64,000 bases of DNA from a phage, in NCBI GenBank assembly GCA_012646185.1, contig GCA_012646185.1_4706.1; one strand, given 5' to 3'. Shown in pieces: positions 1 through 64,000 of the stretch. Below the pieces are notes generated by a model. That model was not told where the DNA came from and did no database searches. It worked only from the letters and a program-made list of their open reading frames with translations. The translations under genes were made by a program, and so were the position numbers. Numbering within the stretch: position 1 is the first letter of the stretch; each line of letters begins with the position of its first letter.

Positions 1-102
1 TGTCGTGAGGAAGGTTGTGTAACATCTGGTTCATACGCTTTTCGAACAAGGGATAATCATCCCAGTAGCGTGATCCTGATACCCCTACACGATAGGGTTC
101 GC

Positions 103-423
103 TTATCTTCCACCGCGCAATGACTTTACGTTGCGTGCGATAAAGGGTGCAACGTAATCACGGAAATTATGGATCCATCCTTTAATGGGTTGGTTGTCGA
201 GTAAGCACTCACGTACCGAAAACGTACTTACTTCTAATACACCAAACTGTAGTCGCCAATAGCGATTGATTTCAGCTTGGGTATGTTCTAATGTCATGTA
301 CTCAGGAACACGAGCCAATAGGTCGTGTTTGAATTGCTCAGCAATCGCTGGTTGATGTGACGCAATTGTCTGCGTGATAACATCAATCAGTTCATGTGCA
401 TGCTTGATAGCAGGTGCGGTCAT
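103..423 (-). CDS. hypothetical protein (106 aa)
   Basis: ORF with ATG start directly downstream of the recombinase gene stop; no recognisable motifs. Confidence 0.45.
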   Translation of the reverse strand: MTAPAIKHAHELIDVITQTIASHQPAIAEQFKHDLLARVPEYMTLEHTQAEINRYWRLQFGVLEVSTFSVRECLLDNQPIKGWIHNFRDYVAPFIARNVKSLRGGR

Positions 424-435
424 TTATTTAGCCTT

Positions 436-1926
436 TTATTTTTTACTCGGACGATTCAATGCGGGTACCGGGTTCTTTGGTTGTTTTGTCTTTTCATCCA
501 TCCAGTACGGGAAGTACTCACCAGTACGCATACGCAATAAGTCCATTGTGGACAGGAACGGCAGCGGGTTAGGATCGTCCAAATACGTCCAGTAACCACG
601 CGTGTTTAACAATACATCCCAATCGAAACCTTTTGCTTTAAGATCGTCGTACAGTTCCTGTGGGGTGCAATACAGCTGTGGGTTTTCGTAAACCTCTTGA
701 CGCCAGAGATTATGCATCTGACACAGCTCCGACGTGATTTCCAGAGCGCGCTGTAAATACTCATCCTCTTCGCAAAGAGAACGAATGGTCGTACGCTGCA
801 ACGCAACATCCGGATAAATATCCAAATATACCGTTGAAGCACCATCAGCTGATTTACCACCTGACGCATGCATACCCCAACCACGCATCCAATCTTTATC
901 ACGCAGGTAGTGGTATTCTGTTAATGATGGTTTAACCCCTTCGCTCTGACTAACCACAATCGGGAACGGTAAGCCGGTGGGTCCGTTTTTAGCACGCATG
1001 TTGAAGACTTGAATCAACTGCAGATCGGTATCCCCGATAAGGTTGTCACCAGGCCCACGCGGATAAAGGACGCGTTTATCGGCGTTCTGAAGAATCGTCA
1101 GTTTATCGATTTTCCAGAGGTTATTCGTATAAAACGTGAAGCGTTCCGGGACGTTCTTAAACTTCTCATCGCCCTTAAACCCTTTCAGTTTTCGTACCGG
1201 CTGCTGTCCCGGCATACCACCGACGTTTACACCGTCACCAAGGTGGGCGGTCATGGTAATGTAGATACCCGCCGACGCTGTGAGTACTGGCATCTGTGAT
1301 AAAATCTGGCTTTTTGCTGCTGCTGAACGCATCGCTTCAGCATTCAGTTTTGCACCACCGGCGGTTTCTTTATCAAACAGTGCATCAACAGCATCGATTG
1401 GTAATCCAGAGAAACTGTCGATGAGTACAACGGTCGGCAACCACCAGGTATAGTTCTCACCATGTTTATTAATAAACGGAACGGCTTTGCGTTGAGATTT
1501 ATCTTTGACCTTGTCGTCACGGAATTTCTTAATCGCATCAAACCAAATGTTACCGCTCATCTGAACAGCATCGGTGATAAACACACGTTCTTCTTCGAAA
1601 AGATCGACACCTGCGATATTAGACATGTTCATCGCAAGCGTTAAGATACGTGTTGTCGTTAACGACATTTCTGTGTCGTAAACGCTACTATTGCTGTTTG
1701 CGTAACGATCGATAACGCGTAACAAGCGAAACATTATGAACGTGGTTTTGTTCATGTTGCCGCGAGCGCCTGCGCCCTCAACAAGCATCATGCCGCCGTT
1801 ACAAATGCTTTCACCGTGTTTACCGACATAGTACCGACCACCAGATGTGGGAATATCCATTAAGCAACCAATGTTGAGATTAAAACGCATCTCTTCACCA
1901 GGAGAAAGGTACTTATTAAGATTCAT
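436..1926 (-). CDS. UvsX/RecA-family recombinase-like ATPase (496 aa)
   Basis: RecA-fold motifs in UvsX-like order: GGMMLVEGAGARGNMNKTTF (P-loop with K-T but no G before K, as in T4 UvsX GPSKSFKS), YDTEMSL, Walker-B-like TVVLIDSFSGL; AAGGAG SD upstream of ATG; ~100-aa C-terminal extension of unknown function. Confidence 0.6.
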   Translation of the reverse strand: MNLNKYLSPGEEMRFNLNIGCLMDIPTSGGRYYVGKHGESICNGGMMLVEGAGARGNMNKTTFIMFRLLRVIDRYANSNSSVYDTEMSLTTTRILTLAMNMSNIAGVDLFEEERVFITDAVQMSGNIWFDAIKKFRDDKVKDKSQRKAVPFINKHGENYTWWLPTVVLIDSFSGLPIDAVDALFDKETAGGAKLNAEAMRSAAAKSQILSQMPVLTASAGIYITMTAHLGDGVNVGGMPGQQPVRKLKGFKGDEKFKNVPERFTFYTNNLWKIDKLTILQNADKRVLYPRGPGDNLIGDTDLQLIQVFNMRAKNGPTGLPFPIVVSQSEGVKPSLTEYHYLRDKDWMRGWGMHASGGKSADGASTVYLDIYPDVALQRTTIRSLCEEDEYLQRALEITSELCQMHNLWRQEVYENPQLYCTPQELYDDLKAKGFDWDVLLNTRGYWTYLDDPNPLPFLSTMDLLRMRTGEYFPYWMDEKTKQPKNPVPALNRPSKK

Positions 1927-2024
1927 TGGGTAAAGACTCCTTCGATTCTTCGACTAATTCTTAGTGTTCAGAGAATAACTATTTTTAGTTAAGACTGACA
2001 ACCGCTATTTCCACGAGGACAATC

Positions 2025-2867
2025 ATGCATAAATTTACCATTCCTGAAGACCCGATTACACTGCAGACCCTTTGGGATTCACATCGTGCTTTATCAATGG
2101 AAGGCTTTGCGCAAGACTTCGCTTCACTTACCGCAGTAACGAACCTTCGTAGTATGTTTACTAACGGTAAGAAGTTCGTTACCGATTGGCTTAAAAAACG
2201 TGATGAGACGGTTTATCCTAAAGTCTTCGATGACCTCGACACCATCTTTAGCAACAACGCTTACAGCGATCTCATTGGGTATCGCGCTTTTATTCCGAAT
2301 GGTTTAAATGCGCCGATGTCAGATTATGTTGTTGCTTTAACCCAGAGTCTGGATAGCGTAATTGGCACCATCCTACCTGATTTGGATAAGTTGACCGTAA
2401 CGTGCGCTAAAGCCGTCAACGACGTTAACTTCCGCCGTAGTAGTGGTATGGCTCAAACGCTACCTAAAAACGATCCAGAGAACGTTCTAGAGACGTTACG
2501 TGCGATGTTCAAACAAGGGACGGTAACACAGACCACTGTAGGCCGTGCATATAAGAACGAAGACGATATTCGTCAGATCGGAAAAGATCTGGATGCTTCC
2601 CGTATCCGTGCGCTTGACGTTAATCCTAAAGACGTGAAGAAGGCAATCGAACGTTTCATGGAGGTGGCTGACCGTTTAACCGAAATCCTGGTTCAAGACT
2701 ACAACGAAGGTGCGGTGAGCAACGCGATGATTCGCGATATTAGCGACGCTATCTACCAAACAGCCAAGCAGGCTGAACTGTACGCGTTTCTCGTGAACGC
2801 TTTGGCTGAGGCGATCATCGCATATAACGATACCTGGGACGCCGTTAAAAAGAACGCGAAAAAATAA
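2025..2867 (+). CDS. hypothetical protein (280 aa)
   Basis: ATG preceded by GAGGA SD; followed by a strong hairpin. Confidence 0.6.
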   Translation: MHKFTIPEDPITLQTLWDSHRALSMEGFAQDFASLTAVTNLRSMFTNGKKFVTDWLKKRDETVYPKVFDDLDTIFSNNAYSDLIGYRAFIPNGLNAPMSDYVVALTQSLDSVIGTILPDLDKLTVTCAKAVNDVNFRRSSGMAQTLPKNDPENVLETLRAMFKQGTVTQTTVGRAYKNEDDIRQIGKDLDASRIRALDVNPKDVKKAIERFMEVADRLTEILVQDYNEGAVSNAMIRDISDAIYQTAKQAELYAFLVNALAEAIIAYNDTWDAVKKNAKK

Positions 2868-2875
2868 CATAATAA

Positions 2876-2911
2876 CCCACCCTACTACCCCGTTAAGGGC
2901 GGTAGGGTGGG
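2876..2911. terminator. GC-rich hairpin between convergent genes (CCCACCCTAC...GTAGGGTGGG)
   Basis: 10-bp perfect stem read directly from sequence, lying between the stops of the 2025..2867 and 2919..3350 genes. Confidence 0.55.
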
Positions 2912-2918
2912 ATAAGGT

Positions 2919-3350
2919 TTATTTGCCGTATAGTTGTACCACTCGTTGTGTCGTAGGAACGCAGACTCTTACCAGAAGCTTTTTAATCTCCTGACGAATC
3001 GTTGCTTTATCGTCATAATAAAGCCATGGCGGAACGCGTTGCATTATGCACTGCACGGCTTCATCGTAGTTCGTCGTCCCATTAAGTAACGTCTCACTAT
3101 CCAGATCTTTCCACGCAGTAATACCAAGTCGCGCAGCAAACATCAACGCTGAAACCGACTCAGCTATCTCCAATCGCTCATTCATATCCGCAAGACCTTT
3201 TAGCATGATGTAATTATCATCATGCTGATGTAAGGTGCCATACAAACTTCCGAAGAGAAGTATACGTTTAGCTTTTGCGGTTAAGAGGAACGATAGGAGA
3301 GCGTGTTTCAACGGTTGTTTCTCACGTTCTACCTGTTCGACCATCACCAT
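2919..3350 (-). CDS. hypothetical protein (143 aa)
   Basis: ATG with GGAG SD; 4 nt downstream of the RNase H gene stop. Confidence 0.55.
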   Translation of the reverse strand: MVMVEQVEREKQPLKHALLSFLLTAKAKRILLFGSLYGTLHQHDDNYIMLKGLADMNERLEIAESVSALMFAARLGITAWKDLDSETLLNGTTNYDEAVQCIMQRVPPWLYYDDKATIRQEIKKLLVRVCVPTTQRVVQLYGK

Positions 3351-3353
3351 TGA

Positions 3354-4880
3354 TTACTCCAACACATAACGTGGGTTACTGTATATGTTAGCCCATATAC
3401 CAACGTCGGCACCTGACTCAATAATCACGGCGAAACGAAACGCAACATCAGACTCACGATAAGTTACCGCGTACGCTTTCGTTTCCGGTGATGCTAAATA
3501 GCTCAAGTTCAGACGTTGAGGCAGGTCTAACCCCAAGGACATGGTACAAGACGTAACGCCCTGCTTATCGGGGTTCAGTCTGTAATTCACGTCCACCTTC
3601 AAGCTTTTCGTAACCTGCGTAATCGCACTATGCACTTTGGTAACCGTTTTGCCTTTCTTATCCTTTTCTGTTTCGAAAAGAACGTCGGTAATTTCGGTTA
3701 CAACCAGACGCGGTGTGGATTCGCGGTTAGCGTCAAGCCATTCATCCAGTAACGTCTTTAAGAAGTTCAAGGAATCAATTGCACGCCAAGCAAGGTTAGG
3801 CGGGTTGCACGCTTCCATTAAAATGGCTGTGTTCGATCCACCTAGCGGAAGATGCACGCTCTTACCGAGGCCTGTCGGACGCATCGTAAGATCGCACTCA
3901 CCCTCAAGAATATCGCGATGATATTGACGATGATGAAGGTTATCCGTGTATGCGATATACACTGACTCCGTTGTCCCATGCTCTAATACCCGAGATGCAT
4001 GCGTACGCATAATCTCAACAGCATCATCCGGCTTGCTTAGATAGATAACACTGTACGCACTATCGCTAATCCTTTTCCCTAACTCAAGACGTCCCTTGTT
4101 GTCTTTATCAGTGTTACCACCGAAATAGATGTAGCGGCCATCTTTCGCACGCTCTTGCTGCTGGTTGGTGGTAAAGTAGCAGCGTGAGAACGTAAAGAAC
4201 GGGCTTATTTCCGGTTCGGGGCTCCAATACCCCTTAGCCGGAAGTTCGCGGCGTATTTGGGTTCTTACAGCCCAGTCCTGGTTTTGTGACAGATATGTTC
4301 CACGCGTTGCCAGCATATCCGCACGTTCGTTACCAACATTGCCCTCATGTCCAGGAACGTAGCGCAGCGAAATATCGATAGCGTCACGCTTCGCATCCCT
4401 TATCGCGCTATCGAGTTTCCGCCACCGTTCCGCATTCATTAACGGTTTATTGTCGGATTTAACCCAGTTGTTCTCTCGCCAGTTAGCAAGATGGTTGGTG
4501 GCACCTACAACAACATATTGGCTGTCCGACAACAGCTGGATCCGTTTTGCCCCCTTTGCTTTTCCAAGTTCAATCGCACGTATTGCAGCATCCAACTCAG
4601 CCTGATTGTTCGTTACGTTGAAACCCAAAGCCTCTAACTCATCCACGTATTCCTTGGGTTCGACCAGCACAGCGTCTTTAGGAAAGTCGAGTTTAGGGTC
4701 AACATAACCGTATTGCGTTGGTTTGGGCTTCCCGCTTTTTGAGGGTTCCAAGGTGCCTTTTATTTCTTTCACCATATCGTAGGTGTAGCCGTGCACGCCA
4801 TAGCCACCATACCCACTCGATGTTGGACGGGATCCTCCATCGCAGTAGAAAACGGCACCAAGCTCAGTATTTCCTGCCAT
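3354..4880 (-). CDS. rnh: RNase HI-domain protein with ~300-aa C-terminal extension (508 aa from second ATG)
   Basis: N-terminal RNase HI catalytic motifs in canonical order: FYCDGGS (Asp), NNQAEL (Glu), LSDSQYV (Asp), GHEGNVGNERADMLA (His/Asp), with an insertion after strand 1; second in-frame ATG (4880) has GAGGT SD whereas the first ATG (4892) has none. Confidence 0.8.
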   Translation of the reverse strand: MAGNTELGAVFYCDGGSRPTSSGYGGYGVHGYTYDMVKEIKGTLEPSKSGKPKPTQYGYVDPKLDFPKDAVLVEPKEYVDELEALGFNVTNNQAELDAAIRAIELGKAKGAKRIQLLSDSQYVVVGATNHLANWRENNWVKSDNKPLMNAERWRKLDSAIRDAKRDAIDISLRYVPGHEGNVGNERADMLATRGTYLSQNQDWAVRTQIRRELPAKGYWSPEPEISPFFTFSRCYFTTNQQQERAKDGRYIYFGGNTDKDNKGRLELGKRISDSAYSVIYLSKPDDAVEIMRTHASRVLEHGTTESVYIAYTDNLHHRQYHRDILEGECDLTMRPTGLGKSVHLPLGGSNTAILMEACNPPNLAWRAIDSLNFLKTLLDEWLDANRESTPRLVVTEITDVLFETEKDKKGKTVTKVHSAITQVTKSLKVDVNYRLNPDKQGVTSCTMSLGLDLPQRLNLSYLASPETKAYAVTYRESDVAFRFAVIIESGADVGIWANIYSNPRYVLE

Positions 4881-4930
4881 TGTAAACCTCATTAATCATT
4901 GTCCGTATGATAGCCCAAAGTTGTACGGTA

Positions 4931-5482
4931 TTACCGATTACCGTCGGTTGACGTCGGTTGATCGCGATTGACTTTCATTGACCGCAGTTTTCCACCGTTA
5001 ATTACGCATTGATTGCGTTGTTTGGCGGAGGTCAGACTATTGCAGACGTAATAGGTATCGATAAAACGTTCAACGCGTTCTTGAAACTCCCTCTCGTCAA
5101 CTTTATCTTTTTCAAAGGTTCGTAACGCTCGATCAACCTCACCCTGGAGAATCCGGTTCTGTTCAACCATACTGTCGATTAAACGGCCTCGTACTTCGTT
5201 CGATGTGTAAAGTTGACGAATCAGTTCTCGGTTGGTGTCTCGCGCATAACGCAATGTTGCATTTTCCTGACGTAAACTACTCACGTCAGCCATCAAGGTA
5301 ATGATTTTTTCGCCAGCGAATAACGTCACGATACCCAATACGATGAAAAAGCCCGTAATCAAGAATATCGAGGACTGTCGAGCTCCATCTCGACGATAGC
5401 GTGTGGGCGGTCGCTTACTTCGCCGAAACAACTCGCGAAGAAAAGGGAAAAGCCAGGGCAACGCCTTGAGTGTAGTAAACAT
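4931..5482 (-). CDS. membrane-anchored coiled-coil protein (183 aa)
   Basis: Internal ATG with AAGGA SD chosen over the unsupported upstream start; hydrophobic segment IFLITGFFIVLGIVTLFAG followed by heptad-rich charged region. Confidence 0.5.
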   Translation of the reverse strand: MFTTLKALPWLFPFLRELFRRSKRPPTRYRRDGARQSSIFLITGFFIVLGIVTLFAGEKIITLMADVSSLRQENATLRYARDTNRELIRQLYTSNEVRGRLIDSMVEQNRILQGEVDRALRTFEKDKVDEREFQERVERFIDTYYVCNSLTSAKQRNQCVINGGKLRSMKVNRDQPTSTDGNR

Positions 5483-5536
5483 GCGTGTGTCCTTGATAGT
5501 ATGAAATTTCCAATACAACTTAACCGAGGACGTCGA

Positions 5537-6877
5537 ATGATTAGTATTTTTGGTTTTTATACGTACAAAGGGTACGCTAATAACCACCCAAAAACCACGG
5601 CGAAATTCGGTGAGTTCAGTCAGCACAGTGCTACGTTCAGTCGCGAAATCGGCATCTATACCAACACGGCGTACGCACGTACGACCTTATTAGTGTTGAA
5701 TGCCGAAAACGAAGCTGGTGAAGCACAAACGCTGAATGACGACACCGCAGGCCGTATTCTTCAGGTTGGTCAATGGTTGCTGGAAAAAGCCGCATCGGGC
5801 GAAATCCAGGAAGACCGAGACCAGGTTATCAGTTACCTAAAAGACGACTTCACAACGTATCTGGATTCTATCGACATCCCAACACCCACCACCGATGGTA
5901 CAGTCTATCTACCGGCGTGGATCAGTTTCAAGATAACCGCCACCGGCGATGTCGTCAAGATTTGGTTGTCTGATAGCGTATTCCAAAGTCAATATCCAAA
6001 ATACGAATATGAAGTCGTTCCCCCTGTTCCTAAGGATCAGTTAGATACCTTCTTCGAAGATCTGGCAACATTGAAGAAACTGGTTGACAGTCGAAGCAGC
6101 GAGAAACTGACCGAAGAAATCAACGAGGTGCGCGACCAATTCCCAGACACACAATTGTGGACGAAAACCTATAAAGCGTACGATTACACCGACGATTCGA
6201 AATACATTAATACCGATTGGACGGTGATTATCTACGGTGCAGCAGGTAACAACATTGATAATATCAAGGAGTTCCTGCAAAACTGGATTCTTAGCAATAG
6301 TACGCATGGACGTCCAGACTGGGAAATCGTTCTGCCGGATCTTTTTATCCCGACAGAACACATCTTCATTCCAATCTGGAACCGCCACAGTGCGCCAGAA
6401 ATGACCAATCAGGCACGTATCTATAGTCCTATCTTCGATGATTCGTTGATGGATACCTACCTGAAAAACTTTGCTGATGGTTACGGCGAAACCGCCGAAG
6501 TCCGTAAATCGCTTCAAGCGGTGCCGACGTTGTGGCGCTCGATCGGTTTCTTAAGCGTTGGTAACTCACGTAACCGAGACGGTAAACTTAAGTTCTACGA
6601 TCGTTGGCCGCAATACGCGCTCATCAGCACAACCAGCATCGATATTAACCGTATCGATGATGCGACACGTGAATTCATCACGTTCACTTACGAAATGCTG
6701 AAACTGGCAGAATCGCTGACCGAAGACGACCCGGTACCGTTGGGTTATAGTCGTGTTACGCGTGGTAGCAATAGCTTCTTAGCGAAAAGCCACAACGATG
6801 TTCAGTATCTCTTCTTAACAAAAGAAGCGTTCCTGAAGAAAATGCCGGATGAAGCCGACACGCCTGTTGGAGGTTGA
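5537..6877 (+). CDS. hypothetical protein (446 aa)
   Basis: ATG at 5537 has GAGGA SD (the ATG at 5501 has none); stop lies 3 nt before the next gene start. Confidence 0.55.
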   Translation: MISIFGFYTYKGYANNHPKTTAKFGEFSQHSATFSREIGIYTNTAYARTTLLVLNAENEAGEAQTLNDDTAGRILQVGQWLLEKAASGEIQEDRDQVISYLKDDFTTYLDSIDIPTPTTDGTVYLPAWISFKITATGDVVKIWLSDSVFQSQYPKYEYEVVPPVPKDQLDTFFEDLATLKKLVDSRSSEKLTEEINEVRDQFPDTQLWTKTYKAYDYTDDSKYINTDWTVIIYGAAGNNIDNIKEFLQNWILSNSTHGRPDWEIVLPDLFIPTEHIFIPIWNRHSAPEMTNQARIYSPIFDDSLMDTYLKNFADGYGETAEVRKSLQAVPTLWRSIGFLSVGNSRNRDGKLKFYDRWPQYALISTTSIDINRIDDATREFITFTYEMLKLAESLTEDDPVPLGYSRVTRGSNSFLAKSHNDVQYLFLTKEAFLKKMPDEADTPVGG

Positions 6878-6879
6878 TT

Positions 6880-7506
6880 ATGGCTGTAACACGCATGACG
6901 CCAAGTCCCGGTGCGGTCGGGGTATTCACAGTATCAGCGCCGTTTACCGTTGGTGCGTCAACGCTATATACCGTTACAGCGTTGCGAAGATTCAGCGAAG
7001 TCATCGGTAGTGGAATCGATCTATTTGCGGAACTGTACGAACCGTTATCAATAGACAAATCCACATTCGAAGCGCATCTCGAAGCGAATGCTTATCTCGT
7101 CACGTTGCAACCGGATTACGGTGCACCCGTACTGGTACCTGATACGTATATCACGTCGTACCCAAAGAACGATTCCTTGCGGTATCGTCGCATTATTCTG
7201 GGTATCGATTTCGGGCCTCTTCCTCCCGGTCTTGACCTTTCGTATTTAACAACGATATTGAAAGGTAAGGCTAGTGATATTCTTGGTGTCGAACCTGAAG
7301 TTAAAACGATGGAAATCACTCTCGATGATACCGTTACTCAGGAACAACATCAGATAAACGAAGCCTGTCGTCAGGCTGCGATAAAAGAGCGGGATACCAT
7401 TTACGCACGCTGTGAAACGCAAGAGAAGCAGATAACGGCTTTACTTGCAACCCAAAAGCAACTTATTAAATTGCTTCAAGACGCCGGTATTAATCCGACA
7501 CCTTAA
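6880..7506 (+). CDS. hypothetical protein (208 aa)
   Basis: ATG with GGAGG SD embedded in the end of the upstream gene (the track start at 6874 is TTG). Confidence 0.55.
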   Translation: MAVTRMTPSPGAVGVFTVSAPFTVGASTLYTVTALRRFSEVIGSGIDLFAELYEPLSIDKSTFEAHLEANAYLVTLQPDYGAPVLVPDTYITSYPKNDSLRYRRIILGIDFGPLPPGLDLSYLTTILKGKASDILGVEPEVKTMEITLDDTVTQEQHQINEACRQAAIKERDTIYARCETQEKQITALLATQKQLIKLLQDAGINPTP

Positions 7507-7512
7507 CATATT

Positions 7513-7544
7513 CCCTCCTCCTTCCCTGTTGGGTTGGAGGAGGG
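7513..7544. terminator. conserved CT/GA hairpin (CCCTCCTCCTTCCC-TGTT-GGGTTGGAGGAGGG)
   Basis: Member of the intergenic hairpin family; lies between convergent genes. Confidence 0.6.
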
Positions 7545-7558
7545 TTATGCCGTCAAGC

Positions 7559-7602
7559 AAAAAAAAAAATGATAGTCACAGGCTCTCCAATGAAGGAGAG
7601 CC
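7559..7602 (-). terminator. hairpin GGCTCTCC-AATGA-GGAGAGCC plus T11 run on the minus strand
   Basis: Downstream of the 7615..8316 stop in minus orientation; the T-run starts ~11 nt after the stem, so this is a non-canonical intrinsic terminator at best. Confidence 0.4.
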
Positions 7603-7614
7603 GTGACCGTCAGT

Positions 7615-8316
7615 TTAAGATGCAGATAATCTCGCGTACTTCTGGCGAACATGGTTCTTACGGCGAACTTCGTCGTCCTCGTCACGCCATTCGAGGTAAG
7701 CAACGAATCGACGTAACTGCGCCGCCGTCATCGTTGACGAGTGGTCTTCTACGTCTAGAACAACGTAACGAACGTCACCAACACCATCACAATCAACGTA
7801 ACTGAATACCAAAAGACCATCACCGTATTCAACGATGGTAACTTCGAATCGTTTATCGAACAAATAAAACAGTTCCGATTCAATGATCATCGGAATGACG
7901 CACATATCAGCACGATTGAGGATTTCCATCATCACCCGTAACGCGCGAGGAGTATGGCGAGCGAACTGGTCGTTAAAACGTTGTTTCATCGCTTGTTCCA
8001 CGCCATCTGTTTTTGTTCCAAACCACGGACGTACTACAGATTTCGGTGGTGTAAGACGAAAGCGATATGCTTGTATAAACAACAGAATATCAGCGACGTT
8101 GGGAAATTCTTCCTGGTCTTCGTATATCTTGCGGATAATATCCGGAATCGTAACCATCAAGTATTTCTTATCGCCTCCCACTTTCTCGAGATTAGCAATA
8201 TGCCCTTCTACCACCGGCTGGTAAATGAAATTATACCAATGACGGTATCTTGCAGTACGTTGGTAGTTTGGGATAAAATTAAGAATAATACTCACTGCGC
8301 GTTTTAACGGGTTCAT
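7615..8316 (-). CDS. hypothetical protein (233 aa)
   Basis: ATG with AAGGA SD. Confidence 0.55.
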   Translation of the reverse strand: MNPLKRAVSIILNFIPNYQRTARYRHWYNFIYQPVVEGHIANLEKVGGDKKYLMVTIPDIIRKIYEDQEEFPNVADILLFIQAYRFRLTPPKSVVRPWFGTKTDGVEQAMKQRFNDQFARHTPRALRVMMEILNRADMCVIPMIIESELFYLFDKRFEVTIVEYGDGLLVFSYVDCDGVGDVRYVVLDVEDHSSTMTAAQLRRFVAYLEWRDEDDEVRRKNHVRQKYARLSAS

Positions 8317-8330
8317 CGAAAGGATCCTTC

Positions 8331-8744
8331 TTATGTTTTAATATGCACATCGTCAATCCCCTCGGTAATCCAGCCGATGGGAAGGACAACCGTTGTTATC
8401 CTGTTATGGGTGTAGTGGTTGAGAAAATGGAAATAGTAATTTTTGTTAGACTGTTCGATCCGTAGGTCGAGGTGCGCGTCTTCAGGTAACCGTAACCAAG
8501 CACCGTACAGCTCATTAAACTTACGCTGAATTTTACCGGGGTTCATTGGAACCCCACGACCACGACGATGTAGCTGACGTAATGATTCAATCAAACACTC
8601 AGAGATACCCGTTGTCGTTCCGTTATCGCTTGTATCAATAACGATGAACTCTCGTGACCCACGACCGAGATAAAACCCAGCGACAAAAGCTGCAGCAACA
8701 AAAATTATCGTACCGATACCAATATACCAATAGTAAGTATCCAT
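8331..8744 (-). CDS. membrane protein with N-terminal TM helix (137 aa)
   Basis: ATG at 8744 with GTGAGGT SD (track start 8765 is TTG); hydrophobic YIGIGTIIFVAAAFVAGFYL. Confidence 0.5.
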   Translation of the reverse strand: MDTYYWYIGIGTIIFVAAAFVAGFYLGRGSREFIVIDTSDNGTTTGISECLIESLRQLHRRGRGVPMNPGKIQRKFNELYGAWLRLPEDAHLDLRIEQSNKNYYFHFLNHYTHNRITTVVLPIGWITEGIDDVHIKT

Positions 8745-8755
8745 AACGACCTCAC

Positions 8756-9283
8756 TTATACCCAATAGTCGGCAAGCGGTTTTACCTTATTAATGGGCAA
8801 CTGTACTTTACCGATGTTCTCTACATCCGCATCAGCGTAGAGAACAATTTTATCATCGTCTCTTTCCCAACGAATAGTAAATCGACCAGGAAGAAGATTA
8901 CTCTGTTCAAGAGACGCAGTAACCTGCTGCGTCAAAACAGACAACCAAGCAGGCATCAATGTTGCAATATCTAAGTCATTTGACCACTCAGCACGTTGCT
9001 CCACTGGGCGTAACATACGTTCGACGGTGCGTTGAACCGTTGCGGTGATATAGCCTTTATCTTCGTCACTGATTGGATCAGGACGAGACACAAAACGTTC
9101 AGCAGGTTTACGGGAAATATGCTCATGCAAATCGATGAGTGGTGTTGTCATAGTACTCGCTCCATCAGAATGTAATTGGGTAACCCGTAGGGTTGTCTGC
9201 ATGCTATTCAGAAGCGCAAAAGCGCCATAAACAACAACGATACCAAGTATAGCCAAAACAGAAATCATTAACGTGTATTGCAT
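8756..9283 (-). CDS. membrane protein with N-terminal TM helix (175 aa)
   Basis: Second ATG has GGGGAG SD at proper spacing; hydrophobic LMISVLAILGIVVVYGAFALL. Confidence 0.5.
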   Translation of the reverse strand: MQYTLMISVLAILGIVVVYGAFALLNSMQTTLRVTQLHSDGASTMTTPLIDLHEHISRKPAERFVSRPDPISDEDKGYITATVQRTVERMLRPVEQRAEWSNDLDIATLMPAWLSVLTQQVTASLEQSNLLPGRFTIRWERDDDKIVLYADADVENIGKVQLPINKVKPLADYWV

Positions 9284-9319
9284 TGTCATCTCCCCCTACA
9301 TACGCATCTTGAAGATCGG

Positions 9320-9379
9320 TTAAAAACAACAAAAGAAAAAACGATATAAAGCAAGGTCCTCTGATATCAGAGGACCTTG
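9320..9379 (-). terminator. 13-bp perfect-stem hairpin (CAAGGTCCTCTGA-TA-TCAGAGGACCTTG) followed by T-rich tract on minus strand
   Basis: Immediately downstream of the 9386..10042 stop; canonical intrinsic-terminator architecture in minus orientation. Confidence 0.6.
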
Positions 9380-9385
9380 GATCAA

Positions 9386-10042
9386 TTAGCTTGCAGCTTC
9401 TTCATTTGTATCAGGTTTGCTTCCCCCTAACAAACCGTCAAACAGACCCGTATGTTTCAGGTAGAAGAGAGCGATAGCGCCCATTGCTGCTGCGCTCGTC
9501 GCCGTTAACGCAACCCCGGCACGATACTGCCATTTACGGTCAGGCTTTTGATCGAGAGCCATACGACGCATGTATTCAGCCTCTGCTTCATTCCGATGAA
9601 TTTCGGATTCAGCCAAGCGGGCTAAGGTATCGCGGTCAAGGTTATCATAACGTACGTTCATGGTGGTTTCCTCTTGTTTGGAAGTTGATTGCTTAGTGGA
9701 TTCTTGGTCAACAGTCGTTTCAGATGGTTCAAACGGCTGGTTGTTCATTTTCTGATCTTTATTGGTCATGATAGACTCCTTCAATTTTTGAGACGAAATT
9801 GATTTAAACCATCGTGGATGACGGTATTCAGTTTTACATGTGCAGTTAAGTTTCTCGTGCAGGAAAGCGTAAAAACGTTTTGCGCCTACACGTAAGGCTT
9901 TCAGCATTACCCATCCACGAGCACTCAAACGGTGTAGCTGTTGCGGTATGTCGAGTTTCCTAGCCAAGCGAAAGTATCTTTCAATCACTTCGATAGGAAA
10001 CCATTGTTGTTCCACATCGGTGAGACTGAAAGTCTTATCCAT
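9386..10042 (-). CDS. C-terminally membrane-anchored protein (218 aa)
   Basis: ATG start; C-terminal hydrophobic segment GVALTATSAAAMGAIALFYL; start codon ~24 nt from motif copy 1. Confidence 0.5.
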   Translation of the reverse strand: MDKTFSLTDVEQQWFPIEVIERYFRLARKLDIPQQLHRLSARGWVMLKALRVGAKRFYAFLHEKLNCTCKTEYRHPRWFKSISSQKLKESIMTNKDQKMNNQPFEPSETTVDQESTKQSTSKQEETTMNVRYDNLDRDTLARLAESEIHRNEAEAEYMRRMALDQKPDRKWQYRAGVALTATSAAAMGAIALFYLKHTGLFDGLLGGSKPDTNEEAAS

Positions 10043-10066
10043 GAATGAAATCTCGCTGGCTTACTT

Positions 10067-10093
10067 CACTTAAGTAATATAGCCGTGAAAAAT
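10067..10093 (-). promoter_or_regulatory. conserved 25-nt motif copy 1 (plus strand TCACTTAAGTAATATAGCCGTGAAA)
   Basis: One of four near-identical intergenic copies; minus-strand reading contains TATATTAC. Confidence 0.45.
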
Positions 10094-10192
10094 GTTGGAT
10101 TAAGTTAAATACCGCAACCGCAGCTAATTTTATAGGCTTTTAGCCTAAACCAATCATCTTCGGAATCATCATCTTTGAAACAGGAATCTATC

Positions 10193-11014
10193 ATGGAAAA
10201 AGTATTTGTTTGTAAGTTGTTTACTAACGGCAATAGCCAACCAATGTACCTGACCGATCCAGTTCTAGGTAATCGGAACAGCACCGTATTCAAAGAAGCT
10301 ATCGAATACGCTAAAAATAAAGCCGTGAGAACACTGACGTCCGATGACTGTATCAACGGTATCACGTGGGCAGAGTTATTCGGTGATGCTGTTAGACACT
10401 TCGTTCGGGACGCAAGAAAACGGGAAATCTGTCTCACGACTATCGTTGTGCGTGAAAATGCAGAAATTTTATCAAACGTTTTGGTTGATTTTAATGACGT
10501 TTGCGTGTTTAATCCAGAGAACACGTTTGAACAATACCTTACTGCCCTGAACAACCAGCTCGGTAAAGATATTCATCCCGAATTCGCCAAGTTAACATAT
10601 CAGTTACTTTTTGACGACGACGATCCAAATACGAATATCGATACCAGCTTATCGCCCCTGGTAAAGAAATACGGATCGGTTCTCGCTACGGCAACACCCA
10701 CCACCGATGGCGGTTATGATATCGAATTGGATGGTCCATTAAAAGAACAAGAGCCTACTGGGGTTAGGGCGGTACATCACAACCTCGTCGTTAAATCTGA
10801 TGGGTGCGATGAACATTACGCTATGATAAACGATGAAAACAATTACCGTTTAAGTCAAGCGATTGGTGTTCTACGCTATACCGAACCCACTGTTGTAGAC
10901 GATTATACATCGACAACAACGCACACCACGTGTTTCATTTTCATCTATCCCAATGAAAGTGTGTACATTACTGACTGCTACGGCAATACCGTAGATAGCT
11001 TACGTCGTTACTAA
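10193..11014 (+). CDS. hypothetical protein (273 aa)
   Basis: ATG at 10193 with AGGA SD (track start 10175 is TTG); followed by intrinsic terminator. Confidence 0.55.
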   Translation: MEKVFVCKLFTNGNSQPMYLTDPVLGNRNSTVFKEAIEYAKNKAVRTLTSDDCINGITWAELFGDAVRHFVRDARKREICLTTIVVRENAEILSNVLVDFNDVCVFNPENTFEQYLTALNNQLGKDIHPEFAKLTYQLLFDDDDPNTNIDTSLSPLVKKYGSVLATATPTTDGGYDIELDGPLKEQEPTGVRAVHHNLVVKSDGCDEHYAMINDENNYRLSQAIGVLRYTEPTVVDDYTSTTTHTTCFIFIYPNESVYITDCYGNTVDSLRRY

Positions 11015-11020
11015 TCGTCG

Positions 11021-11048
11021 AGCCTGTCCTTCGGGGCAGGCTTTTATG
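11021..11048 (+). terminator. intrinsic terminator (AGCCTGTCC-TTCG-GGGCAGGCT then TTTTAT)
   Basis: GC stem with TTCG tetraloop and 3' T-tract, 7 nt after the stop codon. Confidence 0.65.
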
Positions 11049-11116
11049 CTGTTAAATATCAGGAATAAGAATTAACAAAATAGGAAAATGGTGTGAATAT
11101 AACACAAAGGAGGGAG

Positions 11117-11239
11117 ATGATCATGTTACTCATTCTAATGGAGAGAGCATTGCTGGCGGGTATCTGCGCATTCTCTGTTAAACACGCTGTTGCTATCATG
11201 GCTGAAGAAAGGCGTAATACGCATAATGTATTACGCTGA
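11117..11239 (+). CDS. small hydrophobic peptide (40 aa; MIMLLILMERALLAGICAFSVKHAVAIMAEERRNTHNVLR)
   Basis: Unannotated short ORF with strong SD AAGGAGGGAG at ideal spacing; one predicted TM-like segment. Confidence 0.35.
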   Translation: MIMLLILMERALLAGICAFSVKHAVAIMAEERRNTHNVLR

Positions 11240-11349
11240 AAACACTGTGTGCATTAGTGTATGACGAGAAATCGTCGAGGCCCCCGTCTTCACGAGGGCC
11301 AACACCTATGCATGATTATTCATCGTCTGTTAAACAAAAGGTTATAAAC

Positions 11350-11658
11350 ATGAGCAATTTGAACGTTGAATTTACTTCAACAACGCCTGTCATGAATGGT
11401 GTTGGCACTGAAACCAAAATCGTATTAGAACCCATTCCAGGGTTACGCGATCTCGGTGATTTTTATCCACTGATGCCGCGTATACGGAAGGCCTTAAATA
11501 GTATCGATCTTGATTCCAATAAAGATTTCCAACACGATACAGAAAATACCGATCATGTATTGCTGCCATCGGGGATCGCAAAATTCACCTACACGCAAAC
11601 ATTGAAAGCCTCCGATGGTGAAATCCGTCGTTTTATCGTTGAAGTAGAAAGCGCATAA
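11350..11658 (+). CDS. hypothetical protein (102 aa)
   Basis: Internal ATG with AAGG SD preferred over the unsupported upstream start at 11257. Confidence 0.45.
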   Translation: MSNLNVEFTSTTPVMNGVGTETKIVLEPIPGLRDLGDFYPLMPRIRKALNSIDLDSNKDFQHDTENTDHVLLPSGIAKFTYTQTLKASDGEIRRFIVEVESA

Positions 11659-11662
11659 AAAC

Positions 11663-11694
11663 CATCCTCCCTTCCCTTACGGGTTGGGAGGATG
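11663..11694. terminator. conserved CT/GA hairpin (CATCCTCCCTTCCC-TTAC-GGGTTGGGAGGATG)
   Basis: Hairpin-family member between convergent gene ends. Confidence 0.6.
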
Positions 11695-11711
11695 AAATAT
11701 GCCGTTAAACG

Positions 11712-12341
11712 TTATTCAACAAACCCTGCATTCAACAGATTGTCGTAAACACGATTAGCGACATCAACAGGAGAATGTGTGTTACTGGTGTCTATACACA
11801 ACGTTTTCGCATCGCCGAGATAGTCCATAAAATCCATGTAACGATAACGTCGTTTATTGAATGTCGCTTCATCGATGTTATCAAACATCTGATGTTTAGC
11901 GTGACGAACACGGAACCGTCTTAAATACGTAGGATAGTCAATATCCAGATAAACATAGTAAGACGGCATGATAATCGACGGTAGGTTCGGCAACAACGCG
12001 TCAAACAACTTAACGTTAGCGTCATTAACCTGGTAAACATACGTCGAAGCAATCGAACGATCGCTAAGCACAGTCTTCCCTTCGTTAAGGGCTGGATGAA
12101 TCACCTTGTTGAAGAGATGATTACGTTGCGACATCATCGCCAATAGTTCAGTTTCTGGATCGAATCTGTTTGTTGGTGTTTGGTCTTCCAGGATAAGTTT
12201 ACGAATGGCTTCTCCGTAGAGAGTACCACCGGGTTCACGTACAACACAAACATTGTTTAAACGACTGTGTAAAGACGAGATAACCGAACTCTTTCCTGAA
12301 TAATCCAGACCTTCAATAACGATATATTTATTACGAGACAT
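11712..12341 (-). CDS. tmk: thymidylate kinase (209 aa)
   Basis: P-loop IVIEGLDYSGKSS, TREPGGT-like VREPGGT, DRS...STYVYQ motif; ATG at 12341 with GGAG SD (track start 12353 is TTG). Confidence 0.85.
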   Translation of the reverse strand: MSRNKYIVIEGLDYSGKSSVISSLHSRLNNVCVVREPGGTLYGEAIRKLILEDQTPTNRFDPETELLAMMSQRNHLFNKVIHPALNEGKTVLSDRSIASTYVYQVNDANVKLFDALLPNLPSIIMPSYYVYLDIDYPTYLRRFRVRHAKHQMFDNIDEATFNKRRYRYMDFMDYLGDAKTLCIDTSNTHSPVDVANRVYDNLLNAGFVE

Positions 12342-12357
12342 TCCCCGCTCCAATTAA

Positions 12358-13536
12358 CTACTTCGTTTTCGCCGTTATCGGCTGCGATACTGTAATCTCG
12401 ACCCGATCGACATCGGTACGTTTAACGATGATAAGGCTGCGTTCATCACCGAATGGTTCTGAGATCTTACAAGCCTCTTTAAGATTTTCGAGAATCGTGC
12501 CATGGGGTTCAAACACCGCAAAACCGGAACTAGCGTCGATTTTTACTAAATATACACGCACATTGTTTACGGTAATGGTGTCATCCGTCTTGAACCCACA
12601 GCAGGAGGGTAGACAGAACTGGCCGGGAATACCGGCTACGTATGCCTCACCACCGAACATTTCTATTAACGTCACCGGTTTAAATGTTTTCTCTGGGAAA
12701 GCATTATTAAGGATATCGTTTCCATTCACAAACCAGATCGTCACTTTATCTTCAGAATACGCTAGTCGGTATGGTTGAGTTGCGGACGCTTGCGCTTTAT
12801 GCTGGTTAAATAATTTTGATTTTGTCGCAATCACAGCACGGCCTTGGGCGTCAAAGTACAGAACTTCATACCCAACACATCCGATAAACACGCGACGGTT
12901 ATTAAGTTCCGGAATTCTGACTAATAATGCTTCACCGTTGTATCCAGTAGGAACAATACCACGTAGGATGATAGATTCGTTATTCAATACTGAGTTGTCC
13001 ACGACGATGCTTCGCATTACCGCTGGGGTTACTGTTTTATCTGCGGTAGGTTCAGGTTGCTCAGCAATACGGTCAAAAGGTTCGATGGATACCATGGGAA
13101 CGAAGTATTCAACTATATGCTTGTTTTCAGCACCAACGTCCATGACGGTGATCTGCAAACGCGTAGCATCCGAATTCAATGCTTGTTTCACACGTTCTGC
13201 ATTAGGAGTATCACGGTCAATATGAATCAAGGCTTTTACCACACCGTCGTCTTCCAACCATCCCGTTAAAACGCGACCGACGATATCATTCACATCACGA
13301 ATCGGGAAGCACAGTTCAGCACCATCGAGCACCGCTTCGATTTTACTGCTAATGACGGGCACCTTACCGTCGTTAAGATGCGCCAGCAGACCGGTTACTG
13401 CACCTTCACTAACCGGATGTTTTGTCGTCGTACTGACCAACGGTACGATAAAACGATCTTCGCTGTATTTCTCTGCACCACAGATAACCGGGACTTGAGG
13501 ACAATAATCAACCAGCCCCCATTCAACAGTATTCAT
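12358..13536 (-). CDS. hypothetical protein (392 aa)
   Basis: ATG with AAGGA SD; no recognisable motifs. Confidence 0.6.
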   Translation of the reverse strand: MNTVEWGLVDYCPQVPVICGAEKYSEDRFIVPLVSTTTKHPVSEGAVTGLLAHLNDGKVPVISSKIEAVLDGAELCFPIRDVNDIVGRVLTGWLEDDGVVKALIHIDRDTPNAERVKQALNSDATRLQITVMDVGAENKHIVEYFVPMVSIEPFDRIAEQPEPTADKTVTPAVMRSIVVDNSVLNNESIILRGIVPTGYNGEALLVRIPELNNRRVFIGCVGYEVLYFDAQGRAVIATKSKLFNQHKAQASATQPYRLAYSEDKVTIWFVNGNDILNNAFPEKTFKPVTLIEMFGGEAYVAGIPGQFCLPSCCGFKTDDTITVNNVRVYLVKIDASSGFAVFEPHGTILENLKEACKISEPFGDERSLIIVKRTDVDRVEITVSQPITAKTK

Positions 13537-13568
13537 AACGTTTTCCTTCTTGGGTTTTGTACGTGTTG

Positions 13569-14183
13569 CTAACGGCGTTTCGTACCGACCTTCCCATTTC
13601 GATGGTCATCAAGAATACGCCATTCTTCGAACAGGAGTTCAGCAGCGAAATAACCTACAGCGATGCTGTCTATCGCATGCTCATCAAGATTCGCTAACAC
13701 AACACCATTCCTGGGTGTGATGTTCATGAGGTTCAATACTTTCTGGCGAACATCGTCCTTACCAACACGGGACGTCATGATCCCAACGGCGCGTTTTGCG
13801 CTTCGGTTATCAACCCCTAAGAAAGACACCGTAGGGTCAAAATCGATAACCGTTGTCTGAATCGCTGAAAACAGCTCGCTGAGCGCCATACCGCTTTGCT
13901 TGAAACGACCGATGAATGGCGTCTCACAAGCGACCGCTTGCGGCTGGTACTCTTGCAATAACGTTGTCAGCGAACGACGGTGTTCTTGGATACGTGCGGC
14001 ACGATTACCGTATCCAAGCGCAATATCGCCATCGGGATCATATCGACGTGAAGCGTGCCATGTCCCTGCATACAGCAGTTCAATATCTTCGACACGCACG
14101 TCCAAACGTAGTAACGACGCACCGAGTGTATCGGTGCCAGGGTCGATTGCCAGAATATCGTAAGCGTATTCTGGTGGGATCAT
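13569..14183 (-). CDS. RuvC-like Holliday junction resolvase (204 aa)
   Basis: N-terminal ILAIDPGTDTLG and C-terminal DEHAIDSIAVG resemble RuvC catalytic acidic motifs; ATG overlaps upstream stop as ATGA. Confidence 0.7.
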   Translation of the reverse strand: MIPPEYAYDILAIDPGTDTLGASLLRLDVRVEDIELLYAGTWHASRRYDPDGDIALGYGNRAARIQEHRRSLTTLLQEYQPQAVACETPFIGRFKQSGMALSELFSAIQTTVIDFDPTVSFLGVDNRSAKRAVGIMTSRVGKDDVRQKVLNLMNITPRNGVVLANLDEHAIDSIAVGYFAAELLFEEWRILDDHRNGKVGTKRR

Positions 14184-14992
14184 GGTGTTACAACAGCCTC
14201 TACTGACCATGGGAAGGTTTTCGCAATAACACCTTCCAGGAAGCGTTCAACTTCCGATTGCTCATACACCGAAAGCTTTTCAAACGGCGTTTGGTCTTCG
14301 GTTAAACCTACCGCATGAATAGGACCCAGGTCTTTAACCAGGGTAACTTCGCCTTTAACGCCTTCGCGCTTAACGATGATCGCGTGGTCATTAACCTTAG
14401 GATCGTACAGCACGCGCATCATGGTTACGGCGTCATCCGGTTCATGACCGAAATCGATGGCAACACGAGCATTCGTCCCTTCATCATCCAGAAGCTTGCT
14501 CAGCGCTTTACAACGGTCTTCAATCCAATCCAACGCAACCACGGTTTCTTGGCGTAGCTGAACCTCAACTTCTTTTCCTTGTTCGTCGATACGTTTCACG
14601 GTAACAAAATCGTGTAATAGGCGGTCAGGAAGGAGGGAAGCAATAAGCTCAACGTCGGGTTCAGGTTTTTCGTTTTCCAGAATGATAGTCGCTTGTGCGT
14701 CCAGATGTTCTTTAAAACGGATGTAACGTGTTAATCGCAGAACTTCATCTTGGGATTTTGCGTCTTCGGGAATAATCTCCGTCATGACGTTATAAATCTT
14801 TTCAGCGAACGTCGGAATTACGGTGATTGTAATTCGTGCTGGTGTACCACGCTCCTGGTACTCATCGGCTAACTTCTTCGCCATCCCGTTAAAATAAGTC
14901 TGGAGAAACGGTTGCTGCGTTAAAAACATTTTCTCCAGATCGGAATAGCGATGCTTGCGTGCATGGCCTAGCTTCTTCATGGGCTTTTTCAT
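14180..14992 (-). CDS. hypothetical acidic protein (270 aa)
   Basis: ATG with AAGGA SD (track start 14995 is TTG); no phosphoesterase (Mre11/SbcD) motifs seen. Confidence 0.55.
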   Translation of the reverse strand: MKKPMKKLGHARKHRYSDLEKMFLTQQPFLQTYFNGMAKKLADEYQERGTPARITITVIPTFAEKIYNVMTEIIPEDAKSQDEVLRLTRYIRFKEHLDAQATIILENEKPEPDVELIASLLPDRLLHDFVTVKRIDEQGKEVEVQLRQETVVALDWIEDRCKALSKLLDDEGTNARVAIDFGHEPDDAVTMMRVLYDPKVNDHAIIVKREGVKGEVTLVKDLGPIHAVGLTEDQTPFEKLSVYEQSEVERFLEGVIAKTFPWSVEAVVTP

Positions 14993-15013
14993 CAACAGAA
15001 ATCCTTATTTGTC

Positions 15014-17470
15014 TTAAATAATCGTGACGTGTTCGTTATATGTTTCAGGGAGAATGATGTTCGTTTTATCAAGAACCATACACTCGGCTTTACGGAACGA
15101 CGCATGGTTGATAACATAGTGGCTGATGAACCACACCTGGCTTACGCGGTGACCATCAACCAAACGACGAACAAAATCCATGGCATTAGATTGGTGCTGT
15201 GGATCAAATGTTGATGCGAATTCGTCTAACATCAACGGATAATCCGTGAACCCTTTGTAATGCATCATCGCGATGATGAACGCGATATTGATAATTTCCT
15301 TTTGTCCCTTACTCCCATAAACAATATCTTTTCGCGGTGTCGGATACTTCTCAGTTAAAAGCGGAAAACGATAGTTCAATCCTTGCGCGTCGATAGCACA
15401 CGGGAGTATCTGAAGTTGGTATTCCCAAATACTTGCAATGATGCCGTTCATGTACTCAACGAACGCGTTGATGGGACCCGCGATTGTTTCGGCAATCAAT
15501 CCGTTAGATGGACTTAACTCATCCAGAACAAGTTGTGCGTAACTGAGCTGTTCTTCCACCTCTTTTTGTGTCGTTTCCAACTGAGCCAGAAGCTGCTGGT
15601 CGGTTTTAGCTTCCTGTAACTGCTGTTCGACATGACTTATTCGGCGAACCGTATCAGACATCGCAGCACGTAACGATTTCGTGTAGAGGTGTTGCAGATA
15701 CTCTAACCACAGTTGCGTTAACGCTTTATCGCTGTTATCAGAACGTACCTGATCTTCCATAATCGCCGTAATGGTTTCCAATCTACCTTCCGTGGCTGTG
15801 ATAGCTTGTGTTAACCGCTCAACGGTTGTTAACAACTCTGTCCTGTTCTTATAAAGCAATTCTCGACGTTGCTGTAACGGTTCAACATCAACCGCTTGTA
15901 CCCGTTCGAGCATACCTTGAAGATGCTTCCGTTCCTGTTCGGCTTGTGTGTAACGCGCGAGTTTCTCAAACGCAAGCAACCAGTCATTAATGATTCCAAT
16001 GCTGCGGAATCCTAAACCGTTTTTACGTCCTTCTTCCAGCAGATTGTCCCACATGGGTTTAATGGCGTAATAATCTTTCGTCCAACGTGTTAACTGACGA
16101 TGCTGTTCCATCCAGAGCGTATAGCGCTGAACCTTCTCACTAAGCTCGGTTAACGATTTCTCCTGTTCTTCAACCCAGGCACGGCCCTTCTGAATACGTT
16201 GTTCAATACCCGCTTTGCTGGTCTTTTCTGTCTCACCAACATGAAAGCGATAATTGCATTTTGGACAGCTGGTCTGGGGTTGATGATTCAGGTGGTCAAG
16301 ATGCGCTTCCAAATCGGCTAACGCATGTTTCGCGTTACGCAAACGCATTCTTGCCGCCTCTTCCTCCTTGATGTAAGCTTCAGCATCGTAAACATGATAG
16401 GTGTTGTCGGTATCAATCCATTCTTGCAGTAATTCCGTTAACGGAGCCTGAACTTGCGTGAGCTGTTGTAAACAAACCGCAGCGTCCAGATTCATTGTTA
16501 AAAGCTCACCTGGATGATCTTGCTGAAGTTGTTCGTCTAAACGTGCAATGCGGGCTTTAATTTGATCGATATCACCTTCGCCAGACTGTTTCAACTGGTC
16601 AAGGATATTATCGATACCCAACAGCTCGTCAACCTGACTTTCGAGTTTTGCATTCGCATTCGCGAGTTGCTCTCTTAGTTCAGCCAGATTCTGCTGTTCT
16701 TGTTGCGATGTTCCTCCTTGGTAACGAACAACCGCACGAAGAAGCTCACGATTAAAATGATGGGCGCGTTGTGCGGATTCCAGAAGCTGTCGTTGATCAA
16801 CATCGCTATCGAATAACGGCAATCCCATCATCGCTTCGAGCGCTGAGCGTTGCTGTTTTAACTCTGCTTCCAATCCCTGGTGGTCGGTGCCGGTGTATTT
16901 CGCTTCGATGCGCTGTGATGTTTCAACCAACTTATTCAGTGTATGCTCATTCACCGCTTTCAGTGAACGTACTTGTTGCTTAACCACCTGAAACAACTCG
17001 AGTGCGTAATCGACGTTAACCGGACATATCTGCGTTAATCGTTCGCGACGTTTCATCGGTCCCATTTCGGTGAACTGGTAAGCCGTTTCGTAACCTAACA
17101 ACAAACGAATAGTGTCATCATTAAGTTCGAAATGTTCTTCGATCAGTTTCCACTGAGCGGGTTGTGTGCCACCACCATTCAGGTTCTCGCTGTCGTTAAC
17201 GTAGAACTCATGCTTAAACCCTTTTTCTAAACGACTGATAAGACGGTATTGCTTATTACGGTGTTCGCAGCGGTACTCGTAATACCCGTCTTTATCAAAA
17301 TCGGCACGCTCAGGAACGGTCGGATACAGCAAAGGCAATAGACTACTCTTACCCGAACCGTTGCTGCCTAAAATGAGTTGTACGGGATTATCTGGCCGGA
17401 TGACCAGCTCCCGAATCATCCCGGTATCAAAACGATTGAATCCACGTAAGTGGAGATAGGTGCATCGCAT
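15014..17470 (-). CDS. SbcC/Rad50-like SMC-family ATPase (818 aa)
   Basis: Walker A GSNGSGKSS ~36 aa from the chosen ATG, long heptad-rich middle with CPKC zinc-hook-like motif, signature-like SKGQKE, Walker B LMLDEF, H-loop FISHY. Confidence 0.8.
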   Translation of the reverse strand: MRCTYLHLRGFNRFDTGMIRELVIRPDNPVQLILGSNGSGKSSLLPLLYPTVPERADFDKDGYYEYRCEHRNKQYRLISRLEKGFKHEFYVNDSENLNGGGTQPAQWKLIEEHFELNDDTIRLLLGYETAYQFTEMGPMKRRERLTQICPVNVDYALELFQVVKQQVRSLKAVNEHTLNKLVETSQRIEAKYTGTDHQGLEAELKQQRSALEAMMGLPLFDSDVDQRQLLESAQRAHHFNRELLRAVVRYQGGTSQQEQQNLAELREQLANANAKLESQVDELLGIDNILDQLKQSGEGDIDQIKARIARLDEQLQQDHPGELLTMNLDAAVCLQQLTQVQAPLTELLQEWIDTDNTYHVYDAEAYIKEEEAARMRLRNAKHALADLEAHLDHLNHQPQTSCPKCNYRFHVGETEKTSKAGIEQRIQKGRAWVEEQEKSLTELSEKVQRYTLWMEQHRQLTRWTKDYYAIKPMWDNLLEEGRKNGLGFRSIGIINDWLLAFEKLARYTQAEQERKHLQGMLERVQAVDVEPLQQRRELLYKNRTELLTTVERLTQAITATEGRLETITAIMEDQVRSDNSDKALTQLWLEYLQHLYTKSLRAAMSDTVRRISHVEQQLQEAKTDQQLLAQLETTQKEVEEQLSYAQLVLDELSPSNGLIAETIAGPINAFVEYMNGIIASIWEYQLQILPCAIDAQGLNYRFPLLTEKYPTPRKDIVYGSKGQKEIINIAFIIAMMHYKGFTDYPLMLDEFASTFDPQHQSNAMDFVRRLVDGHRVSQVWFISHYVINHASFRKAECMVLDKTNIILPETYNEHVTII

Positions 17471-17584
17471 GCTATGATAATCCTTCTTCGATACCTTCTG
17501 AACCACGGGTTCAGAATGCGAAGCTGAAGCCATACTTCAGCGTTATTTTCTATATCGTTATTTAAATCAGTAGGAGATTACAGC

Positions 17585-18673
17585 ATGAGCGACCTGGCAA
17601 CAGACAATCGCACAAAAGGGAGTCAGCTAGCTCCAGACAACAACGTAAGCGTTTTCCGTATCTATGCCTTGGGTACTGTTGCTGCCGACTTTTCCAATAA
17701 AAGTCTGGAGGAAGATCCTAACCAGGCGCTGGAGGTCTTTCTTGATGAGATGATGTCAGGCGCTGATGGGAAAGTTGAAGCGGCGGGAAGCGTGAAAGAA
17801 GTCAGTGCAACAGACGCTCAAGGGAACAGCTATACGGCGAAAGCGGCAACAACAACCAGCGTACAGTGTTATTGGTTACCTTTCGGTAGTAACCGGATGA
17901 CAGCACCTAACTTGAGGAAAGGTCAACGTGTGGTGGTCTGGCGTACCGCCGATGAAGAACAACTCTACTGGCAGCCCAAAGGAGGGGATAGTGAGCTGAT
18001 GACCATGGAATCGGTTATCCTCACCGTCAGCGCACGTCCTAGCGCTAAGAAGGACCGTAAATCGATTTCAACGGAAGACTGCTATTACCTAATGGTTGAT
18101 ACCTTCCTCAAGAAAGCGGTTATCGGTACAAGCGCACAGCTTGGTGAAGTTACCCAAGTCTACATGGAACTTAATCTGGACGAGGGTTACCTACAGGTTG
18201 CGGACAGCGTCCATCAAAATCTGTTGTTACTCCATTTTGTCGAGCATATGCTGCGTTATCAAAATCAGGATGACAGCATCATCGACGTGACAAAAAAGAA
18301 CATCACATTCCAATGCGAGGATACGCTCAAAGCAATCGCTAAGAACGATATCCGAATGAAAGCAAAAAATATTTATACCGAATGTGAGAACTTTGAACGT
18401 ACCAGCAAAACAGAAAGCGTTACGAGTCAGAATGTTTCTTTGAAGTGTGATCGTTACACCGCGCAAGTATCAGGACAGACCACGTTTAAATGTCCGAATA
18501 CGGTATTCACTGGAGCTGTAAGCTTCACAGGTGAAGACGGAAACACGATGACGTTGAATGGAAACTTCATACACATCGCAGGCTCTTGGCGTTCACCAAC
18601 CGGAACAAACGTATACACCCACGATCACGGCGGTGTAGATCGTGGTAGCGGTCGCACAGACCCGTTCCAATAA
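17585..18673 (+). CDS. hypothetical protein (362 aa)
   Basis: ATG with AGGAG SD; lone plus-strand gene inside a minus-strand block; followed by hairpin. Confidence 0.6.
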   Translation: MSDLATDNRTKGSQLAPDNNVSVFRIYALGTVAADFSNKSLEEDPNQALEVFLDEMMSGADGKVEAAGSVKEVSATDAQGNSYTAKAATTTSVQCYWLPFGSNRMTAPNLRKGQRVVVWRTADEEQLYWQPKGGDSELMTMESVILTVSARPSAKKDRKSISTEDCYYLMVDTFLKKAVIGTSAQLGEVTQVYMELNLDEGYLQVADSVHQNLLLLHFVEHMLRYQNQDDSIIDVTKKNITFQCEDTLKAIAKNDIRMKAKNIYTECENFERTSKTESVTSQNVSLKCDRYTAQVSGQTTFKCPNTVFTGAVSFTGEDGNTMTLNGNFIHIAGSWRSPTGTNVYTHDHGGVDRGSGRTDPFQ

Positions 18674-18699
18674 ACAAAAGAAAAAGAAATGCTATATAA

Positions 18700-18734
18700 C
18701 CTCCTTCCCTAGCCGTCAAGGCCGGGGAAGGAGG
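18700..18734. terminator. CT/GA hairpin variant (CCTCCTTCCC...GGGAAGGAGG)
   Basis: 10-bp stem; between convergent gene ends. Confidence 0.55.
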
Positions 18735-18749
18735 ATTATAGTTTATTTA

Positions 18750-19139
18750 TTAACGCGTTGCATTCTGGATGATTTCTTTTCCGATCTTAACCAAAGCGGG
18801 TATCTGTACAGCGGTTGCGCCTCGATGACGAAACGCGGTCGTTAACGCGGTATCGATACTCACCGCACGTCCGTGAAGACGATCGAAATAGACTTGAGTG
18901 ATTGCGGTAGCGTAATCCTTTCGCTGTTTCTTGGTTTGGCTCAACAGCACCGCACTATGACTAACGATGAAGTAAGCGATTAAGAAGAACGCTGCTGACC
19001 GCGAACCGGGTAGAAAACCTTGTCGCTTAGGGAGCATCTCACAATCGCGAACACTATTATCGTTCGCAAGATCTTCCATATCAACACAGCATAATTTTGC
19101 ATAGGTGTGGAGATAGTGGGTAAAAGTTGAATTTAACAT
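18750..19139 (-). CDS. hypothetical protein with one hydrophobic segment (129 aa)
   Basis: ATG with GAGGAAAG SD; last gene of an 8-gene minus-strand operon. Confidence 0.5.
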   Translation of the reverse strand: MLNSTFTHYLHTYAKLCCVDMEDLANDNSVRDCEMLPKRQGFLPGSRSAAFFLIAYFIVSHSAVLLSQTKKQRKDYATAITQVYFDRLHGRAVSIDTALTTAFRHRGATAVQIPALVKIGKEIIQNATR

Positions 19140-19244
19140 TTTCTTTCCTCGATTACAATGAGTTCAATGTATAGCTTAAACGTCACAGAACGACGTATAA
19201 CAGTTTGTTTTAATTTCTAAGGGGTTTCCCTATCTAAGATTGAT

Positions 19245-19607
19245 TTAAAGCGTTCTGAAGAGTTCTGTCGCGTTCTCGTCACGTAAACAGGCTTCGTTCA
19301 ACAATTCAGCTAACAGCTTCGACCGAACTTCAACAAATGTCCTGAGGCGATGCTCCCATTCTAAACGGATGGTGTACGTATTATCCAGGTTTTTGTAATC
19401 AACGACAGATGTAGAACAACGGGCTTCGCGTTTGTTCACGGCACCCCAAACATCACGGATAACCGTCACGCCTTTCTTGGTGCATGTAAACGTTAAAATA
19501 AAGCGATTATTCGCAGCTTCTTCACGGACGCCAACAAATTCACTTCGTAACGATGAGACTTTGATCAGTCGGTCAATAGCTAACGATAAACCGATACGTT
19601 GTTGCAT
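19245..19607 (-). CDS. hypothetical protein (120 aa)
   Basis: ATG with AGAGGGGA SD placed in the end of the upstream gene. Confidence 0.5.
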   Translation of the reverse strand: MQQRIGLSLAIDRLIKVSSLRSEFVGVREEAANNRFILTFTCTKKGVTVIRDVWGAVNKREARCSTSVVDYKNLDNTYTIRLEWEHRLRTFVEVRSKLLAELLNEACLRDENATELFRTL

Positions 19608-19608
19608 A

Positions 19609-20034
19609 TCAAATCCCCTCTTTCAGAATCTCATTAAGACCGTCAGTAATCCAGTCGAACTTCGTCTTAATCATGGCTGGGTTCAATCCATATACTTCCC
19701 ACACAAGCTGGGGTTTATGTGTTCCATCGTCCAAACAAAGCACATCGATTGAGAGTACCATACCACCCGTCAATTTCATGTTCTCGCAACTACGAAGATA
19801 TGCGGATTCTAGCAATACTTTCCCTAACGCAGTGCAAGCAAATGTTAACCGGGAAGAGTACAGGTACGATGACGTTTTACAGTAGGTTGCTGATATCGGT
19901 TGAATATGTTTGCGGAGTTTGGCGTCTTCACGTAAAAGCAATAACGTGTGATGTAACCGCGTATGCTCGGTAACCGATGAGCTATACTCACCGATACACT
20001 CTTCGGCGACTGATTTAGGCCATTTAATTTTCAT
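19609..20034 (-). CDS. hypothetical protein (141 aa)
   Basis: ATG with GAGGAA SD. Confidence 0.5.
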   Translation of the reverse strand: MKIKWPKSVAEECIGEYSSSVTEHTRLHHTLLLLREDAKLRKHIQPISATYCKTSSYLYSSRLTFACTALGKVLLESAYLRSCENMKLTGGMVLSIDVLCLDDGTHKPQLVWEVYGLNPAMIKTKFDWITDGLNEILKEGI

Positions 20035-20049
20035 GTTCGATTCCTCGTA

Positions 20050-20493
20050 TTAACACTGTGTTCCATTCGATAAGCGGGTGGTATCAAAACGATCCAGTTG
20101 GTGTACAATGCTATCAGCAACACGATGCAAATAGTGTATTTTGTCCATTCGTGAAATCGCAGAAATCGTCCAGCAAGCCTCTGACGTCCAATAGGTGCCG
20201 TCTTCACTAAGGCTAACGTTATAAACTAACTTCGTCATCACATTTCTCGCCTTATGCTCAGCAGACCAGAATATGTTTTCTAACACATCCTTCCCCGTTT
20301 GTGAAAACACGAACCCAAGCTTCACGTCGAAGTCGGATGCTTCAAGATTAACGCAGTGAAGATGATTCTCTAACGGCGCAAAAGAGGCTAAACGTTCCAG
20401 CGCATGTTGCAGTGTGGGATGATCGAGCTTTTCGAGATCGTCCACAGGTTGTTCAGGTACAATCGCGATCGATTTACAGAATTTAATTTCCAT
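20050..20493 (-). CDS. hypothetical protein (147 aa)
   Basis: ATG with AAGAGGAA SD; weak N-terminal resemblance to the 19609..20034 product. Confidence 0.5.
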   Translation of the reverse strand: MEIKFCKSIAIVPEQPVDDLEKLDHPTLQHALERLASFAPLENHLHCVNLEASDFDVKLGFVFSQTGKDVLENIFWSAEHKARNVMTKLVYNVSLSEDGTYWTSEACWTISAISRMDKIHYLHRVADSIVHQLDRFDTTRLSNGTQC

Positions 20494-20605
20494 GGTAGGT
20501 TCCTCTTGATAGTGGTTGATGATAGTAACGGGGACGGCGATGTCCCCTTGGTTTCTTATTGCCCCGCCCGAACCCGATGGGGTACAGGCGGGTGATGTTG
20601 ATGCG

Positions 20606-21013
20606 TTATAGCGGCATCAGACGTTCTTTAAGTTGGGTTAACTTATTTGCAACGATGTTCTCAACGTCGATCATCTTGTTCATGTTGTCGAGGGTATCCT
20701 GCCAGATGAAAATATCCACGGAACCGGTTCCGACTAACGCGTTCTCAGGACGATGGTCACGGGTCACGTAGCGTGGTCTCTGCGGGCAGGTTTGTAACTC
20801 GATCCAAAGCGCATCTAACGGACCGTGGTCCGTGACACCTAAGGCGAAGAATTCACCTCGTACGACCAGAACATCATCAGCCGTCCTGACACGGGTTGAT
20901 CCTTCGTACACCAATTCCATCTTTGCTCGACAGGCTGGGTTCTCGTTCCACGCCTGGACGGCATCGGCAAGGGCTATTGACGTTGCGGTGGTGTTCGTTT
21001 GATCATGTTGCAT
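20606..21013 (-). CDS. hypothetical protein (135 aa)
   Basis: ATG with GAGGAG SD. Confidence 0.5.
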   Translation of the reverse strand: MQHDQTNTTATSIALADAVQAWNENPACRAKMELVYEGSTRVRTADDVLVVRGEFFALGVTDHGPLDALWIELQTCPQRPRYVTRDHRPENALVGTGSVDIFIWQDTLDNMNKMIDVENIVANKLTQLKERLMPL

Positions 21014-21050
21014 TCTAAGCTCCTCAATCGTTCTACAACGAACTTTTAAT

Positions 21051-21073
21051 GGAAGGGAATATGTTTCCCTTCC
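21051..21073 (-). terminator. hairpin GGAAGGGAA...TTCCCTTCC (attenuator/terminator candidate)
   Basis: 9-bp stem between two operon genes; no T-tract, so possibly a processing or attenuation site. Confidence 0.35.
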
Positions 21074-21091
21074 TTGGGTTAGGTTATTGCG

Positions 21092-21367
21092 TTACACGGC
21101 TTTACAGCTTGCGTAAACCACAACTGTTCCGTTGTTGATTGCTTCAACCACATCCCGGGTTAACACAACGGCGTTATCGCTTCGAGACGACGGTGCGTAA
21201 TACCCTTCACCGTTCTCGGTAATCAGGCGATAACGGACTAAGCCTATGCTCGGTTCAACACGTAGCACCTTCTCAAGTTTGTATTTGATGATCTTCGTCA
21301 GGCTGACTGTGTCTGACGCGTAGATTGCTTTATAAACCTTGTTCTTTGCTGTCGGTTTCATCAACAT
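21092..21367 (-). CDS. hypothetical protein (91 aa)
   Basis: ATG start; weak SD. Confidence 0.45.
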   Translation of the reverse strand: MLMKPTAKNKVYKAIYASDTVSLTKIIKYKLEKVLRVEPSIGLVRYRLITENGEGYYAPSSRSDNAVVLTRDVVEAINNGTVVVYASCKAV

Positions 21368-21407
21368 GATTTCTGTTGTATTTTCCTTTTCGCTTGTTGG
21401 TGTTGGA

Positions 21408-21707
21408 TTAAGGTTTAGGTTCCGTTTTGTATTGTGCGAGTAATGTGTTGATCTGCTCCCGTTGTTCTTTTAAGTATGCGGGAAGCTGGTCTTCCCGTAC
21501 CGTTCCGATTTCCAACGTGATGTACCAGCGTTGTTCGGAAGCCTGCCATTGAAAACTGCTCTGTAGCCGTAGGATGCTAGGATCACGTACCTTGCTTGCA
21601 CTGTAGTGATCGAACCAATCCAGGTATTCTGCTTTCCCTTCCTCATCGGCAACGTAACGCTGCACGCTGTTCTTCCCTTTGTTTTCGTATCCCGTTGCAC
21701 GTATCAT
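21408..21707 (-). CDS. hypothetical protein (99 aa)
   Basis: ATG overlapping the upstream stop (ATGA) with AGGAGA SD; preferred over the 58-nt-overlapping upstream start. Confidence 0.45.
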   Translation of the reverse strand: MIRATGYENKGKNSVQRYVADEEGKAEYLDWFDHYSASKVRDPSILRLQSSFQWQASEQRWYITLEIGTVREDQLPAYLKEQREQINTLLAQYKTEPKP

Positions 21708-22486
21708 GCGAACGTTTCTCCTGTAATGTGTTGCGGATGGCGTAGCATGGTAGCATCCCATTGTACGATCCGGCTCCGGCTTACCAGCATCATGACGGAT
21801 TCATCGTCAAGCCCTGGCTGCGCAACCGGCAACCAACGTTCGTTAAGCACCTTCGCTTCAACACGTTTCTTGCGGGGATTGTAGCGCACTTCGCTAACCC
21901 AAGCGAATCCAAGTGGATGCACAACCCGTGGATAATACATGCGAAGCAATTGATGCATCCGATCCGTTGCCTCCAGATTGCAATCCACCATGTAAGGTTT
22001 CACCATGGTAAGCTTTTTGGTGTAATACGTTCCAACGGTATGGTTACGCCAACTTGGCAAGGCATGATCCCCTTCTCTCAGTTTGCTATCCGAGTTCATC
22101 GGCCAGACCTGCTGTTTACCGGCCAGCATCGCGTACTGCCGATCAACGCAACGAACCTGATCGGCGAACAATGGATCCAGAACATCATCCACCGCACCCT
22201 TATTGCGATAACCGTGATGTACCACCAACCTGCTTGCGCTCATCGATGCGGGATGCTGGCTCTTATGCGCATACAGCCCACCGTCACCGCGAGGGTCGTA
22301 AAGATAGCCGCATGCGCCACGCCATATCACCTTGCCTACGGTTCTCTCGTTTTCAAGCAGCATCGTCGGCCCATCAAGCAAATTGGTGAACCACTGCACC
22401 TTCACGCATTCCGCTTGGACATGCTCAGGTAATGCCTGATACTCTTTTTGGGTGTATAAGGTATCAAAAATGATTTCATCGTTCAT
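21704..22486 (-). CDS. hypothetical protein (260 aa)
   Basis: ATG with GAGGA SD; first gene downstream of motif copy 2. Confidence 0.55.
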   Translation of the reverse strand: MNDEIIFDTLYTQKEYQALPEHVQAECVKVQWFTNLLDGPTMLLENERTVGKVIWRGACGYLYDPRGDGGLYAHKSQHPASMSASRLVVHHGYRNKGAVDDVLDPLFADQVRCVDRQYAMLAGKQQVWPMNSDSKLREGDHALPSWRNHTVGTYYTKKLTMVKPYMVDCNLEATDRMHQLLRMYYPRVVHPLGFAWVSEVRYNPRKKRVEAKVLNERWLPVAQPGLDDESVMMLVSRSRIVQWDATMLRHPQHITGETFA

Positions 22487-22568
22487 TTAAAAAGTTCCTC
22501 TGTTTTTCACGTTAATTAAACAACGTATTGATTTCTATTTGACGCAATACGAACATTGTACGTATGCA

Positions 22569-22593
22569 TCACTAAGGTAATATAGTCGTGAAA
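22569..22593 (-). promoter_or_regulatory. conserved 25-nt motif copy 2 (plus strand TCACTAAGGTAATATAGTCGTGAAA)
   Basis: ~83 nt upstream (minus orientation) of the 21704..22486 start. Confidence 0.5.
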
Positions 22594-23286
22594 GGATTTG
22601 TGTTACAGAAAGGGTTTTGTTGTGTTTTAAGAAGGGATGGATTTAGAAGAGGTGTTTCATGGAAGGTAAACGAGGATAGGTATTTTGATTTAAGTAAGTA
22701 AGATGTTATCTGTATTCGTTAAAAGTGTATTGTTTATCTTAGGTTATGTCTTATTGTTTAATCGTTTAATATTTTTATCTAAGTAGGTTTAACTCTATCT
22801 TGTTTGTATATTTAAATTAAATCAATAAGCTTATCTTCAAAACAATGGATAACATGTGTTTACTACCTTAACGGTAACACATGTCATCTGTGCATTACAC
22901 TCCGTTATCACTTCGTTACATGCTTATAAGTTGGATAACTCAAAAAAACATTTGTGATACTCTTCTTCACGTTGTTCATCAGAGTATCTCGTCTATACTC
23001 ATTGCATTCGTATACGACATAACCGTTATACGCTAACGCTACGCTTATAGCTTGATAACTCTAAGGATAAAAACATAAACTCGCTTCGCTCGTTTAGTTT
23101 TTCTTTTTCTTAGAGTTATCCTGTTGCTCGTCTCTAAAGGACTTCGCTCCTCCCCCGTCCCCCGAAGGGGCCGGAGTCGTGGAAATTTTACTTTCCAAAT
23201 ACATTTACAACATCTGTAAACTTTTACTCCAGGTACTTAATCTTATCATTAGAAATTATAAAGAGAAGAATAAACACAAACATAAA

Positions 23287-23318
23287 CCTTCCTCCAACCC
23301 AACAGGGAAGGAGGAAGG
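23287..23318. terminator. conserved CT/GA hairpin (minus-strand reading CCTTCCTCCTTCCC-TGTT-GGGTTGGAGGAAGG)
   Basis: Directly downstream of the 23335..24228 stop. Confidence 0.6.
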
Positions 23319-23334
23319 GAGAGCTTGATTTTAA

Positions 23335-24228
23335 TTAATCGGCGGTGTTATAACCGAATACTGCTTTACCGTAGGTGTGAGTACCGTTAGCTAACGACAG
23401 CACCAGCACATGGTTGTACGTAGCGTTAACGCCCTTGTCAGTAGACTCGGTGGTAGCACCGTTATAGACAAAGGTAGCCGTTTGCAGATTGGCTTTCAGC
23501 TCGGTGATGATCTCATCACTGACACCTGTCTGCTCTTTGATCAGCGTAGTCAGGTTACCTGCCAGGCTTGCATCGATATTTACTTCGTTGCCAGTAATAG
23601 CTTGTAAACCTGCGGTGTAAGTACTGAAGTCTAACGGATAGGTTAACAGACGTGCTGACGTTTTGGTACCATCGCCATCATCAACGTAGGTTAAGTTACC
23701 CAGGTTGGTAACCTTGATGATGTTAGCCAGATCCAGCGTGGTGTTATAAACTTTAACTTGAACAGAGCCATACCACGCCAACGAATCTTCTTTGGCTTCC
23801 AGGGTGATCGTCTGGATACCATGCTGGTCGAAGGTAACCGGCGTAGCTAACGTTTCGGCTTTGATGTCTTTATCTTTATCCAGGAACTTCTCACCGGTCG
23901 GCGTGATCATACCGTAGCGTTGAGCTACAAGGTCAACCACATCACCGATGGTGGTGTCAGCAGTAACGTTAACACGTACAGCGATTTTCTGGAACCACTT
24001 AGCCAGATCCAGACGATGGTAGGTAACATCGCGGTTATTGAAGTAAGGTGTACCATCACCAGGGCTAAGCGTTAAAGTTGCTTCTGGAGCAGAAGCGCTT
24101 TTGGATTTAAGAACGTATTTAAGATCACTGTATTGGAAGCTGGCACCAGTGTCGGCGTTGAGCTGATTGATCTCATCAACGATAAGTTGCCAAGGTGTTT
24201 TTAAAGTAAGCGATACTTGAGTTGCCAT
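23335..24228 (-). CDS. virion-type protein, paralog-family member (297 aa)
   Basis: ATG with GAGGT SD; shares Y-x-R-N, YxRLDL and LAWxGSV motifs with the 35294, 37116 and 37978 products; strongly host-optimised codon usage. Confidence 0.6.
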   Translation of the reverse strand: MATQVSLTLKTPWQLIVDEINQLNADTGASFQYSDLKYVLKSKSASAPEATLTLSPGDGTPYFNNRDVTYHRLDLAKWFQKIAVRVNVTADTTIGDVVDLVAQRYGMITPTGEKFLDKDKDIKAETLATPVTFDQHGIQTITLEAKEDSLAWYGSVQVKVYNTTLDLANIIKVTNLGNLTYVDDGDGTKTSARLLTYPLDFSTYTAGLQAITGNEVNIDASLAGNLTTLIKEQTGVSDEIITELKANLQTATFVYNGATTESTDKGVNATYNHVLVLSLANGTHTYGKAVFGYNTAD

Positions 24229-24369
24229 TTTCTACCTCTATGGTTGTTACATCACTCTCAAAAGATGTAACTGTTTACAGAAATTAATATATTTTATATT
24301 AACGTAAATAATATGGAGAACGACTCCGAATCTCCTTTTCGACCATCAAAAATCAGAGGACACATTATC

Positions 24370-24912
24370 ATGGCCTTAGACTTTAACAAAGCAGCGAAAT
24401 CCCTTCTGCTTGATCTTATCAACACCAAAGCAACCCGCCCACTGACTGAAGAAGAACTGCAGTTCGGTACTCCGGGAGCATCTTCCGAACATGAAAAGAA
24501 CACCGTTATTCAGCTGGATGCTGCAGTTGGTGCAGAAAACCTGCAGGGTAGTCAGCAGTTCTACTACGATCGTCTGGCTCTGTCCGAAGTTTTCGCTGAA
24601 GTAACCGGCGATGTTACTTTCGAACTGCCGCACGGTACCGACAGCATCCAGGCTTCTGAACTGGTAAGCAAGCTGGTCACCAAATTCGGCCTGGCTTCCC
24701 TGACCGGTGAAATCAAAGAAGAAACCTTCCAGCTGTCTGCAGGTACTGTTGCTCAGGTAACTCTGAACGCGATCGAGAACGGTCTGGTATATACCGGCAC
24801 TCTGCAGGTTGCCCTGACCTATGCAGCAGCACCGAAAGACCAACTGGCAACCGTTCTGGCGGATAACGTAGCTGATGGCTTCGTGAAACCGACCGTTAGC
24901 GTTGTTGGCTAA
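24370..24912 (+). CDS. abundant small protein (180 aa)
   Basis: ATG at 24370 with GAGGA SD (ATG at 24313 lacks one); very strong codon bias (ctg/ggt/cgt/aac) suggests high expression. Confidence 0.6.
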   Translation: MALDFNKAAKSLLLDLINTKATRPLTEEELQFGTPGASSEHEKNTVIQLDAAVGAENLQGSQQFYYDRLALSEVFAEVTGDVTFELPHGTDSIQASELVSKLVTKFGLASLTGEIKEETFQLSAGTVAQVTLNAIENGLVYTGTLQVALTYAAAPKDQLATVLADNVADGFVKPTVSVVG

Positions 24913-25111
24913 TAAGCACATAGAGCAATAGTATGGGTTTTGTACAGCTCGGCTATTGCTCTTCTACAATTTGGTTGTAACAATCTGCGTGGTTGCACGC
25001 TTATCTTTCTCATTGAGCGCTTCGTATGAAGCGTGGTGTTGAAAGGGTTGTGGATCTCCTCAAGCGGCCAGGGACCCAGACCAACCTGAATAAACACGAA
25101 CACCTGTTAAG

Positions 25112-25143
25112 CCCCTCCTCATCCGTTATTGGGTGAGGAGGGG
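25112..25143. terminator. CT/GA hairpin variant (CCCCTCCTCA...TGAGGAGGGG)
   Basis: 10-bp perfect stem ~200 nt downstream of the 24370..24912 stop, between convergent genes. Confidence 0.55.
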
Positions 25144-25206
25144 TCTTATACGTCTTTATGCGTTCCGTTCGTTCTGGAGCGTTTTAGGACGGTTTACGGC
25201 AGGGTT

Positions 25207-25842
25207 TTATTCAACACTGAAACCGTTCAAACGAATAGCTTCATAACGCTTACGTTCACGTCGTTTACGCGCCTGCCAGCCGTAAATGAACTTCTCGTCT
25301 TTCTCACGACGTTCAGCTAATTCGATGTAATAGGTGCTCTGCATGTCCAGCATCGCGTCGATGAGATAATCCTTACCGGTTGCACCACGCTTAGAGATGT
25401 AAGCATCAAGAGCTGCCAGTGATTTGGGGCCCATTGCACCATCAGCATCAATATCTTTCCAGTAAGTTTGACGGTTATTCATGACGTTCAGATAACGCTG
25501 GAGGTTCTTAACCGCAACCGTTTTACCTGCATTGATACCCAGGTCAAAGAGACGGTCAGCTAAAAACACAGAACGTTTCATGACTTCGTCAAGTTTCATC
25601 TTATCCCAGAAGTGGGTCTTGTAGATAAAGAACGCCATTTCCGTGGTAAGGTTACGCATGTTACCGTCCCAGCCGAATTTCGTTTTCAGCGTGGTTTTGT
25701 ATTGATTGGCAAGCGCTTGCGTCACGCCGTGGTTCGTGATTCCGCCCGAGTCATCTGGATCGTCGACATAACCTGCCTCGATGCTGGTCTTGTCGCGAAT
25801 GATGAATTCGCAGGTGAAATCTTTTTCAGTAATCTTAGCCAT
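25207..25842 (-). CDS. endolysin, GH108-type muramidase with C-terminal peptidoglycan-binding region (211 aa)
   Basis: N-terminal EAGYVDDPDDSGGITNHGVT motif typical of GH108 lysozymes; GAGGAG SD. Confidence 0.8.
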   Translation of the reverse strand: MAKITEKDFTCEFIIRDKTSIEAGYVDDPDDSGGITNHGVTQALANQYKTTLKTKFGWDGNMRNLTTEMAFFIYKTHFWDKMKLDEVMKRSVFLADRLFDLGINAGKTVAVKNLQRYLNVMNNRQTYWKDIDADGAMGPKSLAALDAYISKRGATGKDYLIDAMLDMQSTYYIELAERREKDEKFIYGWQARKRRERKRYEAIRLNGFSVE

Positions 25843-25944
25843 TAGAACTCCTCGTTGGAATAACGATTTAGAGGAACAGGAAGGGTCTAGAACGCGATAA
25901 ACGATTTAATCCAAGCAAACCCCAGACTAAACTTTTCGAAGCGT

Positions 25945-25958
25945 TAGAACGCGTTCTA
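25945..25958. promoter_or_regulatory. 14-bp perfect palindrome TAGAACGCGTTCTA (operator candidate) with a TCTAGAACGCG half-site copy at ~25886
   Basis: Read directly; lies in the 126-bp gap upstream of the endolysin start. Confidence 0.4.
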
Positions 25959-25968
25959 GAGTGCAATA

Positions 25969-28017
25969 TCAAATACCCTTGGTTCCTTTCACGTGATGTG
26001 CGATTTCTTCAACCATTGCACGCAGAGCACGAAGCTGTTGGTCGTGTTCGTACCAACCACCTAACAGAACCCCGCTATACACCATGGTGTCAAGACTTAA
26101 CAGTCCTTTATCTGATACGTTGATCATTTCAGGGAACTGTTCTTGAACACGCTGTGCGATAACACCGATCTTCTCGACATCAGGATCGTAGTTGTGACGG
26201 AAACGGGCAAGCCCGCTGCGCGCCATTTCACGTAAACGTTCACTGAGAGATTCCGGATGATCTTTCAGATAACGGATGTCGTGTTTACTACGCTCATCCG
26301 AGCGAATGTAAGCGTTAGGAACATCGATATTGCTGTTGAAGTACAGCGCACTACCACCGCCTGCAGAGTTCCCCCAATAGAAGCGTGTGATCTCACCGCC
26401 GCCATTTTCCGTGATGATAACATGTTTACCTAAACGCGTACCACCATTACCATCAACGAAGACCAGTTTGTTTCCGCTGTAAGAACCCCAGAACAAGCGT
26501 GTATCGATGATGTGCGTCGCAGCGAGACGGGCGTTACGTGGTGTAGAATACACGGTGTTCACATCTTGCTGTGCATGCGCATCGGAAGCGATACCGTAGT
26601 TCTGTACGTTACCCAATCCTACCTGCGCTTTTGTAACAGCATGTGGGTTGTCTCGACGGTTAGCGTGAGCGTTAACCAGATCACCCGCTAATTTCTGAAT
26701 TGCCCAGTTGGTAGACTGTGGCGTCATGTAACGGTTCGTTGCAGAACCACCTTGCGCTTCAGCTTGGTTAGCGGTTGGATAGTTCTCAACACTTCCTAAC
26801 CCTACTTGTGCTTTAGACACTTGGTGTGGGTTATTCTTGTCAGCGATGTGTGCATTAAGCGGAACTAACGCAAAGGTCTCAATGGACGCTTTGGTTGTGT
26901 TCGGTGCCATTAATCGGTTAGCTGCAACACCGGCACGCGCTTCTTCTTCAGACGCCATTGGGTAGTCTTGCACATTCCCTAACCCAACCTGTGCTTTGGT
27001 CACCCTGTGTGGGTTGTTGTAATCGGCTTTATGCGCATTAAGTGGAATCAATGCGAACTGTTCGATCGCGGCAACGGTACGTAGCGGTGTCATGAAACGG
27101 TTGTTCGCTGTTCCGGCTTTCGCCTCATCATCCGAAGCGGTCGGGAAGTTATCAACGTTCCCAAGGTTAACCTGTGCTTTGGTGACGCTATGCGGGTTAT
27201 CCCGACGGTTAGCATGCGCGTCGACTAGATCGCCCGCCAGTTTAGCAATCGCCCATCCAACCGTTTGTGCGGTCATGTATCGGTCAGGTGCAGTACCGGC
27301 TTCTGCCTCCGCCTTGTTGGCGGTAGGATAGTTCTGTACGTTACCTAGTCCGACTTGGGCTTTTGTTACTTCGTGCGGGTTATCGGTACGGTTAGCATGC
27401 GCGTAATGCAGATCGGTCAGATCTTTATCCGCTGCTTGCATGTCTTTGCGTAGCTGATCGATTGCCGCCCAGAGACGGTTATCGGATGCGGCGTCACCGA
27501 TAAGTATTGCGGCTTTCAGTGAATAGATCGCTAAGCAAAGATGTTCGGTACCGTAGATAGCACTAACGTGGTGGATGTGTGGTTCAGGCGGATAGAGTTC
27601 CGGTTTGTTCTTGATGTCATCCCAGTTGATCGGACGATCGTCAAGTTTGAGTTCTTCGATAGCCTGATATAACGCGTCAATAAGACTTACGTAAACACCA
27701 CCGATGATACGATAGTCGTTAACTAATGTACCCTCGATATCATCGTTGATAATGGCGATGGCTGCACAGATTTCTTTACCCGCGTAAAGCGTTGCATCCT
27801 GATACAAGAAGATGGGTTTATAATCCACGCCTCGTACCAGTGTCTTACCGGTAAGCTTTTCAGTGATGACCAGACTTTCGGTGAAGAACGGTCCGCCATC
27901 GAGGGCGTAACATTTATTCTCGGTTCGTGGAACGGTATGCTCTTCACCAACGATGTGGTTGCTGGCGAGTGTACCGGTCCAGTCCTCGGGGTACTTCAGG
28001 GTAATTGGTGTCGACAT
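25969..28017 (-). CDS. tail fibre protein with phage fibre repeats and C-terminal S74-like intramolecular chaperone (682 aa)
   Basis: Five copies of NPHxVTKAQVGLGNVxNY repeat; C-terminal SDERSK motif resembling the autoproteolytic chaperone domain of endosialidase-type fibres. Confidence 0.85.
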   Translation of the reverse strand: MSTPITLKYPEDWTGTLASNHIVGEEHTVPRTENKCYALDGGPFFTESLVITEKLTGKTLVRGVDYKPIFLYQDATLYAGKEICAAIAIINDDIEGTLVNDYRIIGGVYVSLIDALYQAIEELKLDDRPINWDDIKNKPELYPPEPHIHHVSAIYGTEHLCLAIYSLKAAILIGDAASDNRLWAAIDQLRKDMQAADKDLTDLHYAHANRTDNPHEVTKAQVGLGNVQNYPTANKAEAEAGTAPDRYMTAQTVGWAIAKLAGDLVDAHANRRDNPHSVTKAQVNLGNVDNFPTASDDEAKAGTANNRFMTPLRTVAAIEQFALIPLNAHKADYNNPHRVTKAQVGLGNVQDYPMASEEEARAGVAANRLMAPNTTKASIETFALVPLNAHIADKNNPHQVSKAQVGLGSVENYPTANQAEAQGGSATNRYMTPQSTNWAIQKLAGDLVNAHANRRDNPHAVTKAQVGLGNVQNYGIASDAHAQQDVNTVYSTPRNARLAATHIIDTRLFWGSYSGNKLVFVDGNGGTRLGKHVIITENGGGEITRFYWGNSAGGGSALYFNSNIDVPNAYIRSDERSKHDIRYLKDHPESLSERLREMARSGLARFRHNYDPDVEKIGVIAQRVQEQFPEMINVSDKGLLSLDTMVYSGVLLGGWYEHDQQLRALRAMVEEIAHHVKGTKGI
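26520..27420. repeat. five tandem ~183-bp coding repeats (61-aa fibre repeat)
   Basis: GTGGGTT/GCGGGTT landmarks recur at ~183-bp spacing. Confidence 0.7.
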
Positions 28018-28030
28018 AACCTGGAGGTCC

Positions 28031-30634
28031 TTATAACGTGACTGTACCTAATTTGGTTGTCTTATTGAGATTAATGACAGAGATCTGGGTATCGCTGGTC
28101 GTGATGGTGCCAATATTAACGCGCTGTCCTTTATCATCTTCTTGCTTGTAGATGGTTAACTCCAGTTCTAACTGGTCGCCATTAGGAACAACGGAAACGT
28201 ACCATGTTTTATTACCTGGTGAACTATTATAGTCTTTTAGGTTATAATGACCTTTAGGTAAGGTCATGACCTTACCGGCAAACAAGCAAGTGATGTCTTC
28301 GTTGATGTAGATATCGTAACCGGAAGCAGCAACGACCGTAGAAACCATGTAACGGCTTTTAACAGCGAGAGCTTTATATTCCGCAACGGAATTACCGACA
28401 GCACTAAAGACCTGACCACCATTACCCATCACCGTAGAGACTGCGGTATCAACATAACCGATTCCCCACACTGGATGCACGTTCCAGCGCCAGCCGCTTG
28501 TCTGTAGGTAAGCATACATACCTTCAAATGCGATGGTTGTCCAGTTCCCATCGTTTTGTCGCCCAGCTCGGAACTGGTAGGTGTTCTGGTTCCCTGCAGC
28601 CTGCCGGGAATACGGAACATGTCCCGCAACAAGCCACCCATCACTCACCTTCTTGTAAGCTAATGCACCCCAGGCAGCATACTGACTACCGATAGTTGTT
28701 GTATCGGCTTCCTCGACATAACCCAGCAGTTTGGTTACACCCGTCACCGTAATAGCACCTTTACGTGCGGATACGGTAACTTCCGCAGCGATTCGTCCAT
28801 GTACGCGCGTGCTGTTATTACAGCCAGCAACAAACAGAATACAGGGTGCGTTTGTACCATCTGGAGGTACGGCTAACGCATGCTGCCACTGACTTACCCC
28901 TGATAACTTAGATCCTGTATATGCGTTCCACACGAGCTGTCCGCCTGCTTGCAGGTTGGCTGCGGTTATGCTGACGGCTTCACCGGAAGGTGCGAGTTTG
29001 GTGGCGTCATATCCGATATTACCGGATAAGTTTGAATCGGTTAAATAAGACCCGCTAACTACCGTATTGTCGTCACTTAAATGTACGGTTAGGAAAGGTC
29101 GCGACAACTGACCTGCGCTAACCACCACGTTGTTGGAAGGTGGAAAACCGTAAACGTCTATACCCTCACCTCGATAACGATAGCTAAGGTTCCAATCGTA
29201 GGTCACCAAACGGGCTTCGAAATTACCTTGCCCGCCAGCCGTACGCGAGTTAACGAAAACCTTGTTTTTAGCAAAGAAACCCAGGTAACCATGGGACGCA
29301 AGTGCACCGACGATACGATCGTCAACGCTTTTCCAGTTTGAGTCGTACTGTATTCCACCAGTAGGACCGAGTTTGGCAAGTTCGTCAAACACGTTTCCAG
29401 AGAAACCTCTGATAGTGTACGATCGTGCGTAGGGGGCGGATAAGTTGTCGTTTTGAATCACAGCGACTTGACCACGTTCATCGATTTCAATATTTCCCGT
29501 ACTGTTACCCGAACCCCACTGCCAGAAACCGTCATTATACCCGCTTGTCCCCGCCGTCGTGTTGGAAGGTCCTACCCAGTCTATTCCGCTATCGGTTGAC
29601 ACGTACGTGGATTGTCCAGCACCTGGGTTCATGCTGTAACTGTTGTTGGTGGTTTCAAAATCCAGATAGAACTGATGTACCCCGTTCTTTTGCTGATTTT
29701 TGCGGTTGTTTGTCCACCATGACGAAGCAATCAGAATACGTGCTTTCGTGCCTTTGGTTGCTGCATGCAGACGAATCTGAGCACGCCAGACGATTTGACC
29801 GATCCCGTCAGAAGGGAAATCATTCGTAGTTATGCGGTTGCAGACAATCATCTCGGCACTGTTGCTTATCGCCGTTCCTTCTATCGTTCTACCGCTAATA
29901 TTCGTAAGCTGCGTAGCCGCTACGCTGCCACCGCTGGGACCGATGGAAGATTTAGTTACGGTATAAACATTTAAGTAGAGTTTATAACTGTTAGTGCCAG
30001 CAATAGCGATGTAGATTTTACCGTTAATTTCCCAACAGCAGATATGCGGTGACGTATCAACAAAGTTGGCAAGACTACCATCGAGATACATGGCGACGTG
30101 TTTGGATGCATCAAACGTTCCGTCTGTCAATGCGATAAACATTTTAGGGCTGCTACCGTCTTCAAAAGCAGCTTGACCTAACATGATACCGTTCTGGTGA
30201 CAGTATATCACCGTAGGAATACGATCGAGCGTTGCGGGCTCATAGCGACGGCTGGTTGGAATAACTTCAGTGATCTGTCCGTTTTGATTTGTTTTACAGA
30301 TAACGTAGTAAACCCCTTTCTTTACGCTGTTCGTTGCCGAACGCAGTAACACGATAGTACCGTCGGATTCACGACATACGCCGTAACGACGATAGTCGAC
30401 GGTTAAGGCGATAGCACCATCAGCGGAGCCTTCGATTGCCAGAGGAAAATAACTTTGGTCCCCAACCTGTTCGATATCGGTTACGCCAATATCGATGTAT
30501 TTTTCCATCTCAGTGTTGAACTCAGCGGTACTGTAGGCACCGAGATCGCTCGCGTTTAGTCCCGTTGGATTGTTGCGACTGGCGATACGCGTAGTAACGC
30601 TATTCACCAGCTCGCTGAACTTTTTCATTGCCAT
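28031..30634 (-). CDS. tail fibre / receptor-binding protein (867 aa)
   Basis: N-terminal NNPTGLNASDLGA motif shared with neighbouring fibre genes; Gly/Ser/Thr/Asn-rich beta-type composition; position in fibre cluster. Confidence 0.6.
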   Translation of the reverse strand: MAMKKFSELVNSVTTRIASRNNPTGLNASDLGAYSTAEFNTEMEKYIDIGVTDIEQVGDQSYFPLAIEGSADGAIALTVDYRRYGVCRESDGTIVLLRSATNSVKKGVYYVICKTNQNGQITEVIPTSRRYEPATLDRIPTVIYCHQNGIMLGQAAFEDGSSPKMFIALTDGTFDASKHVAMYLDGSLANFVDTSPHICCWEINGKIYIAIAGTNSYKLYLNVYTVTKSSIGPSGGSVAATQLTNISGRTIEGTAISNSAEMIVCNRITTNDFPSDGIGQIVWRAQIRLHAATKGTKARILIASSWWTNNRKNQQKNGVHQFYLDFETTNNSYSMNPGAGQSTYVSTDSGIDWVGPSNTTAGTSGYNDGFWQWGSGNSTGNIEIDERGQVAVIQNDNLSAPYARSYTIRGFSGNVFDELAKLGPTGGIQYDSNWKSVDDRIVGALASHGYLGFFAKNKVFVNSRTAGGQGNFEARLVTYDWNLSYRYRGEGIDVYGFPPSNNVVVSAGQLSRPFLTVHLSDDNTVVSGSYLTDSNLSGNIGYDATKLAPSGEAVSITAANLQAGGQLVWNAYTGSKLSGVSQWQHALAVPPDGTNAPCILFVAGCNNSTRVHGRIAAEVTVSARKGAITVTGVTKLLGYVEEADTTTIGSQYAAWGALAYKKVSDGWLVAGHVPYSRQAAGNQNTYQFRAGRQNDGNWTTIAFEGMYAYLQTSGWRWNVHPVWGIGYVDTAVSTVMGNGGQVFSAVGNSVAEYKALAVKSRYMVSTVVAASGYDIYINEDITCLFAGKVMTLPKGHYNLKDYNSSPGNKTWYVSVVPNGDQLELELTIYKQEDDKGQRVNIGTITTSDTQISVINLNKTTKLGTVTL

Positions 30635-30646
30635 TATTCACCTCGA

Positions 30647-31132
30647 TTAAATAGGCGAGTCAGGAAGCTGTCCGTCGTCGATTTCAACGGTGCCGATCTT
30701 ACGTGTTGCCGCGAGGTGCACGGTACCCTGAATTTTGTTCCATGTCCCGATACGCATCACGTTTCTGTAATTACTGTTGCTATCTGTTAACGTGTAGGCG
30801 AAACCGCTATCGGTGACAGCAAGATAAACCCAGCCAACAGATTCACTTACACCAGACACATCCAACGTCGTTGCAGGAACAACACCCTCTTTGGTATTGT
30901 ATTCGGCAACACCTTCCGACAAACTTATTCTTCCGTTGTTGTAAGAACCAGACGGTACGATACGATCGCGACTGAAAAAAAGAAAGGGAAGGTAACGCTG
31001 GGTAACAAGCGGTGCAAGTTTAGGAGCCACTTCGGTCTTAACGTAGACATTTGTTTGTGCTGGCGTTACCTCGTGAGGGTTCTTTTGGGTGAGATACGCT
31101 CCCCATTCAGAAAGCAATGTTGATAGCTTCAT
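30647..31132 (-). CDS. tail-fibre-associated protein (161 aa)
   Basis: N-terminal KNPHEVTPAQ fibre-repeat-like motif; within fibre cluster. Confidence 0.5.
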   Translation of the reverse strand: MKLSTLLSEWGAYLTQKNPHEVTPAQTNVYVKTEVAPKLAPLVTQRYLPFLFFSRDRIVPSGSYNNGRISLSEGVAEYNTKEGVVPATTLDVSGVSESVGWVYLAVTDSGFAYTLTDSNSNYRNVMRIGTWNKIQGTVHLAATRKIGTVEIDDGQLPDSPI

Positions 31133-31136
31133 GCGG

Positions 31137-31646
31137 TTACCCCATGTAACGTTTTTGGCCGAGGATGAAGACTTTGTTAAATACCACCGAAGTGATTCCT
31201 GTTGCGTTACAGCTCACCTGCCCGACGCGAATTGCTGTTGACGTATCGACCCCAGCACTACTCTGCCAGATCCAATCGATCGATCCGTCTTTCTGACGAA
31301 TGAAAAGATAACCGGTTTTGTTCGCCCAGTCGGAAGTAAGTTTTTTGATGTCTAGCGTTCCTTTCGCCAGAATATAGTCGGTACCGGCGATCATGACGGG
31401 TATTTCAGGATACGAGATTACCGTACCGCTGGCGGTAACGTTGCTGATGCGATCACTACGAATATCGGTACAGTCACCGAAATACGCTACGGGGAGTATC
31501 CCCTTAGGGAGCTTTTTGCCGATTCTCGTATCGATCGTGTTTTTATCGGGTGCGTCGATTTGCGCTGCAGTGACTTGGTTAGGGTTATCCTTCCTTGCGT
31601 ACCATGCCGTCATGCGAGCACCCAATTCACTCATTTTTGTGCCCAT
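31137..31646 (-). CDS. tail-fibre-associated protein (169 aa)
   Basis: N-terminal KDNPNQVTAAQ motif; first ATG is residue 3 of the track ORF (track start is GTG). Confidence 0.5.
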   Translation of the reverse strand: MGTKMSELGARMTAWYARKDNPNQVTAAQIDAPDKNTIDTRIGKKLPKGILPVAYFGDCTDIRSDRISNVTASGTVISYPEIPVMIAGTDYILAKGTLDIKKLTSDWANKTGYLFIRQKDGSIDWIWQSSAGVDTSTAIRVGQVSCNATGITSVVFNKVFILGQKRYMG

Positions 31647-31655
31647 TTTCACATC

Positions 31656-31697
31656 CTATCGAAAAATAAAAAGAAGGAAAGGTGGGTAGAACCCACC
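31656..31697 (-). terminator. hairpin GGTGGGT-AGA-ACCCACC followed by T-rich tract on minus strand
   Basis: Immediately downstream of the 31704..33857 stop. Confidence 0.6.
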
Positions 31698-31703
31698 CAT
31701 CCG

Positions 31704-33857
31704 TTATAACGTTTCGAAGTCGGTTGCTTTGATAACCGCGTTGAAGTTGGCAAGGAATTCCTTAAGCAATGCTTGGAAGACATCACGAAACGCTGTGTTC
31801 GTCTGCAAGCTGGTTAAATAATCGTTCTTAAGGTAATCGCTCAGCTTACCGATCTTCTGCATCTTCTCGCCGTCTTGGTTCTCTCCAGGTTCTTGGCTGT
31901 TGATGTTAACCCATTTGATCCCTTCGAGATCGCCATCGGCAAGGAAGTTAGCGGGCGTCTCATCGTCGTTCAGGATTTTAATCGTGTCGCTGGATTCAAT
32001 ACCACCGTAAGCTTCCAGAAGCTGGTTGACTGTTAGCTTATTAGTGTTGATTGAACCATTGACACCATCGATACCGATGCCTGCACCTGTGATGGATGTC
32101 GCCGAAAGATCGATTGGTCCGGTTAACTTACCCCCGTTGATCGGTAACGCACCAACTTGCTCTGCGGTGTGTGTATGGTCAGCTAACGCCGCAAACGCCG
32201 TGATAGACTTATATGTCGAATACGGCGTCATATACGCTGATTGGTTGGTGTTGTCAGCCGCTTCAGTATCGGTAGCGACATTAAAGTTCTGCACGTTGCT
32301 GAGACCGACCTGCACCTTCGTTACTTCATGCGGGTTGTTCTTATTGACAACGTGTGCTGCAAAACCGTCACCGGCTAAAGCAGTGATTGCCGCTTTTGTC
32401 GCAGCCGGTGTCATATAGCGGTTGGTTGCTTCACCCGTTTGCGCCTCTTCGTCGGAAGCAACAGGATAGTTCTCAACGCTCCCCAACCCAACCTGAGATT
32501 TTGTTACTTGGTGTGGGTTTTCGGTATTCGCAATATGACTACTGAACCCTTGACCCGCCAGTTGCTCGATTGCGTAACGAACAAGTATTGGCGTCATGTA
32601 CTTGTTGTTAACCTGACCATCGATAGCTTCTTGGGTGGTGGCAACCCCGAAGTTTTGCACGCTCCCCAACCCAACTTGCGCTTTCGTAACAGCGTGAGGG
32701 TTATTGGTGTTACCGATGTGATCGGTAACCGTTGGGGTGATTAATCCTGCGATAGCGGCTGCCGTGGTCGCAGGGGTCATGTATTTATCGTTAGCAACAC
32801 CCGCAGCAGCTTCTACGTTAGATGCTACACCGTAGTTCAATACATTTCCTAACCCAACTTGAGCCTTGGTTACCCCGTGGGGGTTGTTCCTGTCTCCGGT
32901 ATGGGTTGTCAACGTAGCGTTGACATGATCGATACGCGTACTTAAGCCGTCGGTGATTGCTTTGATTGCGGCTCGTACACCCGCTGGTGTTGTGTACAGA
33001 TTGGTGGCCGTACCGGTAATGGTTGCATTACTATCGGCTGTACCGTAGTTCTCAACGTTTCCGAGTCCCACCTGGGCTTTCGTTACCTTGTGTGGGTTGT
33101 TATAGTTGCTGATGTGTGCAGCAGCACTATCACCACTCAGGTTAGCGATCATCTTACGCGTCATCGCCAACGTCATGTACAGATTTTCACCGATGGTTTC
33201 CAGATCGCTCTCGGTCGCCGTTGTGAAGTTCTGAACATTCCCCAAACCAACTTGTGCCTTGGTTACGCCATGTGGGTTATCGCGACGATTCTCGTGCTGC
33301 AGCAATGCGGTCATTGCTTTATTGAACCCTTCTTCAAGCGGTTCTTTCAATGATTCGATTGCAGCCACCACATCGTCCCACGTCATTGTGTCGGTTTCGA
33401 CATTATGTTGGTGGTTGATTGGCGGGAATACGGAAGGAACGTCAGCAACCTTTTCCCAGAACGTAACGCGGGGATCGTAAAGGTTGTTGGCTAAAACGTT
33501 AAGAATTTGTTGTTGATCAAGTGTAAACTCACCCCCCAGTGAATAGTAGTTCAGTTGCAACTGTCCACTGAATGCGGTGTCCAACAGCATGATGGAACCG
33601 TATAATTCCAGGCCGGTCAGCGCAGCCATGGCACGGAAGGGGTGAGTGCATAAAAAGTCAACGCCTTCTTCCAGATACGCGTTTGTTTCAGGGTTGTAGA
33701 TCTTTAACCCATTACGAAAATAGGGTGCGTATTTAGGAACGAGAAAGTTAAATCCGGTCCCCGTGGAAGGACGGACAGTGACGAGTTCTTCTGGAACCCA
33801 TGCGCCATCCAAATTCCCCTGCGGGTTATACGGAAGGCGTTTAATTTCATCTGTCAT
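31704..33857 (-). CDS. tail fibre protein with phage fibre repeats (717 aa)
   Basis: At least six copies of NPHxVTKAQVGLGNVxNF repeat. Confidence 0.85.
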   Translation of the reverse strand: MTDEIKRLPYNPQGNLDGAWVPEELVTVRPSTGTGFNFLVPKYAPYFRNGLKIYNPETNAYLEEGVDFLCTHPFRAMAALTGLELYGSIMLLDTAFSGQLQLNYYSLGGEFTLDQQQILNVLANNLYDPRVTFWEKVADVPSVFPPINHQHNVETDTMTWDDVVAAIESLKEPLEEGFNKAMTALLQHENRRDNPHGVTKAQVGLGNVQNFTTATESDLETIGENLYMTLAMTRKMIANLSGDSAAAHISNYNNPHKVTKAQVGLGNVENYGTADSNATITGTATNLYTTPAGVRAAIKAITDGLSTRIDHVNATLTTHTGDRNNPHGVTKAQVGLGNVLNYGVASNVEAAAGVANDKYMTPATTAAAIAGLITPTVTDHIGNTNNPHAVTKAQVGLGSVQNFGVATTQEAIDGQVNNKYMTPILVRYAIEQLAGQGFSSHIANTENPHQVTKSQVGLGSVENYPVASDEEAQTGEATNRYMTPAATKAAITALAGDGFAAHVVNKNNPHEVTKVQVGLSNVQNFNVATDTEAADNTNQSAYMTPYSTYKSITAFAALADHTHTAEQVGALPINGGKLTGPIDLSATSITGAGIGIDGVNGSINTNKLTVNQLLEAYGGIESSDTIKILNDDETPANFLADGDLEGIKWVNINSQEPGENQDGEKMQKIGKLSDYLKNDYLTSLQTNTAFRDVFQALLKEFLANFNAVIKATDFETL
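32180..33305. repeat. about six tandem ~183-bp coding repeats (fibre repeat)
   Basis: Periodic recurrence of the repeat at the DNA level, similar to 26520..27420. Confidence 0.7.
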
Positions 33858-33961
33858 GATGCGCCCTTTACAAGTTGTTAGTAAGTATGGGATACCCTGG
33901 GGTATCCTGTGTTAACAGCGGTAAAATATTACTGTAACTATAAAATAAGGGGGCCTCTCCC

Positions 33962-35242
33962 ATGTATACATTGGTAAAAACTTACGGGTTACCCGTAGGT
34001 TCTGGCACGGCCTGGACAGCGCTTGAGGCGGGTGAAAGTGTCCTGAGTACGTTGTTCTCAACGTATCAAAAACTCAAGATCCAGGTCCATGAAAGCTATG
34101 CTGACCAGCAACAAGTTATTGATCTGTACGCGTTCCAATCCGAGCTTCAAAACAGTAGAGATACGCTTAATGCGTGGCTGAAGGCGAAATCGGATGCGCA
34201 TACCAACCTTCGAGGACAGCCTGGTGAACTGTCGATTAAAACCCACAAGCTTTATTGTCATGACGTTGTTACTGTAGGCTTTCTCCCTAAAGTCGGTAAT
34301 AGCGGTTATCATCCGAGCAACGCGATCCCTGAGTCGGAACGCACCGATATCCTGTTGACGAAAGCGAATACGAATTACGAAAATATCGGCAAACACTGCC
34401 TGTTCACCGTAGGTGGTTATGTTCATCCTCACGTCTACGGTAAAGACGTTGGTGTCTATATCCAGGGCGGGTTCAAGACGGCACAGCGTAGCCAAGAAAA
34501 CGATATCGGCATGATTGATTTTAGCCGTATCGGGAGTTTGGAAATCCATGCTATCACAGAAGAGATGATTGCTGATTCCACGAAGCTCTTGCCGTATAAG
34601 GACGAGATGTACTTGCGGTTACCGCGCAAGGTCGCCGAAGATGAAACCGTCGCGCTGGTGTTCGGGGGATATTTACATCTTCTTGACGATTGTTACACGA
34701 TCGTTAGTGACACGACAGCGAAAATAAACTGCATTAACATGTTTCTTTATGAAAGATACTTCCGTTCCCGCAAATACCTTGATCTAACATCTCTTGGTAT
34801 TCTGTTGAACGAAGAAGACCCACAGTCTGACATTGTTGCCAATCGTTTATTGTCGGATAAAGCATTAAAAGCGTGGGTGACGCATCCTTGCAGTTTCTGG
34901 GTGTATATCAAAGCAACATCGATTCAGGTTACGCAAGAACCCTTACCACGAAGTGGTGTACCAGGACAATATTTCTTAGGTAAGAAACCGGAAGGATTGA
35001 TTCGAGCTGATCTCGGCGAGTTACCGGCTTACGTGCAGACCTATGAAAAACCGTTATGGGTACTTCACTCGCGCTGGGGACTTCGTAAGAATATGTTGTT
35101 TGAAAATACGTTGTACAAACATACCCGCGTTAAGCGACTTAACGATACGCCTTATCTTCACCAGGTTTGGTTGGAAACGCATGCAACGTTGCAGACAGTA
35201 CACAAGCTCGAATTGATCGATTCCAGTCAGAAAAACAAATAA
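33962..35242 (+). CDS. hypothetical protein (426 aa)
   Basis: ATG with AAGGGGG SD; followed by conserved hairpin. Confidence 0.6.
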   Translation: MYTLVKTYGLPVGSGTAWTALEAGESVLSTLFSTYQKLKIQVHESYADQQQVIDLYAFQSELQNSRDTLNAWLKAKSDAHTNLRGQPGELSIKTHKLYCHDVVTVGFLPKVGNSGYHPSNAIPESERTDILLTKANTNYENIGKHCLFTVGGYVHPHVYGKDVGVYIQGGFKTAQRSQENDIGMIDFSRIGSLEIHAITEEMIADSTKLLPYKDEMYLRLPRKVAEDETVALVFGGYLHLLDDCYTIVSDTTAKINCINMFLYERYFRSRKYLDLTSLGILLNEEDPQSDIVANRLLSDKALKAWVTHPCSFWVYIKATSIQVTQEPLPRSGVPGQYFLGKKPEGLIRADLGELPAYVQTYEKPLWVLHSRWGLRKNMLFENTLYKHTRVKRLNDTPYLHQVWLETHATLQTVHKLELIDSSQKNK

Positions 35243-35252
35243 CCAAACATAA

Positions 35253-35284
35253 CCCTCCTCCTTCCCTTACGGGTTGGAGGAGGG
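35253..35284. terminator. conserved CT/GA hairpin (CCCTCCTCCTTCCC-TTAC-GGGTTGGAGGAGGG)
   Basis: Archetype of the hairpin family; between convergent gene ends. Confidence 0.6.
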
Positions 35285-35293
35285 CATATGCTG

Positions 35294-36199
35294 TTATGCT
35301 ACATATAACGTTAGATAACCATCGATGAGCGTATTCATCACACTGAGTTGGAGTACGACAGCTTTACTAACATCCGTACGTACACCGAACGGTAGTGTTT
35401 TGAATTGCTCTGGATCGGCTATTACTCTCGCGTTCTGCAAGTTGAGTGGTCCAGGCATTGACGACAATACCCAGCGATCGTTGACCATAAGGCCGTCGAT
35501 CTCTTCAGAGAGACCCAATTGCAGTGTGTTCATTTCTGCGATTAGTGCCTCCGATTGCGTATCGCCTGAGGTTAATGTGTACCCATCGGTAAGTGATGCC
35601 AGAACACCAGCAGATACGAACCAGTTGTACGAAACAATAGCGCCTGGGAGTTTACTGCTATCTCGATCGATGATATAATTCAACCCAGCCAACATATTGT
35701 TGCGAACGAGGTTGTTGAGGTCGTTATGTCCTGAGGTTAACTCAACAAGTAACTGACCAACCCATACTTGGTTACCAGGTTTAGGTGTTATCACAACCTG
35801 TATCGGTGACTTGGACTTATCCAGATCCGCGTCGACAATCTCGGTTTTGTTGAGAAGGATACCGTACGTCGATGCTAAGACAGGTAGGATCTCAGAGACC
35901 TTGGTTAATGCATCTAAGGTTTCGATCTCGATGGGCCAGTGGTGCTGTCCGCCAGGCCAAGTACCCAGTTTACCAAGATCGATGCGGTTATAATAGATGT
36001 CGACAGAGTTCACCAGCCCTGAACCCGGTTGGGGATGCACGGTTAACTTGCTGTTACGCTTGTACCCTGTGCTTTCAGAAGCCTCACCGATAACCAGTTT
36101 ATCCAGCGTTACGCCTCGAGCATCGAAATCGCTATGCTTTCGAATCAGCCGAAAGAGGATTTCTTTCGATTCTAACCCCAGGATTTCACTGTACTCCAT
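35294..36199 (-). CDS. virion-type protein, paralog-family member (301 aa)
   Basis: AAGGGGTG SD; YKRN...YYNRIDLG...STYGILL motifs shared with paralogs. Confidence 0.6.
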   Translation of the reverse strand: MEYSEILGLESKEILFRLIRKHSDFDARGVTLDKLVIGEASESTGYKRNSKLTVHPQPGSGLVNSVDIYYNRIDLGKLGTWPGGQHHWPIEIETLDALTKVSEILPVLASTYGILLNKTEIVDADLDKSKSPIQVVITPKPGNQVWVGQLLVELTSGHNDLNNLVRNNMLAGLNYIIDRDSSKLPGAIVSYNWFVSAGVLASLTDGYTLTSGDTQSEALIAEMNTLQLGLSEEIDGLMVNDRWVLSSMPGPLNLQNARVIADPEQFKTLPFGVRTDVSKAVVLQLSVMNTLIDGYLTLYVA

Positions 36200-36214
36200 T
36201 TAACACCCCTTAGG

Positions 36215-37099
36215 TTACGGTAGGATTTCTGCGCCCGTCGGGCCTGCCTTACGAGCTTCCAACGCACCAAGGTCGTATTTCAGCGTCAGCGTATCGTTGG
36301 TGGTATAAAGGTTGTGGTAAGTCGAAATCAGATCGGTAACCTGCGCGCCGACGATTTCGTTCATGTCGAAGGCTGAACCTTGACCATCATCAGCACGAAC
36401 GATTTTATCGCCAGCAGAGACCATCCCAATTTCAGAAATAACCGCGTACTCTTCACCACCTTCGGTGAGTTTAGCTACATTGAGATATTCGTTAATATCC
36501 CACGGCGTCCAAACCAAAGAGACTTTACAGCTGTAGTCGTAGTACTCTCCGGTTGCTACCAGAATTCCGGTTGTTGGGATATCCGGTCGGGCAGGGTTGA
36601 GGTTCGCGTCGGTTGGGTGCCATTCGATGGTCTGAGCGACGCCGTCGACGTATTTGGTATAACGCATGGAGCGGACAACGTTATCGAAATCGATCCGGCG
36701 ACCGTAATAACAGATATACTTTTTACCGCTTTCCAGTGTCTCAATACGACGTAACCCAAATTTAGCGCGTTCGTCTGTGGTCAAATCGTTACCAACTTCA
36801 CGCATTACGAAAGGCTTGATTTTCCACGGTGAAAGATCGCTTGCTTCGTGAGCGATCGGCATCGAGGAAGGGATACCGTTAGCGTTGCGGATGAATTCAT
36901 GACCTTGGTTGCCGATACAGAAGTAACGTACAGCAGGATTACCCTCGGGGTAAACCTTTGATTGAATCTGAAGTTTTTCATTCAAGGTGCTGTGTTCTTC
37001 CCATGCATGAGGAAGACCGAGCGTAAGGTTAGTTTGTACTTGACCGCCGATAATCGTACGGACGATACGATCGGTAGCACGGATTTGTGTAGAAGCCAT
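36215..37099 (-). CDS. hypothetical structural-module protein (294 aa)
   Basis: ATG with AGGAAAAG SD; only weak similarity to the flanking paralogs. Confidence 0.6.
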   Translation of the reverse strand: MASTQIRATDRIVRTIIGGQVQTNLTLGLPHAWEEHSTLNEKLQIQSKVYPEGNPAVRYFCIGNQGHEFIRNANGIPSSMPIAHEASDLSPWKIKPFVMREVGNDLTTDERAKFGLRRIETLESGKKYICYYGRRIDFDNVVRSMRYTKYVDGVAQTIEWHPTDANLNPARPDIPTTGILVATGEYYDYSCKVSLVWTPWDINEYLNVAKLTEGGEEYAVISEIGMVSAGDKIVRADDGQGSAFDMNEIVGAQVTDLISTYHNLYTTNDTLTLKYDLGALEARKAGPTGAEILP

Positions 37100-37115
37100 G
37101 TCTTTTCCTATTTAA

Positions 37116-37967
37116 TCAGTTATATTGCATCAACAGGATACCGCCGTAGTTCGTGCAGTAATCTTGGCTAAGCGTAACGATAACAGCGTTAGCGAACGCA
37201 GGGTTAACCGGATAACCCTGTGCGATAAGTTCTGTTGTTTTACCGGTTGCAAGCACGGTGGCTCCGTAAAGGTTGTTTTCGTCTTCACGGCCGTTATAAA
37301 CCCATGGGGTTGGCGCAACGTTGTTGAATAAGCTAACCATTGCGCTTAAATTACCGCCAACTTTTAACCCGGCGAGATCGGAACGGATAGCCGTACAGTC
37401 TATAGCGTAACTGTAGACCAGTGCCTGGATACGATTTGCGGTGTAGTACGGGAAATTGAGGCCGGTCATCACCGTGGACTTCATCATCCCCGCAACATCG
37501 TGGGCACTATCGAGGAGATAGAACGTAACACTTCCCGTCCAAGCCAATCCGGTTGTTTTCAACTCTACGGTGTGAGGGAACGGATATTCATCACCTCGTA
37601 CAATCGGAGAATCGACGCAGCTATCCTGATCGATAACGATTCCGTACGTTGATTGAATCAGAGGGATAAGATCGTGCGTCGTTTTAACCCCAGCATCGAT
37701 AGCAAGCTTCGGTTCCATTCCCAAGAAGAAGTCTTGGATAGGGATACGATCGTACCACACGTAGCTGCTTTCACGGTATTGTGCTGGTGTTACTGTTGCC
37801 GAAGGTGATACCTTAGCGCGTGTGTTCCGTTTATACGCGTGGTTTCCGTTTTCAGCAACATCCGTGATATCAAGTGCATCGAAGTTAAAGTCGAAGTCAG
37901 GATTGGCTGCCTGAATAAGTTCAGCGACCAGTACTTTAGGACTTTTGTTTAACAATTTCTGACTCAT
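37116..37967 (-). CDS. virion-type protein, paralog-family member (283 aa)
   Basis: AAGGA SD; YKRN...WYDRIPI...STYGIVI...LAWTGSV motifs. Confidence 0.6.
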   Translation of the reverse strand: MSQKLLNKSPKVLVAELIQAANPDFDFNFDALDITDVAENGNHAYKRNTRAKVSPSATVTPAQYRESSYVWYDRIPIQDFFLGMEPKLAIDAGVKTTHDLIPLIQSTYGIVIDQDSCVDSPIVRGDEYPFPHTVELKTTGLAWTGSVTFYLLDSAHDVAGMMKSTVMTGLNFPYYTANRIQALVYSYAIDCTAIRSDLAGLKVGGNLSAMVSLFNNVAPTPWVYNGREDENNLYGATVLATGKTTELIAQGYPVNPAFANAVIVTLSQDYCTNYGGILLMQYN

Positions 37968-37977
37968 TGTTTATTCC

Positions 37978-38913
37978 TTAGCCTTGTTCTTCTGGAGAAC
38001 GACCCTGGAGGCTTGCGGTATGTCCGTCGACGTTGTAATAGAAAATCAATGGACCGCCGACGGCAGTACAGTAGTTTTCATCCAGACCGATCTCGATACC
38101 GTATTGGTAACCTGCTCGTGCTGGAATACGTCCGCCTAACTCGCCGTTGAAAGCCACTTTAGCGTTATACAGGTTATACGGTGCGATGTTGTCGTCTAAC
38201 ACCCAACGATCGGCGGTCATTTCAGCCAGAAGATCGGCGACCACCACATCGCTAATGACCGTACCTGTTACCAGCGAAGCTAGCAACTCACCGTAATCAG
38301 AAGTATCACGACTGTAACTGTAGATCTCACCGCTAGCGCGTACGCCCTGTCCGAAGAACTTAAGACCATCAAGCTCTTTGATCGCGATAATATCATCAAG
38401 ATTCGGTACACGCGACTTCATCAAGATACGAACACTTCCCGTCCAAGCCAGGCAGTTAGATGCGACACGAAGCAATTGTCCGTTAACGGTATCCCAGTTA
38501 AGTTCGTCGTTGACGATTTCCTCCGCGGTAAGGCCAAGACCGAAACGTTCTTTGATGATAGGCCAGATATCACGCATCTTGGTGGCGTCTGGCGCATCGA
38601 TAAGAATAGGCGCTACGTTACGCAGATACGCACCGATATTGATACGATCGTAATACAGCGTCGTCGAACCTTCGTAATCGTCTAACTCAGTAAGCTTAGC
38701 GGTTGCTGTCGCCGTAATCTGGGTGTCGCGCTCATAGGCGCTTTGGTTGGTGGTTGGTGTTCCTAAAACCAATAATTCAGGGGTTAGGATATGCTCTCCG
38801 TTCTGAGGTGGGTTATCGTGGTTGATAAGACCATACACGAGATCGGATGAGGGTAAAGAGACGTCGACCGGGTAAAGTTCGGTGTCGTCAATAGTTGTTA
38901 CCGTATCACTCAC
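37978..38913 (-). CDS. virion-type protein, paralog-family member (311 aa, GTG start)
   Basis: GTG preceded by strong GAGGAGG SD; YERD...YYDRINIG...ERFGLGL...LAWTGSV motifs. Confidence 0.6.
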   Translation of the reverse strand: MSDTVTTIDDTELYPVDVSLPSSDLVYGLINHDNPPQNGEHILTPELLVLGTPTTNQSAYERDTQITATATAKLTELDDYEGSTTLYYDRINIGAYLRNVAPILIDAPDATKMRDIWPIIKERFGLGLTAEEIVNDELNWDTVNGQLLRVASNCLAWTGSVRILMKSRVPNLDDIIAIKELDGLKFFGQGVRASGEIYSYSRDTSDYGELLASLVTGTVISDVVVADLLAEMTADRWVLDDNIAPYNLYNAKVAFNGELGGRIPARAGYQYGIEIGLDENYCTAVGGPLIFYYNVDGHTASLQGRSPEEQG

Positions 38914-38972
38914 GGTGACCTCCTCGCCGGGAATTAGATAAAAAAGACTTTACGATTTGCTGCGCTATCACG

Positions 38973-41384
38973 TTAAACGTCCTCGATAGGCAAAGGTTTA
39001 ACAATCAAACGATTGAGCGGATTCGATAGACGCATACTGATAGGCTTATACGCAGCATGATTCGTCTCACTTAGAGCCACTGATCTGAAACGACCGTTCA
39101 ACTGTTTGTAAATCGGTTCTATCCAGAGACCTCGAAGATCACGTTTACGGAAACGTTGTTCGAACGGTTTGATTGGGGTTACGGTTAACCCACGCAACGA
39201 CTCTGACGGCAGACGCTCACGAAGGTCGCGTGGTGCCCGACCTGGGAACGGTGCAAGCCACAACCCGTCAAGCGGATTTTTACGGAAACGTAACGAGACA
39301 GGATCACTAATGACTTGTGCCCAATATTGCGTACTGAATCGAACGGTTTGGGTATTCTCGTAACCGCTACAGTCACACCAGGTTGGTTTCGGAGGTGCTT
39401 CCAAACTTTCAACCGCTGATTCACGCCAGTTCGTCATCGGGTTGTTATCATGTACGAATTTGATAACTTCCGTAGCCTGGTTATCCGTATCATGAACGTT
39501 TGCCTGTGCCCAGTCTTCCCACAGTTCTTCACTACCACTTACTAAACTCGAACCAAGACGAACGGCGATTTTGTTTAGTGGTTTGATTGGATCACTGTTG
39601 ATTGTCTGGATAAAATGGATGGTGTAACTGCTCAATGTCTTAAGCAGCTGCAGCATTCCGTATTGAATATCCTTAAGACTGGTGACATCTTCCAAATCTT
39701 GACCGGTGGCCTTTGTGAAGATATCGAGAGCCAGAATTCCCGCCTCTTCTTGACTGATTGCGTCAAGCTCCCAATCCATCGCTAAGAACCATTCCTTGTA
39801 AAGCTGCCCAATACCGAAGTCGACACCAACATCCATGTAAAAGTTTTCAACGATTGCTTCAGCCATACCTCGAGCTTGATAATGCTCTTGGAGCTGGTAC
39901 ATGAACTGATGACGACGCCAGCCCTGGTAGATCTCGGTAACGGCGGTCAGAAACTCTTCAGTACTGACGACCGGACGCAATGTTACTTGCTTATCCAAAC
40001 ACCACCAGATCAGTTTATCGGGAATGATAGCAGGATCGGTAATGCTACGGAGATGGTCGAATGTCGGTAGCGTTAACACCCTGACGTGGTTAGCATGGAT
40101 CTTAGGTACTTCAATCAGCGTCATGCCCATCGAATAGTTCAGCAAATACAAGAACAGCTTGTAGGCATCTTTCATCGACATCGTCATGGTATCACCCGTC
40201 ACCGGGTTGGTTGTCGTTAACCGTGACTGATACATGCCTATCGCGCTAAGATGAATCCATTCGTTCAGCAGGAAATCATACTTAGGATACAGTTCACTGT
40301 CTGTAAGGTCTTCGGCTTCACTTTCCAACACCTTGGTCGTTAAGGTATTGTTGTCGTGCATCGACATCTTCTCTATCGTGCGGTTAAGCTCGGTATAATA
40401 CTCCGCTTCGTTATCCCGCGCTAGAGGGAACTGTTGTTGCATCACGGTAGTGACCTTACGTCTTACCGTGCCATTACCGACGATCTCTTGAAGGTTAAGC
40501 GGTTTACGCTCCATGTAAACAGCAGGTTTTAACGTCTGGGGTATCTCGGAAGCGTCTTGTTTGATCGAGAACGCACCGATTGGAATCCCACGATCGGTTA
40601 ATACCTTTTGAATGAGCTTATCGTAGTTTTCCGTTCTGCCCATGTTTCTTTCAACGTAAGCGATGTTACGATAGAACCAGAGCATTTGGGATTCGGTCAT
40701 GTATCGCTTGAATCGATCAAGACCTTGATGACTTGCCAGATAACTCCAGATATGGAAGCTATGGGCATAATGGGTATGACAGTTTTCCCAACGAATACCT
40801 TTTATCATCTCAGGTATTTGTGTGAATAGGATGGCGTATAGCGCAGGCCAATGAAGCATATCGACGCTCTCGTATGCCGGATGTTCCCAGCGTCTGAAGT
40901 AATCGTCGATTTCTTGCTGTAAACGTGGAATAAGATTGGCCTCGCGCGACTCAACCTCTTGTGTATCGTACCAGAGAATCTCATGATTGCGTGCCGCAAT
41001 TGCTTTCTCGATATCGATGGGGTTAAGGATACCCAAGATCAACATACGTTGTTCCGGGTACCGCGCAATTAAACGATTGAAATAATCTCCACCATACGCG
41101 TATTCCCTTGCCGTCATGCGATGCCGTAACATGTTTTCCTTAGTGAACTCGATCTCTTCGAGCGTATCCAGGGAATTTACGGTCATCATTGTCTGACAAG
41201 GATGATACTCGCCAGCGAGATTCATGTAGTATAACCACGTGCGTGGGTCGTCCCCGACGGCCATCTGGTAGACTTCGGAAACCTTGAGGTTTAACCGTTC
41301 TGCCGTGATGTCGCTTTTAATAATCAGGGTGTCCGTTAGACGCTGCACGCTTTCCGAATAAAGCTGATAGTCAGTGTTGGACAC
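38973..41384 (-). CDS. large hypothetical protein (about 803 aa; start uncertain)
   Basis: Long ORF; track start 41453 is TTG without SD, first in-frame ATG is at 41264; GTG at 41384 has a GGAGGA SD but that sequence would also be coding if translation begins upstream; C-terminal tandem RFRK-x-L-x-GLW motif. Confidence 0.45.
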   Translation of the reverse strand: MSNTDYQLYSESVQRLTDTLIIKSDITAERLNLKVSEVYQMAVGDDPRTWLYYMNLAGEYHPCQTMMTVNSLDTLEEIEFTKENMLRHRMTAREYAYGGDYFNRLIARYPEQRMLILGILNPIDIEKAIAARNHEILWYDTQEVESREANLIPRLQQEIDDYFRRWEHPAYESVDMLHWPALYAILFTQIPEMIKGIRWENCHTHYAHSFHIWSYLASHQGLDRFKRYMTESQMLWFYRNIAYVERNMGRTENYDKLIQKVLTDRGIPIGAFSIKQDASEIPQTLKPAVYMERKPLNLQEIVGNGTVRRKVTTVMQQQFPLARDNEAEYYTELNRTIEKMSMHDNNTLTTKVLESEAEDLTDSELYPKYDFLLNEWIHLSAIGMYQSRLTTTNPVTGDTMTMSMKDAYKLFLYLLNYSMGMTLIEVPKIHANHVRVLTLPTFDHLRSITDPAIIPDKLIWWCLDKQVTLRPVVSTEEFLTAVTEIYQGWRRHQFMYQLQEHYQARGMAEAIVENFYMDVGVDFGIGQLYKEWFLAMDWELDAISQEEAGILALDIFTKATGQDLEDVTSLKDIQYGMLQLLKTLSSYTIHFIQTINSDPIKPLNKIAVRLGSSLVSGSEELWEDWAQANVHDTDNQATEVIKFVHDNNPMTNWRESAVESLEAPPKPTWCDCSGYENTQTVRFSTQYWAQVISDPVSLRFRKNPLDGLWLAPFPGRAPRDLRERLPSESLRGLTVTPIKPFEQRFRKRDLRGLWIEPIYKQLNGRFRSVALSETNHAAYKPISMRLSNPLNRLIVKPLPIEDV

Positions 41385-41411
41385 GATCGGTCCTCCAAGG
41401 AGCCAGTGTAA

Positions 41412-44321
41412 ATGAACGATATAAATAAAGGGCGCGTCGCCCTCGAACGTCAAATGAGCAATAATGACGTTGCGAAGGCACTCATGAACAAATTTGTCGC
41501 TCCTGCTCCGCAGTCACGTCTTTATAATACACGTGATGCGGAAGGAGCGAACGGTCGTTTCGGGTTAGTTGTTCCCGACCAAATGACGATGAACACGGTT
41601 ACGCGTGCGACCGCGACAAACATCGAGGATAATAAAAACATCCTCGAGTTGTTCCCTGAACTTAAACGCGTGATGCAGATCTATGTTGCCGCGTTGACGA
41701 ACCCTAACGATCTTAAGACGGTCGAGATGTTTATCGACAGCGAAGATTTCCCCGGCAGAGTCGCAGAAATCGTTCAGCCGATGATCGATACCATCGACAC
41801 GCATTTTAAGAATATCTATAAAATAAAGACGCTTATCCCTCGTATCATCGAAGACGTCTTCTTTATCAAGGGCAGTTATAACTTCGTTGTTCTGCCAGAA
41901 AGCACGCTCGACCGCGCGATTAATGGTAACGGTCAACTGAAACTTGAAGAATACGGATTTAAAGACAACCATTTTGCAAGTTGGGGGCTTCTAGGTAACG
42001 ACAGTCGCAAACGCCACGAAAATCAATTACCCGCGACGGTTTCGATGGAAGATTATTTCTCGGGTGTTAATGAAACCATACCGTACGATCCTGTTGTTCG
42101 CATAGACAGCATTAAGTTTACCAATACCCTGCTTCGCGATAAGGACGGTAAATTCATTGAAGCGAAGATCGATATTCCGGATATGGTTACGGTTGTCGAT
42201 AACCCAGACATCCTCCGCATGCCCATTCTGCATCAACGTCGAGCAGCGACAGCAGTGCAGCGTGCGTTACGCGCAAACACGTTAGGAGGTAGTGGTTTGG
42301 TAACGCTGTCAGGCGATCCGACCCTAACCGCTAACCGACGCGAGCTAACGCAAGAACAGGTTAACGAGATCTGGAATAAGCTCAACATCCAACGTCACAC
42401 TAAGGTATCTCCCGTTTACGCGTTGGCGACTCCAGATACGCTTGATCGTCAAAGCGTCGGTCATCCTGGTGTGATGCACGTACCACCTGAGGCATTAGAA
42501 CCCGTACATGCGCCCGGTGATCCTGAGAACCATATCGGGTATTTGGTTCAGTTGGATGAGTTTGGTTATCCGGTGCGTTTGGTTGAAGATGCTGCATATT
42601 ACAAGCAGTTGGAAGGTCGGTTGTCGAAGATCACTGCAGATATCGCAGGCACGTCAAGCAACGGCATGGCGAGCGAGATGATTGGTGCGGCCAAGAACAT
42701 GATCCAAGGTACGTCATGTAATCAGGTAGACATGTCGGCCTTCGTATCGTCGTACGAATCGCTGATGCAACGTTACATCGTTGAACGTATTGTCAACGGT
42801 TATCTTGGCAGTGCGGTGGAGATCGGTGCGACATCATCGTTTTACCTATCGATGCTTGCCCGTAGCCTCGCTCACAAGCAGACCCGTGTTTTGTTTATTC
42901 CTCGAGAGATGGTGACTTACATCGCCTATGAATACAACAAATACGGTATCGGTCGTTCGCTGCTTGAAAGTACGAAGATGATCTCGTCGCAACGAGCCAT
43001 GCTCATGGTTCAAGAACTAATGGCGAAAATCAAAAGTTCGTTGAACTATACGACGTTAAGCGTAATGCTTGAAGACACCGACAGAAACCCGGTCGATACC
43101 GTCGAACAAGCACTGCATAGTTTCGCTCGTGTCTACCAGTCTGGTTTCCCGTTGGGTGAAACTAACCCGATGGATATCATCAACGCGTACGAACGAAGCT
43201 CGATTCGATTGAAGGTTGAGGGGAATAACCCACGCTTCCCGAAATTGAATACAGACGTCAGCGTTGAGCAGCGTAACTATCAGTCTCCTGATAATGAGCT
43301 GATGGATCGTTACCGTCGTGACCATTTCATGGGCTTGGGTGTGTCTCCGGAGATTATCGATACTTCCTACCAATCTGAATTCGCAGCTTCTGTGATTACA
43401 GCTAACGCGATGCAAGAGAAACAGTTCACGGTTTGTCGTGAGGTGATCACGAATGGATTATCGGACCACATCAAGAAATATACGGCATACAGTCCCGTGT
43501 TGTTGACGTCGTTACGAAACACGGTTCGTGCGAACATGTCTAAGCTCTCCCAGGCACAATTGAAGCAGCTTTTTGGTAGCGATTTCGAAAACGGTGTTAT
43601 CCGTAACGTTAACGCCTATCAGGAGATTGACGACCAATCAGCAACAATGGATCTGGATTACACTAAACCAGAAGTCCAGGAAGTTATTGCCGATGCTTAT
43701 GTGTCCATGTTCTTAAACAGCCTGCGTGTGCGTTTACCAGATAGCAATGCTCGTCGCCTTGAAGATCAGGTACGTGAATATAATCAGTACAAGGAAGCGA
43801 TTACTGCGCAACTTGATGATTATTTAACGCCTGATTACGTCATGGGTCTGGGTGGGGTTGATGAAACAACGCTGCAGATGATCCGCGCATGCATTATTGG
43901 TACCGCGATGCGTACGTGGGCAAAAGAGAACAACTTCAATCAGGAGCTGGCTGATCTCTTCAGTCTTGACGATAAGAAGAATGCCGTGCAAGATTGGAAA
44001 CGTATGTCCATGGAACATATTGAAGTCATGGGTAAATGCATGGGTGATTTTGCATTGTATATTCAGAATCTGACGAAGAAGATTGAAGAGAAGATGGGAG
44101 CTCAAGCACAGGACGGCAGCGTTTCATCTGACGGTTCGTGGTCATCCGATTCAAGTAGCGATACCGGTTCTTCTGATGACTTCGGTGGCGGTGACGATTT
44201 CGGAGATACTGATTTCGATACCGAAACGATGGAGGAAACCTCAACAGAAGAAACAACCACATCTGAGGATACGACGACCGACACAACGTCAGAAGACGAT
44301 ACTTCAGGTGGCGTTGTCTAA
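41412..44321 (+). CDS. large structural-module protein with acidic Ser/Thr/Asp-rich C-terminal tail (969 aa)
   Basis: ATG with AAGGAG SD; function not assignable (portal is one possibility, unsupported). Confidence 0.65.
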   Translation: MNDINKGRVALERQMSNNDVAKALMNKFVAPAPQSRLYNTRDAEGANGRFGLVVPDQMTMNTVTRATATNIEDNKNILELFPELKRVMQIYVAALTNPNDLKTVEMFIDSEDFPGRVAEIVQPMIDTIDTHFKNIYKIKTLIPRIIEDVFFIKGSYNFVVLPESTLDRAINGNGQLKLEEYGFKDNHFASWGLLGNDSRKRHENQLPATVSMEDYFSGVNETIPYDPVVRIDSIKFTNTLLRDKDGKFIEAKIDIPDMVTVVDNPDILRMPILHQRRAATAVQRALRANTLGGSGLVTLSGDPTLTANRRELTQEQVNEIWNKLNIQRHTKVSPVYALATPDTLDRQSVGHPGVMHVPPEALEPVHAPGDPENHIGYLVQLDEFGYPVRLVEDAAYYKQLEGRLSKITADIAGTSSNGMASEMIGAAKNMIQGTSCNQVDMSAFVSSYESLMQRYIVERIVNGYLGSAVEIGATSSFYLSMLARSLAHKQTRVLFIPREMVTYIAYEYNKYGIGRSLLESTKMISSQRAMLMVQELMAKIKSSLNYTTLSVMLEDTDRNPVDTVEQALHSFARVYQSGFPLGETNPMDIINAYERSSIRLKVEGNNPRFPKLNTDVSVEQRNYQSPDNELMDRYRRDHFMGLGVSPEIIDTSYQSEFAASVITANAMQEKQFTVCREVITNGLSDHIKKYTAYSPVLLTSLRNTVRANMSKLSQAQLKQLFGSDFENGVIRNVNAYQEIDDQSATMDLDYTKPEVQEVIADAYVSMFLNSLRVRLPDSNARRLEDQVREYNQYKEAITAQLDDYLTPDYVMGLGGVDETTLQMIRACIIGTAMRTWAKENNFNQELADLFSLDDKKNAVQDWKRMSMEHIEVMGKCMGDFALYIQNLTKKIEEKMGAQAQDGSVSSDGSWSSDSSSDTGSSDDFGGGDDFGDTDFDTETMEETSTEETTTSEDTTTDTTSEDDTSGGVV

Positions 44322-44355
44322 ACGGACGTAAAAAAAAAAAATAACACATAGTTAA

Positions 44356-44389
44356 CCTTCTCCCCTTCCCTTACGGGTTGGGGAGAAGG
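44356..44389. terminator. conserved CT/GA hairpin (CCTTCTCCCCTTCCC-TTAC-GGGTTGGGGAGAAGG)
   Basis: Between convergent gene ends; A12 run 15 nt upstream on the plus strand. Confidence 0.6.
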
Positions 44390-44406
44390 GCTATGCGCTA
44401 TTTAAC

Positions 44407-44682
44407 TTATCTCGAGGTTAACCACGATTCAATTGTGGTGAGGTTGCTTCGCAATACGCGCCAACTAGGGTGTGGTGGGATCACAGCACCTTGGTCGATT
44501 ACGGTTAGCTGAGCCTGGTACTTCTGTTTCATACGGGCTACCGTAGCGTTTACCGAAAGGAAAAGCTGGTAACGTTCGTACGCCGTCAGTACAGCATCCA
44601 TTTGGATTGCTTCGGTTGCTAAAACGATTTCGCGTAAGTCCTTTGCGTCCATCGGGACAGTAATGAGTTTATAATGACTCAT
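44407..44682 (-). CDS. hypothetical protein (91 aa)
   Basis: ATG with AAGGAAA SD. Confidence 0.55.
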   Translation of the reverse strand: MSHYKLITVPMDAKDLREIVLATEAIQMDAVLTAYERYQLFLSVNATVARMKQKYQAQLTVIDQGAVIPPHPSWRVLRSNLTTIESWLTSR

Positions 44683-44731
44683 AGGGTTTCCTTATCAACC
44701 AGGGTATCGCGTTAACAATACCCATCGTCAA

Positions 44732-47269
44732 TTACTGCTCTTCACGTTCCAGCAGATACTCGGAAGCGGTAATACCGTTTACCGTACGTACTGCTTTCAG
44801 ACGAGTATCATCGCTCAGAATTACAGTAACAGATTGCAGACCTTTTACTTTGGTTTCGAAGGTCTTGAACACCTGATCCAGCATACGAGCAATGCTTGGG
44901 TTGGTTGCAGCAGATGCGTGAGTGTAACCGCTCTGGTTCAGCTTCAGAATCTTGGCGTTGGTCGGTACGCGAACAACAACATGCGGACGCATCGCGAACA
45001 CGCTGTGATTGAACCAGTAAGCATCGTTGCTATCTTCGTCGGTAACGATGTCTGGATTAACACGCATATCCTCGATAGCCGCATCCGCCAAACGACGTTC
45101 GATTTCGTCAGCATCCAGAGAACCATCTTTCTCCAGTTCTGCACGATACTCACTCATGGCAACCAGATGACGTTCACGATTCGCTGCGGATTTTTCGTGA
45201 GCGGCTTTCAGGTAGTCATGCATGTTGTACAGTTCTGCCATGGAAAGACGAATGTTCCACTGACCTTCGCCGTCACGATTGCAGTAGAGACACTTCAGCA
45301 TGTTGACCCAGGTATAGTAGCAATTGGAGAATTCATCTTCAATGAACTTCTGGTCCATTTTAAGATCGTGAATCAGCCAACCGGACAGTTCTCCGATATC
45401 ATCAACGAAGCTAGAGATGGTGGTTTCAGAGAAGTTCTTCGGTACGATACGTTTGATCAGCTTGTTAACGTCTTTGGTCATGCTATCATTCAGGAAATGC
45501 CAGATACGCAGAGGAATGACATCTCGATACTGTTGCATGATCTGACGATAAGCTTTGATATCGTCGCTACGACCTTTATCAATAGACAACGCATCCAGGA
45601 ATTCATGGATTGCATCCAGCTCTTTGTCGGTATAGGTTCCCAGATAGGAATTGACGGTGGCCAGGAATGCTAATGCGTCGTTTTGGTTGACGTCGGTGTT
45701 GGTCTGCTGAATGATCGCTACTGAAGCTTTGGTTTCAGCATCCTCAACGCTTGACGCTGCGATCGCGTCGGTGACGGTAAACAGTTTCATTTCGCGCTGC
45801 TCACCGACAACGATTGGCTCACGCTGAACCGGCTTGTTAAGACTAACACGAACAACTTCTGCTTGCGCGATACGATCCAGTTTTGCCATTTCCTGCTCTG
45901 CCATACGACGAGCGGTTGGATCTGATTCAAGTTCGATGTATTCCACTTCTTCCTCCGTGAGGGATGTAATGTCAACAATGGTTTCATGAAGAATTCCGTT
46001 TTCGTCGATACGTGCTCGACGAGCGAAGTGCCTGAAGTCATACAACGTCGGCCAACGACTATTAGGTGCAAAGTCTTTGGCTTTCAGACGCATCTGCATA
46101 AATTCTTCATGTTGAACAACACGACCGTAACGCTTAGCATCTTCGGTCGCATCAATTGGATTAACGGTCTTTGTTGCCGTAGCGGAACGAGCCGTACGAA
46201 CCGGTTCAGGTTGAACGGGTTTCTGCTGCCCAGCCTTAACATGCCATTCTGGCTCTTCGTACTGCTCAGCAAATTGCTCAGCGGCTGCAAAGATATCGTT
46301 GATACCACCAATATCTCCTTCAGGATTTGTCGAGTAAATCCGTGGTTGTGGTGCCTCGTAACGCGGCGCTGTAGCAGCAGGTGCGTCATCAACGATAGGA
46401 TCGTCATCACCAACATCATACAAACGGTTGAACGCACAATCCTTCGAATCAATGTACGATGGCGTTTGTGGTTGGACAACCGTCGGCCGAGGTTGTGTGC
46501 CGTATCCTGGTGTTGTTGGAGCCATACCACGCATAACTGCTGGGTTAGGTTGGTATTGTGGTTGCGGGTAGGTTCCACCATACATGGCGTACGCAGGCTG
46601 TTGCGGTTGACCATACCCGTTGCTAACCATCGCACTTGCTTGCGGACCACGATAAGTCATCCCCATCTGCATCACCTGCTGCTTCAAACCACGTGACTTC
46701 TGAGCGATTTGCGCTAGGCTTCCGCTTTTATTCAGCTGCGTGTACTTGTTCGCGGCTTCCGGGTTAATGCGTGATAATTCAATCGCGCGATAATATTCCG
46801 GGTACTGATTCGGTTCAAAGAGCCACGTTACAAGATGATACAGCGCAACTGTGCTCACAGCAGCAGAGACGATCTGGTCGTCGGACGCGTTCTGTGGCAT
46901 CGGGTTGATGTAAGAGAACACGTTCCAACAACAGTCTTCAACAAGCGATTCCATCATCATATCGTTATTGGTATAACGTGCGACGAACTCGGTTTGTATT
47001 TTGTCTTGCTGAGCGAAGTCTTTCAGGACATTAAAGATGGCTTGACGGATTTTGACGATCGTCGCTTCTTGGGTGATGAAGTTATAGTTCTGCTGATATG
47101 AGGGTTGTTGGTATTGTGGTGGTTGATAGGCGTTATTCGGGTATGCGCCGTACGGCGATTGCTGATACTGTTGCTGACGAACCCGTTCAGCCGCATAATT
47201 AACCGTGCTCGTATAGGGGTTTTCGCTATAGCCCATTTGTTGATACATGTTGTTACTGCCATTATACAT
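44732..47269 (-). CDS. large protein with Q/Y/P-rich low-complexity regions (845 aa)
   Basis: ATG with AAGGA SD; N-terminal and central Gln/Tyr/Pro-rich low-complexity segments. Confidence 0.65.
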   Translation of the reverse strand: MYNGSNNMYQQMGYSENPYTSTVNYAAERVRQQQYQQSPYGAYPNNAYQPPQYQQPSYQQNYNFITQEATIVKIRQAIFNVLKDFAQQDKIQTEFVARYTNNDMMMESLVEDCCWNVFSYINPMPQNASDDQIVSAAVSTVALYHLVTWLFEPNQYPEYYRAIELSRINPEAANKYTQLNKSGSLAQIAQKSRGLKQQVMQMGMTYRGPQASAMVSNGYGQPQQPAYAMYGGTYPQPQYQPNPAVMRGMAPTTPGYGTQPRPTVVQPQTPSYIDSKDCAFNRLYDVGDDDPIVDDAPAATAPRYEAPQPRIYSTNPEGDIGGINDIFAAAEQFAEQYEEPEWHVKAGQQKPVQPEPVRTARSATATKTVNPIDATEDAKRYGRVVQHEEFMQMRLKAKDFAPNSRWPTLYDFRHFARRARIDENGILHETIVDITSLTEEEVEYIELESDPTARRMAEQEMAKLDRIAQAEVVRVSLNKPVQREPIVVGEQREMKLFTVTDAIAASSVEDAETKASVAIIQQTNTDVNQNDALAFLATVNSYLGTYTDKELDAIHEFLDALSIDKGRSDDIKAYRQIMQQYRDVIPLRIWHFLNDSMTKDVNKLIKRIVPKNFSETTISSFVDDIGELSGWLIHDLKMDQKFIEDEFSNCYYTWVNMLKCLYCNRDGEGQWNIRLSMAELYNMHDYLKAAHEKSAANRERHLVAMSEYRAELEKDGSLDADEIERRLADAAIEDMRVNPDIVTDEDSNDAYWFNHSVFAMRPHVVVRVPTNAKILKLNQSGYTHASAATNPSIARMLDQVFKTFETKVKGLQSVTVILSDDTRLKAVRTVNGITASEYLLEREEQ

Positions 47270-47303
47270 TTCTTACGATCCTTTTTATTTATTCGGTTAT
47301 GTG

Positions 47304-49100
47304 TCAATCGATTATGTCGTGATCGTTAATTTCTACAATTTCTTCATCGAATCGACCGACGTCTTTCTTCAAGCCTGCATTGGTTGCTGCAACGTCATTT
47401 GCAATTTGTGGGGTAATGATTAACCGACCGCGCTCATCGATAGGTGCGTACATACTGAACTTCTGACGTCCGGTTGGTTCGGAGTGTGGAAGATTCAGAT
47501 AGCTTGCACAGAACGGGATGGAACCACTAACCAAACGACTCTCGTCAGCCAATGCAGCACCGCCTGCGTTTTGGCTCTGGAGAACAACATGCGTGCTCAC
47601 TTTGAACAGCATGCAATCACCAGGTGACTGAATCGATGTTGCCACTTTCTCACGTTTATCACGATTGCTCTGGATATTGAGAATCGCTTCCGTTGCAACT
47701 TGATTTCGCAACGCCTTCTGTACATCGCGATTGGTCATCTCTTTACGGTTGTTCTGTCGTTTACCACGTTCTGTGGTTTTAAGATGGAACCCCAGTTTAA
47801 AGATGCTCTTACGCACATCCTCCATGACATATTCCAACACCATCAATTCCTTACCGAACATCGTCGTGGTGTCAACACGACTCATTTCGATAGTGACATT
47901 GTCAATCAGATACGCCATAAATTCATAGAAGTCGTCGCAAGGAATATTTTCCTGTTTGAACTTCTTCTGCTGAATTTCGTCAACGTAAAGATCGAGACTG
48001 TCGATGTGGTGGTTTACATCACGCAACAAACGCGCATCCGCATTGTTGTTATTAAAGATAATCAAACCGAGTAATGTACGCCAATGGTCTGGCGCATTCG
48101 CGAACTCTTCAACCGGATAGTCTTCCGGAAAACGATCGTAATAACGGTCGATGAGATACAAGAATGCACCGACAAGGCCAAGAACAATACGTTCCGTGCC
48201 TCCACGTCTTACAGCAATTTGAATATCAGGATGTTTGTAACGTACAGCGCTAGCGCTACGGCTTTTACCGCTTTTGCTGATACTAAAGCCTTTAGGAATA
48301 ACCCCCATGGTGCGATAGATTACCCATTGGTCACGCGGAAAATCACGTTCAGCAAGGTTCCGTCCGGTTACGGCTTCGACACCTGCAAAACGTCGGAAAC
48401 ACTCACCCACCCCGTACTTCGCAAAGAGATAGTGACCCAGTGTGGTTACGCTGGTGTGGTTGATGTTGTCACCGTTCACTTTACTTTGTTTAGTAAGATG
48501 ATAGATTTGCGACCAGGGTAATGACAGGTAATGACGATAATCGATACCGGTCGGTGTATCGTTGCTCAGGAACTGATACGGTGTACGTTTAACCGTGATT
48601 TTGTCACGCGGAAGCATGATGAACGCCATGTCTTTCGTGTAACTGATTACGGGGTCAGCGAGTACCGCACTGAGAATGAAGTTCGCACCACGTAGACGCA
48701 TTTTACCACCCTGACCTACCGCGGGTAATAGGAGAGGATGTCGGATAATGCAGTAGTCCTTTCCGGGTTCACGACGGTCACCTGATTCCATCGCGCCGTA
48801 CCAGCGGAATTCTAGCATCACCATAAACACATCGGAAGGCGCAAGGTCGAAGGTCAGCTTACCGCTATCCTTCCCTTTGGTTTTCTTTCCTCCGCTTAAG
48901 TAGTGGAACTGTTCGCGGGCCATACAGCGACGCAGGCCATGATACACCAGATCCTTAGGTAAACTATCTTTGCTGTTCCGCCAAAGACGATCAACATAGG
49001 ACTCAACATCTTGCATCTTATCGACGACGATGTTGCGTGCTATCTTCTCGTTCATCTTCGGTGCAAGCTCAGCGACAGCTTTGCAGAATCTAGGATCCAT
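47304..49100 (-). CDS. hypothetical protein (598 aa)
   Basis: ATG with AAGGAG SD (track start 49103 is GTG). Confidence 0.6.
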   Translation of the reverse strand: MDPRFCKAVAELAPKMNEKIARNIVVDKMQDVESYVDRLWRNSKDSLPKDLVYHGLRRCMAREQFHYLSGGKKTKGKDSGKLTFDLAPSDVFMVMLEFRWYGAMESGDRREPGKDYCIIRHPLLLPAVGQGGKMRLRGANFILSAVLADPVISYTKDMAFIMLPRDKITVKRTPYQFLSNDTPTGIDYRHYLSLPWSQIYHLTKQSKVNGDNINHTSVTTLGHYLFAKYGVGECFRRFAGVEAVTGRNLAERDFPRDQWVIYRTMGVIPKGFSISKSGKSRSASAVRYKHPDIQIAVRRGGTERIVLGLVGAFLYLIDRYYDRFPEDYPVEEFANAPDHWRTLLGLIIFNNNNADARLLRDVNHHIDSLDLYVDEIQQKKFKQENIPCDDFYEFMAYLIDNVTIEMSRVDTTTMFGKELMVLEYVMEDVRKSIFKLGFHLKTTERGKRQNNRKEMTNRDVQKALRNQVATEAILNIQSNRDKREKVATSIQSPGDCMLFKVSTHVVLQSQNAGGAALADESRLVSGSIPFCASYLNLPHSEPTGRQKFSMYAPIDERGRLIITPQIANDVAATNAGLKKDVGRFDEEIVEINDHDIID

Positions 49101-49139
49101 CACACACTCCTTTCAGAAAGTTGCTTAAGCAGATTAAAG

Positions 49140-50576
49140 TTACTTTTTCGATGACGCCTTTTCAAGAATCTTGAAAAAGGTCATACCTATACCGACAACG
49201 GCCGCGGTTATGCTCGCAGCGGCTTTCCAAACATCGACGTTACGTTGACGTCGCGCTTCTTCCGCTTCACGTTGTCTTTTTGCCTCTTCATCACGTCGAC
49301 GTATCTCAGCAGCAAACTCGTCGTGCTTACGTTTGGCTTCTTCGTCTCGACGACGAAGTTCAGCGACGAATTCTTCATGTTTGCGTTTAGCCTCGTCATC
49401 ACGACGTTTTAAATCAGCTTGATAATCTTCGTGTATTTGTTTACGTAGATCATCTTGACGCTTCATTTCGGCTTGGTGTTGTTCCATCCTACGTTTTTGT
49501 TCGTCTTTAAGCTGATCGAGTTCGGCTTTATGTTGTTCATCGCGCAGCTTTGCGTCGGCGCGATGCGCCTCATGCATCTGTGCGATAACTGCCTTGTGTT
49601 CATCCGCCATACGCCGCATTTCAGCCATCACCCCTTTAAGGGTTTCTTCTGATGCCTTACGTTCGTAGCTACGCTGGTCGAAATCATTTTTGTAGGCTTC
49701 TTTTTGGATGGGGTCGCGCCAATGCAATGCCGATTCACGTGTCGGAAAAACATTGTACTTCCACATCTCTTTTTCCAAATCTTCGACCGGTACGAAGATG
49801 GAGTCATTATTCCCGAAGGTAACCAACATACCTGGCGCGCCTGCTCCATTCGTTGGTTTTATTTCGAACGCTTTCCCCAGCACGTTAACCCATAAGCTAT
49901 ACGGATTATGAAAGTCGGGTGGCGTCCAATGGATAGTGAGTTGCGTTCCGAGAATCCGGAAACCCTCTGTTTTTCCCGTCAAGCTCCGCGCGCACGTTGC
50001 GATGTAGGGGTGATCAATCCCTTTCGTAACGTGGTCTGCGCTTTTGTATTCTCCTTTAACTTTTACGATTGCCACGTTGATTTGCGCGACATAAGCAGGT
50101 TGATTAAAGTTCAGCGTGTTGAGGTCAATTTGACATATTTCATCCAGCGTATCGTACCAGTCTTGCTGGTCTAATAGACGCGGCATTTTCTCAGCGTTAA
50201 CAATACGACGGATATGCGGTTTCCTTATCGCGTAACCTGTGCCGTTTTTAACACGGAGTATATCCCGACGTCTACCCGCGTAGACGAAGTTTCTGAATGC
50301 ACCATTCGCATTAGATACGTCATGGCTGTCAACTATTACAGGACTACGAAATTTTGAACGTCGTACGATCCTGAATGTATTGCCGTCCTCAACCCTACCA
50401 GGAATGTACTGGAACATATTGTCGGAGGTGATAACCAACACGGTATGGCCAGATTCATTAATACATGCCCATCCTAATTCCAGGTCATATAACGGTTCAG
50501 CATAACCGTCAATGCGATAAGCGTGCGTACCATCCCACGGTTCGAACGCGGTATCACATATTGGCATGGAGGGCAT
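49140..50576 (-). CDS. protein with charged coiled-coil repeats and C-terminal TM anchor (478 aa)
   Basis: ATG at 50576 with GGAGG SD (track start 50582 is TTG); tandem RRDEEAKRKH-EF-AE-RR repeats then hydrophobic AAASITAAVVGIGMTFF. Confidence 0.6.
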   Translation of the reverse strand: MPSMPICDTAFEPWDGTHAYRIDGYAEPLYDLELGWACINESGHTVLVITSDNMFQYIPGRVEDGNTFRIVRRSKFRSPVIVDSHDVSNANGAFRNFVYAGRRRDILRVKNGTGYAIRKPHIRRIVNAEKMPRLLDQQDWYDTLDEICQIDLNTLNFNQPAYVAQINVAIVKVKGEYKSADHVTKGIDHPYIATCARSLTGKTEGFRILGTQLTIHWTPPDFHNPYSLWVNVLGKAFEIKPTNGAGAPGMLVTFGNNDSIFVPVEDLEKEMWKYNVFPTRESALHWRDPIQKEAYKNDFDQRSYERKASEETLKGVMAEMRRMADEHKAVIAQMHEAHRADAKLRDEQHKAELDQLKDEQKRRMEQHQAEMKRQDDLRKQIHEDYQADLKRRDDEAKRKHEEFVAELRRRDEEAKRKHDEFAAEIRRRDEEAKRQREAEEARRQRNVDVWKAAASITAAVVGIGMTFFKILEKASSKK

Positions 50577-50725
50577 CGTCAACCTCCATCTGATTGAAAA
50601 CTATCACGCATAATGCATTTCCCTTTTCTTGTTCTTATCGAGCCGACAGCCGACGGTTTCAGCATCGTTCCTAGCGCGAGAACGACCTTACGTGTTGTCT
50701 ATGCCTTATTCATCGCAGGCGTCTG

Positions 50726-50750
50726 TCACCTAGGTAATGTAAGCGTCAAA
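50726..50750 (-). promoter_or_regulatory. conserved 25-nt motif copy 3 (plus strand TCACCTAGGTAATGTAAGCGTCAAA)
   Basis: Between the family hairpin and the 49140..50576 start (minus orientation). Confidence 0.5.
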
Positions 50751-50784
50751 TTTTTTCTATTCGCAACAATAAACGGCATAGAAA

Positions 50785-50814
50785 CCTCCCCCAACCCTTA
50801 CGGGCTGAGGGAGG
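50785..50814. terminator. conserved CT/GA hairpin (CCTCCC-CCAACCC-TTAC-GGGCTGA-GGGAGG)
   Basis: Downstream of the major structural gene stop in minus orientation. Confidence 0.6.
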
Positions 50815-50913
50815 CTGACTTATGTATCACGGTGCCGGATGAATGTCCGGTGCAATGAAACCATCCGCAACGTTGTCGTCAAGAATATCGTCCAACGAAG
50901 CAGCTACGGTAGT

Positions 50914-53136
50914 TCAGTTAGTCTGAACCGGCAGCTTGATGTTTTCAGTGTAGACCTTACGCAGGTTCACAACGTTAATCAGACCCAGCAGCGGGCAGTT
51001 GTTAACGAAGCGGCAGCGCGGCTGAACCATGGTTTCTTTAGAAACCTGACCGTTACGGGTAACCTGAGCAACAGATACCAGTTCCGGTACATACAGGAAC
51101 ATACCGAAGGTCAGCGGATCCGGAGAACCCTGGATACCACGAGACAGGGTCACGAAGATCTTATCGCGCAGCATGACGTTCGGGTTATCTACAACCACGA
51201 AGTTGAAGCTTACACCAACGGTACGGAAATCGCCATCGGTCTGCAGGAACTGCGGGATGTAGTTGTCAGTTGCTACTACGCAACGCGGTTTCTCATCAGC
51301 GTTGGAAGACAGCAGCTGCAGAGCTGGCTGATAACCAGACTCGGAGTACATGCGGTATGCCATCTCACGAATCACGTTCATGATCGCAGCAGACACTTCA
51401 GCACGACGTTCTGCAGTGGTGGTACCCTGAACAGATTTCTCCAGGTCCAGATTGATTTCTTCGAACCACGGACGGATCAGGTAACGACCGAAACCTTCGA
51501 TCTGGATGTCGCCGAACTGACGGAAGCGAGAGGTCGCAACCGCTTTCAGTGCGTCTTTGTAGCTGAACAGTTTCTCAACCATCAGGTTGTCGAAACGTGC
51601 GTTAGCAGCTTGGATCAGAACGTCCAGGTCAGCAGCGTTTTCTTCCCAATCCAGCGGACGAGGAATGGAGAACGGAGCCAGCAGGCCGATTGCGTAACGT
51701 TCTTGCTTCATGTTGAAGTCAAGGTGCTTACCGCGCTCACGACGGTTGCTGTTGTTACGGCGGATACGCAGTTCGTAACCAACCAGTTTGAAGCTCAGGT
51801 CTTCAGCCAGCTGTTTGAACTCTTCGCCCTTACGCGGTTGTTCGATGTTGTCACGATCGACCAGACGATACAGTTCAGCGTTAGCGCCGTTAACACGCAG
51901 ACCGGCTTTCTCTACGTTGGAAGAACCGTAAACTTCGATTGCCAGCTGAGCAGCGGATTTCGAATCGATGATGTCCTGCAGCGCTTCAGCTCGTGCACCT
52001 TTAACGTCAACGGTGTTCTCATCAACGAAGATGGAGTGGGTGTCGAACGCCAGGGTCATTTTGCGGAAGTCGCCTTCCAGGGATTTCTGGAAACCGTTGG
52101 TGATCAGACCAGATACGTCGAACGGTACGTAAGAGGTTTTGCTGTGCTTGGTAGATTTGATTTCCACCAGGATTTTGGTCAGCGTGATCTGGGCGTCCAG
52201 CGCGTCGGTGTTGTCGCTGTAACCGTTAGCCAGGATGCTATCGTCTTCAGCGATACCGATCATGTCGATCAGTTTATCAACAGCCAGGTAAGACGTTTTA
52301 TAAGTTACGCCTTTAATTTCGATGTCGCGCGGAGCAACGATAGCTTTGTCAACGAAGTACTGTGCGTTAGCATCGTCAGCACGATAGATCGGATGCAGAT
52401 CGGTCACGTCGTTGGACAGAACGTCGTTGTACATGAACGCATCCAGCAGCGGACGACGTACCCAATCAGCCGGAGTACCGTCAGCGTTACGACGCAGGTG
52501 GTTGAACACCAGCGGACGACGGAAAGATACGTCGTAACCGATCTGGTTCGGAGCCAGAACGATGGTGTTGTACAGTTCGTTACCCATGCGGCTCAGACGA
52601 GAAGCCTTCACGTTGAACACAACGGAGTACGGCATCATGTCACGCAGTTCTTTCTGGTCGTAGGACAGCTGAACCAGTTCTTCAGATTCGCAACCGCAGG
52701 AATCAGCAGCCATCATGACGAAGTTAGAGCTGTCAACTTCACGGCCAGACGGAGTGGTGCTGATGTTCATGGAACGTGCTTGTTTAGCATATTCCACCGG
52801 GTTACCATGAGCCAGCATGATCAGTGCTGCTGCACGAGCCTGCTGTGCGTTCATGGTGAACAGCTGTTCTTCAATACGCTGCTTCTCTTCCGGAGTGGTG
52901 GTTTCGAAGCCCAGCATGGACAGAACCGGTTCTTCGGCTTTACGGATGTCGCTGCTGAAGCTCTTAACATCCATTTCGTTAACCAGTTTGTCCATGGATT
53001 TGAAATCAACCTTAGAAGCAGATTCCATAGACAGGAAGGTGTTCTCCAGACCTTTGTCTGCTGGTTTGCTACCATTAGCGGTCAGGAACTGGCGAGTGGC
53101 CGCGACCTGTTGGCTAAGAAGGGTTTTATCATTCAT
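50914..53136 (-). CDS. major virion structural protein (major capsid or tail sheath candidate, 740 aa)
   Basis: Strongest codon-usage bias in the window; ATG with AAGGA SD; length matches phiKZ-type major capsid proteins but also sheath proteins; no motif-level assignment possible. Confidence 0.55.
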   Translation of the reverse strand: MNDKTLLSQQVAATRQFLTANGSKPADKGLENTFLSMESASKVDFKSMDKLVNEMDVKSFSSDIRKAEEPVLSMLGFETTTPEEKQRIEEQLFTMNAQQARAAALIMLAHGNPVEYAKQARSMNISTTPSGREVDSSNFVMMAADSCGCESEELVQLSYDQKELRDMMPYSVVFNVKASRLSRMGNELYNTIVLAPNQIGYDVSFRRPLVFNHLRRNADGTPADWVRRPLLDAFMYNDVLSNDVTDLHPIYRADDANAQYFVDKAIVAPRDIEIKGVTYKTSYLAVDKLIDMIGIAEDDSILANGYSDNTDALDAQITLTKILVEIKSTKHSKTSYVPFDVSGLITNGFQKSLEGDFRKMTLAFDTHSIFVDENTVDVKGARAEALQDIIDSKSAAQLAIEVYGSSNVEKAGLRVNGANAELYRLVDRDNIEQPRKGEEFKQLAEDLSFKLVGYELRIRRNNSNRRERGKHLDFNMKQERYAIGLLAPFSIPRPLDWEENAADLDVLIQAANARFDNLMVEKLFSYKDALKAVATSRFRQFGDIQIEGFGRYLIRPWFEEINLDLEKSVQGTTTAERRAEVSAAIMNVIREMAYRMYSESGYQPALQLLSSNADEKPRCVVATDNYIPQFLQTDGDFRTVGVSFNFVVVDNPNVMLRDKIFVTLSRGIQGSPDPLTFGMFLYVPELVSVAQVTRNGQVSKETMVQPRCRFVNNCPLLGLINVVNLRKVYTENIKLPVQTN

Positions 53137-53285
53137 TGAAAGTATCCTTTACAGAATTAACTTATATAAGTCGGTCGATAGACCATAGCGTACACGCGTG
53201 CATGCGCCACTATAGTATCAGTAAACACTTACCGTTATTGAGGTCGTGATACAACACTAAAAATGCCGCATAACTTTTCCCTACG

Positions 53286-53906
53286 TCACAAACGACGCAG
53301 GCGATAATGGATGGAACGATTGGTGCAATATGAACGGAACAGCGGCAATTGCGCAACTTCCGCAAGACTCATATTAATTCGCAGGTGTTCAATAACGGCG
53401 CTGTAGTTATCAGCAATACGATCGCTCAATAACTCTTCTGCCAATAAAGGAAGACAATCGACAACAATCGCGATCACATCCTCATTAACATAACGCACCC
53501 GAACACTCAGCGGACGTTTGTCTGGGCTGTAAGTTGGATCCGCCAAACGACGTTCAATATCACGCGGATAGCTCGTCAGTAAATGGTAATAACCATTGTC
53601 ATAACGATTGATGTACTCACACAGCACATCAACATTCTTCTCTGGCGGCAAACCTGTTTCGTCATAGTGATACGCAAACATACCACCAAGCAGGTTGTTA
53701 AGATGAACCGCAGGGTTCGCTTGTTCGTGTTCTTTCGTGATGAAGAAAGGCACGTTCTGGGCTGCGAAATAAAAACCTACATCATTGGGCGATAGTATGC
53801 CGAAAAGACTTTTAGGGTCTAATAACACCTGTAAGTCATCACGCGCATTTCGAATAATCGCGTGTTCTACCCAATTCGGAACGACGAGATATCGGAGTTC
53901 CTTCAT
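53286..53906 (-). CDS. hypothetical protein (206 aa)
   Basis: ATG with AGAGGT SD; divergent from the 53946 gene. Confidence 0.55.
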   Translation of the reverse strand: MKELRYLVVPNWVEHAIIRNARDDLQVLLDPKSLFGILSPNDVGFYFAAQNVPFFITKEHEQANPAVHLNNLLGGMFAYHYDETGLPPEKNVDVLCEYINRYDNGYYHLLTSYPRDIERRLADPTYSPDKRPLSVRVRYVNEDVIAIVVDCLPLLAEELLSDRIADNYSAVIEHLRINMSLAEVAQLPLFRSYCTNRSIHYRLRRL

Positions 53907-53945
53907 TATGATTACCTCTTTGCAAGTATCGAAAGGATTGAGTCG

Positions 53946-55556
53946 ATGGACCCAAAACAGATAGCCATTAAGATTATTACGTTACTGTTTCGTAATGCAC
54001 AATTGAACCATCCCGATCCCAGTACGATCGAACATGTTAAATCCGTCTTAGATAAAGTCGAACCCCCGAAAAACCATCTCGCTACAGACGTAGATAGAGA
54101 GGTTTTCAACAACCTGATGAATACCATTCATTGGATGTTGGAACAACCATTATCGGAACCTTTCGATAAACAACAGTTGTTACAAAGGATACGTTTGGAT
54201 TGCCTTGAACAAAGCAATCTTTACGAGATTCTTGCCGACGGACTGTACGATATCGAAGACGACGCTCATATCAGTAAGGTCTGTTCGCTCTATTACAATG
54301 AATTACGTAATCTGATTACCCGGCGTCGTGTTTTCGAAACCTTTAAAAACACGTACATGGATATCAGTAACGGGCGACTTGGGGATAAAGAATTTTTCGA
54401 TGCGATGGCGAATCTGAAATTATCGCTAGACAGTATCGAAATGGATACCGAAAATCCCGAAGAGATGTCGTGTATGATTGACGGCTTTATCGCTGACAGC
54501 GAAGACGATATCGAGAAAGTTGAACGTATGTTCGTCAAAGCGATGGAACGTAACAGTCCTGAAGGTGGATTTGTAACCGGCTGGCAAGGCTTTAATAAAA
54601 TGTTGGGGTCGGTCGGCGTTTTACGTCGCGGTACCTTAGGACTGATTGGTGCAATGCAGCACCGGAACAAGTCAGGCGTGTTGTTAAAACTGTTCACACA
54701 TCTGGCATTGTACAACAAACCCCATTTCTTTTTCCCAGAGCGAGCAAAGAAAGCATTACTGATTCATTTGTCGACAGAAAACGAAGTGGAAGAAAACACG
54801 CTTCAGATATACAAGAACATGCGAGAACAGGAAACGGGCGAATATGTCGATATTCGTAAGATTGACCCTCGCGAGGCATCACGTTATGTGTTGAAGGTGT
54901 TCAACGATGCGGGTTTCTCTGTTTGTATGCGTCGTGTTGATGGGATGAGTTATAAACAACTCGCTAATCTCATCGACCATTTCGAACGCATGGGTTATGA
55001 AGTCATGGCGTTGTTCATTGACTATCTGAAAATGTTCTCATCGGAAGGGTTGGATAGAAATGGACCGACCGGCGCATGGCTCCAAGAACTCTTCAACAAA
55101 GTCCGTAACCTCTGCAGCGTTAAACGTATTTTAGGTATGACGGTACACCAGCTGTCATCCGATGCGAAGATGCGTGCGCGTGATGGTAACGATGAAGAGT
55201 TTGTTGACCAGGTCGCAGGTTTAAGTTACTGGGATGGTTGTAAAGGGATCGACCGTGAGATTGACCTTGAGGTGATTGTTGATATCGTTAAGGAGCCGGG
55301 CAAACGTCAAAGTTGGCAGGTCTTTGCGTTAGGGAAAGACCGTCAACCGGATAACGGTTCAACGAAACCTGAAGACAAACATTTCGCGATGCCATTCCAA
55401 ACCATCGGGATGCTTCCTGATGATTACGGTAAGAAAGCAGTATACTGCCGCAAGGTTGGCGGACAACCTGTCTCCGAGGGAGGTAAAGGTCCGTGGAACA
55501 AGTTCGATGAAAACGCAGCACCGAGTAATGAATTACAATTTGATTTAGAATTTTAA
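53946..55556 (+). CDS. hypothetical protein (536 aa)
   Basis: First ATG (53946) has AAAGGA SD; track start 53862 is GTG and would overlap the divergent gene. Confidence 0.55.
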   Translation: MDPKQIAIKIITLLFRNAQLNHPDPSTIEHVKSVLDKVEPPKNHLATDVDREVFNNLMNTIHWMLEQPLSEPFDKQQLLQRIRLDCLEQSNLYEILADGLYDIEDDAHISKVCSLYYNELRNLITRRRVFETFKNTYMDISNGRLGDKEFFDAMANLKLSLDSIEMDTENPEEMSCMIDGFIADSEDDIEKVERMFVKAMERNSPEGGFVTGWQGFNKMLGSVGVLRRGTLGLIGAMQHRNKSGVLLKLFTHLALYNKPHFFFPERAKKALLIHLSTENEVEENTLQIYKNMREQETGEYVDIRKIDPREASRYVLKVFNDAGFSVCMRRVDGMSYKQLANLIDHFERMGYEVMALFIDYLKMFSSEGLDRNGPTGAWLQELFNKVRNLCSVKRILGMTVHQLSSDAKMRARDGNDEEFVDQVAGLSYWDGCKGIDREIDLEVIVDIVKEPGKRQSWQVFALGKDRQPDNGSTKPEDKHFAMPFQTIGMLPDDYGKKAVYCRKVGGQPVSEGGKGPWNKFDENAAPSNELQFDLEF

Positions 55557-55582
55557 ACGCAAAAAAAAAAGATTGTGCGGTT

Positions 55583-55615
55583 CCCTCCTCCAACCCGTAA
55601 GGGAAGGAGGAGGGG
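55583..55615. terminator. conserved CT/GA hairpin, inverted orientation (CCCTCCTCCAACCC-GTAA-GGGAAGGAGGAGGGG)
   Basis: Exact reverse complement of the 35253 copy; between convergent gene ends; A10 run upstream. Confidence 0.6.
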
Positions 55616-55630
55616 TTATGACCGCTTTGA

Positions 55631-55957
55631 TTAACTTATTGTCATGAATTCATTAGGTGAAAATTTCCAGCCGTTCTCAGTGAGAAGCGTGTTGAGTTTC
55701 GCTGCAACGATAAGCCATGCATGCATGGCTGTTACATCGTATTGGCGATTCACTCGACGTTGGTTTTCGATATTGATTTGCTCCTGTTCAGTGATGTTTG
55801 GATAAAGTGCGATAGCGCTAGGTTTACCCAGCGCGCTAGTCATCACCGCCGTACATTCACTGATAATGTTGTTTAAGTGGTAGTTATACACCGTTCCACG
55901 CATGACGCGATGACGGCATTCGATAATAGCGTCGTAAATGATTTCTCGAGTAATCAT
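55631..55957 (-). CDS. hypothetical protein (108 aa)
   Basis: ATG start, weak SD. Confidence 0.5.
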   Translation of the reverse strand: MITREIIYDAIIECRHRVMRGTVYNYHLNNIISECTAVMTSALGKPSAIALYPNITEQEQINIENQRRVNRQYDVTAMHAWLIVAAKLNTLLTENGWKFSPNEFMTIS

Positions 55958-55963
55958 GATAAT

Positions 55964-56365
55964 TTAAAACATACGGTCGTTTTTAGCACGGGCGTCCATT
56001 ACCAGATCGTAGATGCCTGCGGTTCGTAAGCACTCTTCGTAGTAACGATGTGTGCCTTCCTCAGCCATCCACGATAACCCACGGCTATCCGCAACAATAA
56101 CCAGTTTGTTATTGTTGAACGCACACACCACACGGTAGGTCGCGTTGTTATTCGGATCGCGAGTGATAAGTTCGTAAACGCCGTTAACAGGTTTACTGAA
56201 TTCACCGTTTAACGGAACGAGTTCGGTAGTACCTTCAGCAAACGTTACGTTGATCGGTGATGGGTCTTTAGCGATAACAGTATATTCCACATTGTGTTCT
56301 TTACTGGTCATAATACCGAAGTAAGAACTCACAGGGGAACGTGGTACACTAAGAATATTAAACAT
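55964..56365 (-). CDS. hypothetical protein (133 aa)
   Basis: ATG with AAGAGGA SD. Confidence 0.55.
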   Translation of the reverse strand: MFNILSVPRSPVSSYFGIMTSKEHNVEYTVIAKDPSPINVTFAEGTTELVPLNGEFSKPVNGVYELITRDPNNNATYRVVCAFNNNKLVIVADSRGLSWMAEEGTHRYYEECLRTAGIYDLVMDARAKNDRMF

Positions 56366-56435
56366 AGATGTTGTCCTCTTAATTGGATTTAGATTGTTGG
56401 GTGTGTTATTGGGAAATGAAAACGTTGTTTCGGTT

Positions 56436-57005
56436 TTAGACGATGAGTGACCAGGTGGTAAGCACCCCGCTTGCGAATTCGAGCTTAAGACGTTTACCGA
56501 TAAGTTGTTGTTGGATCATCTTCTCGGTGATACGTCGATCATGCTGAACCGCTTTATCAAACGCTTCTTTCGCTTCAGCTTGGTAGAAGTTCGTTTCTTC
56601 GTTTTCGTCGATCTCTTCGAGAGCATCGTCGTCGATGTCAGCAAGTTTCACTCGACCGTTTTCATCAGGTTGTTCTGCAGGTTCATTGTCATACGGCGTG
56701 TCTTTTGTTGGTGCGACACGATGTTGCAACTCGACCTGCGTTAACATGATCTCCATCTCACCATCGATAGGAATGATTTCATCGGCGCTGCCGTTTTCGG
56801 TCAGCTCTCGACTTTCCAGTAATGTCGTCGTAACAGAGAACACCTCTTCAACAGGAACCTCATCATCGTCGATGGTGTTAACCGTATTGCTGGTAACTTC
56901 GGCAACAACCATCAAATCAAATGCGTGAGGGTCACCTGGCATTTTGATTCCTGGAAGTTTGTTGAGGTACCAAGGATCAAGAATCATGATTTCTGGATTA
57001 AACAT
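56436..57005 (-). CDS. highly acidic protein (189 aa)
   Basis: ATG with AAGGT SD; Asp/Glu-rich (DDDEVPVEE, DIDDDALEEIDENEE); ~200 nt downstream of motif copy 4. Confidence 0.55.
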   Translation of the reverse strand: MFNPEIMILDPWYLNKLPGIKMPGDPHAFDLMVVAEVTSNTVNTIDDDEVPVEEVFSVTTTLLESRELTENGSADEIIPIDGEMEIMLTQVELQHRVAPTKDTPYDNEPAEQPDENGRVKLADIDDDALEEIDENEETNFYQAEAKEAFDKAVQHDRRITEKMIQQQLIGKRLKLEFASGVLTTWSLIV

Positions 57006-57207
57006 CGTATTTTACCTTTCTATGTTAGGTGGATTGCGGATAGAAGAATCAATGCATAGATTGATAGTTCTTTGTTAGAAATTATTGCCGAACCGGTTAT
57101 GGTTATAACGCGTGTTTTCGTATTCTGACGGGTCGCGTATTAATAAGGCCATGACTGTATCCTCGATTATTAAGAGAAATTTACAACGATAACAGTAACC
57201 GCTGTTA

Positions 57208-57232
57208 TCACCTAGGTAATGTAGTCGCGAAA
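57208..57232 (-). promoter_or_regulatory. conserved 25-nt motif copy 4 (plus strand TCACCTAGGTAATGTAGTCGCGAAA)
   Basis: 35 nt from the family hairpin at 57268; same arrangement as copy 3. Confidence 0.5.
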
Positions 57233-57267
57233 TAAACTGGAGTAATGCGAAATAAGACAGCATAGAA

Positions 57268-57299
57268 CCCTCTCCCAACCCATCAGGGAAGGGAGAGGG
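57268..57299. terminator. conserved CT/GA hairpin (CCCTCTCCCAACCC-ATCA-GGGAAGGGAGAGGG)
   Basis: Directly downstream of the 57304..58671 stop. Confidence 0.6.
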
Positions 57300-57303
57300 A
57301 ATA

Positions 57304-58671
57304 TTAAACGGTTGGGCGAACGGTGTTGTCTTTTTCTGGTGCAAGCCATAACGTGACCGTACCATGGCATGTCCACTGTGGTTCACGTACAGAAGAACCT
57401 GCCATCGTAACAGCACAATCGGTACGCATGATAACCCCGTATGCTTCGCAGAGATTGTTATCCTGCATCCACACAACTTTAGCAGGCATGCCAGGATACA
57501 ACAAATCCATGTTTGCGTATTCCCACACCAACTGCATTGTTCTGCCGCGTAATCCAGCAGTATTACTTAATTCACGCCATCGGTTATCGGTTACGCGCCC
57601 CATCCCTTTCGCCACCTTCACGTTATCGCTACGTTCTTCAGTTACGTACTCGCTAACGTTTACGGTACGACTGATTATCGTATCACCCCCTTTTGATAAT
57701 GTCATTCCCTGACTCATCTGACTTGCCGAAACAAAACGCCCGCCCGCATTACCTAACAACGAAGCCGCGTTATTGATGTCGCTTACCGACGCCCCTCTCG
57801 TACATGCAATTTCCACGTATTTGTCACGATTGATCCAGGTCTTGTCCATGCCCGGAAACATATCGGCAGGATAGTTGTAAAAGATAGCCGTACGGCGGCC
57901 ATCAGAGAAACGGGTTTCGTCATAGAGAGGATAAATATACAGATACGGGGATTGATAATAACAACCGACATCCGCTGAATAAATACCGACCTGGTTCTGG
58001 ATTTTGTCTACGAGATCCATTGCGTTGGTACCGTGTGGAAGAATAAGCAACTTGAACAGGTTGTCGTTATTCGGTGCAACAATATCCACACCCTGCATTT
58101 TGAACCCGGTATCGGCTTCAACCGCAGAAAGTATCTTGCTGAATTCGAGCCGTAACACATCCAGCACTTTCGACCCGGTATAGTTTTCACCGGTTTCTGA
58201 TTGCATGAAGCTTTCAAGAACAGGATCGAACAGTTGAAATTGAAGATCGACCATTTGTTCGTAGTCTTTCTTCGAAGAATCGGTTGCGGTACGTTCGTCG
58301 TTAGCAGACATACGACTGTCTACGGTTGTTAAACAAACCGCCCGGTAGACGTAAGCTTGCGCAGCATCGTCTACGGTTTGGCGTTGTCCGCGCATCAGGC
58401 TGTACGCCTGCACGATGATGCGCATTTTAAGTTGTTGTTGGTATGGTAGAATGTATTTTCCGTAACTGCCCGGTGGGAACTTTACAGAAATATAAAGTTC
58501 ATCCCCTGCGTTACGTTCATAGTCTCGATACGTGTGGACTTGAGTCACTAAAGGAACAGACACCGTCATTGACGGCGTGATTAATTCCGCGGTGACTTTA
58601 TACGCAACAGCAACTGCTTCCTGCGCAAATGTACCGATATACCGTCCTAACGGCGTCTGTTTGTAATCCAT
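57304..58671 (-). CDS. hypothetical structural-module protein (455 aa)
   Basis: ATG start; tightly packed with neighbours. Confidence 0.6.
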   Translation of the reverse strand: MDYKQTPLGRYIGTFAQEAVAVAYKVTAELITPSMTVSVPLVTQVHTYRDYERNAGDELYISVKFPPGSYGKYILPYQQQLKMRIIVQAYSLMRGQRQTVDDAAQAYVYRAVCLTTVDSRMSANDERTATDSSKKDYEQMVDLQFQLFDPVLESFMQSETGENYTGSKVLDVLRLEFSKILSAVEADTGFKMQGVDIVAPNNDNLFKLLILPHGTNAMDLVDKIQNQVGIYSADVGCYYQSPYLYIYPLYDETRFSDGRRTAIFYNYPADMFPGMDKTWINRDKYVEIACTRGASVSDINNAASLLGNAGGRFVSASQMSQGMTLSKGGDTIISRTVNVSEYVTEERSDNVKVAKGMGRVTDNRWRELSNTAGLRGRTMQLVWEYANMDLLYPGMPAKVVWMQDNNLCEAYGVIMRTDCAVTMAGSSVREPQWTCHGTVTLWLAPEKDNTVRPTV

Positions 58672-58673
58672 GT

Positions 58674-59279
58674 TTAACGACCCCGTTGCTGTTGTTGAAT
58701 GATGAATTCTTCGATCTTCGTACCACGGAATTCGCTGTGACGAACCGCTTGCAGTTGCTCTTCAACGGTTGGGCCTGCGTTGAGACCGCCACGACGTGCG
58801 CGGTTGATGCCGATTTTACGACGCTGACCGATTTCACGTAAACGTGAAGATAATCCGCTCATTTCGGTTGGGTCTTTAATACGACCGCGTGCAACGTTCC
58901 ACAGACCACCCATGAACTCTTCGAGGATACGGCTGGCTTCGAGAGACGGTACGCGTGCGTTGGGATCGTTTTCGAGATTGTATTTAACGTATTCCGTGTG
59001 TTCCAGAAGAAGCATGAACATCTTCATGGCGTTCACGTCAGGATTTGCAATACGCATAGGGACACCACGAGAATGTTTTTCAGCAGCCTGCGGTACAGTG
59101 AGCTGTGCGGGCACCTCTTCGTTCATGGCCATATCGTCGATTTCTGCAACCCCTGAAGAGTAGACACCGCTGACTTCGTTGGTGTAGTTATCCACCATGA
59201 ATTTACGGGGAATCCAGAATTCGAATTTACGTTCAAATAGACGTTTGGTTGGGGTATCTTTAACGTGTTGTAGACTCAT
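58674..59279 (-). CDS. hypothetical protein (201 aa)
   Basis: ATG overlapping the upstream stop (ATGA). Confidence 0.6.
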   Translation of the reverse strand: MSLQHVKDTPTKRLFERKFEFWIPRKFMVDNYTNEVSGVYSSGVAEIDDMAMNEEVPAQLTVPQAAEKHSRGVPMRIANPDVNAMKMFMLLLEHTEYVKYNLENDPNARVPSLEASRILEEFMGGLWNVARGRIKDPTEMSGLSSRLREIGQRRKIGINRARRGGLNAGPTVEEQLQAVRHSEFRGTKIEEFIIQQQQRGR

Positions 59280-60592
59280 GGTTCAATAGCTCCTGCTCGT
59301 AACAGCATAATAACGAACGGTGTGAAATAATAACGATCTAGCGGAGAAAGCAACGGTATTGCGTCAACCATCTGTTTCAGTGCCGGATGGCTGATCGCTT
59401 TCTCATCGACCATATCACGTACCATACTCTCAATAATCGTCATTGGGGCTTGATTGCGGTAGAAAGCCTCTGTGAAAACATAGTACGGATCGTCCGCTAC
59501 CGATGGAAACAACGGAACGCCGTCATACTCCATCGATGTAAGGTTGGTCACCAACGGATTTGTCGGTGGTGTGTTTTCAGGTACAGCCAACTCTTTACCT
59601 ACGTCTTCACCGAGCGACGTGGTCGCAGGCCACATACAGAACCGCGCACCACTAAAACGAATCCCACCTGCAGCCGGGTACTGATAGAAACGCTTTGTTG
59701 ACAACAGTGTGAATTTCACCGTCAACCGTGCTTCGTCTTCCCGACGTCCGTCCATGACCCATTCAAAGACAGAAATCGCGTTCGCTTCCTGGCTGTCGTC
59801 TACGTTAAGGCGTCCGAAGTTCCATGAAGGTTTTCCTTCAAGCGACGACCATAATTTCGTAAACGCGTTAACGCACCAGGGATCGTAGGTTGCAGCATCT
59901 TGACCAGGAACAAGCAATGTGTTTAATTCACGGCTGTAGAATTCATGGTAGTACGCGTGACAAAGTCCCAGTGCACGACGGAGATAATCGTACTTACGAT
60001 TGTATTTCTCCGTTGCCATTACGGGATGTTTTCCGTGCTTTAACTGGTCTTGGTCGTACAGCGTATCCTCAACGATTTTCGCTTCCAGTTCGATAAGCTG
60101 TTTTTCGTCAAGAATACGTTGGAAGGAAATATCACATTCGTAAGCCGGTGCTAAGCTGATGTTCTTCGGCGTGATTCGGGTGATCGTGTACACCGCGATA
60201 CGATGATCGAGACCGGAGATTAACAGCATGTTACCTAAAAGAGGAACCGATACCGCCGGAAGTATACACGTACCCTCGGATTGAAAACGTGCGGTCCCGT
60301 TGTCGTACGACGGCGTCAATGACGACATTAACTTGATAGGGTAATGTCTGATGCGACGGTACTGCTGCTCGGCAATATCACGGTTAGCTTGAAAACTGCT
60401 TTGTTCATCATCACGACCGAGAATCTGTTCGTAATAATCACATTCTACGGAATAACCGGATGCGTAATTCACTAACCCGATTTGACTATTGTATTGCTCA
60501 TCCACCACTGCAGAACGATAAACATCGTCGCGAGCCTTCGCGGGTTGTTGGGGGTTGATGATGGGTTTCGCGGGCTTCTTAGCGAGCGCCAT
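59276..60592 (-). CDS. hypothetical protein (438 aa)
   Basis: ATG with AGGAGTG SD; 14-nt overlap with upstream gene. Confidence 0.6.
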   Translation of the reverse strand: MALAKKPAKPIINPQQPAKARDDVYRSAVVDEQYNSQIGLVNYASGYSVECDYYEQILGRDDEQSSFQANRDIAEQQYRRIRHYPIKLMSSLTPSYDNGTARFQSEGTCILPAVSVPLLGNMLLISGLDHRIAVYTITRITPKNISLAPAYECDISFQRILDEKQLIELEAKIVEDTLYDQDQLKHGKHPVMATEKYNRKYDYLRRALGLCHAYYHEFYSRELNTLLVPGQDAATYDPWCVNAFTKLWSSLEGKPSWNFGRLNVDDSQEANAISVFEWVMDGRREDEARLTVKFTLLSTKRFYQYPAAGGIRFSGARFCMWPATTSLGEDVGKELAVPENTPPTNPLVTNLTSMEYDGVPLFPSVADDPYYVFTEAFYRNQAPMTIIESMVRDMVDEKAISHPALKQMVDAIPLLSPLDRYYFTPFVIMLLRAGAIEP

Positions 60593-62144
60593 AGCGTTTC
60601 ACTCCTACGATGGTACCGACAAGAATTCTCGGTACGAATAAACTACGATGTTTGAACCATGAAGCGGTTGTTGGGATACGTTTGATGGCTTCGATAAGCC
60701 CGATTAGCGTATAGCATCCCCGACTGTTCTTCCTAGGCCAGTACTTTTTATCTAGACCTAATACTGCAAACAGTTCATCCACCAGATTGGGATAACAACA
60801 CAACGCTTCAAGTGTTTCAACCTGTAACTGACTTAAATCTAACAGTATCGCTAGACGAACGTGGTAATCACTCCGTAAGTCTAACGGATCTTTCGCTTCA
60901 AGATCACCAACGTCGGTTAATGTCCACGCGTCTCTTGCGTAGCGGTATTTGCCCTTCCAAACCTCAAGGAAAAAAGGAGATTGGTAGTGGCATTTTGACC
61001 ATTCTGGGTACTCACGGAACCACCGAACAAGATCGGGATGGAATTCACCTTCTTCGGCTAACGAGTCCAACGTCACCAATAGGTTAGGTTGTTCAGGATC
61101 GATGGCAAGCAGCGCGGTGAAAAGCGTGCTTGATGGAAGTTCGGTTTCCACGCTCGATGGCGGTAGCCATTCATCCAAATCAGGATACCGATACGCTTGA
61201 ATCGATGCGCCCTGTTCAGGCAAGAACGAATCACGAAGAATGTCCTGATACTGCACCACCATACCACCACGACGCGCACGGGATTTATCACGCACCGAAA
61301 GGCTCGGTTTGTAAAGGTACTCTTCGGGGAGTATCTGTTGGTGTACTTGAACCGGATACCGTGCTACGATGTGTGTTGGCGTGTCGTACGTGTAACGGTA
61401 AGAGAAGGTTGCGTTGTACGAAGAACTGTTCTCATTCTTCTCGGGTTTCGGAGCGTCGGTGAAATCAAATTGACCAGAGATCTCTTCTTGCATTTCCCTG
61501 ATAACCAATTTAACGCTCTTACCGTCACCGGCAACTGTCGTCATGGTGGTTGCACGGTTGTCGAACCCATCCCTAAGGTATTCGCTGAACTTATCCCCGT
61601 AACCCGCTATTGCTTCTCGGTGTGTATGAATAACTTTTAACAACATGAGAAACTGTGTTGGGATCGCATAGCTGTATTCGGCGCTAAGAAAGGCGGCAAC
61701 ATGCTGACTTGTGAGCAACCGTTTCATGTCGTACCACCAACGTTCGGCAGTGACCTGATCTTCGAACCGTTTGGTGATCTGCATGGTTGCAACCATCGTA
61801 CTGTAAACAGGTACCAGCGATACACCAAGGTTACGGTCTTCAAATACGGGAAGACTGTTTCGTTTGTAAACAGTATCGTACATAGAGGCCTGTTCTTCAG
61901 GGACAATGTTAAGCTCAATTTGGATAAACCCGTCAGCAGGCCCCTTTACATCCTGATCAACAACTTGCGGCGGTTGCTCGTTCGCAGCACTCATTTTAGC
62001 GTGAAGCGCTTCCCCTCGAAAAAGAATGTTCTCCCGACTATAATCCCACCCGCAAAGCTCGCTGATCTGCCGTAACACCGCGATTGCAACCGGACGTGTT
62101 ACCGTCGCGTATACGTCATTGATTTTTCGATCAAGTTTAGGCAT
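60579..62144 (-). CDS. hypothetical protein (521 aa)
   Basis: ATG at 62144 with GAGGA SD (track start 62171 is GTG with no usable SD). Confidence 0.55.
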   Translation of the reverse strand: MPKLDRKINDVYATVTRPVAIAVLRQISELCGWDYSRENILFRGEALHAKMSAANEQPPQVVDQDVKGPADGFIQIELNIVPEEQASMYDTVYKRNSLPVFEDRNLGVSLVPVYSTMVATMQITKRFEDQVTAERWWYDMKRLLTSQHVAAFLSAEYSYAIPTQFLMLLKVIHTHREAIAGYGDKFSEYLRDGFDNRATTMTTVAGDGKSVKLVIREMQEEISGQFDFTDAPKPEKNENSSSYNATFSYRYTYDTPTHIVARYPVQVHQQILPEEYLYKPSLSVRDKSRARRGGMVVQYQDILRDSFLPEQGASIQAYRYPDLDEWLPPSSVETELPSSTLFTALLAIDPEQPNLLVTLDSLAEEGEFHPDLVRWFREYPEWSKCHYQSPFFLEVWKGKYRYARDAWTLTDVGDLEAKDPLDLRSDYHVRLAILLDLSQLQVETLEALCCYPNLVDELFAVLGLDKKYWPRKNSRGCYTLIGLIEAIKRIPTTASWFKHRSLFVPRILVGTIVGVKRYGAR

Positions 62145-62520
62145 CGATGTCGTCCTCGCTAATTTCCTCACCTCCTTGTTGTCGATATCCGGTATAATGA
62201 ATCAGACTGCTCTGTAGAAGCTCTTTAACGAGCCCTAGACGCGTTTTATCTGTTTCATTGGACGTTTCCATTAATGTTTCTATTTCGTTGTTTAAAACAG
62301 CGTATAGCGCTTCTAACGGCAATCCTTGGATGATTGGTTTGATGGTACCTTCCGGTAGTGCCGCAACAGGAATCTGCACGACGGTTTCATGTGAGGTATG
62401 TGGGTTAATACGGCAAATATACATACCGGGTACTGAATGTCGCGGGCACGCCGCTACCAAGCATGTCTGTTGCTGCGCACCGTTAAGTGCGAGTGAGAGA
62501 AATTTTGCTTCACGTGTCAT
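62137..62520 (-). CDS. hypothetical protein (127 aa)
   Basis: ATG with AGGA SD. Confidence 0.5.
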   Translation of the reverse strand: MTREAKFLSLALNGAQQQTCLVAACPRHSVPGMYICRINPHTSHETVVQIPVAALPEGTIKPIIQGLPLEALYAVLNNEIETLMETSNETDKTRLGLVKELLQSSLIHYTGYRQQGGEEISEDDIDA

Positions 62521-62608
62521 CGCAGATTCCTGTTTGAAAGATAAGATATCACATGATGGTCGACAGCATAAAGCCCACCCCGAAGGGCGGGCTGTTTATG
62601 CGTACGGA

Positions 62609-64000
62609 TTACTTGTAGGCACCGCAATGGGCTTTGATGAGGAAAAGCACCGCTTGCATCGGTTTATTGAACTGTTGCCATAACGTCAATGCCGGATGGA
62701 ACAACCAATCTTCCAGACCAAGAACGATACCGTAGTTAACGACATTATTAACATCGTTCTCAACGTTGAGTTCGCTATCCAGGAATTTATCGATTGAACG
62801 CAGGGTCTGCATGGCGTTGTCAGCAATAAGCCAAGCTTCATGTGCTTCACGAGCCGCACGCAGCACTGCCTCCAGTTCGCTGATAGTAGCTACCGGTAAT
62901 TCCTCACTGGTGAGGTCGTCAGAAACCGTAAACTGGCGATTGATACCGGTGTAGATCCACTGCATCAGTTTCGCTGCTTCCTCGTTCGGGTTGTTACGCG
63001 TTGTCGCATAAGTCGCGCTCACCTTCACGATATGCGTTTCACCAAGATACGCTTTGGAACCAACACCTTTACGATCGCTGTCTTTCCACGGTTGTACGGT
63101 AGCGACCATGAGCTTATCCCATTTCTGAATAGGAATACGCTTCAGACCAACAACCGATCCAGCGGATGTTTCGGACTGGTTGCTCTTCCGCACGTCGCTG
63201 AGCTCACGATCGATAGCAACGATTAATTCACGCGTCATGTTACCAAGCATTTTGATTTCACCCAACGCAGCGATGAGCTTCTTCACGTCAGTAACAGGTT
63301 CACCACCGATGGTAAGATGACGGATGAAACGTTTCAGAATAATCCGTTCTGCTGCTGGGTTACCACGACGCGCTTTAGCCAACGCTTGCTGTGTTTCGGC
63401 GAACAGCTTATCCCATGGAGCCGTAGCGGCGGTATAGTAACGATGGTTGGTTTCGATCCAGTTACCGATACGGTTGACCGCGCTCTTAACGGTATCCATG
63501 AATCCTTCCATCGCAATTTCGGTAGCTTCGACGTTACCCTGGAAGTTATCAGGACCGATTTCGCGTGCCGCTACCAGAATACCTTCCACCGCACTCACCG
63601 CATGACGACCGATAGCCAGATTTCGCTGTGCTTCTTCAGCACGCTCAACGAATTCCACTACCGCAGGATCGTCAACGATTTCCGCCTCGGCAACAGCACG
63701 CGTACCCGCATCACCTTCCAGCGTTTCGATAGTGACAACCGGATCGTTTTCACCGGCAACATCCTGATACTCTTCCTGTTTGAGATCGCCGTTATCAGCC
63801 GCTGCGACAGCGGTGAGTATACGGACGGTAACATCACCGAGTTCTTTTGCAGCGAATCCGTAAACGGTGCATGCTGTTTTTGCAAAGTTCATTAGAATGC
63901 GTGTACGTTTAACGATGTAACCAACGCCGTAGTCACTACCGCTATTATCGATGTCACGGATTAACTGCTCAGCCGTTTCTTGAAGGATAGATACTGACTT
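62609..64000 (-). CDS. hypothetical protein, probably 5'-truncated by the window edge (427 aa or more)
   Basis: The ATG at 63892 has no SD and the reading frame stays open to the window end, so the true start is probably beyond 64000. Confidence 0.45.
   Translation of the reverse strand, partial: KSVSILQETAEQLIRDIDNSGSDYGVGYIVKRTRILMNFAKTACTVYGFAAKELGDVTVRILTAVAAADNGDLKQEEYQDVAGENDPVVTIETLEGDAGTRAVAEAEIVDDPAVVEFVERAEEAQRNLAIGRHAVSAVEGILVAAREIGPDNFQGNVEATEIAMEGFMDTVKSAVNRIGNWIETNHRYYTAATAPWDKLFAETQQALAKARRGNPAAERIILKRFIRHLTIGGEPVTDVKKLIAALGEIKMLGNMTRELIVAIDRELSDVRKSNQSETSAGSVVGLKRIPIQKWDKLMVATVQPWKDSDRKGVGSKAYLGETHIVKVSATYATTRNNPNEEAAKLMQWIYTGINRQFTVSDDLTSEELPVATISELEAVLRAAREAHEAWLIADNAMQTLRSIDKFLDSELNVENDVNNVVNYGIVLGLEDWLFHPALTLWQQFNKPMQAVLFLIKAHCGAYK

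Follow-up and report, generated by a model that had tools for sequence, protein, structure and literature searches.

Candidate early promoters of the phiKZ-like class, in places joined to a putative family terminator, in a Goslar-like jumbo phage

Early promoters and terminators in related jumbo phages

Jumbo phages that encode their own RNA polymerases share a recognisable signal for early transcription. A review describes an AT-rich motif near -10 upstream of the early operons in every such phage, and transcript profiling has confirmed it as an early promoter wherever it was done. Early transcription of phiKZ is independent of the host polymerase, and initiation by the virion polymerase, resistant to rifampicin and not dependent on protein synthesis, has been reported for phiKZ and AR9. 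The early promoters of 201phi2-1 (ONT-cappable-seq) and phiKZ are conserved at -10, -20 and -30. The phiKZ core is published as TATATTAC and the 201phi2-1 promoter as ...TTTRARR_BTATATTACDWHDGTG; the predicted early promoter of N1M2 reads TBYAWWWWWTTTCARRYAKATATTATYWAAGTGWA (PMC7058600 Table 2) and that of OBP BSHAWWWWWTTTYARRYAKATATTATYWWADTG (PMC7058600). For the chimallin gene of phiKZ, PHIKZ054, a mapped primary start site is associated with the early motif. In AR9, a Bacillus jumbo phage, the mapped early consensus is AAATATATATTAT-(6N)-G.

Transcript ends in this group are marked by a conserved element as well. Long-read sequencing of phiKZ mapped 61 terminators that share BCCYCCCCHWWDGGGRRGGBYTTATKYYGT, a hairpin followed by a TTAT region (Putzeys et al. 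2024).

Coliphage N4 offers a more distant parallel, in that early promoters specific to the phage are read, without dependence on the host, by a polymerase borne in the particle. That enzyme has a single subunit and recognises a DNA hairpin promoter with the help of host gyrase and SSB. The N4 promoters and those of the Goslar type are unrelated in sequence and mechanism.

The phage to which the DNA studied here was matched is Escherichia phage vB_EcoM_Goslar (237,307 bp), a nucleus-forming jumbo phage (Chimalliviridae) and phiKZ relative that infects E. coli and serves as the E. coli model for nucleus-forming phages and the early-infection vesicle. Its infection was profiled by RNA-seq with and without chimallin knockdown (Armbruster et al., bioRxiv 10.1101/2023.09.20.558163). 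When chimallin is missing, the infection does not progress beyond the early-infection vesicle, which contains the injected virion polymerase; at this stage only the virion polymerase programme is running, and the knockdown transcriptome matches 5-20 min of wild-type infection (Armbruster et al.). That study never uses the word 'promoter'. A published consensus or promoter for Goslar was not found in the searchable literature, including reviews of 2025 and 2026, and searches for the literal motif strings returned only unrelated papers.

The four sites and their relation to known promoters

The window is the whole stretch of phage DNA analysed here, 64 kb in length. The 14-kb stretch around the focal copy (copy 3) is 97.6% identical over its full length to Goslar. 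An earlier note on this DNA had reported a conserved 25-nt motif in four intergenic copies, each ahead of a minus-strand gene start, and had proposed its reverse complement as a phage-specific promoter. The motif is real: a degenerate search allowing ≤3 mismatches returned exactly four sites, all on the plus strand (10066-10090, 22569-22593, 50726-50750 and 57208-57232), against a mean of 0.00 matches in 100 dinucleotide-preserving shuffles of the window. No fifth copy was present in the window by position-weight scan, where the next best site scored 12.3 bits and the four scored 43-49 bits. All four are intergenic and lie upstream of the minus-strand starts at 10042, 22486, 50576 and 57005. 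Only the first had been misplaced, at 10067-10093.

The length of 25 nt holds for the motif itself and falls short of the full element. Conservation reaches 13 nt further on the upstream side (5' on the minus strand), giving an element of ~38 nt with the minus-strand consensus TtAAt.cAaaawwTTTCACGnCTAYATTACYTwnGTGA. Four parts can be recognised in the alignment of the copies: an A-rich -30 region (TtAAt.cAaaaww, about -36 to -24), a -20 box (TTTCACG, -23 to -17), an AT-rich -10 core (TAYATTAC, -14 to -7) and a start region, YTwnGT-G(+1)-A. Among the positions that never vary are two A's in the upstream part, the G of TTTCACG, the T-A-ATTAC of the core and the T-G of GTGA. The TAYATTAC core is present in 4/4 window copies and in 13/14 Goslar copies, the exception being TACATAAC. 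Between the window and Goslar, copy 2 differs at degenerate positions only. A TCAC/GTGA stem inside the motif was considered and dropped; it is broken in 2/4 window copies.

Position +1 is assigned to the invariant G in GTGA, with spacing borrowed from the AR9 early consensus, TATATTAT-(6N)-G. The final G of that consensus was read as the start by analogy with the late motif of the same paper, whose last base is the stated start; with this spacing, +1 falls on the invariant G. Transcription would then begin on the minus strand at the positions given as predicted starts in Table 1. Under this AR9-based numbering, the box positions fit the published description of conservation at -30, -20 and -10.

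Table 1. Predicted promoter copies, putative terminators and downstream units in the window, with the Goslar sites and chimallin-knockdown values
Feature	Position	Strand	Details
Predicted early promoter, copy 1	10066..10103	-	TTAATCCAACATTTTTCACGGCTATATTACTTAAGTGA; 49.3 bits with the 38-nt matrix
Predicted start, copy 1	10067	-	G; 25 nt before the ATG at 10042
Predicted early promoter, copy 2	22569..22606	-	GTAACACAAATCCTTTCACGACTATATTACCTTAGTGA; 46.2 bits; predicted start G at 22570
Predicted early promoter, copy 3 (focal)	50726..50763	-	CGAATAGAAAAAATTTGACGCTTACATTACCTAGGTGA; 43.5 bits; predicted start G at 50727
Predicted early promoter, copy 4	57208..57245	-	TTACTCCAGTTTATTTCGCGACTACATTACCTAGGTGA; 43.4 bits; predicted start G at 57209
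Putative terminator of major-capsid unit	50773..50815	-	arms 50785-50797 / 50802-50814; tail TTTCTATGCCGT (50784 down to 50773)
Putative terminator after gp048 homologue (ORF 57304-58671, minus)	57257..57299	-	arms 57268-57281 / 57286-57299
Tail of putative 57.3-kb terminator	57267 down to 57257	-	TTCTATGCTGT
Predicted operon of copy 1	7615..10042	-	homologues of Goslar gp004 to gp001; log2FC +0.2 to +1.3 in Goslar
Predicted operon of copy 2	18750..22486	-	homologues of Goslar gp021 to gp014; log2FC +0.8 to +1.4, 8/8 genes
Predicted operon of copy 3	44407..50576	-	homologues of Goslar gp040, gp039, gp038, gp037; log2FC +0.7 to +1.2
Predicted operon of copy 4	55631..57005	-	homologues of Goslar gp046, gp045, gp044; log2FC +1.0 to +1.3
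Major capsid ORF	50914-53136	-	Pfam PhiKZ_MCP match, 4.5e-216
Putative 25-codon ORF	57075..57152	-	MALLIRDPSEYENTRYNHNRFGNNF; GAGGA ribosome-binding site; in the 204-nt leader of copy 4; coding uncertain
Goslar counterpart of copy 1	Goslar 2552		upstream of gp004 (+1.24); divergent gp005 late (-6.7)
Goslar counterpart of copy 2	Goslar 15052		upstream of gp021 (+1.25); upstream gene gp022 late (-4.8)
Goslar counterpart of copy 3	Goslar 43251		between major capsid gene gp041 (log2FC -4.1, late) and gp040 (+0.96, early)
Goslar counterpart of copy 4	Goslar 49717		between gp048 (-3.2) and gp046 (+1.1)
Goslar copy before gp105			ratio from 0.1 to 1.0
Goslar copy before gp165			ratio from 0.07 to 0.5
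Goslar copy before gp175			ratio from -0.5 to 0.9
Goslar copy before gp182			ratio from 1.0 to 1.26
Goslar copy before chmA			ratio from -0.7 (plus-strand neighbour gp245) to 0.9

Read on the minus strand, the 38-nt element aligns column for column with the N1M2, OBP and 201phi2-1 consensi, with the same boxes in the same register, which bears out the reverse complement as the functional reading. The earlier note had likened its core to the phiKZ early-promoter core, and the published table agrees with this. Compared with the early promoters of the phiKZ-like phages (phiKZ, 201phi2-1, OBP, N1M2 and EL), the sites share the TAYATTAC core, the -20 TTTCA/TTTRA, the A-rich -30 region and GTG near the start. 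They are likewise intergenic, co-oriented with operons of small early genes and, in Goslar, found upstream of the chimallin gene and of second (non-virion) polymerase genes. Particular to the Goslar lineage are CG at -18/-17 (TTTCACG), a Y as the third base of the core (half of the copies read TACATTAC) and the upstream element 'TtAAt.cA'; the number of copies per genome also differs, about 14 in Goslar versus 28-32 in phiKZ. AR9 shares the core family (TATATTAT ~ TAYATTAC) and the conserved G 6 nt after the core, but its DNA contains uracil, it forms no nucleus and it is without the TTTCACG box.

The chimallin gene allows the comparison to be made at one locus. Its upstream region was compared between Goslar and six other phages. 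The site reads TGAAAAAAATTTCAGGGTTATATTACCTAGGTGA upstream of chmA in Goslar and TGAAAAAAATTTGAGATTTATATTACTAAATTGA in phiKZ, with 80 nt from the first base of the core to the start codon in each of the two. In RAY, Eowyn and Proteus phage 10 the chimallin gene is preceded by TATATTAC with similar flanks at -77, -137 and -70, so that the reverse-complement reading aligns with the chmA promoters of these three phages as well as with that of phiKZ; PhiPA3 and Noxifer carry TATATCAC there. In position, the Goslar chmA copy thus corresponds to an early promoter that has been mapped by experiment.

Goslar copies and the vesicle-arrested transcriptome

The earlier note had called for a search of the complete genome, with strand and distance bias relative to start codons as the measure, and had named copies scattered inside ORFs or lacking orientation bias as evidence against a promoter. 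The whole annotated Goslar record served as the complete genome. A first matrix from the four window copies yielded 13 strong Goslar sites, from which the 38-nt matrix was rebuilt. With it Goslar has 14 copies, 13 scoring 29.9-49.5 bits and one 19.7; the best score among 20 shuffled Goslar genomes was 16.3 bits. All 14 are in minus orientation, each 23-203 nt upstream of a minus-strand gene. Although the genome is 92.9% coding, 11/14 are wholly intergenic; of the rest, two overlap the end of a neighbouring gene by a few bases and one lies within the annotated 62-codon gp047. Even the bare core TAYATTAC is skewed, with 22 minus-oriented occurrences and a single plus-oriented one. In the Goslar genome, then, the copies are neither scattered through ORFs nor free of orientation bias. 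In the part of Goslar that lies beyond the window, chmA-gp247, gp165 and the gp175-to-gp171 operon each have a copy ahead of them. The predicted starts of the 14 copies on the Goslar minus strand are 2553, 15053, 43252, 49718, 86691, 113783, 142786, 151620, 160777, 166055, 172964, 187625, 201930 and 226681.

The expression data of Goslar, carried over to the window phage by the 97.6% identity, fit this map closely. Per-gene values were taken from Supplementary Table 2 of Armbruster et al.; they are apparently not strand-resolved and show early blocks, not start points. In the knockdown the genes split sharply into two classes, lost (log2FC about -3 to -8) and retained (about 0 to +1.4). On the minus strand the change from late to early occurs at nine boundaries, preceding gp004, gp021, gp040, gp046/047, gp075, gp159, gp225, gp214 and gp200, and every one of the nine gaps holds a copy of the motif (hypergeometric p = 8e-13 for 14 random gaps among the upstream gaps of 216 minus-strand genes). 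The four window copies are the counterparts of the first four boundaries. The other five Goslar copies sit within retained regions, each followed by a rise in the ratio (Table 1). Across all 14 copies, the first downstream gene has a log2FC of +0.48 to +1.26, in each case above its upstream neighbour.

The polymerase genes follow the same division. Those retained in the knockdown (gp165, gp171 and gp247) all lie downstream of copies, and the late-class ones (gp078, gp196, gp205 and gp207) do not; gp247 is the nvRNAP beta' subunit and gp196 the tagged vRNAP subunit (Armbruster et al.). A few early-class genes have no copy nearby, e.g. gp183 and the plus-strand gp145, gp172 and gp233. Either the 14 copies may not be the full set, or read-through or unstranded counting may lie behind these genes. 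For function-based timing of the downstream genes in the window, Pfam and PHROGs name only the gp039 homologue ('polymerase', PHROG 2943, 7.4e-120) and the capsid protein.

Taken together, these observations suggest that a Goslar-like nucleus-forming jumbo phage uses the four sites as minus-strand early promoters (probability about 0.88). The most likely reader is the virion RNA polymerase. The earlier note had thought a phage-encoded or virion polymerase plausible, and the Goslar copies, each at the 5' edge of genes whose transcription continues in vesicle-arrested infection, speak for it; the initiating polymerase itself is one we infer. In the proposed sequence of events, a multisubunit RNA polymerase packaged in the virion would be injected with the DNA into the early-infection vesicle. 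There it would recognise the element without a host sigma factor and without new protein synthesis, and would then transcribe the leftward early-gene operons.

Proposed terminator-promoter modules and competing readings

At two of the four window copies the element stands next to a hairpin. The separation of 34-35 nt reported earlier is accurate: the gap is 34 nt at 50.7 kb (motif end 50750) and 35 nt at 57.2 kb (motif end 57232). Both window tails match the phiKZ terminator motif (...GGBYTTATKYYGT) on the minus strand with one extra C, and the two hairpins may be regarded, on this match, as putative phiKZ-type terminators read on the minus strand. The match supports the terminator-promoter module that had been proposed for these copies. 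The 'GCATAGAA(A)CC box' (GCATAGAAACC) described between hairpin and motif is correct as a sequence, but it is the reverse complement of the conserved terminator 3' tail and not a separate element.

The window hairpins resemble the phiKZ terminators in the C-tract/G-tract hairpin with a 4-nt loop followed by TTAT-G-YYGT, in their position after genes on the transcribed strand and in their dozens of copies per genome. They differ in the extra C of the tail in the window modules (TTCTATGC) and in longer stems (13-14 bp), often with a 2x2 internal loop; termination here is a prediction. Five sites with hairpin plus tail occur in the window, and about 25 intergenic sites with hairpin and TTATGC occur in Goslar, mostly on the minus strand. 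The two module hairpins come after late genes (the capsid gene ending at 50914 and the gp048 homologue ending at 57304) and before the predicted early promoters. A third Goslar module stands before gp075, and 11/14 Goslar copies are without a nearby hairpin. At 50.7 and 57.2 kb the terminator would end the preceding late unit and the promoter, 34-35 nt downstream, would start the early unit; late and early units could in this manner be packed head to tail, mutually insulated by the modules.

Two further ideas about the modules were tried and set aside. A fixed hairpin-promoter spacing could have indicated coupling. The three Goslar modules have TTTCA 34, 34 and 36 nt from the end of the hairpin, but in an IMG/VR relative (L027) the orthologous module has the two only 24 nt apart, and the spacing is not constrained. 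The TATG in the tail is also the phiKZ late-promoter core, and the tail was considered as a late promoter; TATG is present in 31/62 gaps before late versus 25/76 before early Goslar genes, a weak enrichment, and the model late promoter p119L is without an upstream GC hairpin.

The same hairpins underlie the alternative, raised earlier, in which the motif copies at 50.7 and 57.2 kb are read on the plus strand and launch hairpin-terminated small RNAs of 60-90 nt. The distance of 34-35 nt between motif and hairpin would suit such transcripts, and the 57.3-kb hairpin folds nearly symmetrically, at -26.6 kcal/mol (z -4.6) in the minus RNA and -24.5 in the plus RNA. Yet the 50.8-kb hairpin reaches -30.0 kcal/mol (z -5.3) only as minus RNA and -18.5 as plus RNA, because two of its pairs are G-U in the minus RNA alone. 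The terminator tail TTATGCYGT stands on the minus-strand side only, the order TTTCA...TAYATTAC...GTG faces minus-strand genes in every related phage, and most Goslar copies have no hairpin nearby. Rfam and tRNA scans gave no Rfam family and no tRNA across the whole window. Motif polarity, tail side and G-U pairs all indicate the minus strand, and transcription of small RNAs from the plus strand is scarcely credible.

Recognition by the host would require a sigma-70 promoter, with TAYATT as the -10 and a TTAAYC-like sequence 16 nt upstream as a weak -35. TATATT does equal TATAAT at 5/6 positions, and a lenient consensus scan finds GTAACA-16-TATATT (9/12) at 22606-22579, overlapping copy 2. The earlier statement that no convincing sigma-70 pair is present therefore stands for three of the four copies and is slightly overstated, given copy 2 and the -10-like core. 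Still, only one copy in four passes even that scan, the -35 region is TTAA and not TTGAC, and two good hexamers, TTGACA and TATAAT, at a spacing of 16-18 nt were not found. The best-conserved positions (TTTCACG in the spacer, the final C of TAYATTAC and GTGA at the start) are meaningless to sigma-70. The motif is, moreover, common to Pseudomonas, Klebsiella and Erwinia phages, the injected genome shares the vesicle with the virion polymerase, and phiKZ manages its early transcription independently of the host; a host promoter is accordingly very improbable. The element might instead be a site for a phage DNA-binding protein, an operator or a site for genome organisation, with the promoter elsewhere in the same gaps. 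Placement alone cannot tell a promoter from an overlapping operator, and some copies contain short palindromes (CCTAGG, CTTAAG). These palindromes vary between copies (CCTTCA, CTTACG, CCTAAC), however, and the element is asymmetric, 38 nt long, with three boxes at the -30/-20/-10 spacing of mapped early promoters. At copy 1 only 23 nt separate the end of the motif from the start codon, and no other conserved sequence is present in the gap to the divergent gene, a layout that leaves no room for a separate promoter. We regard a binding site of this kind as unlikely, though less so than the host promoter.

The preferred reading, early promoters served by the virion polymerase, assigns the element to a known class, that of the phiKZ-like virion polymerase, in places joined to the putative family terminator. 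This class was to be expected conceptually, as reviews ascribe such a motif to every polymerase-encoding jumbo phage. The new part is modest: an explicit 38-nt consensus and a 14-site map for the Goslar lineage, with an exact fit to published expression data. The consensus and its 14 sites account for every early/late boundary in the Armbruster data, predict start sites to the nucleotide and correct at least one gene call (gp047). They also provide a ready-made candidate early promoter and terminator for engineering phage reporters, and a defined template for the biochemistry of promoter recognition by the virion polymerase.

The distribution of the element extends beyond Goslar. In IMG/VR the exact pattern occurs in Goslar itself, in two close relatives and in four uncultivated contigs of 214-229 kb (3300041411_000178, 3300015261_000002, 3300015262_000001 and 3300048924_000100). 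The four contigs have no nucleotide similarity to Goslar at those loci and their proteins are 23-30% identical, but they carry the identical 25-mer core, as TTTCACGTCTATATTACTTGGGTGA or TTTCACGTCTATATTACTTGTGTGA; the promoter has thus been conserved to a much greater degree than the proteins around it. This shared core, together with a chmA promoter that can be aligned from phiKZ to Goslar, raises the tentative idea, rather less probable than its negation, that the virion polymerase has had an old and almost unchanging promoter specificity throughout the nucleus-forming phages. Were this true, a phage could have its early promoters read by the polymerase of a distant relative infecting the same cell, and the reverse. 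The 14 Goslar sites would then define the whole first-wave regulon in an E. coli system that is tractable, and Goslar could be used to find the promoter-recognition determinant of the virion polymerase.

Two minor observations concern the neighbourhood of the sites. The annotated start of Goslar gp047 lies upstream of both the hairpin and the promoter; this start is implausible because transcription, if begun at the motif, would start downstream of it. Directly upstream of copy 2 is an ORF-free, AT-rich stretch of 740 bp with GATAAC inverted repeats.

Terminator hairpins and transcription

Within early regions, the chimallin-knockdown/control ratio (log2FC) in the Goslar RNA-seq table climbs to about +1 right after certain terminator hairpins lacking a copy of the early-promoter motif. 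For example, it rises from 0.3 to 1.0 from gp184 to gp183, and likewise from 0.3 to 1.0 from gp235 to gp236. These rises could reflect the termination of read-through by the second polymerase, or early promoters that have diverged beyond the reach of the position-weight matrix. The Goslar RNA-seq table genes at issue also include gp156, grouped with gp183 and gp236.

The 4-nt core of phiKZ late promoters, TATG, also occurs in the tail conserved among terminators across the Goslar genome (window examples in the table), and several late genes start 35-60 nt downstream of a hairpin with its tail. A dual role of this tail as terminator and late promoter is unlikely, because TATG enrichment in Goslar is weak (31 of 62 late gaps vs. 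25 of 76 early gaps) and p119L, the phiKZ model late promoter, lacks a hairpin.

Features discussed, by position
Feature	Window	Goslar	Strand
Hairpin + tail with TATG	7543
Hairpin + tail with TATG	11039
Hairpin + tail with TATG	50786
Hairpin + tail with TATG	57269
Hairpin + tail with TATG	62575
Record-end hairpin + tail		23
Record-end hairpin + tail		237275
gp047 region	57075-57279	49584-49772
25-codon leader ORF	57075-57152		minus
Low-GC stretch	22607-23334
GATAAC/GTTATC inverted repeat	22848-22860 / 22876-22888
GATAAC/GTTATC inverted repeat	23054-23073 / 23101-23120

Goslar record ends and gp047

The window spans the arbitrarily chosen point at which the Goslar record begins, and window positions 1-7500 correspond to roughly Goslar 229,800-237,307. 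The same hairpin and tail is present at either end of the record, which indicates that the record carries a short terminal overlap. Goslar gp047 is annotated as 62 codons long, with a start that precedes the terminator hairpin as well as the early promoter and is therefore probably wrong. The sole well-placed ORF in the 204-nt leader of promoter copy 4 has 25 codons, with GAGGA just before it.

An AT-rich stretch and uncultivated relatives

A stretch of ~740 bp, with the gp022 terminator on one side and promoter copy 2 on the other, contains no ORF of at least 60 aa and has a GC content of 26-39% (vs. ~50% in the flanks). It holds several inverted repeats with GATAAC/GTTATC, two of which are tabulated, and gave no Rfam match. 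This stretch may serve as an origin of replication or a site involved in packaging, or may encode an unannotated RNA.

The 25-nt promoter core of Goslar is shared by four genomes of uncultivated jumbo phages, 214-229 kb in size (IMG/VR contigs 3300041411_000178, 3300015261_000002, 3300015262_000001, and 3300048924_000100), with protein identity to Goslar of only 23-30%. These genomes appear to represent an undescribed sister lineage of Goslarvirus.

Follow-up and report, generated by a model that had tools for sequence, protein, structure and literature searches.

The window analysed here is a stretch of 64,000 nucleotides of phage DNA (GenBank assembly GCA_012646185.1, contig GCA_012646185.1_4706.1). 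Between positions 55000 and 59000 it has 97.1% DNA identity to Escherichia phage vB_EcoM_Goslar, a jumbo phage of 237 kb that forms a nucleus and belongs to the genus Goslarvirus, family Chimalliviridae. An open reading frame of 189 aa lies on the minus strand at 56436-57005, where the earlier note had reported it, with an ATG start and a GAAAGG Shine-Dalgarno-like sequence upstream. Its counterpart in Goslar is HOV27_gp046 (YP_009820731, "hypothetical protein"), which has an equal length and 98.4% amino acid identity; the two represent the same gene with allelic differences only, and are both called gp046 below. A full-text search of the literature returned no function or comment for Goslar gp46/gp046, and the supplements of two further Goslar papers likewise contain nothing on it.

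The acidic gene and its neighbourhood

The gp046 homologue is a real gene under strong purifying selection. Comparison of twelve distinct Goslar-like alleles, which come from the window, Goslar, IMG/VR and metagenomes, shows differences at up to 80 of 570 nucleotides and in very few residues, with a mean dN/dS of 0.03 and a dS of up to 1.1. This value, the annotated match in Goslar and the existence of a sister clade that keeps length, termini and acidity indicate that the reading frame is more than a chance ORF. The features of the locus, all on the minus strand, are as follows, with the evidence in brackets.

55560-55625, minus strand: terminator hairpin with T-run, end of the early unit (-32.4 kcal/mol, z = -6.2; T10 run)
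55631-55957, minus strand: third gene of the unit, homologue of Goslar gp044, 108 aa (synteny, 40% identity to the sister clade, RNA-seq class)
55964-56365, minus strand: second gene of the unit, homologue of Goslar gp045, 133 aa (synteny, 42% identity to the sister clade, RNA-seq class)
56436-57005, minus strand: acidic 189-aa coding sequence, homologue of Goslar gp046 (ORF, 98.4% amino acid identity, pI 4.15, net charge -27, dN/dS 0.03)
56598-56714, minus strand: codons 98-136, main acidic segment, probably flexible, holding the conserved [IF]DE[NG][ED]E (pLDDT, segment charge, alignment)
56778-56876, minus strand: codons 44-76, first acidic segment (DDDEVPVEE ... ESRELTENGSADE), partly a low-confidence loop (composition, model, segment charge)
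57075-57263, minus strand: annotated gp047 ORF, 62 aa in Goslar (sequence, promoter position, read density)
57208-57223, minus strand: candidate early promoter motif TACATTACCTAGGTGA, heading the gp046-gp045-gp044 unit (TAYATTACYTWRGTGA count, RNA-seq blocks)
57268-57299, minus strand: terminator hairpin, end of the upstream late operon gp052..gp048 and 5' boundary of the early unit (-26.6 kcal/mol, z = -5.1)

In the direction of transcription, the order on the minus strand is gp051, gp050, gp049, gp048, a hairpin, the annotated gp047, gp046, gp045, gp044 and a second hairpin. According to the cryo-EM preprint on Goslar (10.64898/2026.04.21.720040), gp051 is the tail terminator, gp050 the stopper and gp048 the spike cap (T4 gp27-like). 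Past the second hairpin follow a convergent DnaB-like helicase (gp043), the vertex protein gp042 and the major capsid protein gp041.

Both hairpins belong to a motif, CCCTCYCC-TT-CCC-NNNN-GGG-TT-GGRGAGGG, of which a motif search found seven copies in the window against 0.09 expected, at 7520-7537(+), 11670-11687(+), 23294-23311(-), 35260-35277(+), 44364-44381(+), 55590-55607(-) and 57275-57292(-). Every copy closely follows a stop codon on its own strand, which suggests operon terminators whose sequence is unusually conserved. Two of them bracket gp047-gp044, and the same hairpin follows the corresponding genes in a phage of the sister clade (contig CACVHJ010000001.1, here L002; L002:9375-9405). 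The earlier note had placed the acidic gene downstream of "motif copy 4"; this holds in so far as the copy at 57275-57292(-) lies just upstream of the gene and fits the seven-copy hairpin motif.

The three genes gp046, gp045 and gp044 are conserved as a block between the two clades, with identities of 28%, 42% and 40%, respectively. Relatives of gp045 were found only in the same two clades as gp046. In the sister-clade contig three extra genes (468, 446 and 103 aa; L002:4793-7966) precede the corresponding trio of 195, 140 and 113 aa within the same early unit, and have no Pfam match. The smallest of their products, with 103 aa, has an N-terminus resembling a signal peptide (MRAVAFILAALLSSTAYA) and a pI of 4.1. 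A paralogy of gp046 and gp045 was considered on account of their common MFN start and rejected at a BLASTP E of 0.12.

Early transcription of the unit

Per-gene RNA-seq data for Goslar at 30 min, comparing ChmA knock-down with a non-targeting control, are available in Supplementary Table 2 of Armbruster et al. (bioRxiv 10.1101/2023.09.20.558163). On ChmA knock-down gp044-gp047 show log2 fold changes of +0.7 to +1.3 (gp046 +1.06 to +1.19), while the flanking genes drop to about -4 to -5.5 (gp041-043) and about -2.5 to -3.8 (gp048-050). According to the same authors the knock-down transcriptome represents the early (5-20 min) programme of the virion RNA polymerase in the early-infection vesicle, and structural genes need the nucleus (10.1101/2023.09.20.558163). 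As its transcript is ChmA-independent, unlike those of the flanking structural genes, gp046 is an early-class gene inside a late structural neighbourhood. The class switch coincides with the hairpin at 57268-57299, from -3.2 in gp048 to +1.1 in gp047/046. The read density of gp046 at 30 min is approximately 1.3 reads/nt in the published RNA-seq, similar to that of the polymerase genes and the capsid gene. The DnaB-like helicase gp043 (53946-55556, plus strand), which converges on the gp046-044 unit, belongs to the ChmA-dependent (late) class with a log2 fold change of -4 to -5.5, in contrast to the polymerase-containing block gp037-040, which is early-class.

Within gp001-gp050 of Goslar the published RNA-seq distinguishes exactly four early-class blocks, gp004-001, gp021-014, gp040-037 and gp047-044. 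Each of them (4/4) is headed by a match to the 16-nt motif TAYATTACYTWRGTGA, which a pattern search over both strands found four times in the 64 kb, with 0 matches expected from shuffles. All four lie on the minus strand, at 10066-10081, 22569-22584, 50726-50741 and 57208-57223. An identical 16-mer occurs in the sister clade right after the spike-cap gene (L002:4726-4741, plus strand). We regard the motif, from its sequence and positions, as a candidate early promoter of the virion RNA polymerase. Its core resembles TATATTAC, which is reportedly the early-promoter consensus of phiKZ. A scan for sigma-70 promoters gave fewer matches than in shuffled sequence and is uninformative for this phage.

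The promoter copy at 57208-57223 lies within the annotated gp047, downstream of its ATG (57263), and the read density of gp047 in the published RNA-seq is about half of that of gp046. With its ATG upstream of the promoter motif, gp047 is probably mostly a 5' leader, and as annotated is probably not translated from the early transcript. A micro-ORF of 25 aa (57075-57152, with a GAGGA ribosome-binding site) in the leader of about 200 nt is possibly the sole translatable part of gp047. An Rfam scan of 55400-57500, leader included, returned no match.

A second type of motif, T(T/C)TATGC(T/A)(G/T)T, has four matches against 1.03 expected, at 11043-11052(+), 57051-57060(-), 57257-57266(-) and 62563-62572(-), and a further site at about 50775-50785(-). 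It sits directly 3' of terminator hairpins and 50 nt upstream of gp046, and may serve the non-virion RNA polymerase as a TATG-type late promoter, in which case late transcription of the gp046 unit would be possible too.

Distribution, charge and predicted structure

The trio has no match in Pfam, PHROGs, NCBIfam or PADLOC, and hmmscan against Pfam-A at E <= 0.1 assigned gp046 to no family. An exhaustive phmmer search of 1.84 billion representative proteins returned one close and one distant relative of gp046 (the latter with 30% identity over the full length); an extra match (P0003) was discarded as a spurious repeat protein. A profile search of 5.8 billion clusters extended this to 18 proteins, all from only two clades, the Goslar-like proteins and a sister clade of 195-197 aa on contigs of about 255-259 kb. 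The sister clade keeps length, termini and acidity at 28% identity. IMG/VR and JGI metagenomes were scanned, with the back-translated C-terminal motif as a further query; only Goslar-like alleles of 96-99% identity were recovered, and tblastn against 50,697 phage records found Goslar only. The alignment shows conservation in the first ~45 residues, in a strand centred on IDG near residue 80, in helix 137-168 and in the C-terminus, L-x-G-x-x-L-x-L-E-F-x-x-G-V-L-x-x-W.

PhiPA3, Desertfox and RP12 have no positional orthologue downstream of the spike-cap gene and carry unrelated genes there. With no PHROG match and a presence in two clades only, gp046 is not a member of the Chimalliviridae core genome, and the distribution of its sequence relatives identifies gp046-gp045-gp044 as a lineage-variable early accessory cassette. 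In Erwinia phage Desertfox the analogous variable region downstream of the spike-cap gene holds gp311 (L009:7859-8254), a non-homologous protein of 131 aa with a pI of 4.05 and 26 D+E against 6 K+R, which may be a functional analogue. JADA, an early chimallivirus activator of Avs5, was considered as a relative and is an unrelated protein of 721 aa.

The earlier note had described the protein as very rich in Asp and Glu, in clusters, with few basic residues. This description is confirmed: the acidic clusters TIDDDEVPVEEVF and LADIDDDALEEIDENEETNF are both in the protein, which has 42 D+E (22%) against 15 K+R (8%), and the charge calculation proposed at that time gives a net charge of -27 and a pI of 4.15 at 21.4 kDa. 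The basic residues are gathered in the C-terminal ~45 residues. With a net charge per residue of -0.143, gp046 is the most acidic of the 59 proteins called in the window (next -0.060; median pI 5.6).

The acidity is retained in the sister clade, where the whole protein has a net charge of -42 to -44. The main acidic segment (98-136) has a net charge of -12 in the Goslar-like proteins and of -20 to -22 in the sister clade, at 16% identity between the clades. The retention, and even increase, of the charge in spite of this low segment identity points to selection on charge rather than on sequence, as judged from the alignment.

Prediction of the structure with AlphaFold2 from the single sequence gave no usable model (pLDDT 38), while an alignment of 19 sequences gave a model of moderate confidence (mean pLDDT 61, pTM 0.51). 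Its core, at pLDDT 70-84, comprises strands 5-8, 29-44, 80-95, 172-178 and 181-188 and a long helix 137-168. Residues 57-76 and 98-132 have a pLDDT below 50 and coincide with the acidic segments, so in the model most acidic residues are presumably in flexible segments and not on a rigid, DNA-shaped surface. Fold comparison revealed no similarity to Ocr, ArdA or any solved DNA or RNA mimic, and a sequence profile search of the PDB returned nothing below an E of 0.17.

Possible functions of gp046

One of two roles suggested in the earlier note, an internal virion protein ejected with the genome, would suit an acidic protein whose gene lies near structural and inner-body (PF12699) genes, and is contradicted by the virion data. 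LC-MS/MS of CsCl-purified Goslar virions reports proteins down to about 4 copies per virion (10.64898/2026.04.21.720040, Table S4). Neither gp046 nor YP_009820731 is present in the protein sheet of this table or in the alphabetically early part of its peptide sheet, where the gp046 peptides AVQHDR, DTPYDNEPAEQPDENGR and EAFDK are absent as well (10.64898/2026.04.21.720040). The predicted tryptic peptides of gp046 include lengths of 9, 15, 16, 17, 26 and 30 residues; with several detectable peptides to be expected, a purely technical reason for the absence is unlikely, even considering that acidic peptides ionise poorly. Furthermore, Pfam detects in gp046 no PF12699 domain, the domain of the abundant injected proteins, and gp046 is early-class, whereas the known virion proteins are late-class. 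Its ejection with the genome appears very improbable. The same table lists gp045 and gp052, plus PhuZ and chimallin as carry-over (10.64898/2026.04.21.720040). The early-class gp045 was found in virions at about 4-9 copies from three peptides (10.64898/2026.04.21.720040), which may reflect carry-over rather than packaging because PhuZ and chimallin are listed at >80 copies.

We tentatively propose for gp046 the role of an early, non-virion polyanion that mimics nucleic acid and in this way acts on a nucleic-acid-binding target, a mechanism that we consider plausible if short of probable. Most likely it is a host-directed "takeover" protein. The injected virion RNA polymerase would transcribe gp046-gp045-gp044 from the TACATTAC-type promoter before the genome leaves the early-infection vesicle, and gp046 would be translated in the host cytoplasm and not packaged in virions. 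The protein would consist of a small alpha+beta core, formed by one long helix together with the conserved strands of the N-terminal, central and C-terminal parts, on which two poorly ordered, strongly acidic segments are displayed. These polyanionic segments would imitate the phosphate backbone and occupy the basic nucleic-acid-binding surface of the target, with the folded core supplying target specificity. The target would most likely be a host protein, among the factors that act on phage mRNA where it lies exposed, on host DNA or on host transcription. Plausible candidates, in a phage with already shielded DNA, are RNase E, nucleoid proteins, RNA polymerase or a defence that senses nucleic acids; a type I restriction enzyme is less likely.

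Small size, a pI below 5, richness in D+E, conservation of the charge in the sister clade and early expression (a ChmA-independent transcript and the promoter motif at 57208-57223) are all features of gp046 that fit the mimic class. High acidity, however, is not specific to mimicry. The low amino acid divergence within the Goslar lineage, acidic segments included, is not the signature of an arms race and speaks against mimicry, and the conserved co-transcription with gp045 and gp044 may mean that gp046 functions as part of a phage complex and not against a host target.

Two known takeover proteins are instructive for comparison. Dip (gp37) of Pseudomonas phage phiKZ inhibits the RNA degradosome by means of acidic patches that occupy RNase E's RNA-binding segments (PMC4980113). 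Like gp046 it is an early-expressed, persistent chimallivirus protein, and its alpha+beta fold is novel and without structural homologues (PMC4980113); gp046 shows neither sequence nor fold homology that would place it in the Dip family. Gp44 of Bacillus phage SPO1, also an early takeover protein, combines an acidic, flexible DNA-mimic segment with small domains and inhibits the host RNA polymerase (PMC8208478). It is unrelated to gp046 in sequence, phage and host, and has a DNA-binding motif of which there is no sign in gp046, where, in contrast, the few basic residues are confined to the C-terminal helix and strands.

Mimicry in its classical, anti-restriction form, which belongs to the other role suggested in the earlier note (a DNA mimic that blocks restriction or other DNA-binding defences) and in which gp046 would bind the DNA groove of a type I R-M, BREX or similar system in the manner of Ocr or ArdA, is a quite unlikely explanation. 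In Ocr and ArdA the carboxylates are arranged on rigid, elongated, DNA-shaped dimers. The acidic residues of gp046 are instead found in low-confidence loops of the model and presumably flexible, with no rigid B-DNA-like carboxylate array, and no family profile (Pfam-A 0, NCBIfam 0) or fold relates it to either protein. What gp046 has in common with Ocr (T7 gp0.3) and ArdA is to be small (about 21 kDa), very acidic (pI 4.15, 22% D+E) and, as the role requires, made at the start of infection or DNA entry (PMC3439906, PMC2731889). Nucleus-forming phages shield their DNA from restriction enzymes in the early vesicle and the phage nucleus (10.1101/2023.09.20.558163), and this enclosure makes anti-restriction the less likely form of mimicry. 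The interpretation in the earlier note is therefore partly supported: a possible mimic made early is retained, and the virion role is rejected.

A serious rival, although we judge it unlikely, is that gp046, gp045 and gp044 are the subunits of one phage-internal complex in an early process specific to chimalliviruses, such as vesicle function, genome transfer or nucleation of the nuclear shell; the acidic segments of gp046 would then bind a basic phage protein or cations rather than mimic nucleic acids. Early expression, strong purifying selection and the co-transcription of the trio, in an order conserved in the only other clade having any of it, are all in favour of such a complex, as are the few copies of gp045 in virion preparations. 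None of the trio is basic, however (pI 4.15, 5.35 and 6.82), and its absence from the other chimalliviruses examined, including PhiPA3, Desertfox and RP12, together with the lack of a PHROG match, implies that no core step of the nucleus-forming life cycle is concerned. A histone-chaperone-like role with a basic operon partner was considered and rejected, neither partner being basic. We give little credence to a role in the assembly of the neighbouring tail-hub or head proteins, as a chaperone or scaffold that would be acidic, transient and missing from the finished virion; this is the outcome that the earlier note had named as refuting its proposal. Many scaffolds and chaperones are acidic, gp046 is absent from virions, its gene is flanked by that for the spike cap (gp048) and by the block of the major capsid protein, and early transcripts persist through the whole cycle. 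Nevertheless, none of the flanking structural genes shares the transcription class of gp046 (log2 fold change +1.1 against -3 to -5), which has its own candidate early promoter and is insulated by terminators. Three unrelated genes separate its homologue from the spike-cap gene in the sister clade, and structural genes are conserved across chimalliviruses, whereas gp046 is not.

A more specific version of the takeover reading, which we regard as improbable, is that gp046 is a cytoplasmic polyanionic decoy with a new fold, acting at the vesicle stage with gp045 and gp044 as partners. It could shield exported phage mRNA by a Dip-like block that hits RNase E or an RNA-targeting defence; alternatively, it could blind a nucleic-acid-sensing immunity directed at jumbo phages before the nucleus is formed. 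If true, this would be a counter-defence aimed at the one thing that nucleus-forming phages cannot hide.

At present gp046 is an early-made hypothetical protein, already annotated in Goslar, without family or fold assignment. More immediately useful are the 16-nt early-promoter motif and the terminator hairpin, which delimit early units of Goslar-like genomes, and the evidence for gp047, as annotated, being mostly 5' leader. The DNA of nucleus-forming jumbo phages is hidden from restriction and CRISPR, which makes these phages candidates for phage therapy; their first minutes in the host cytoplasm, before the nucleus exists, are poorly known. The early product gp046 is highly expressed and under strong constraint, and its charge is both extreme and conserved. 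Should it neutralise a defence or a host factor that binds nucleic acids, it would reveal the threats that such phages still face; if not, it is one of many lineage-specific early proteins.
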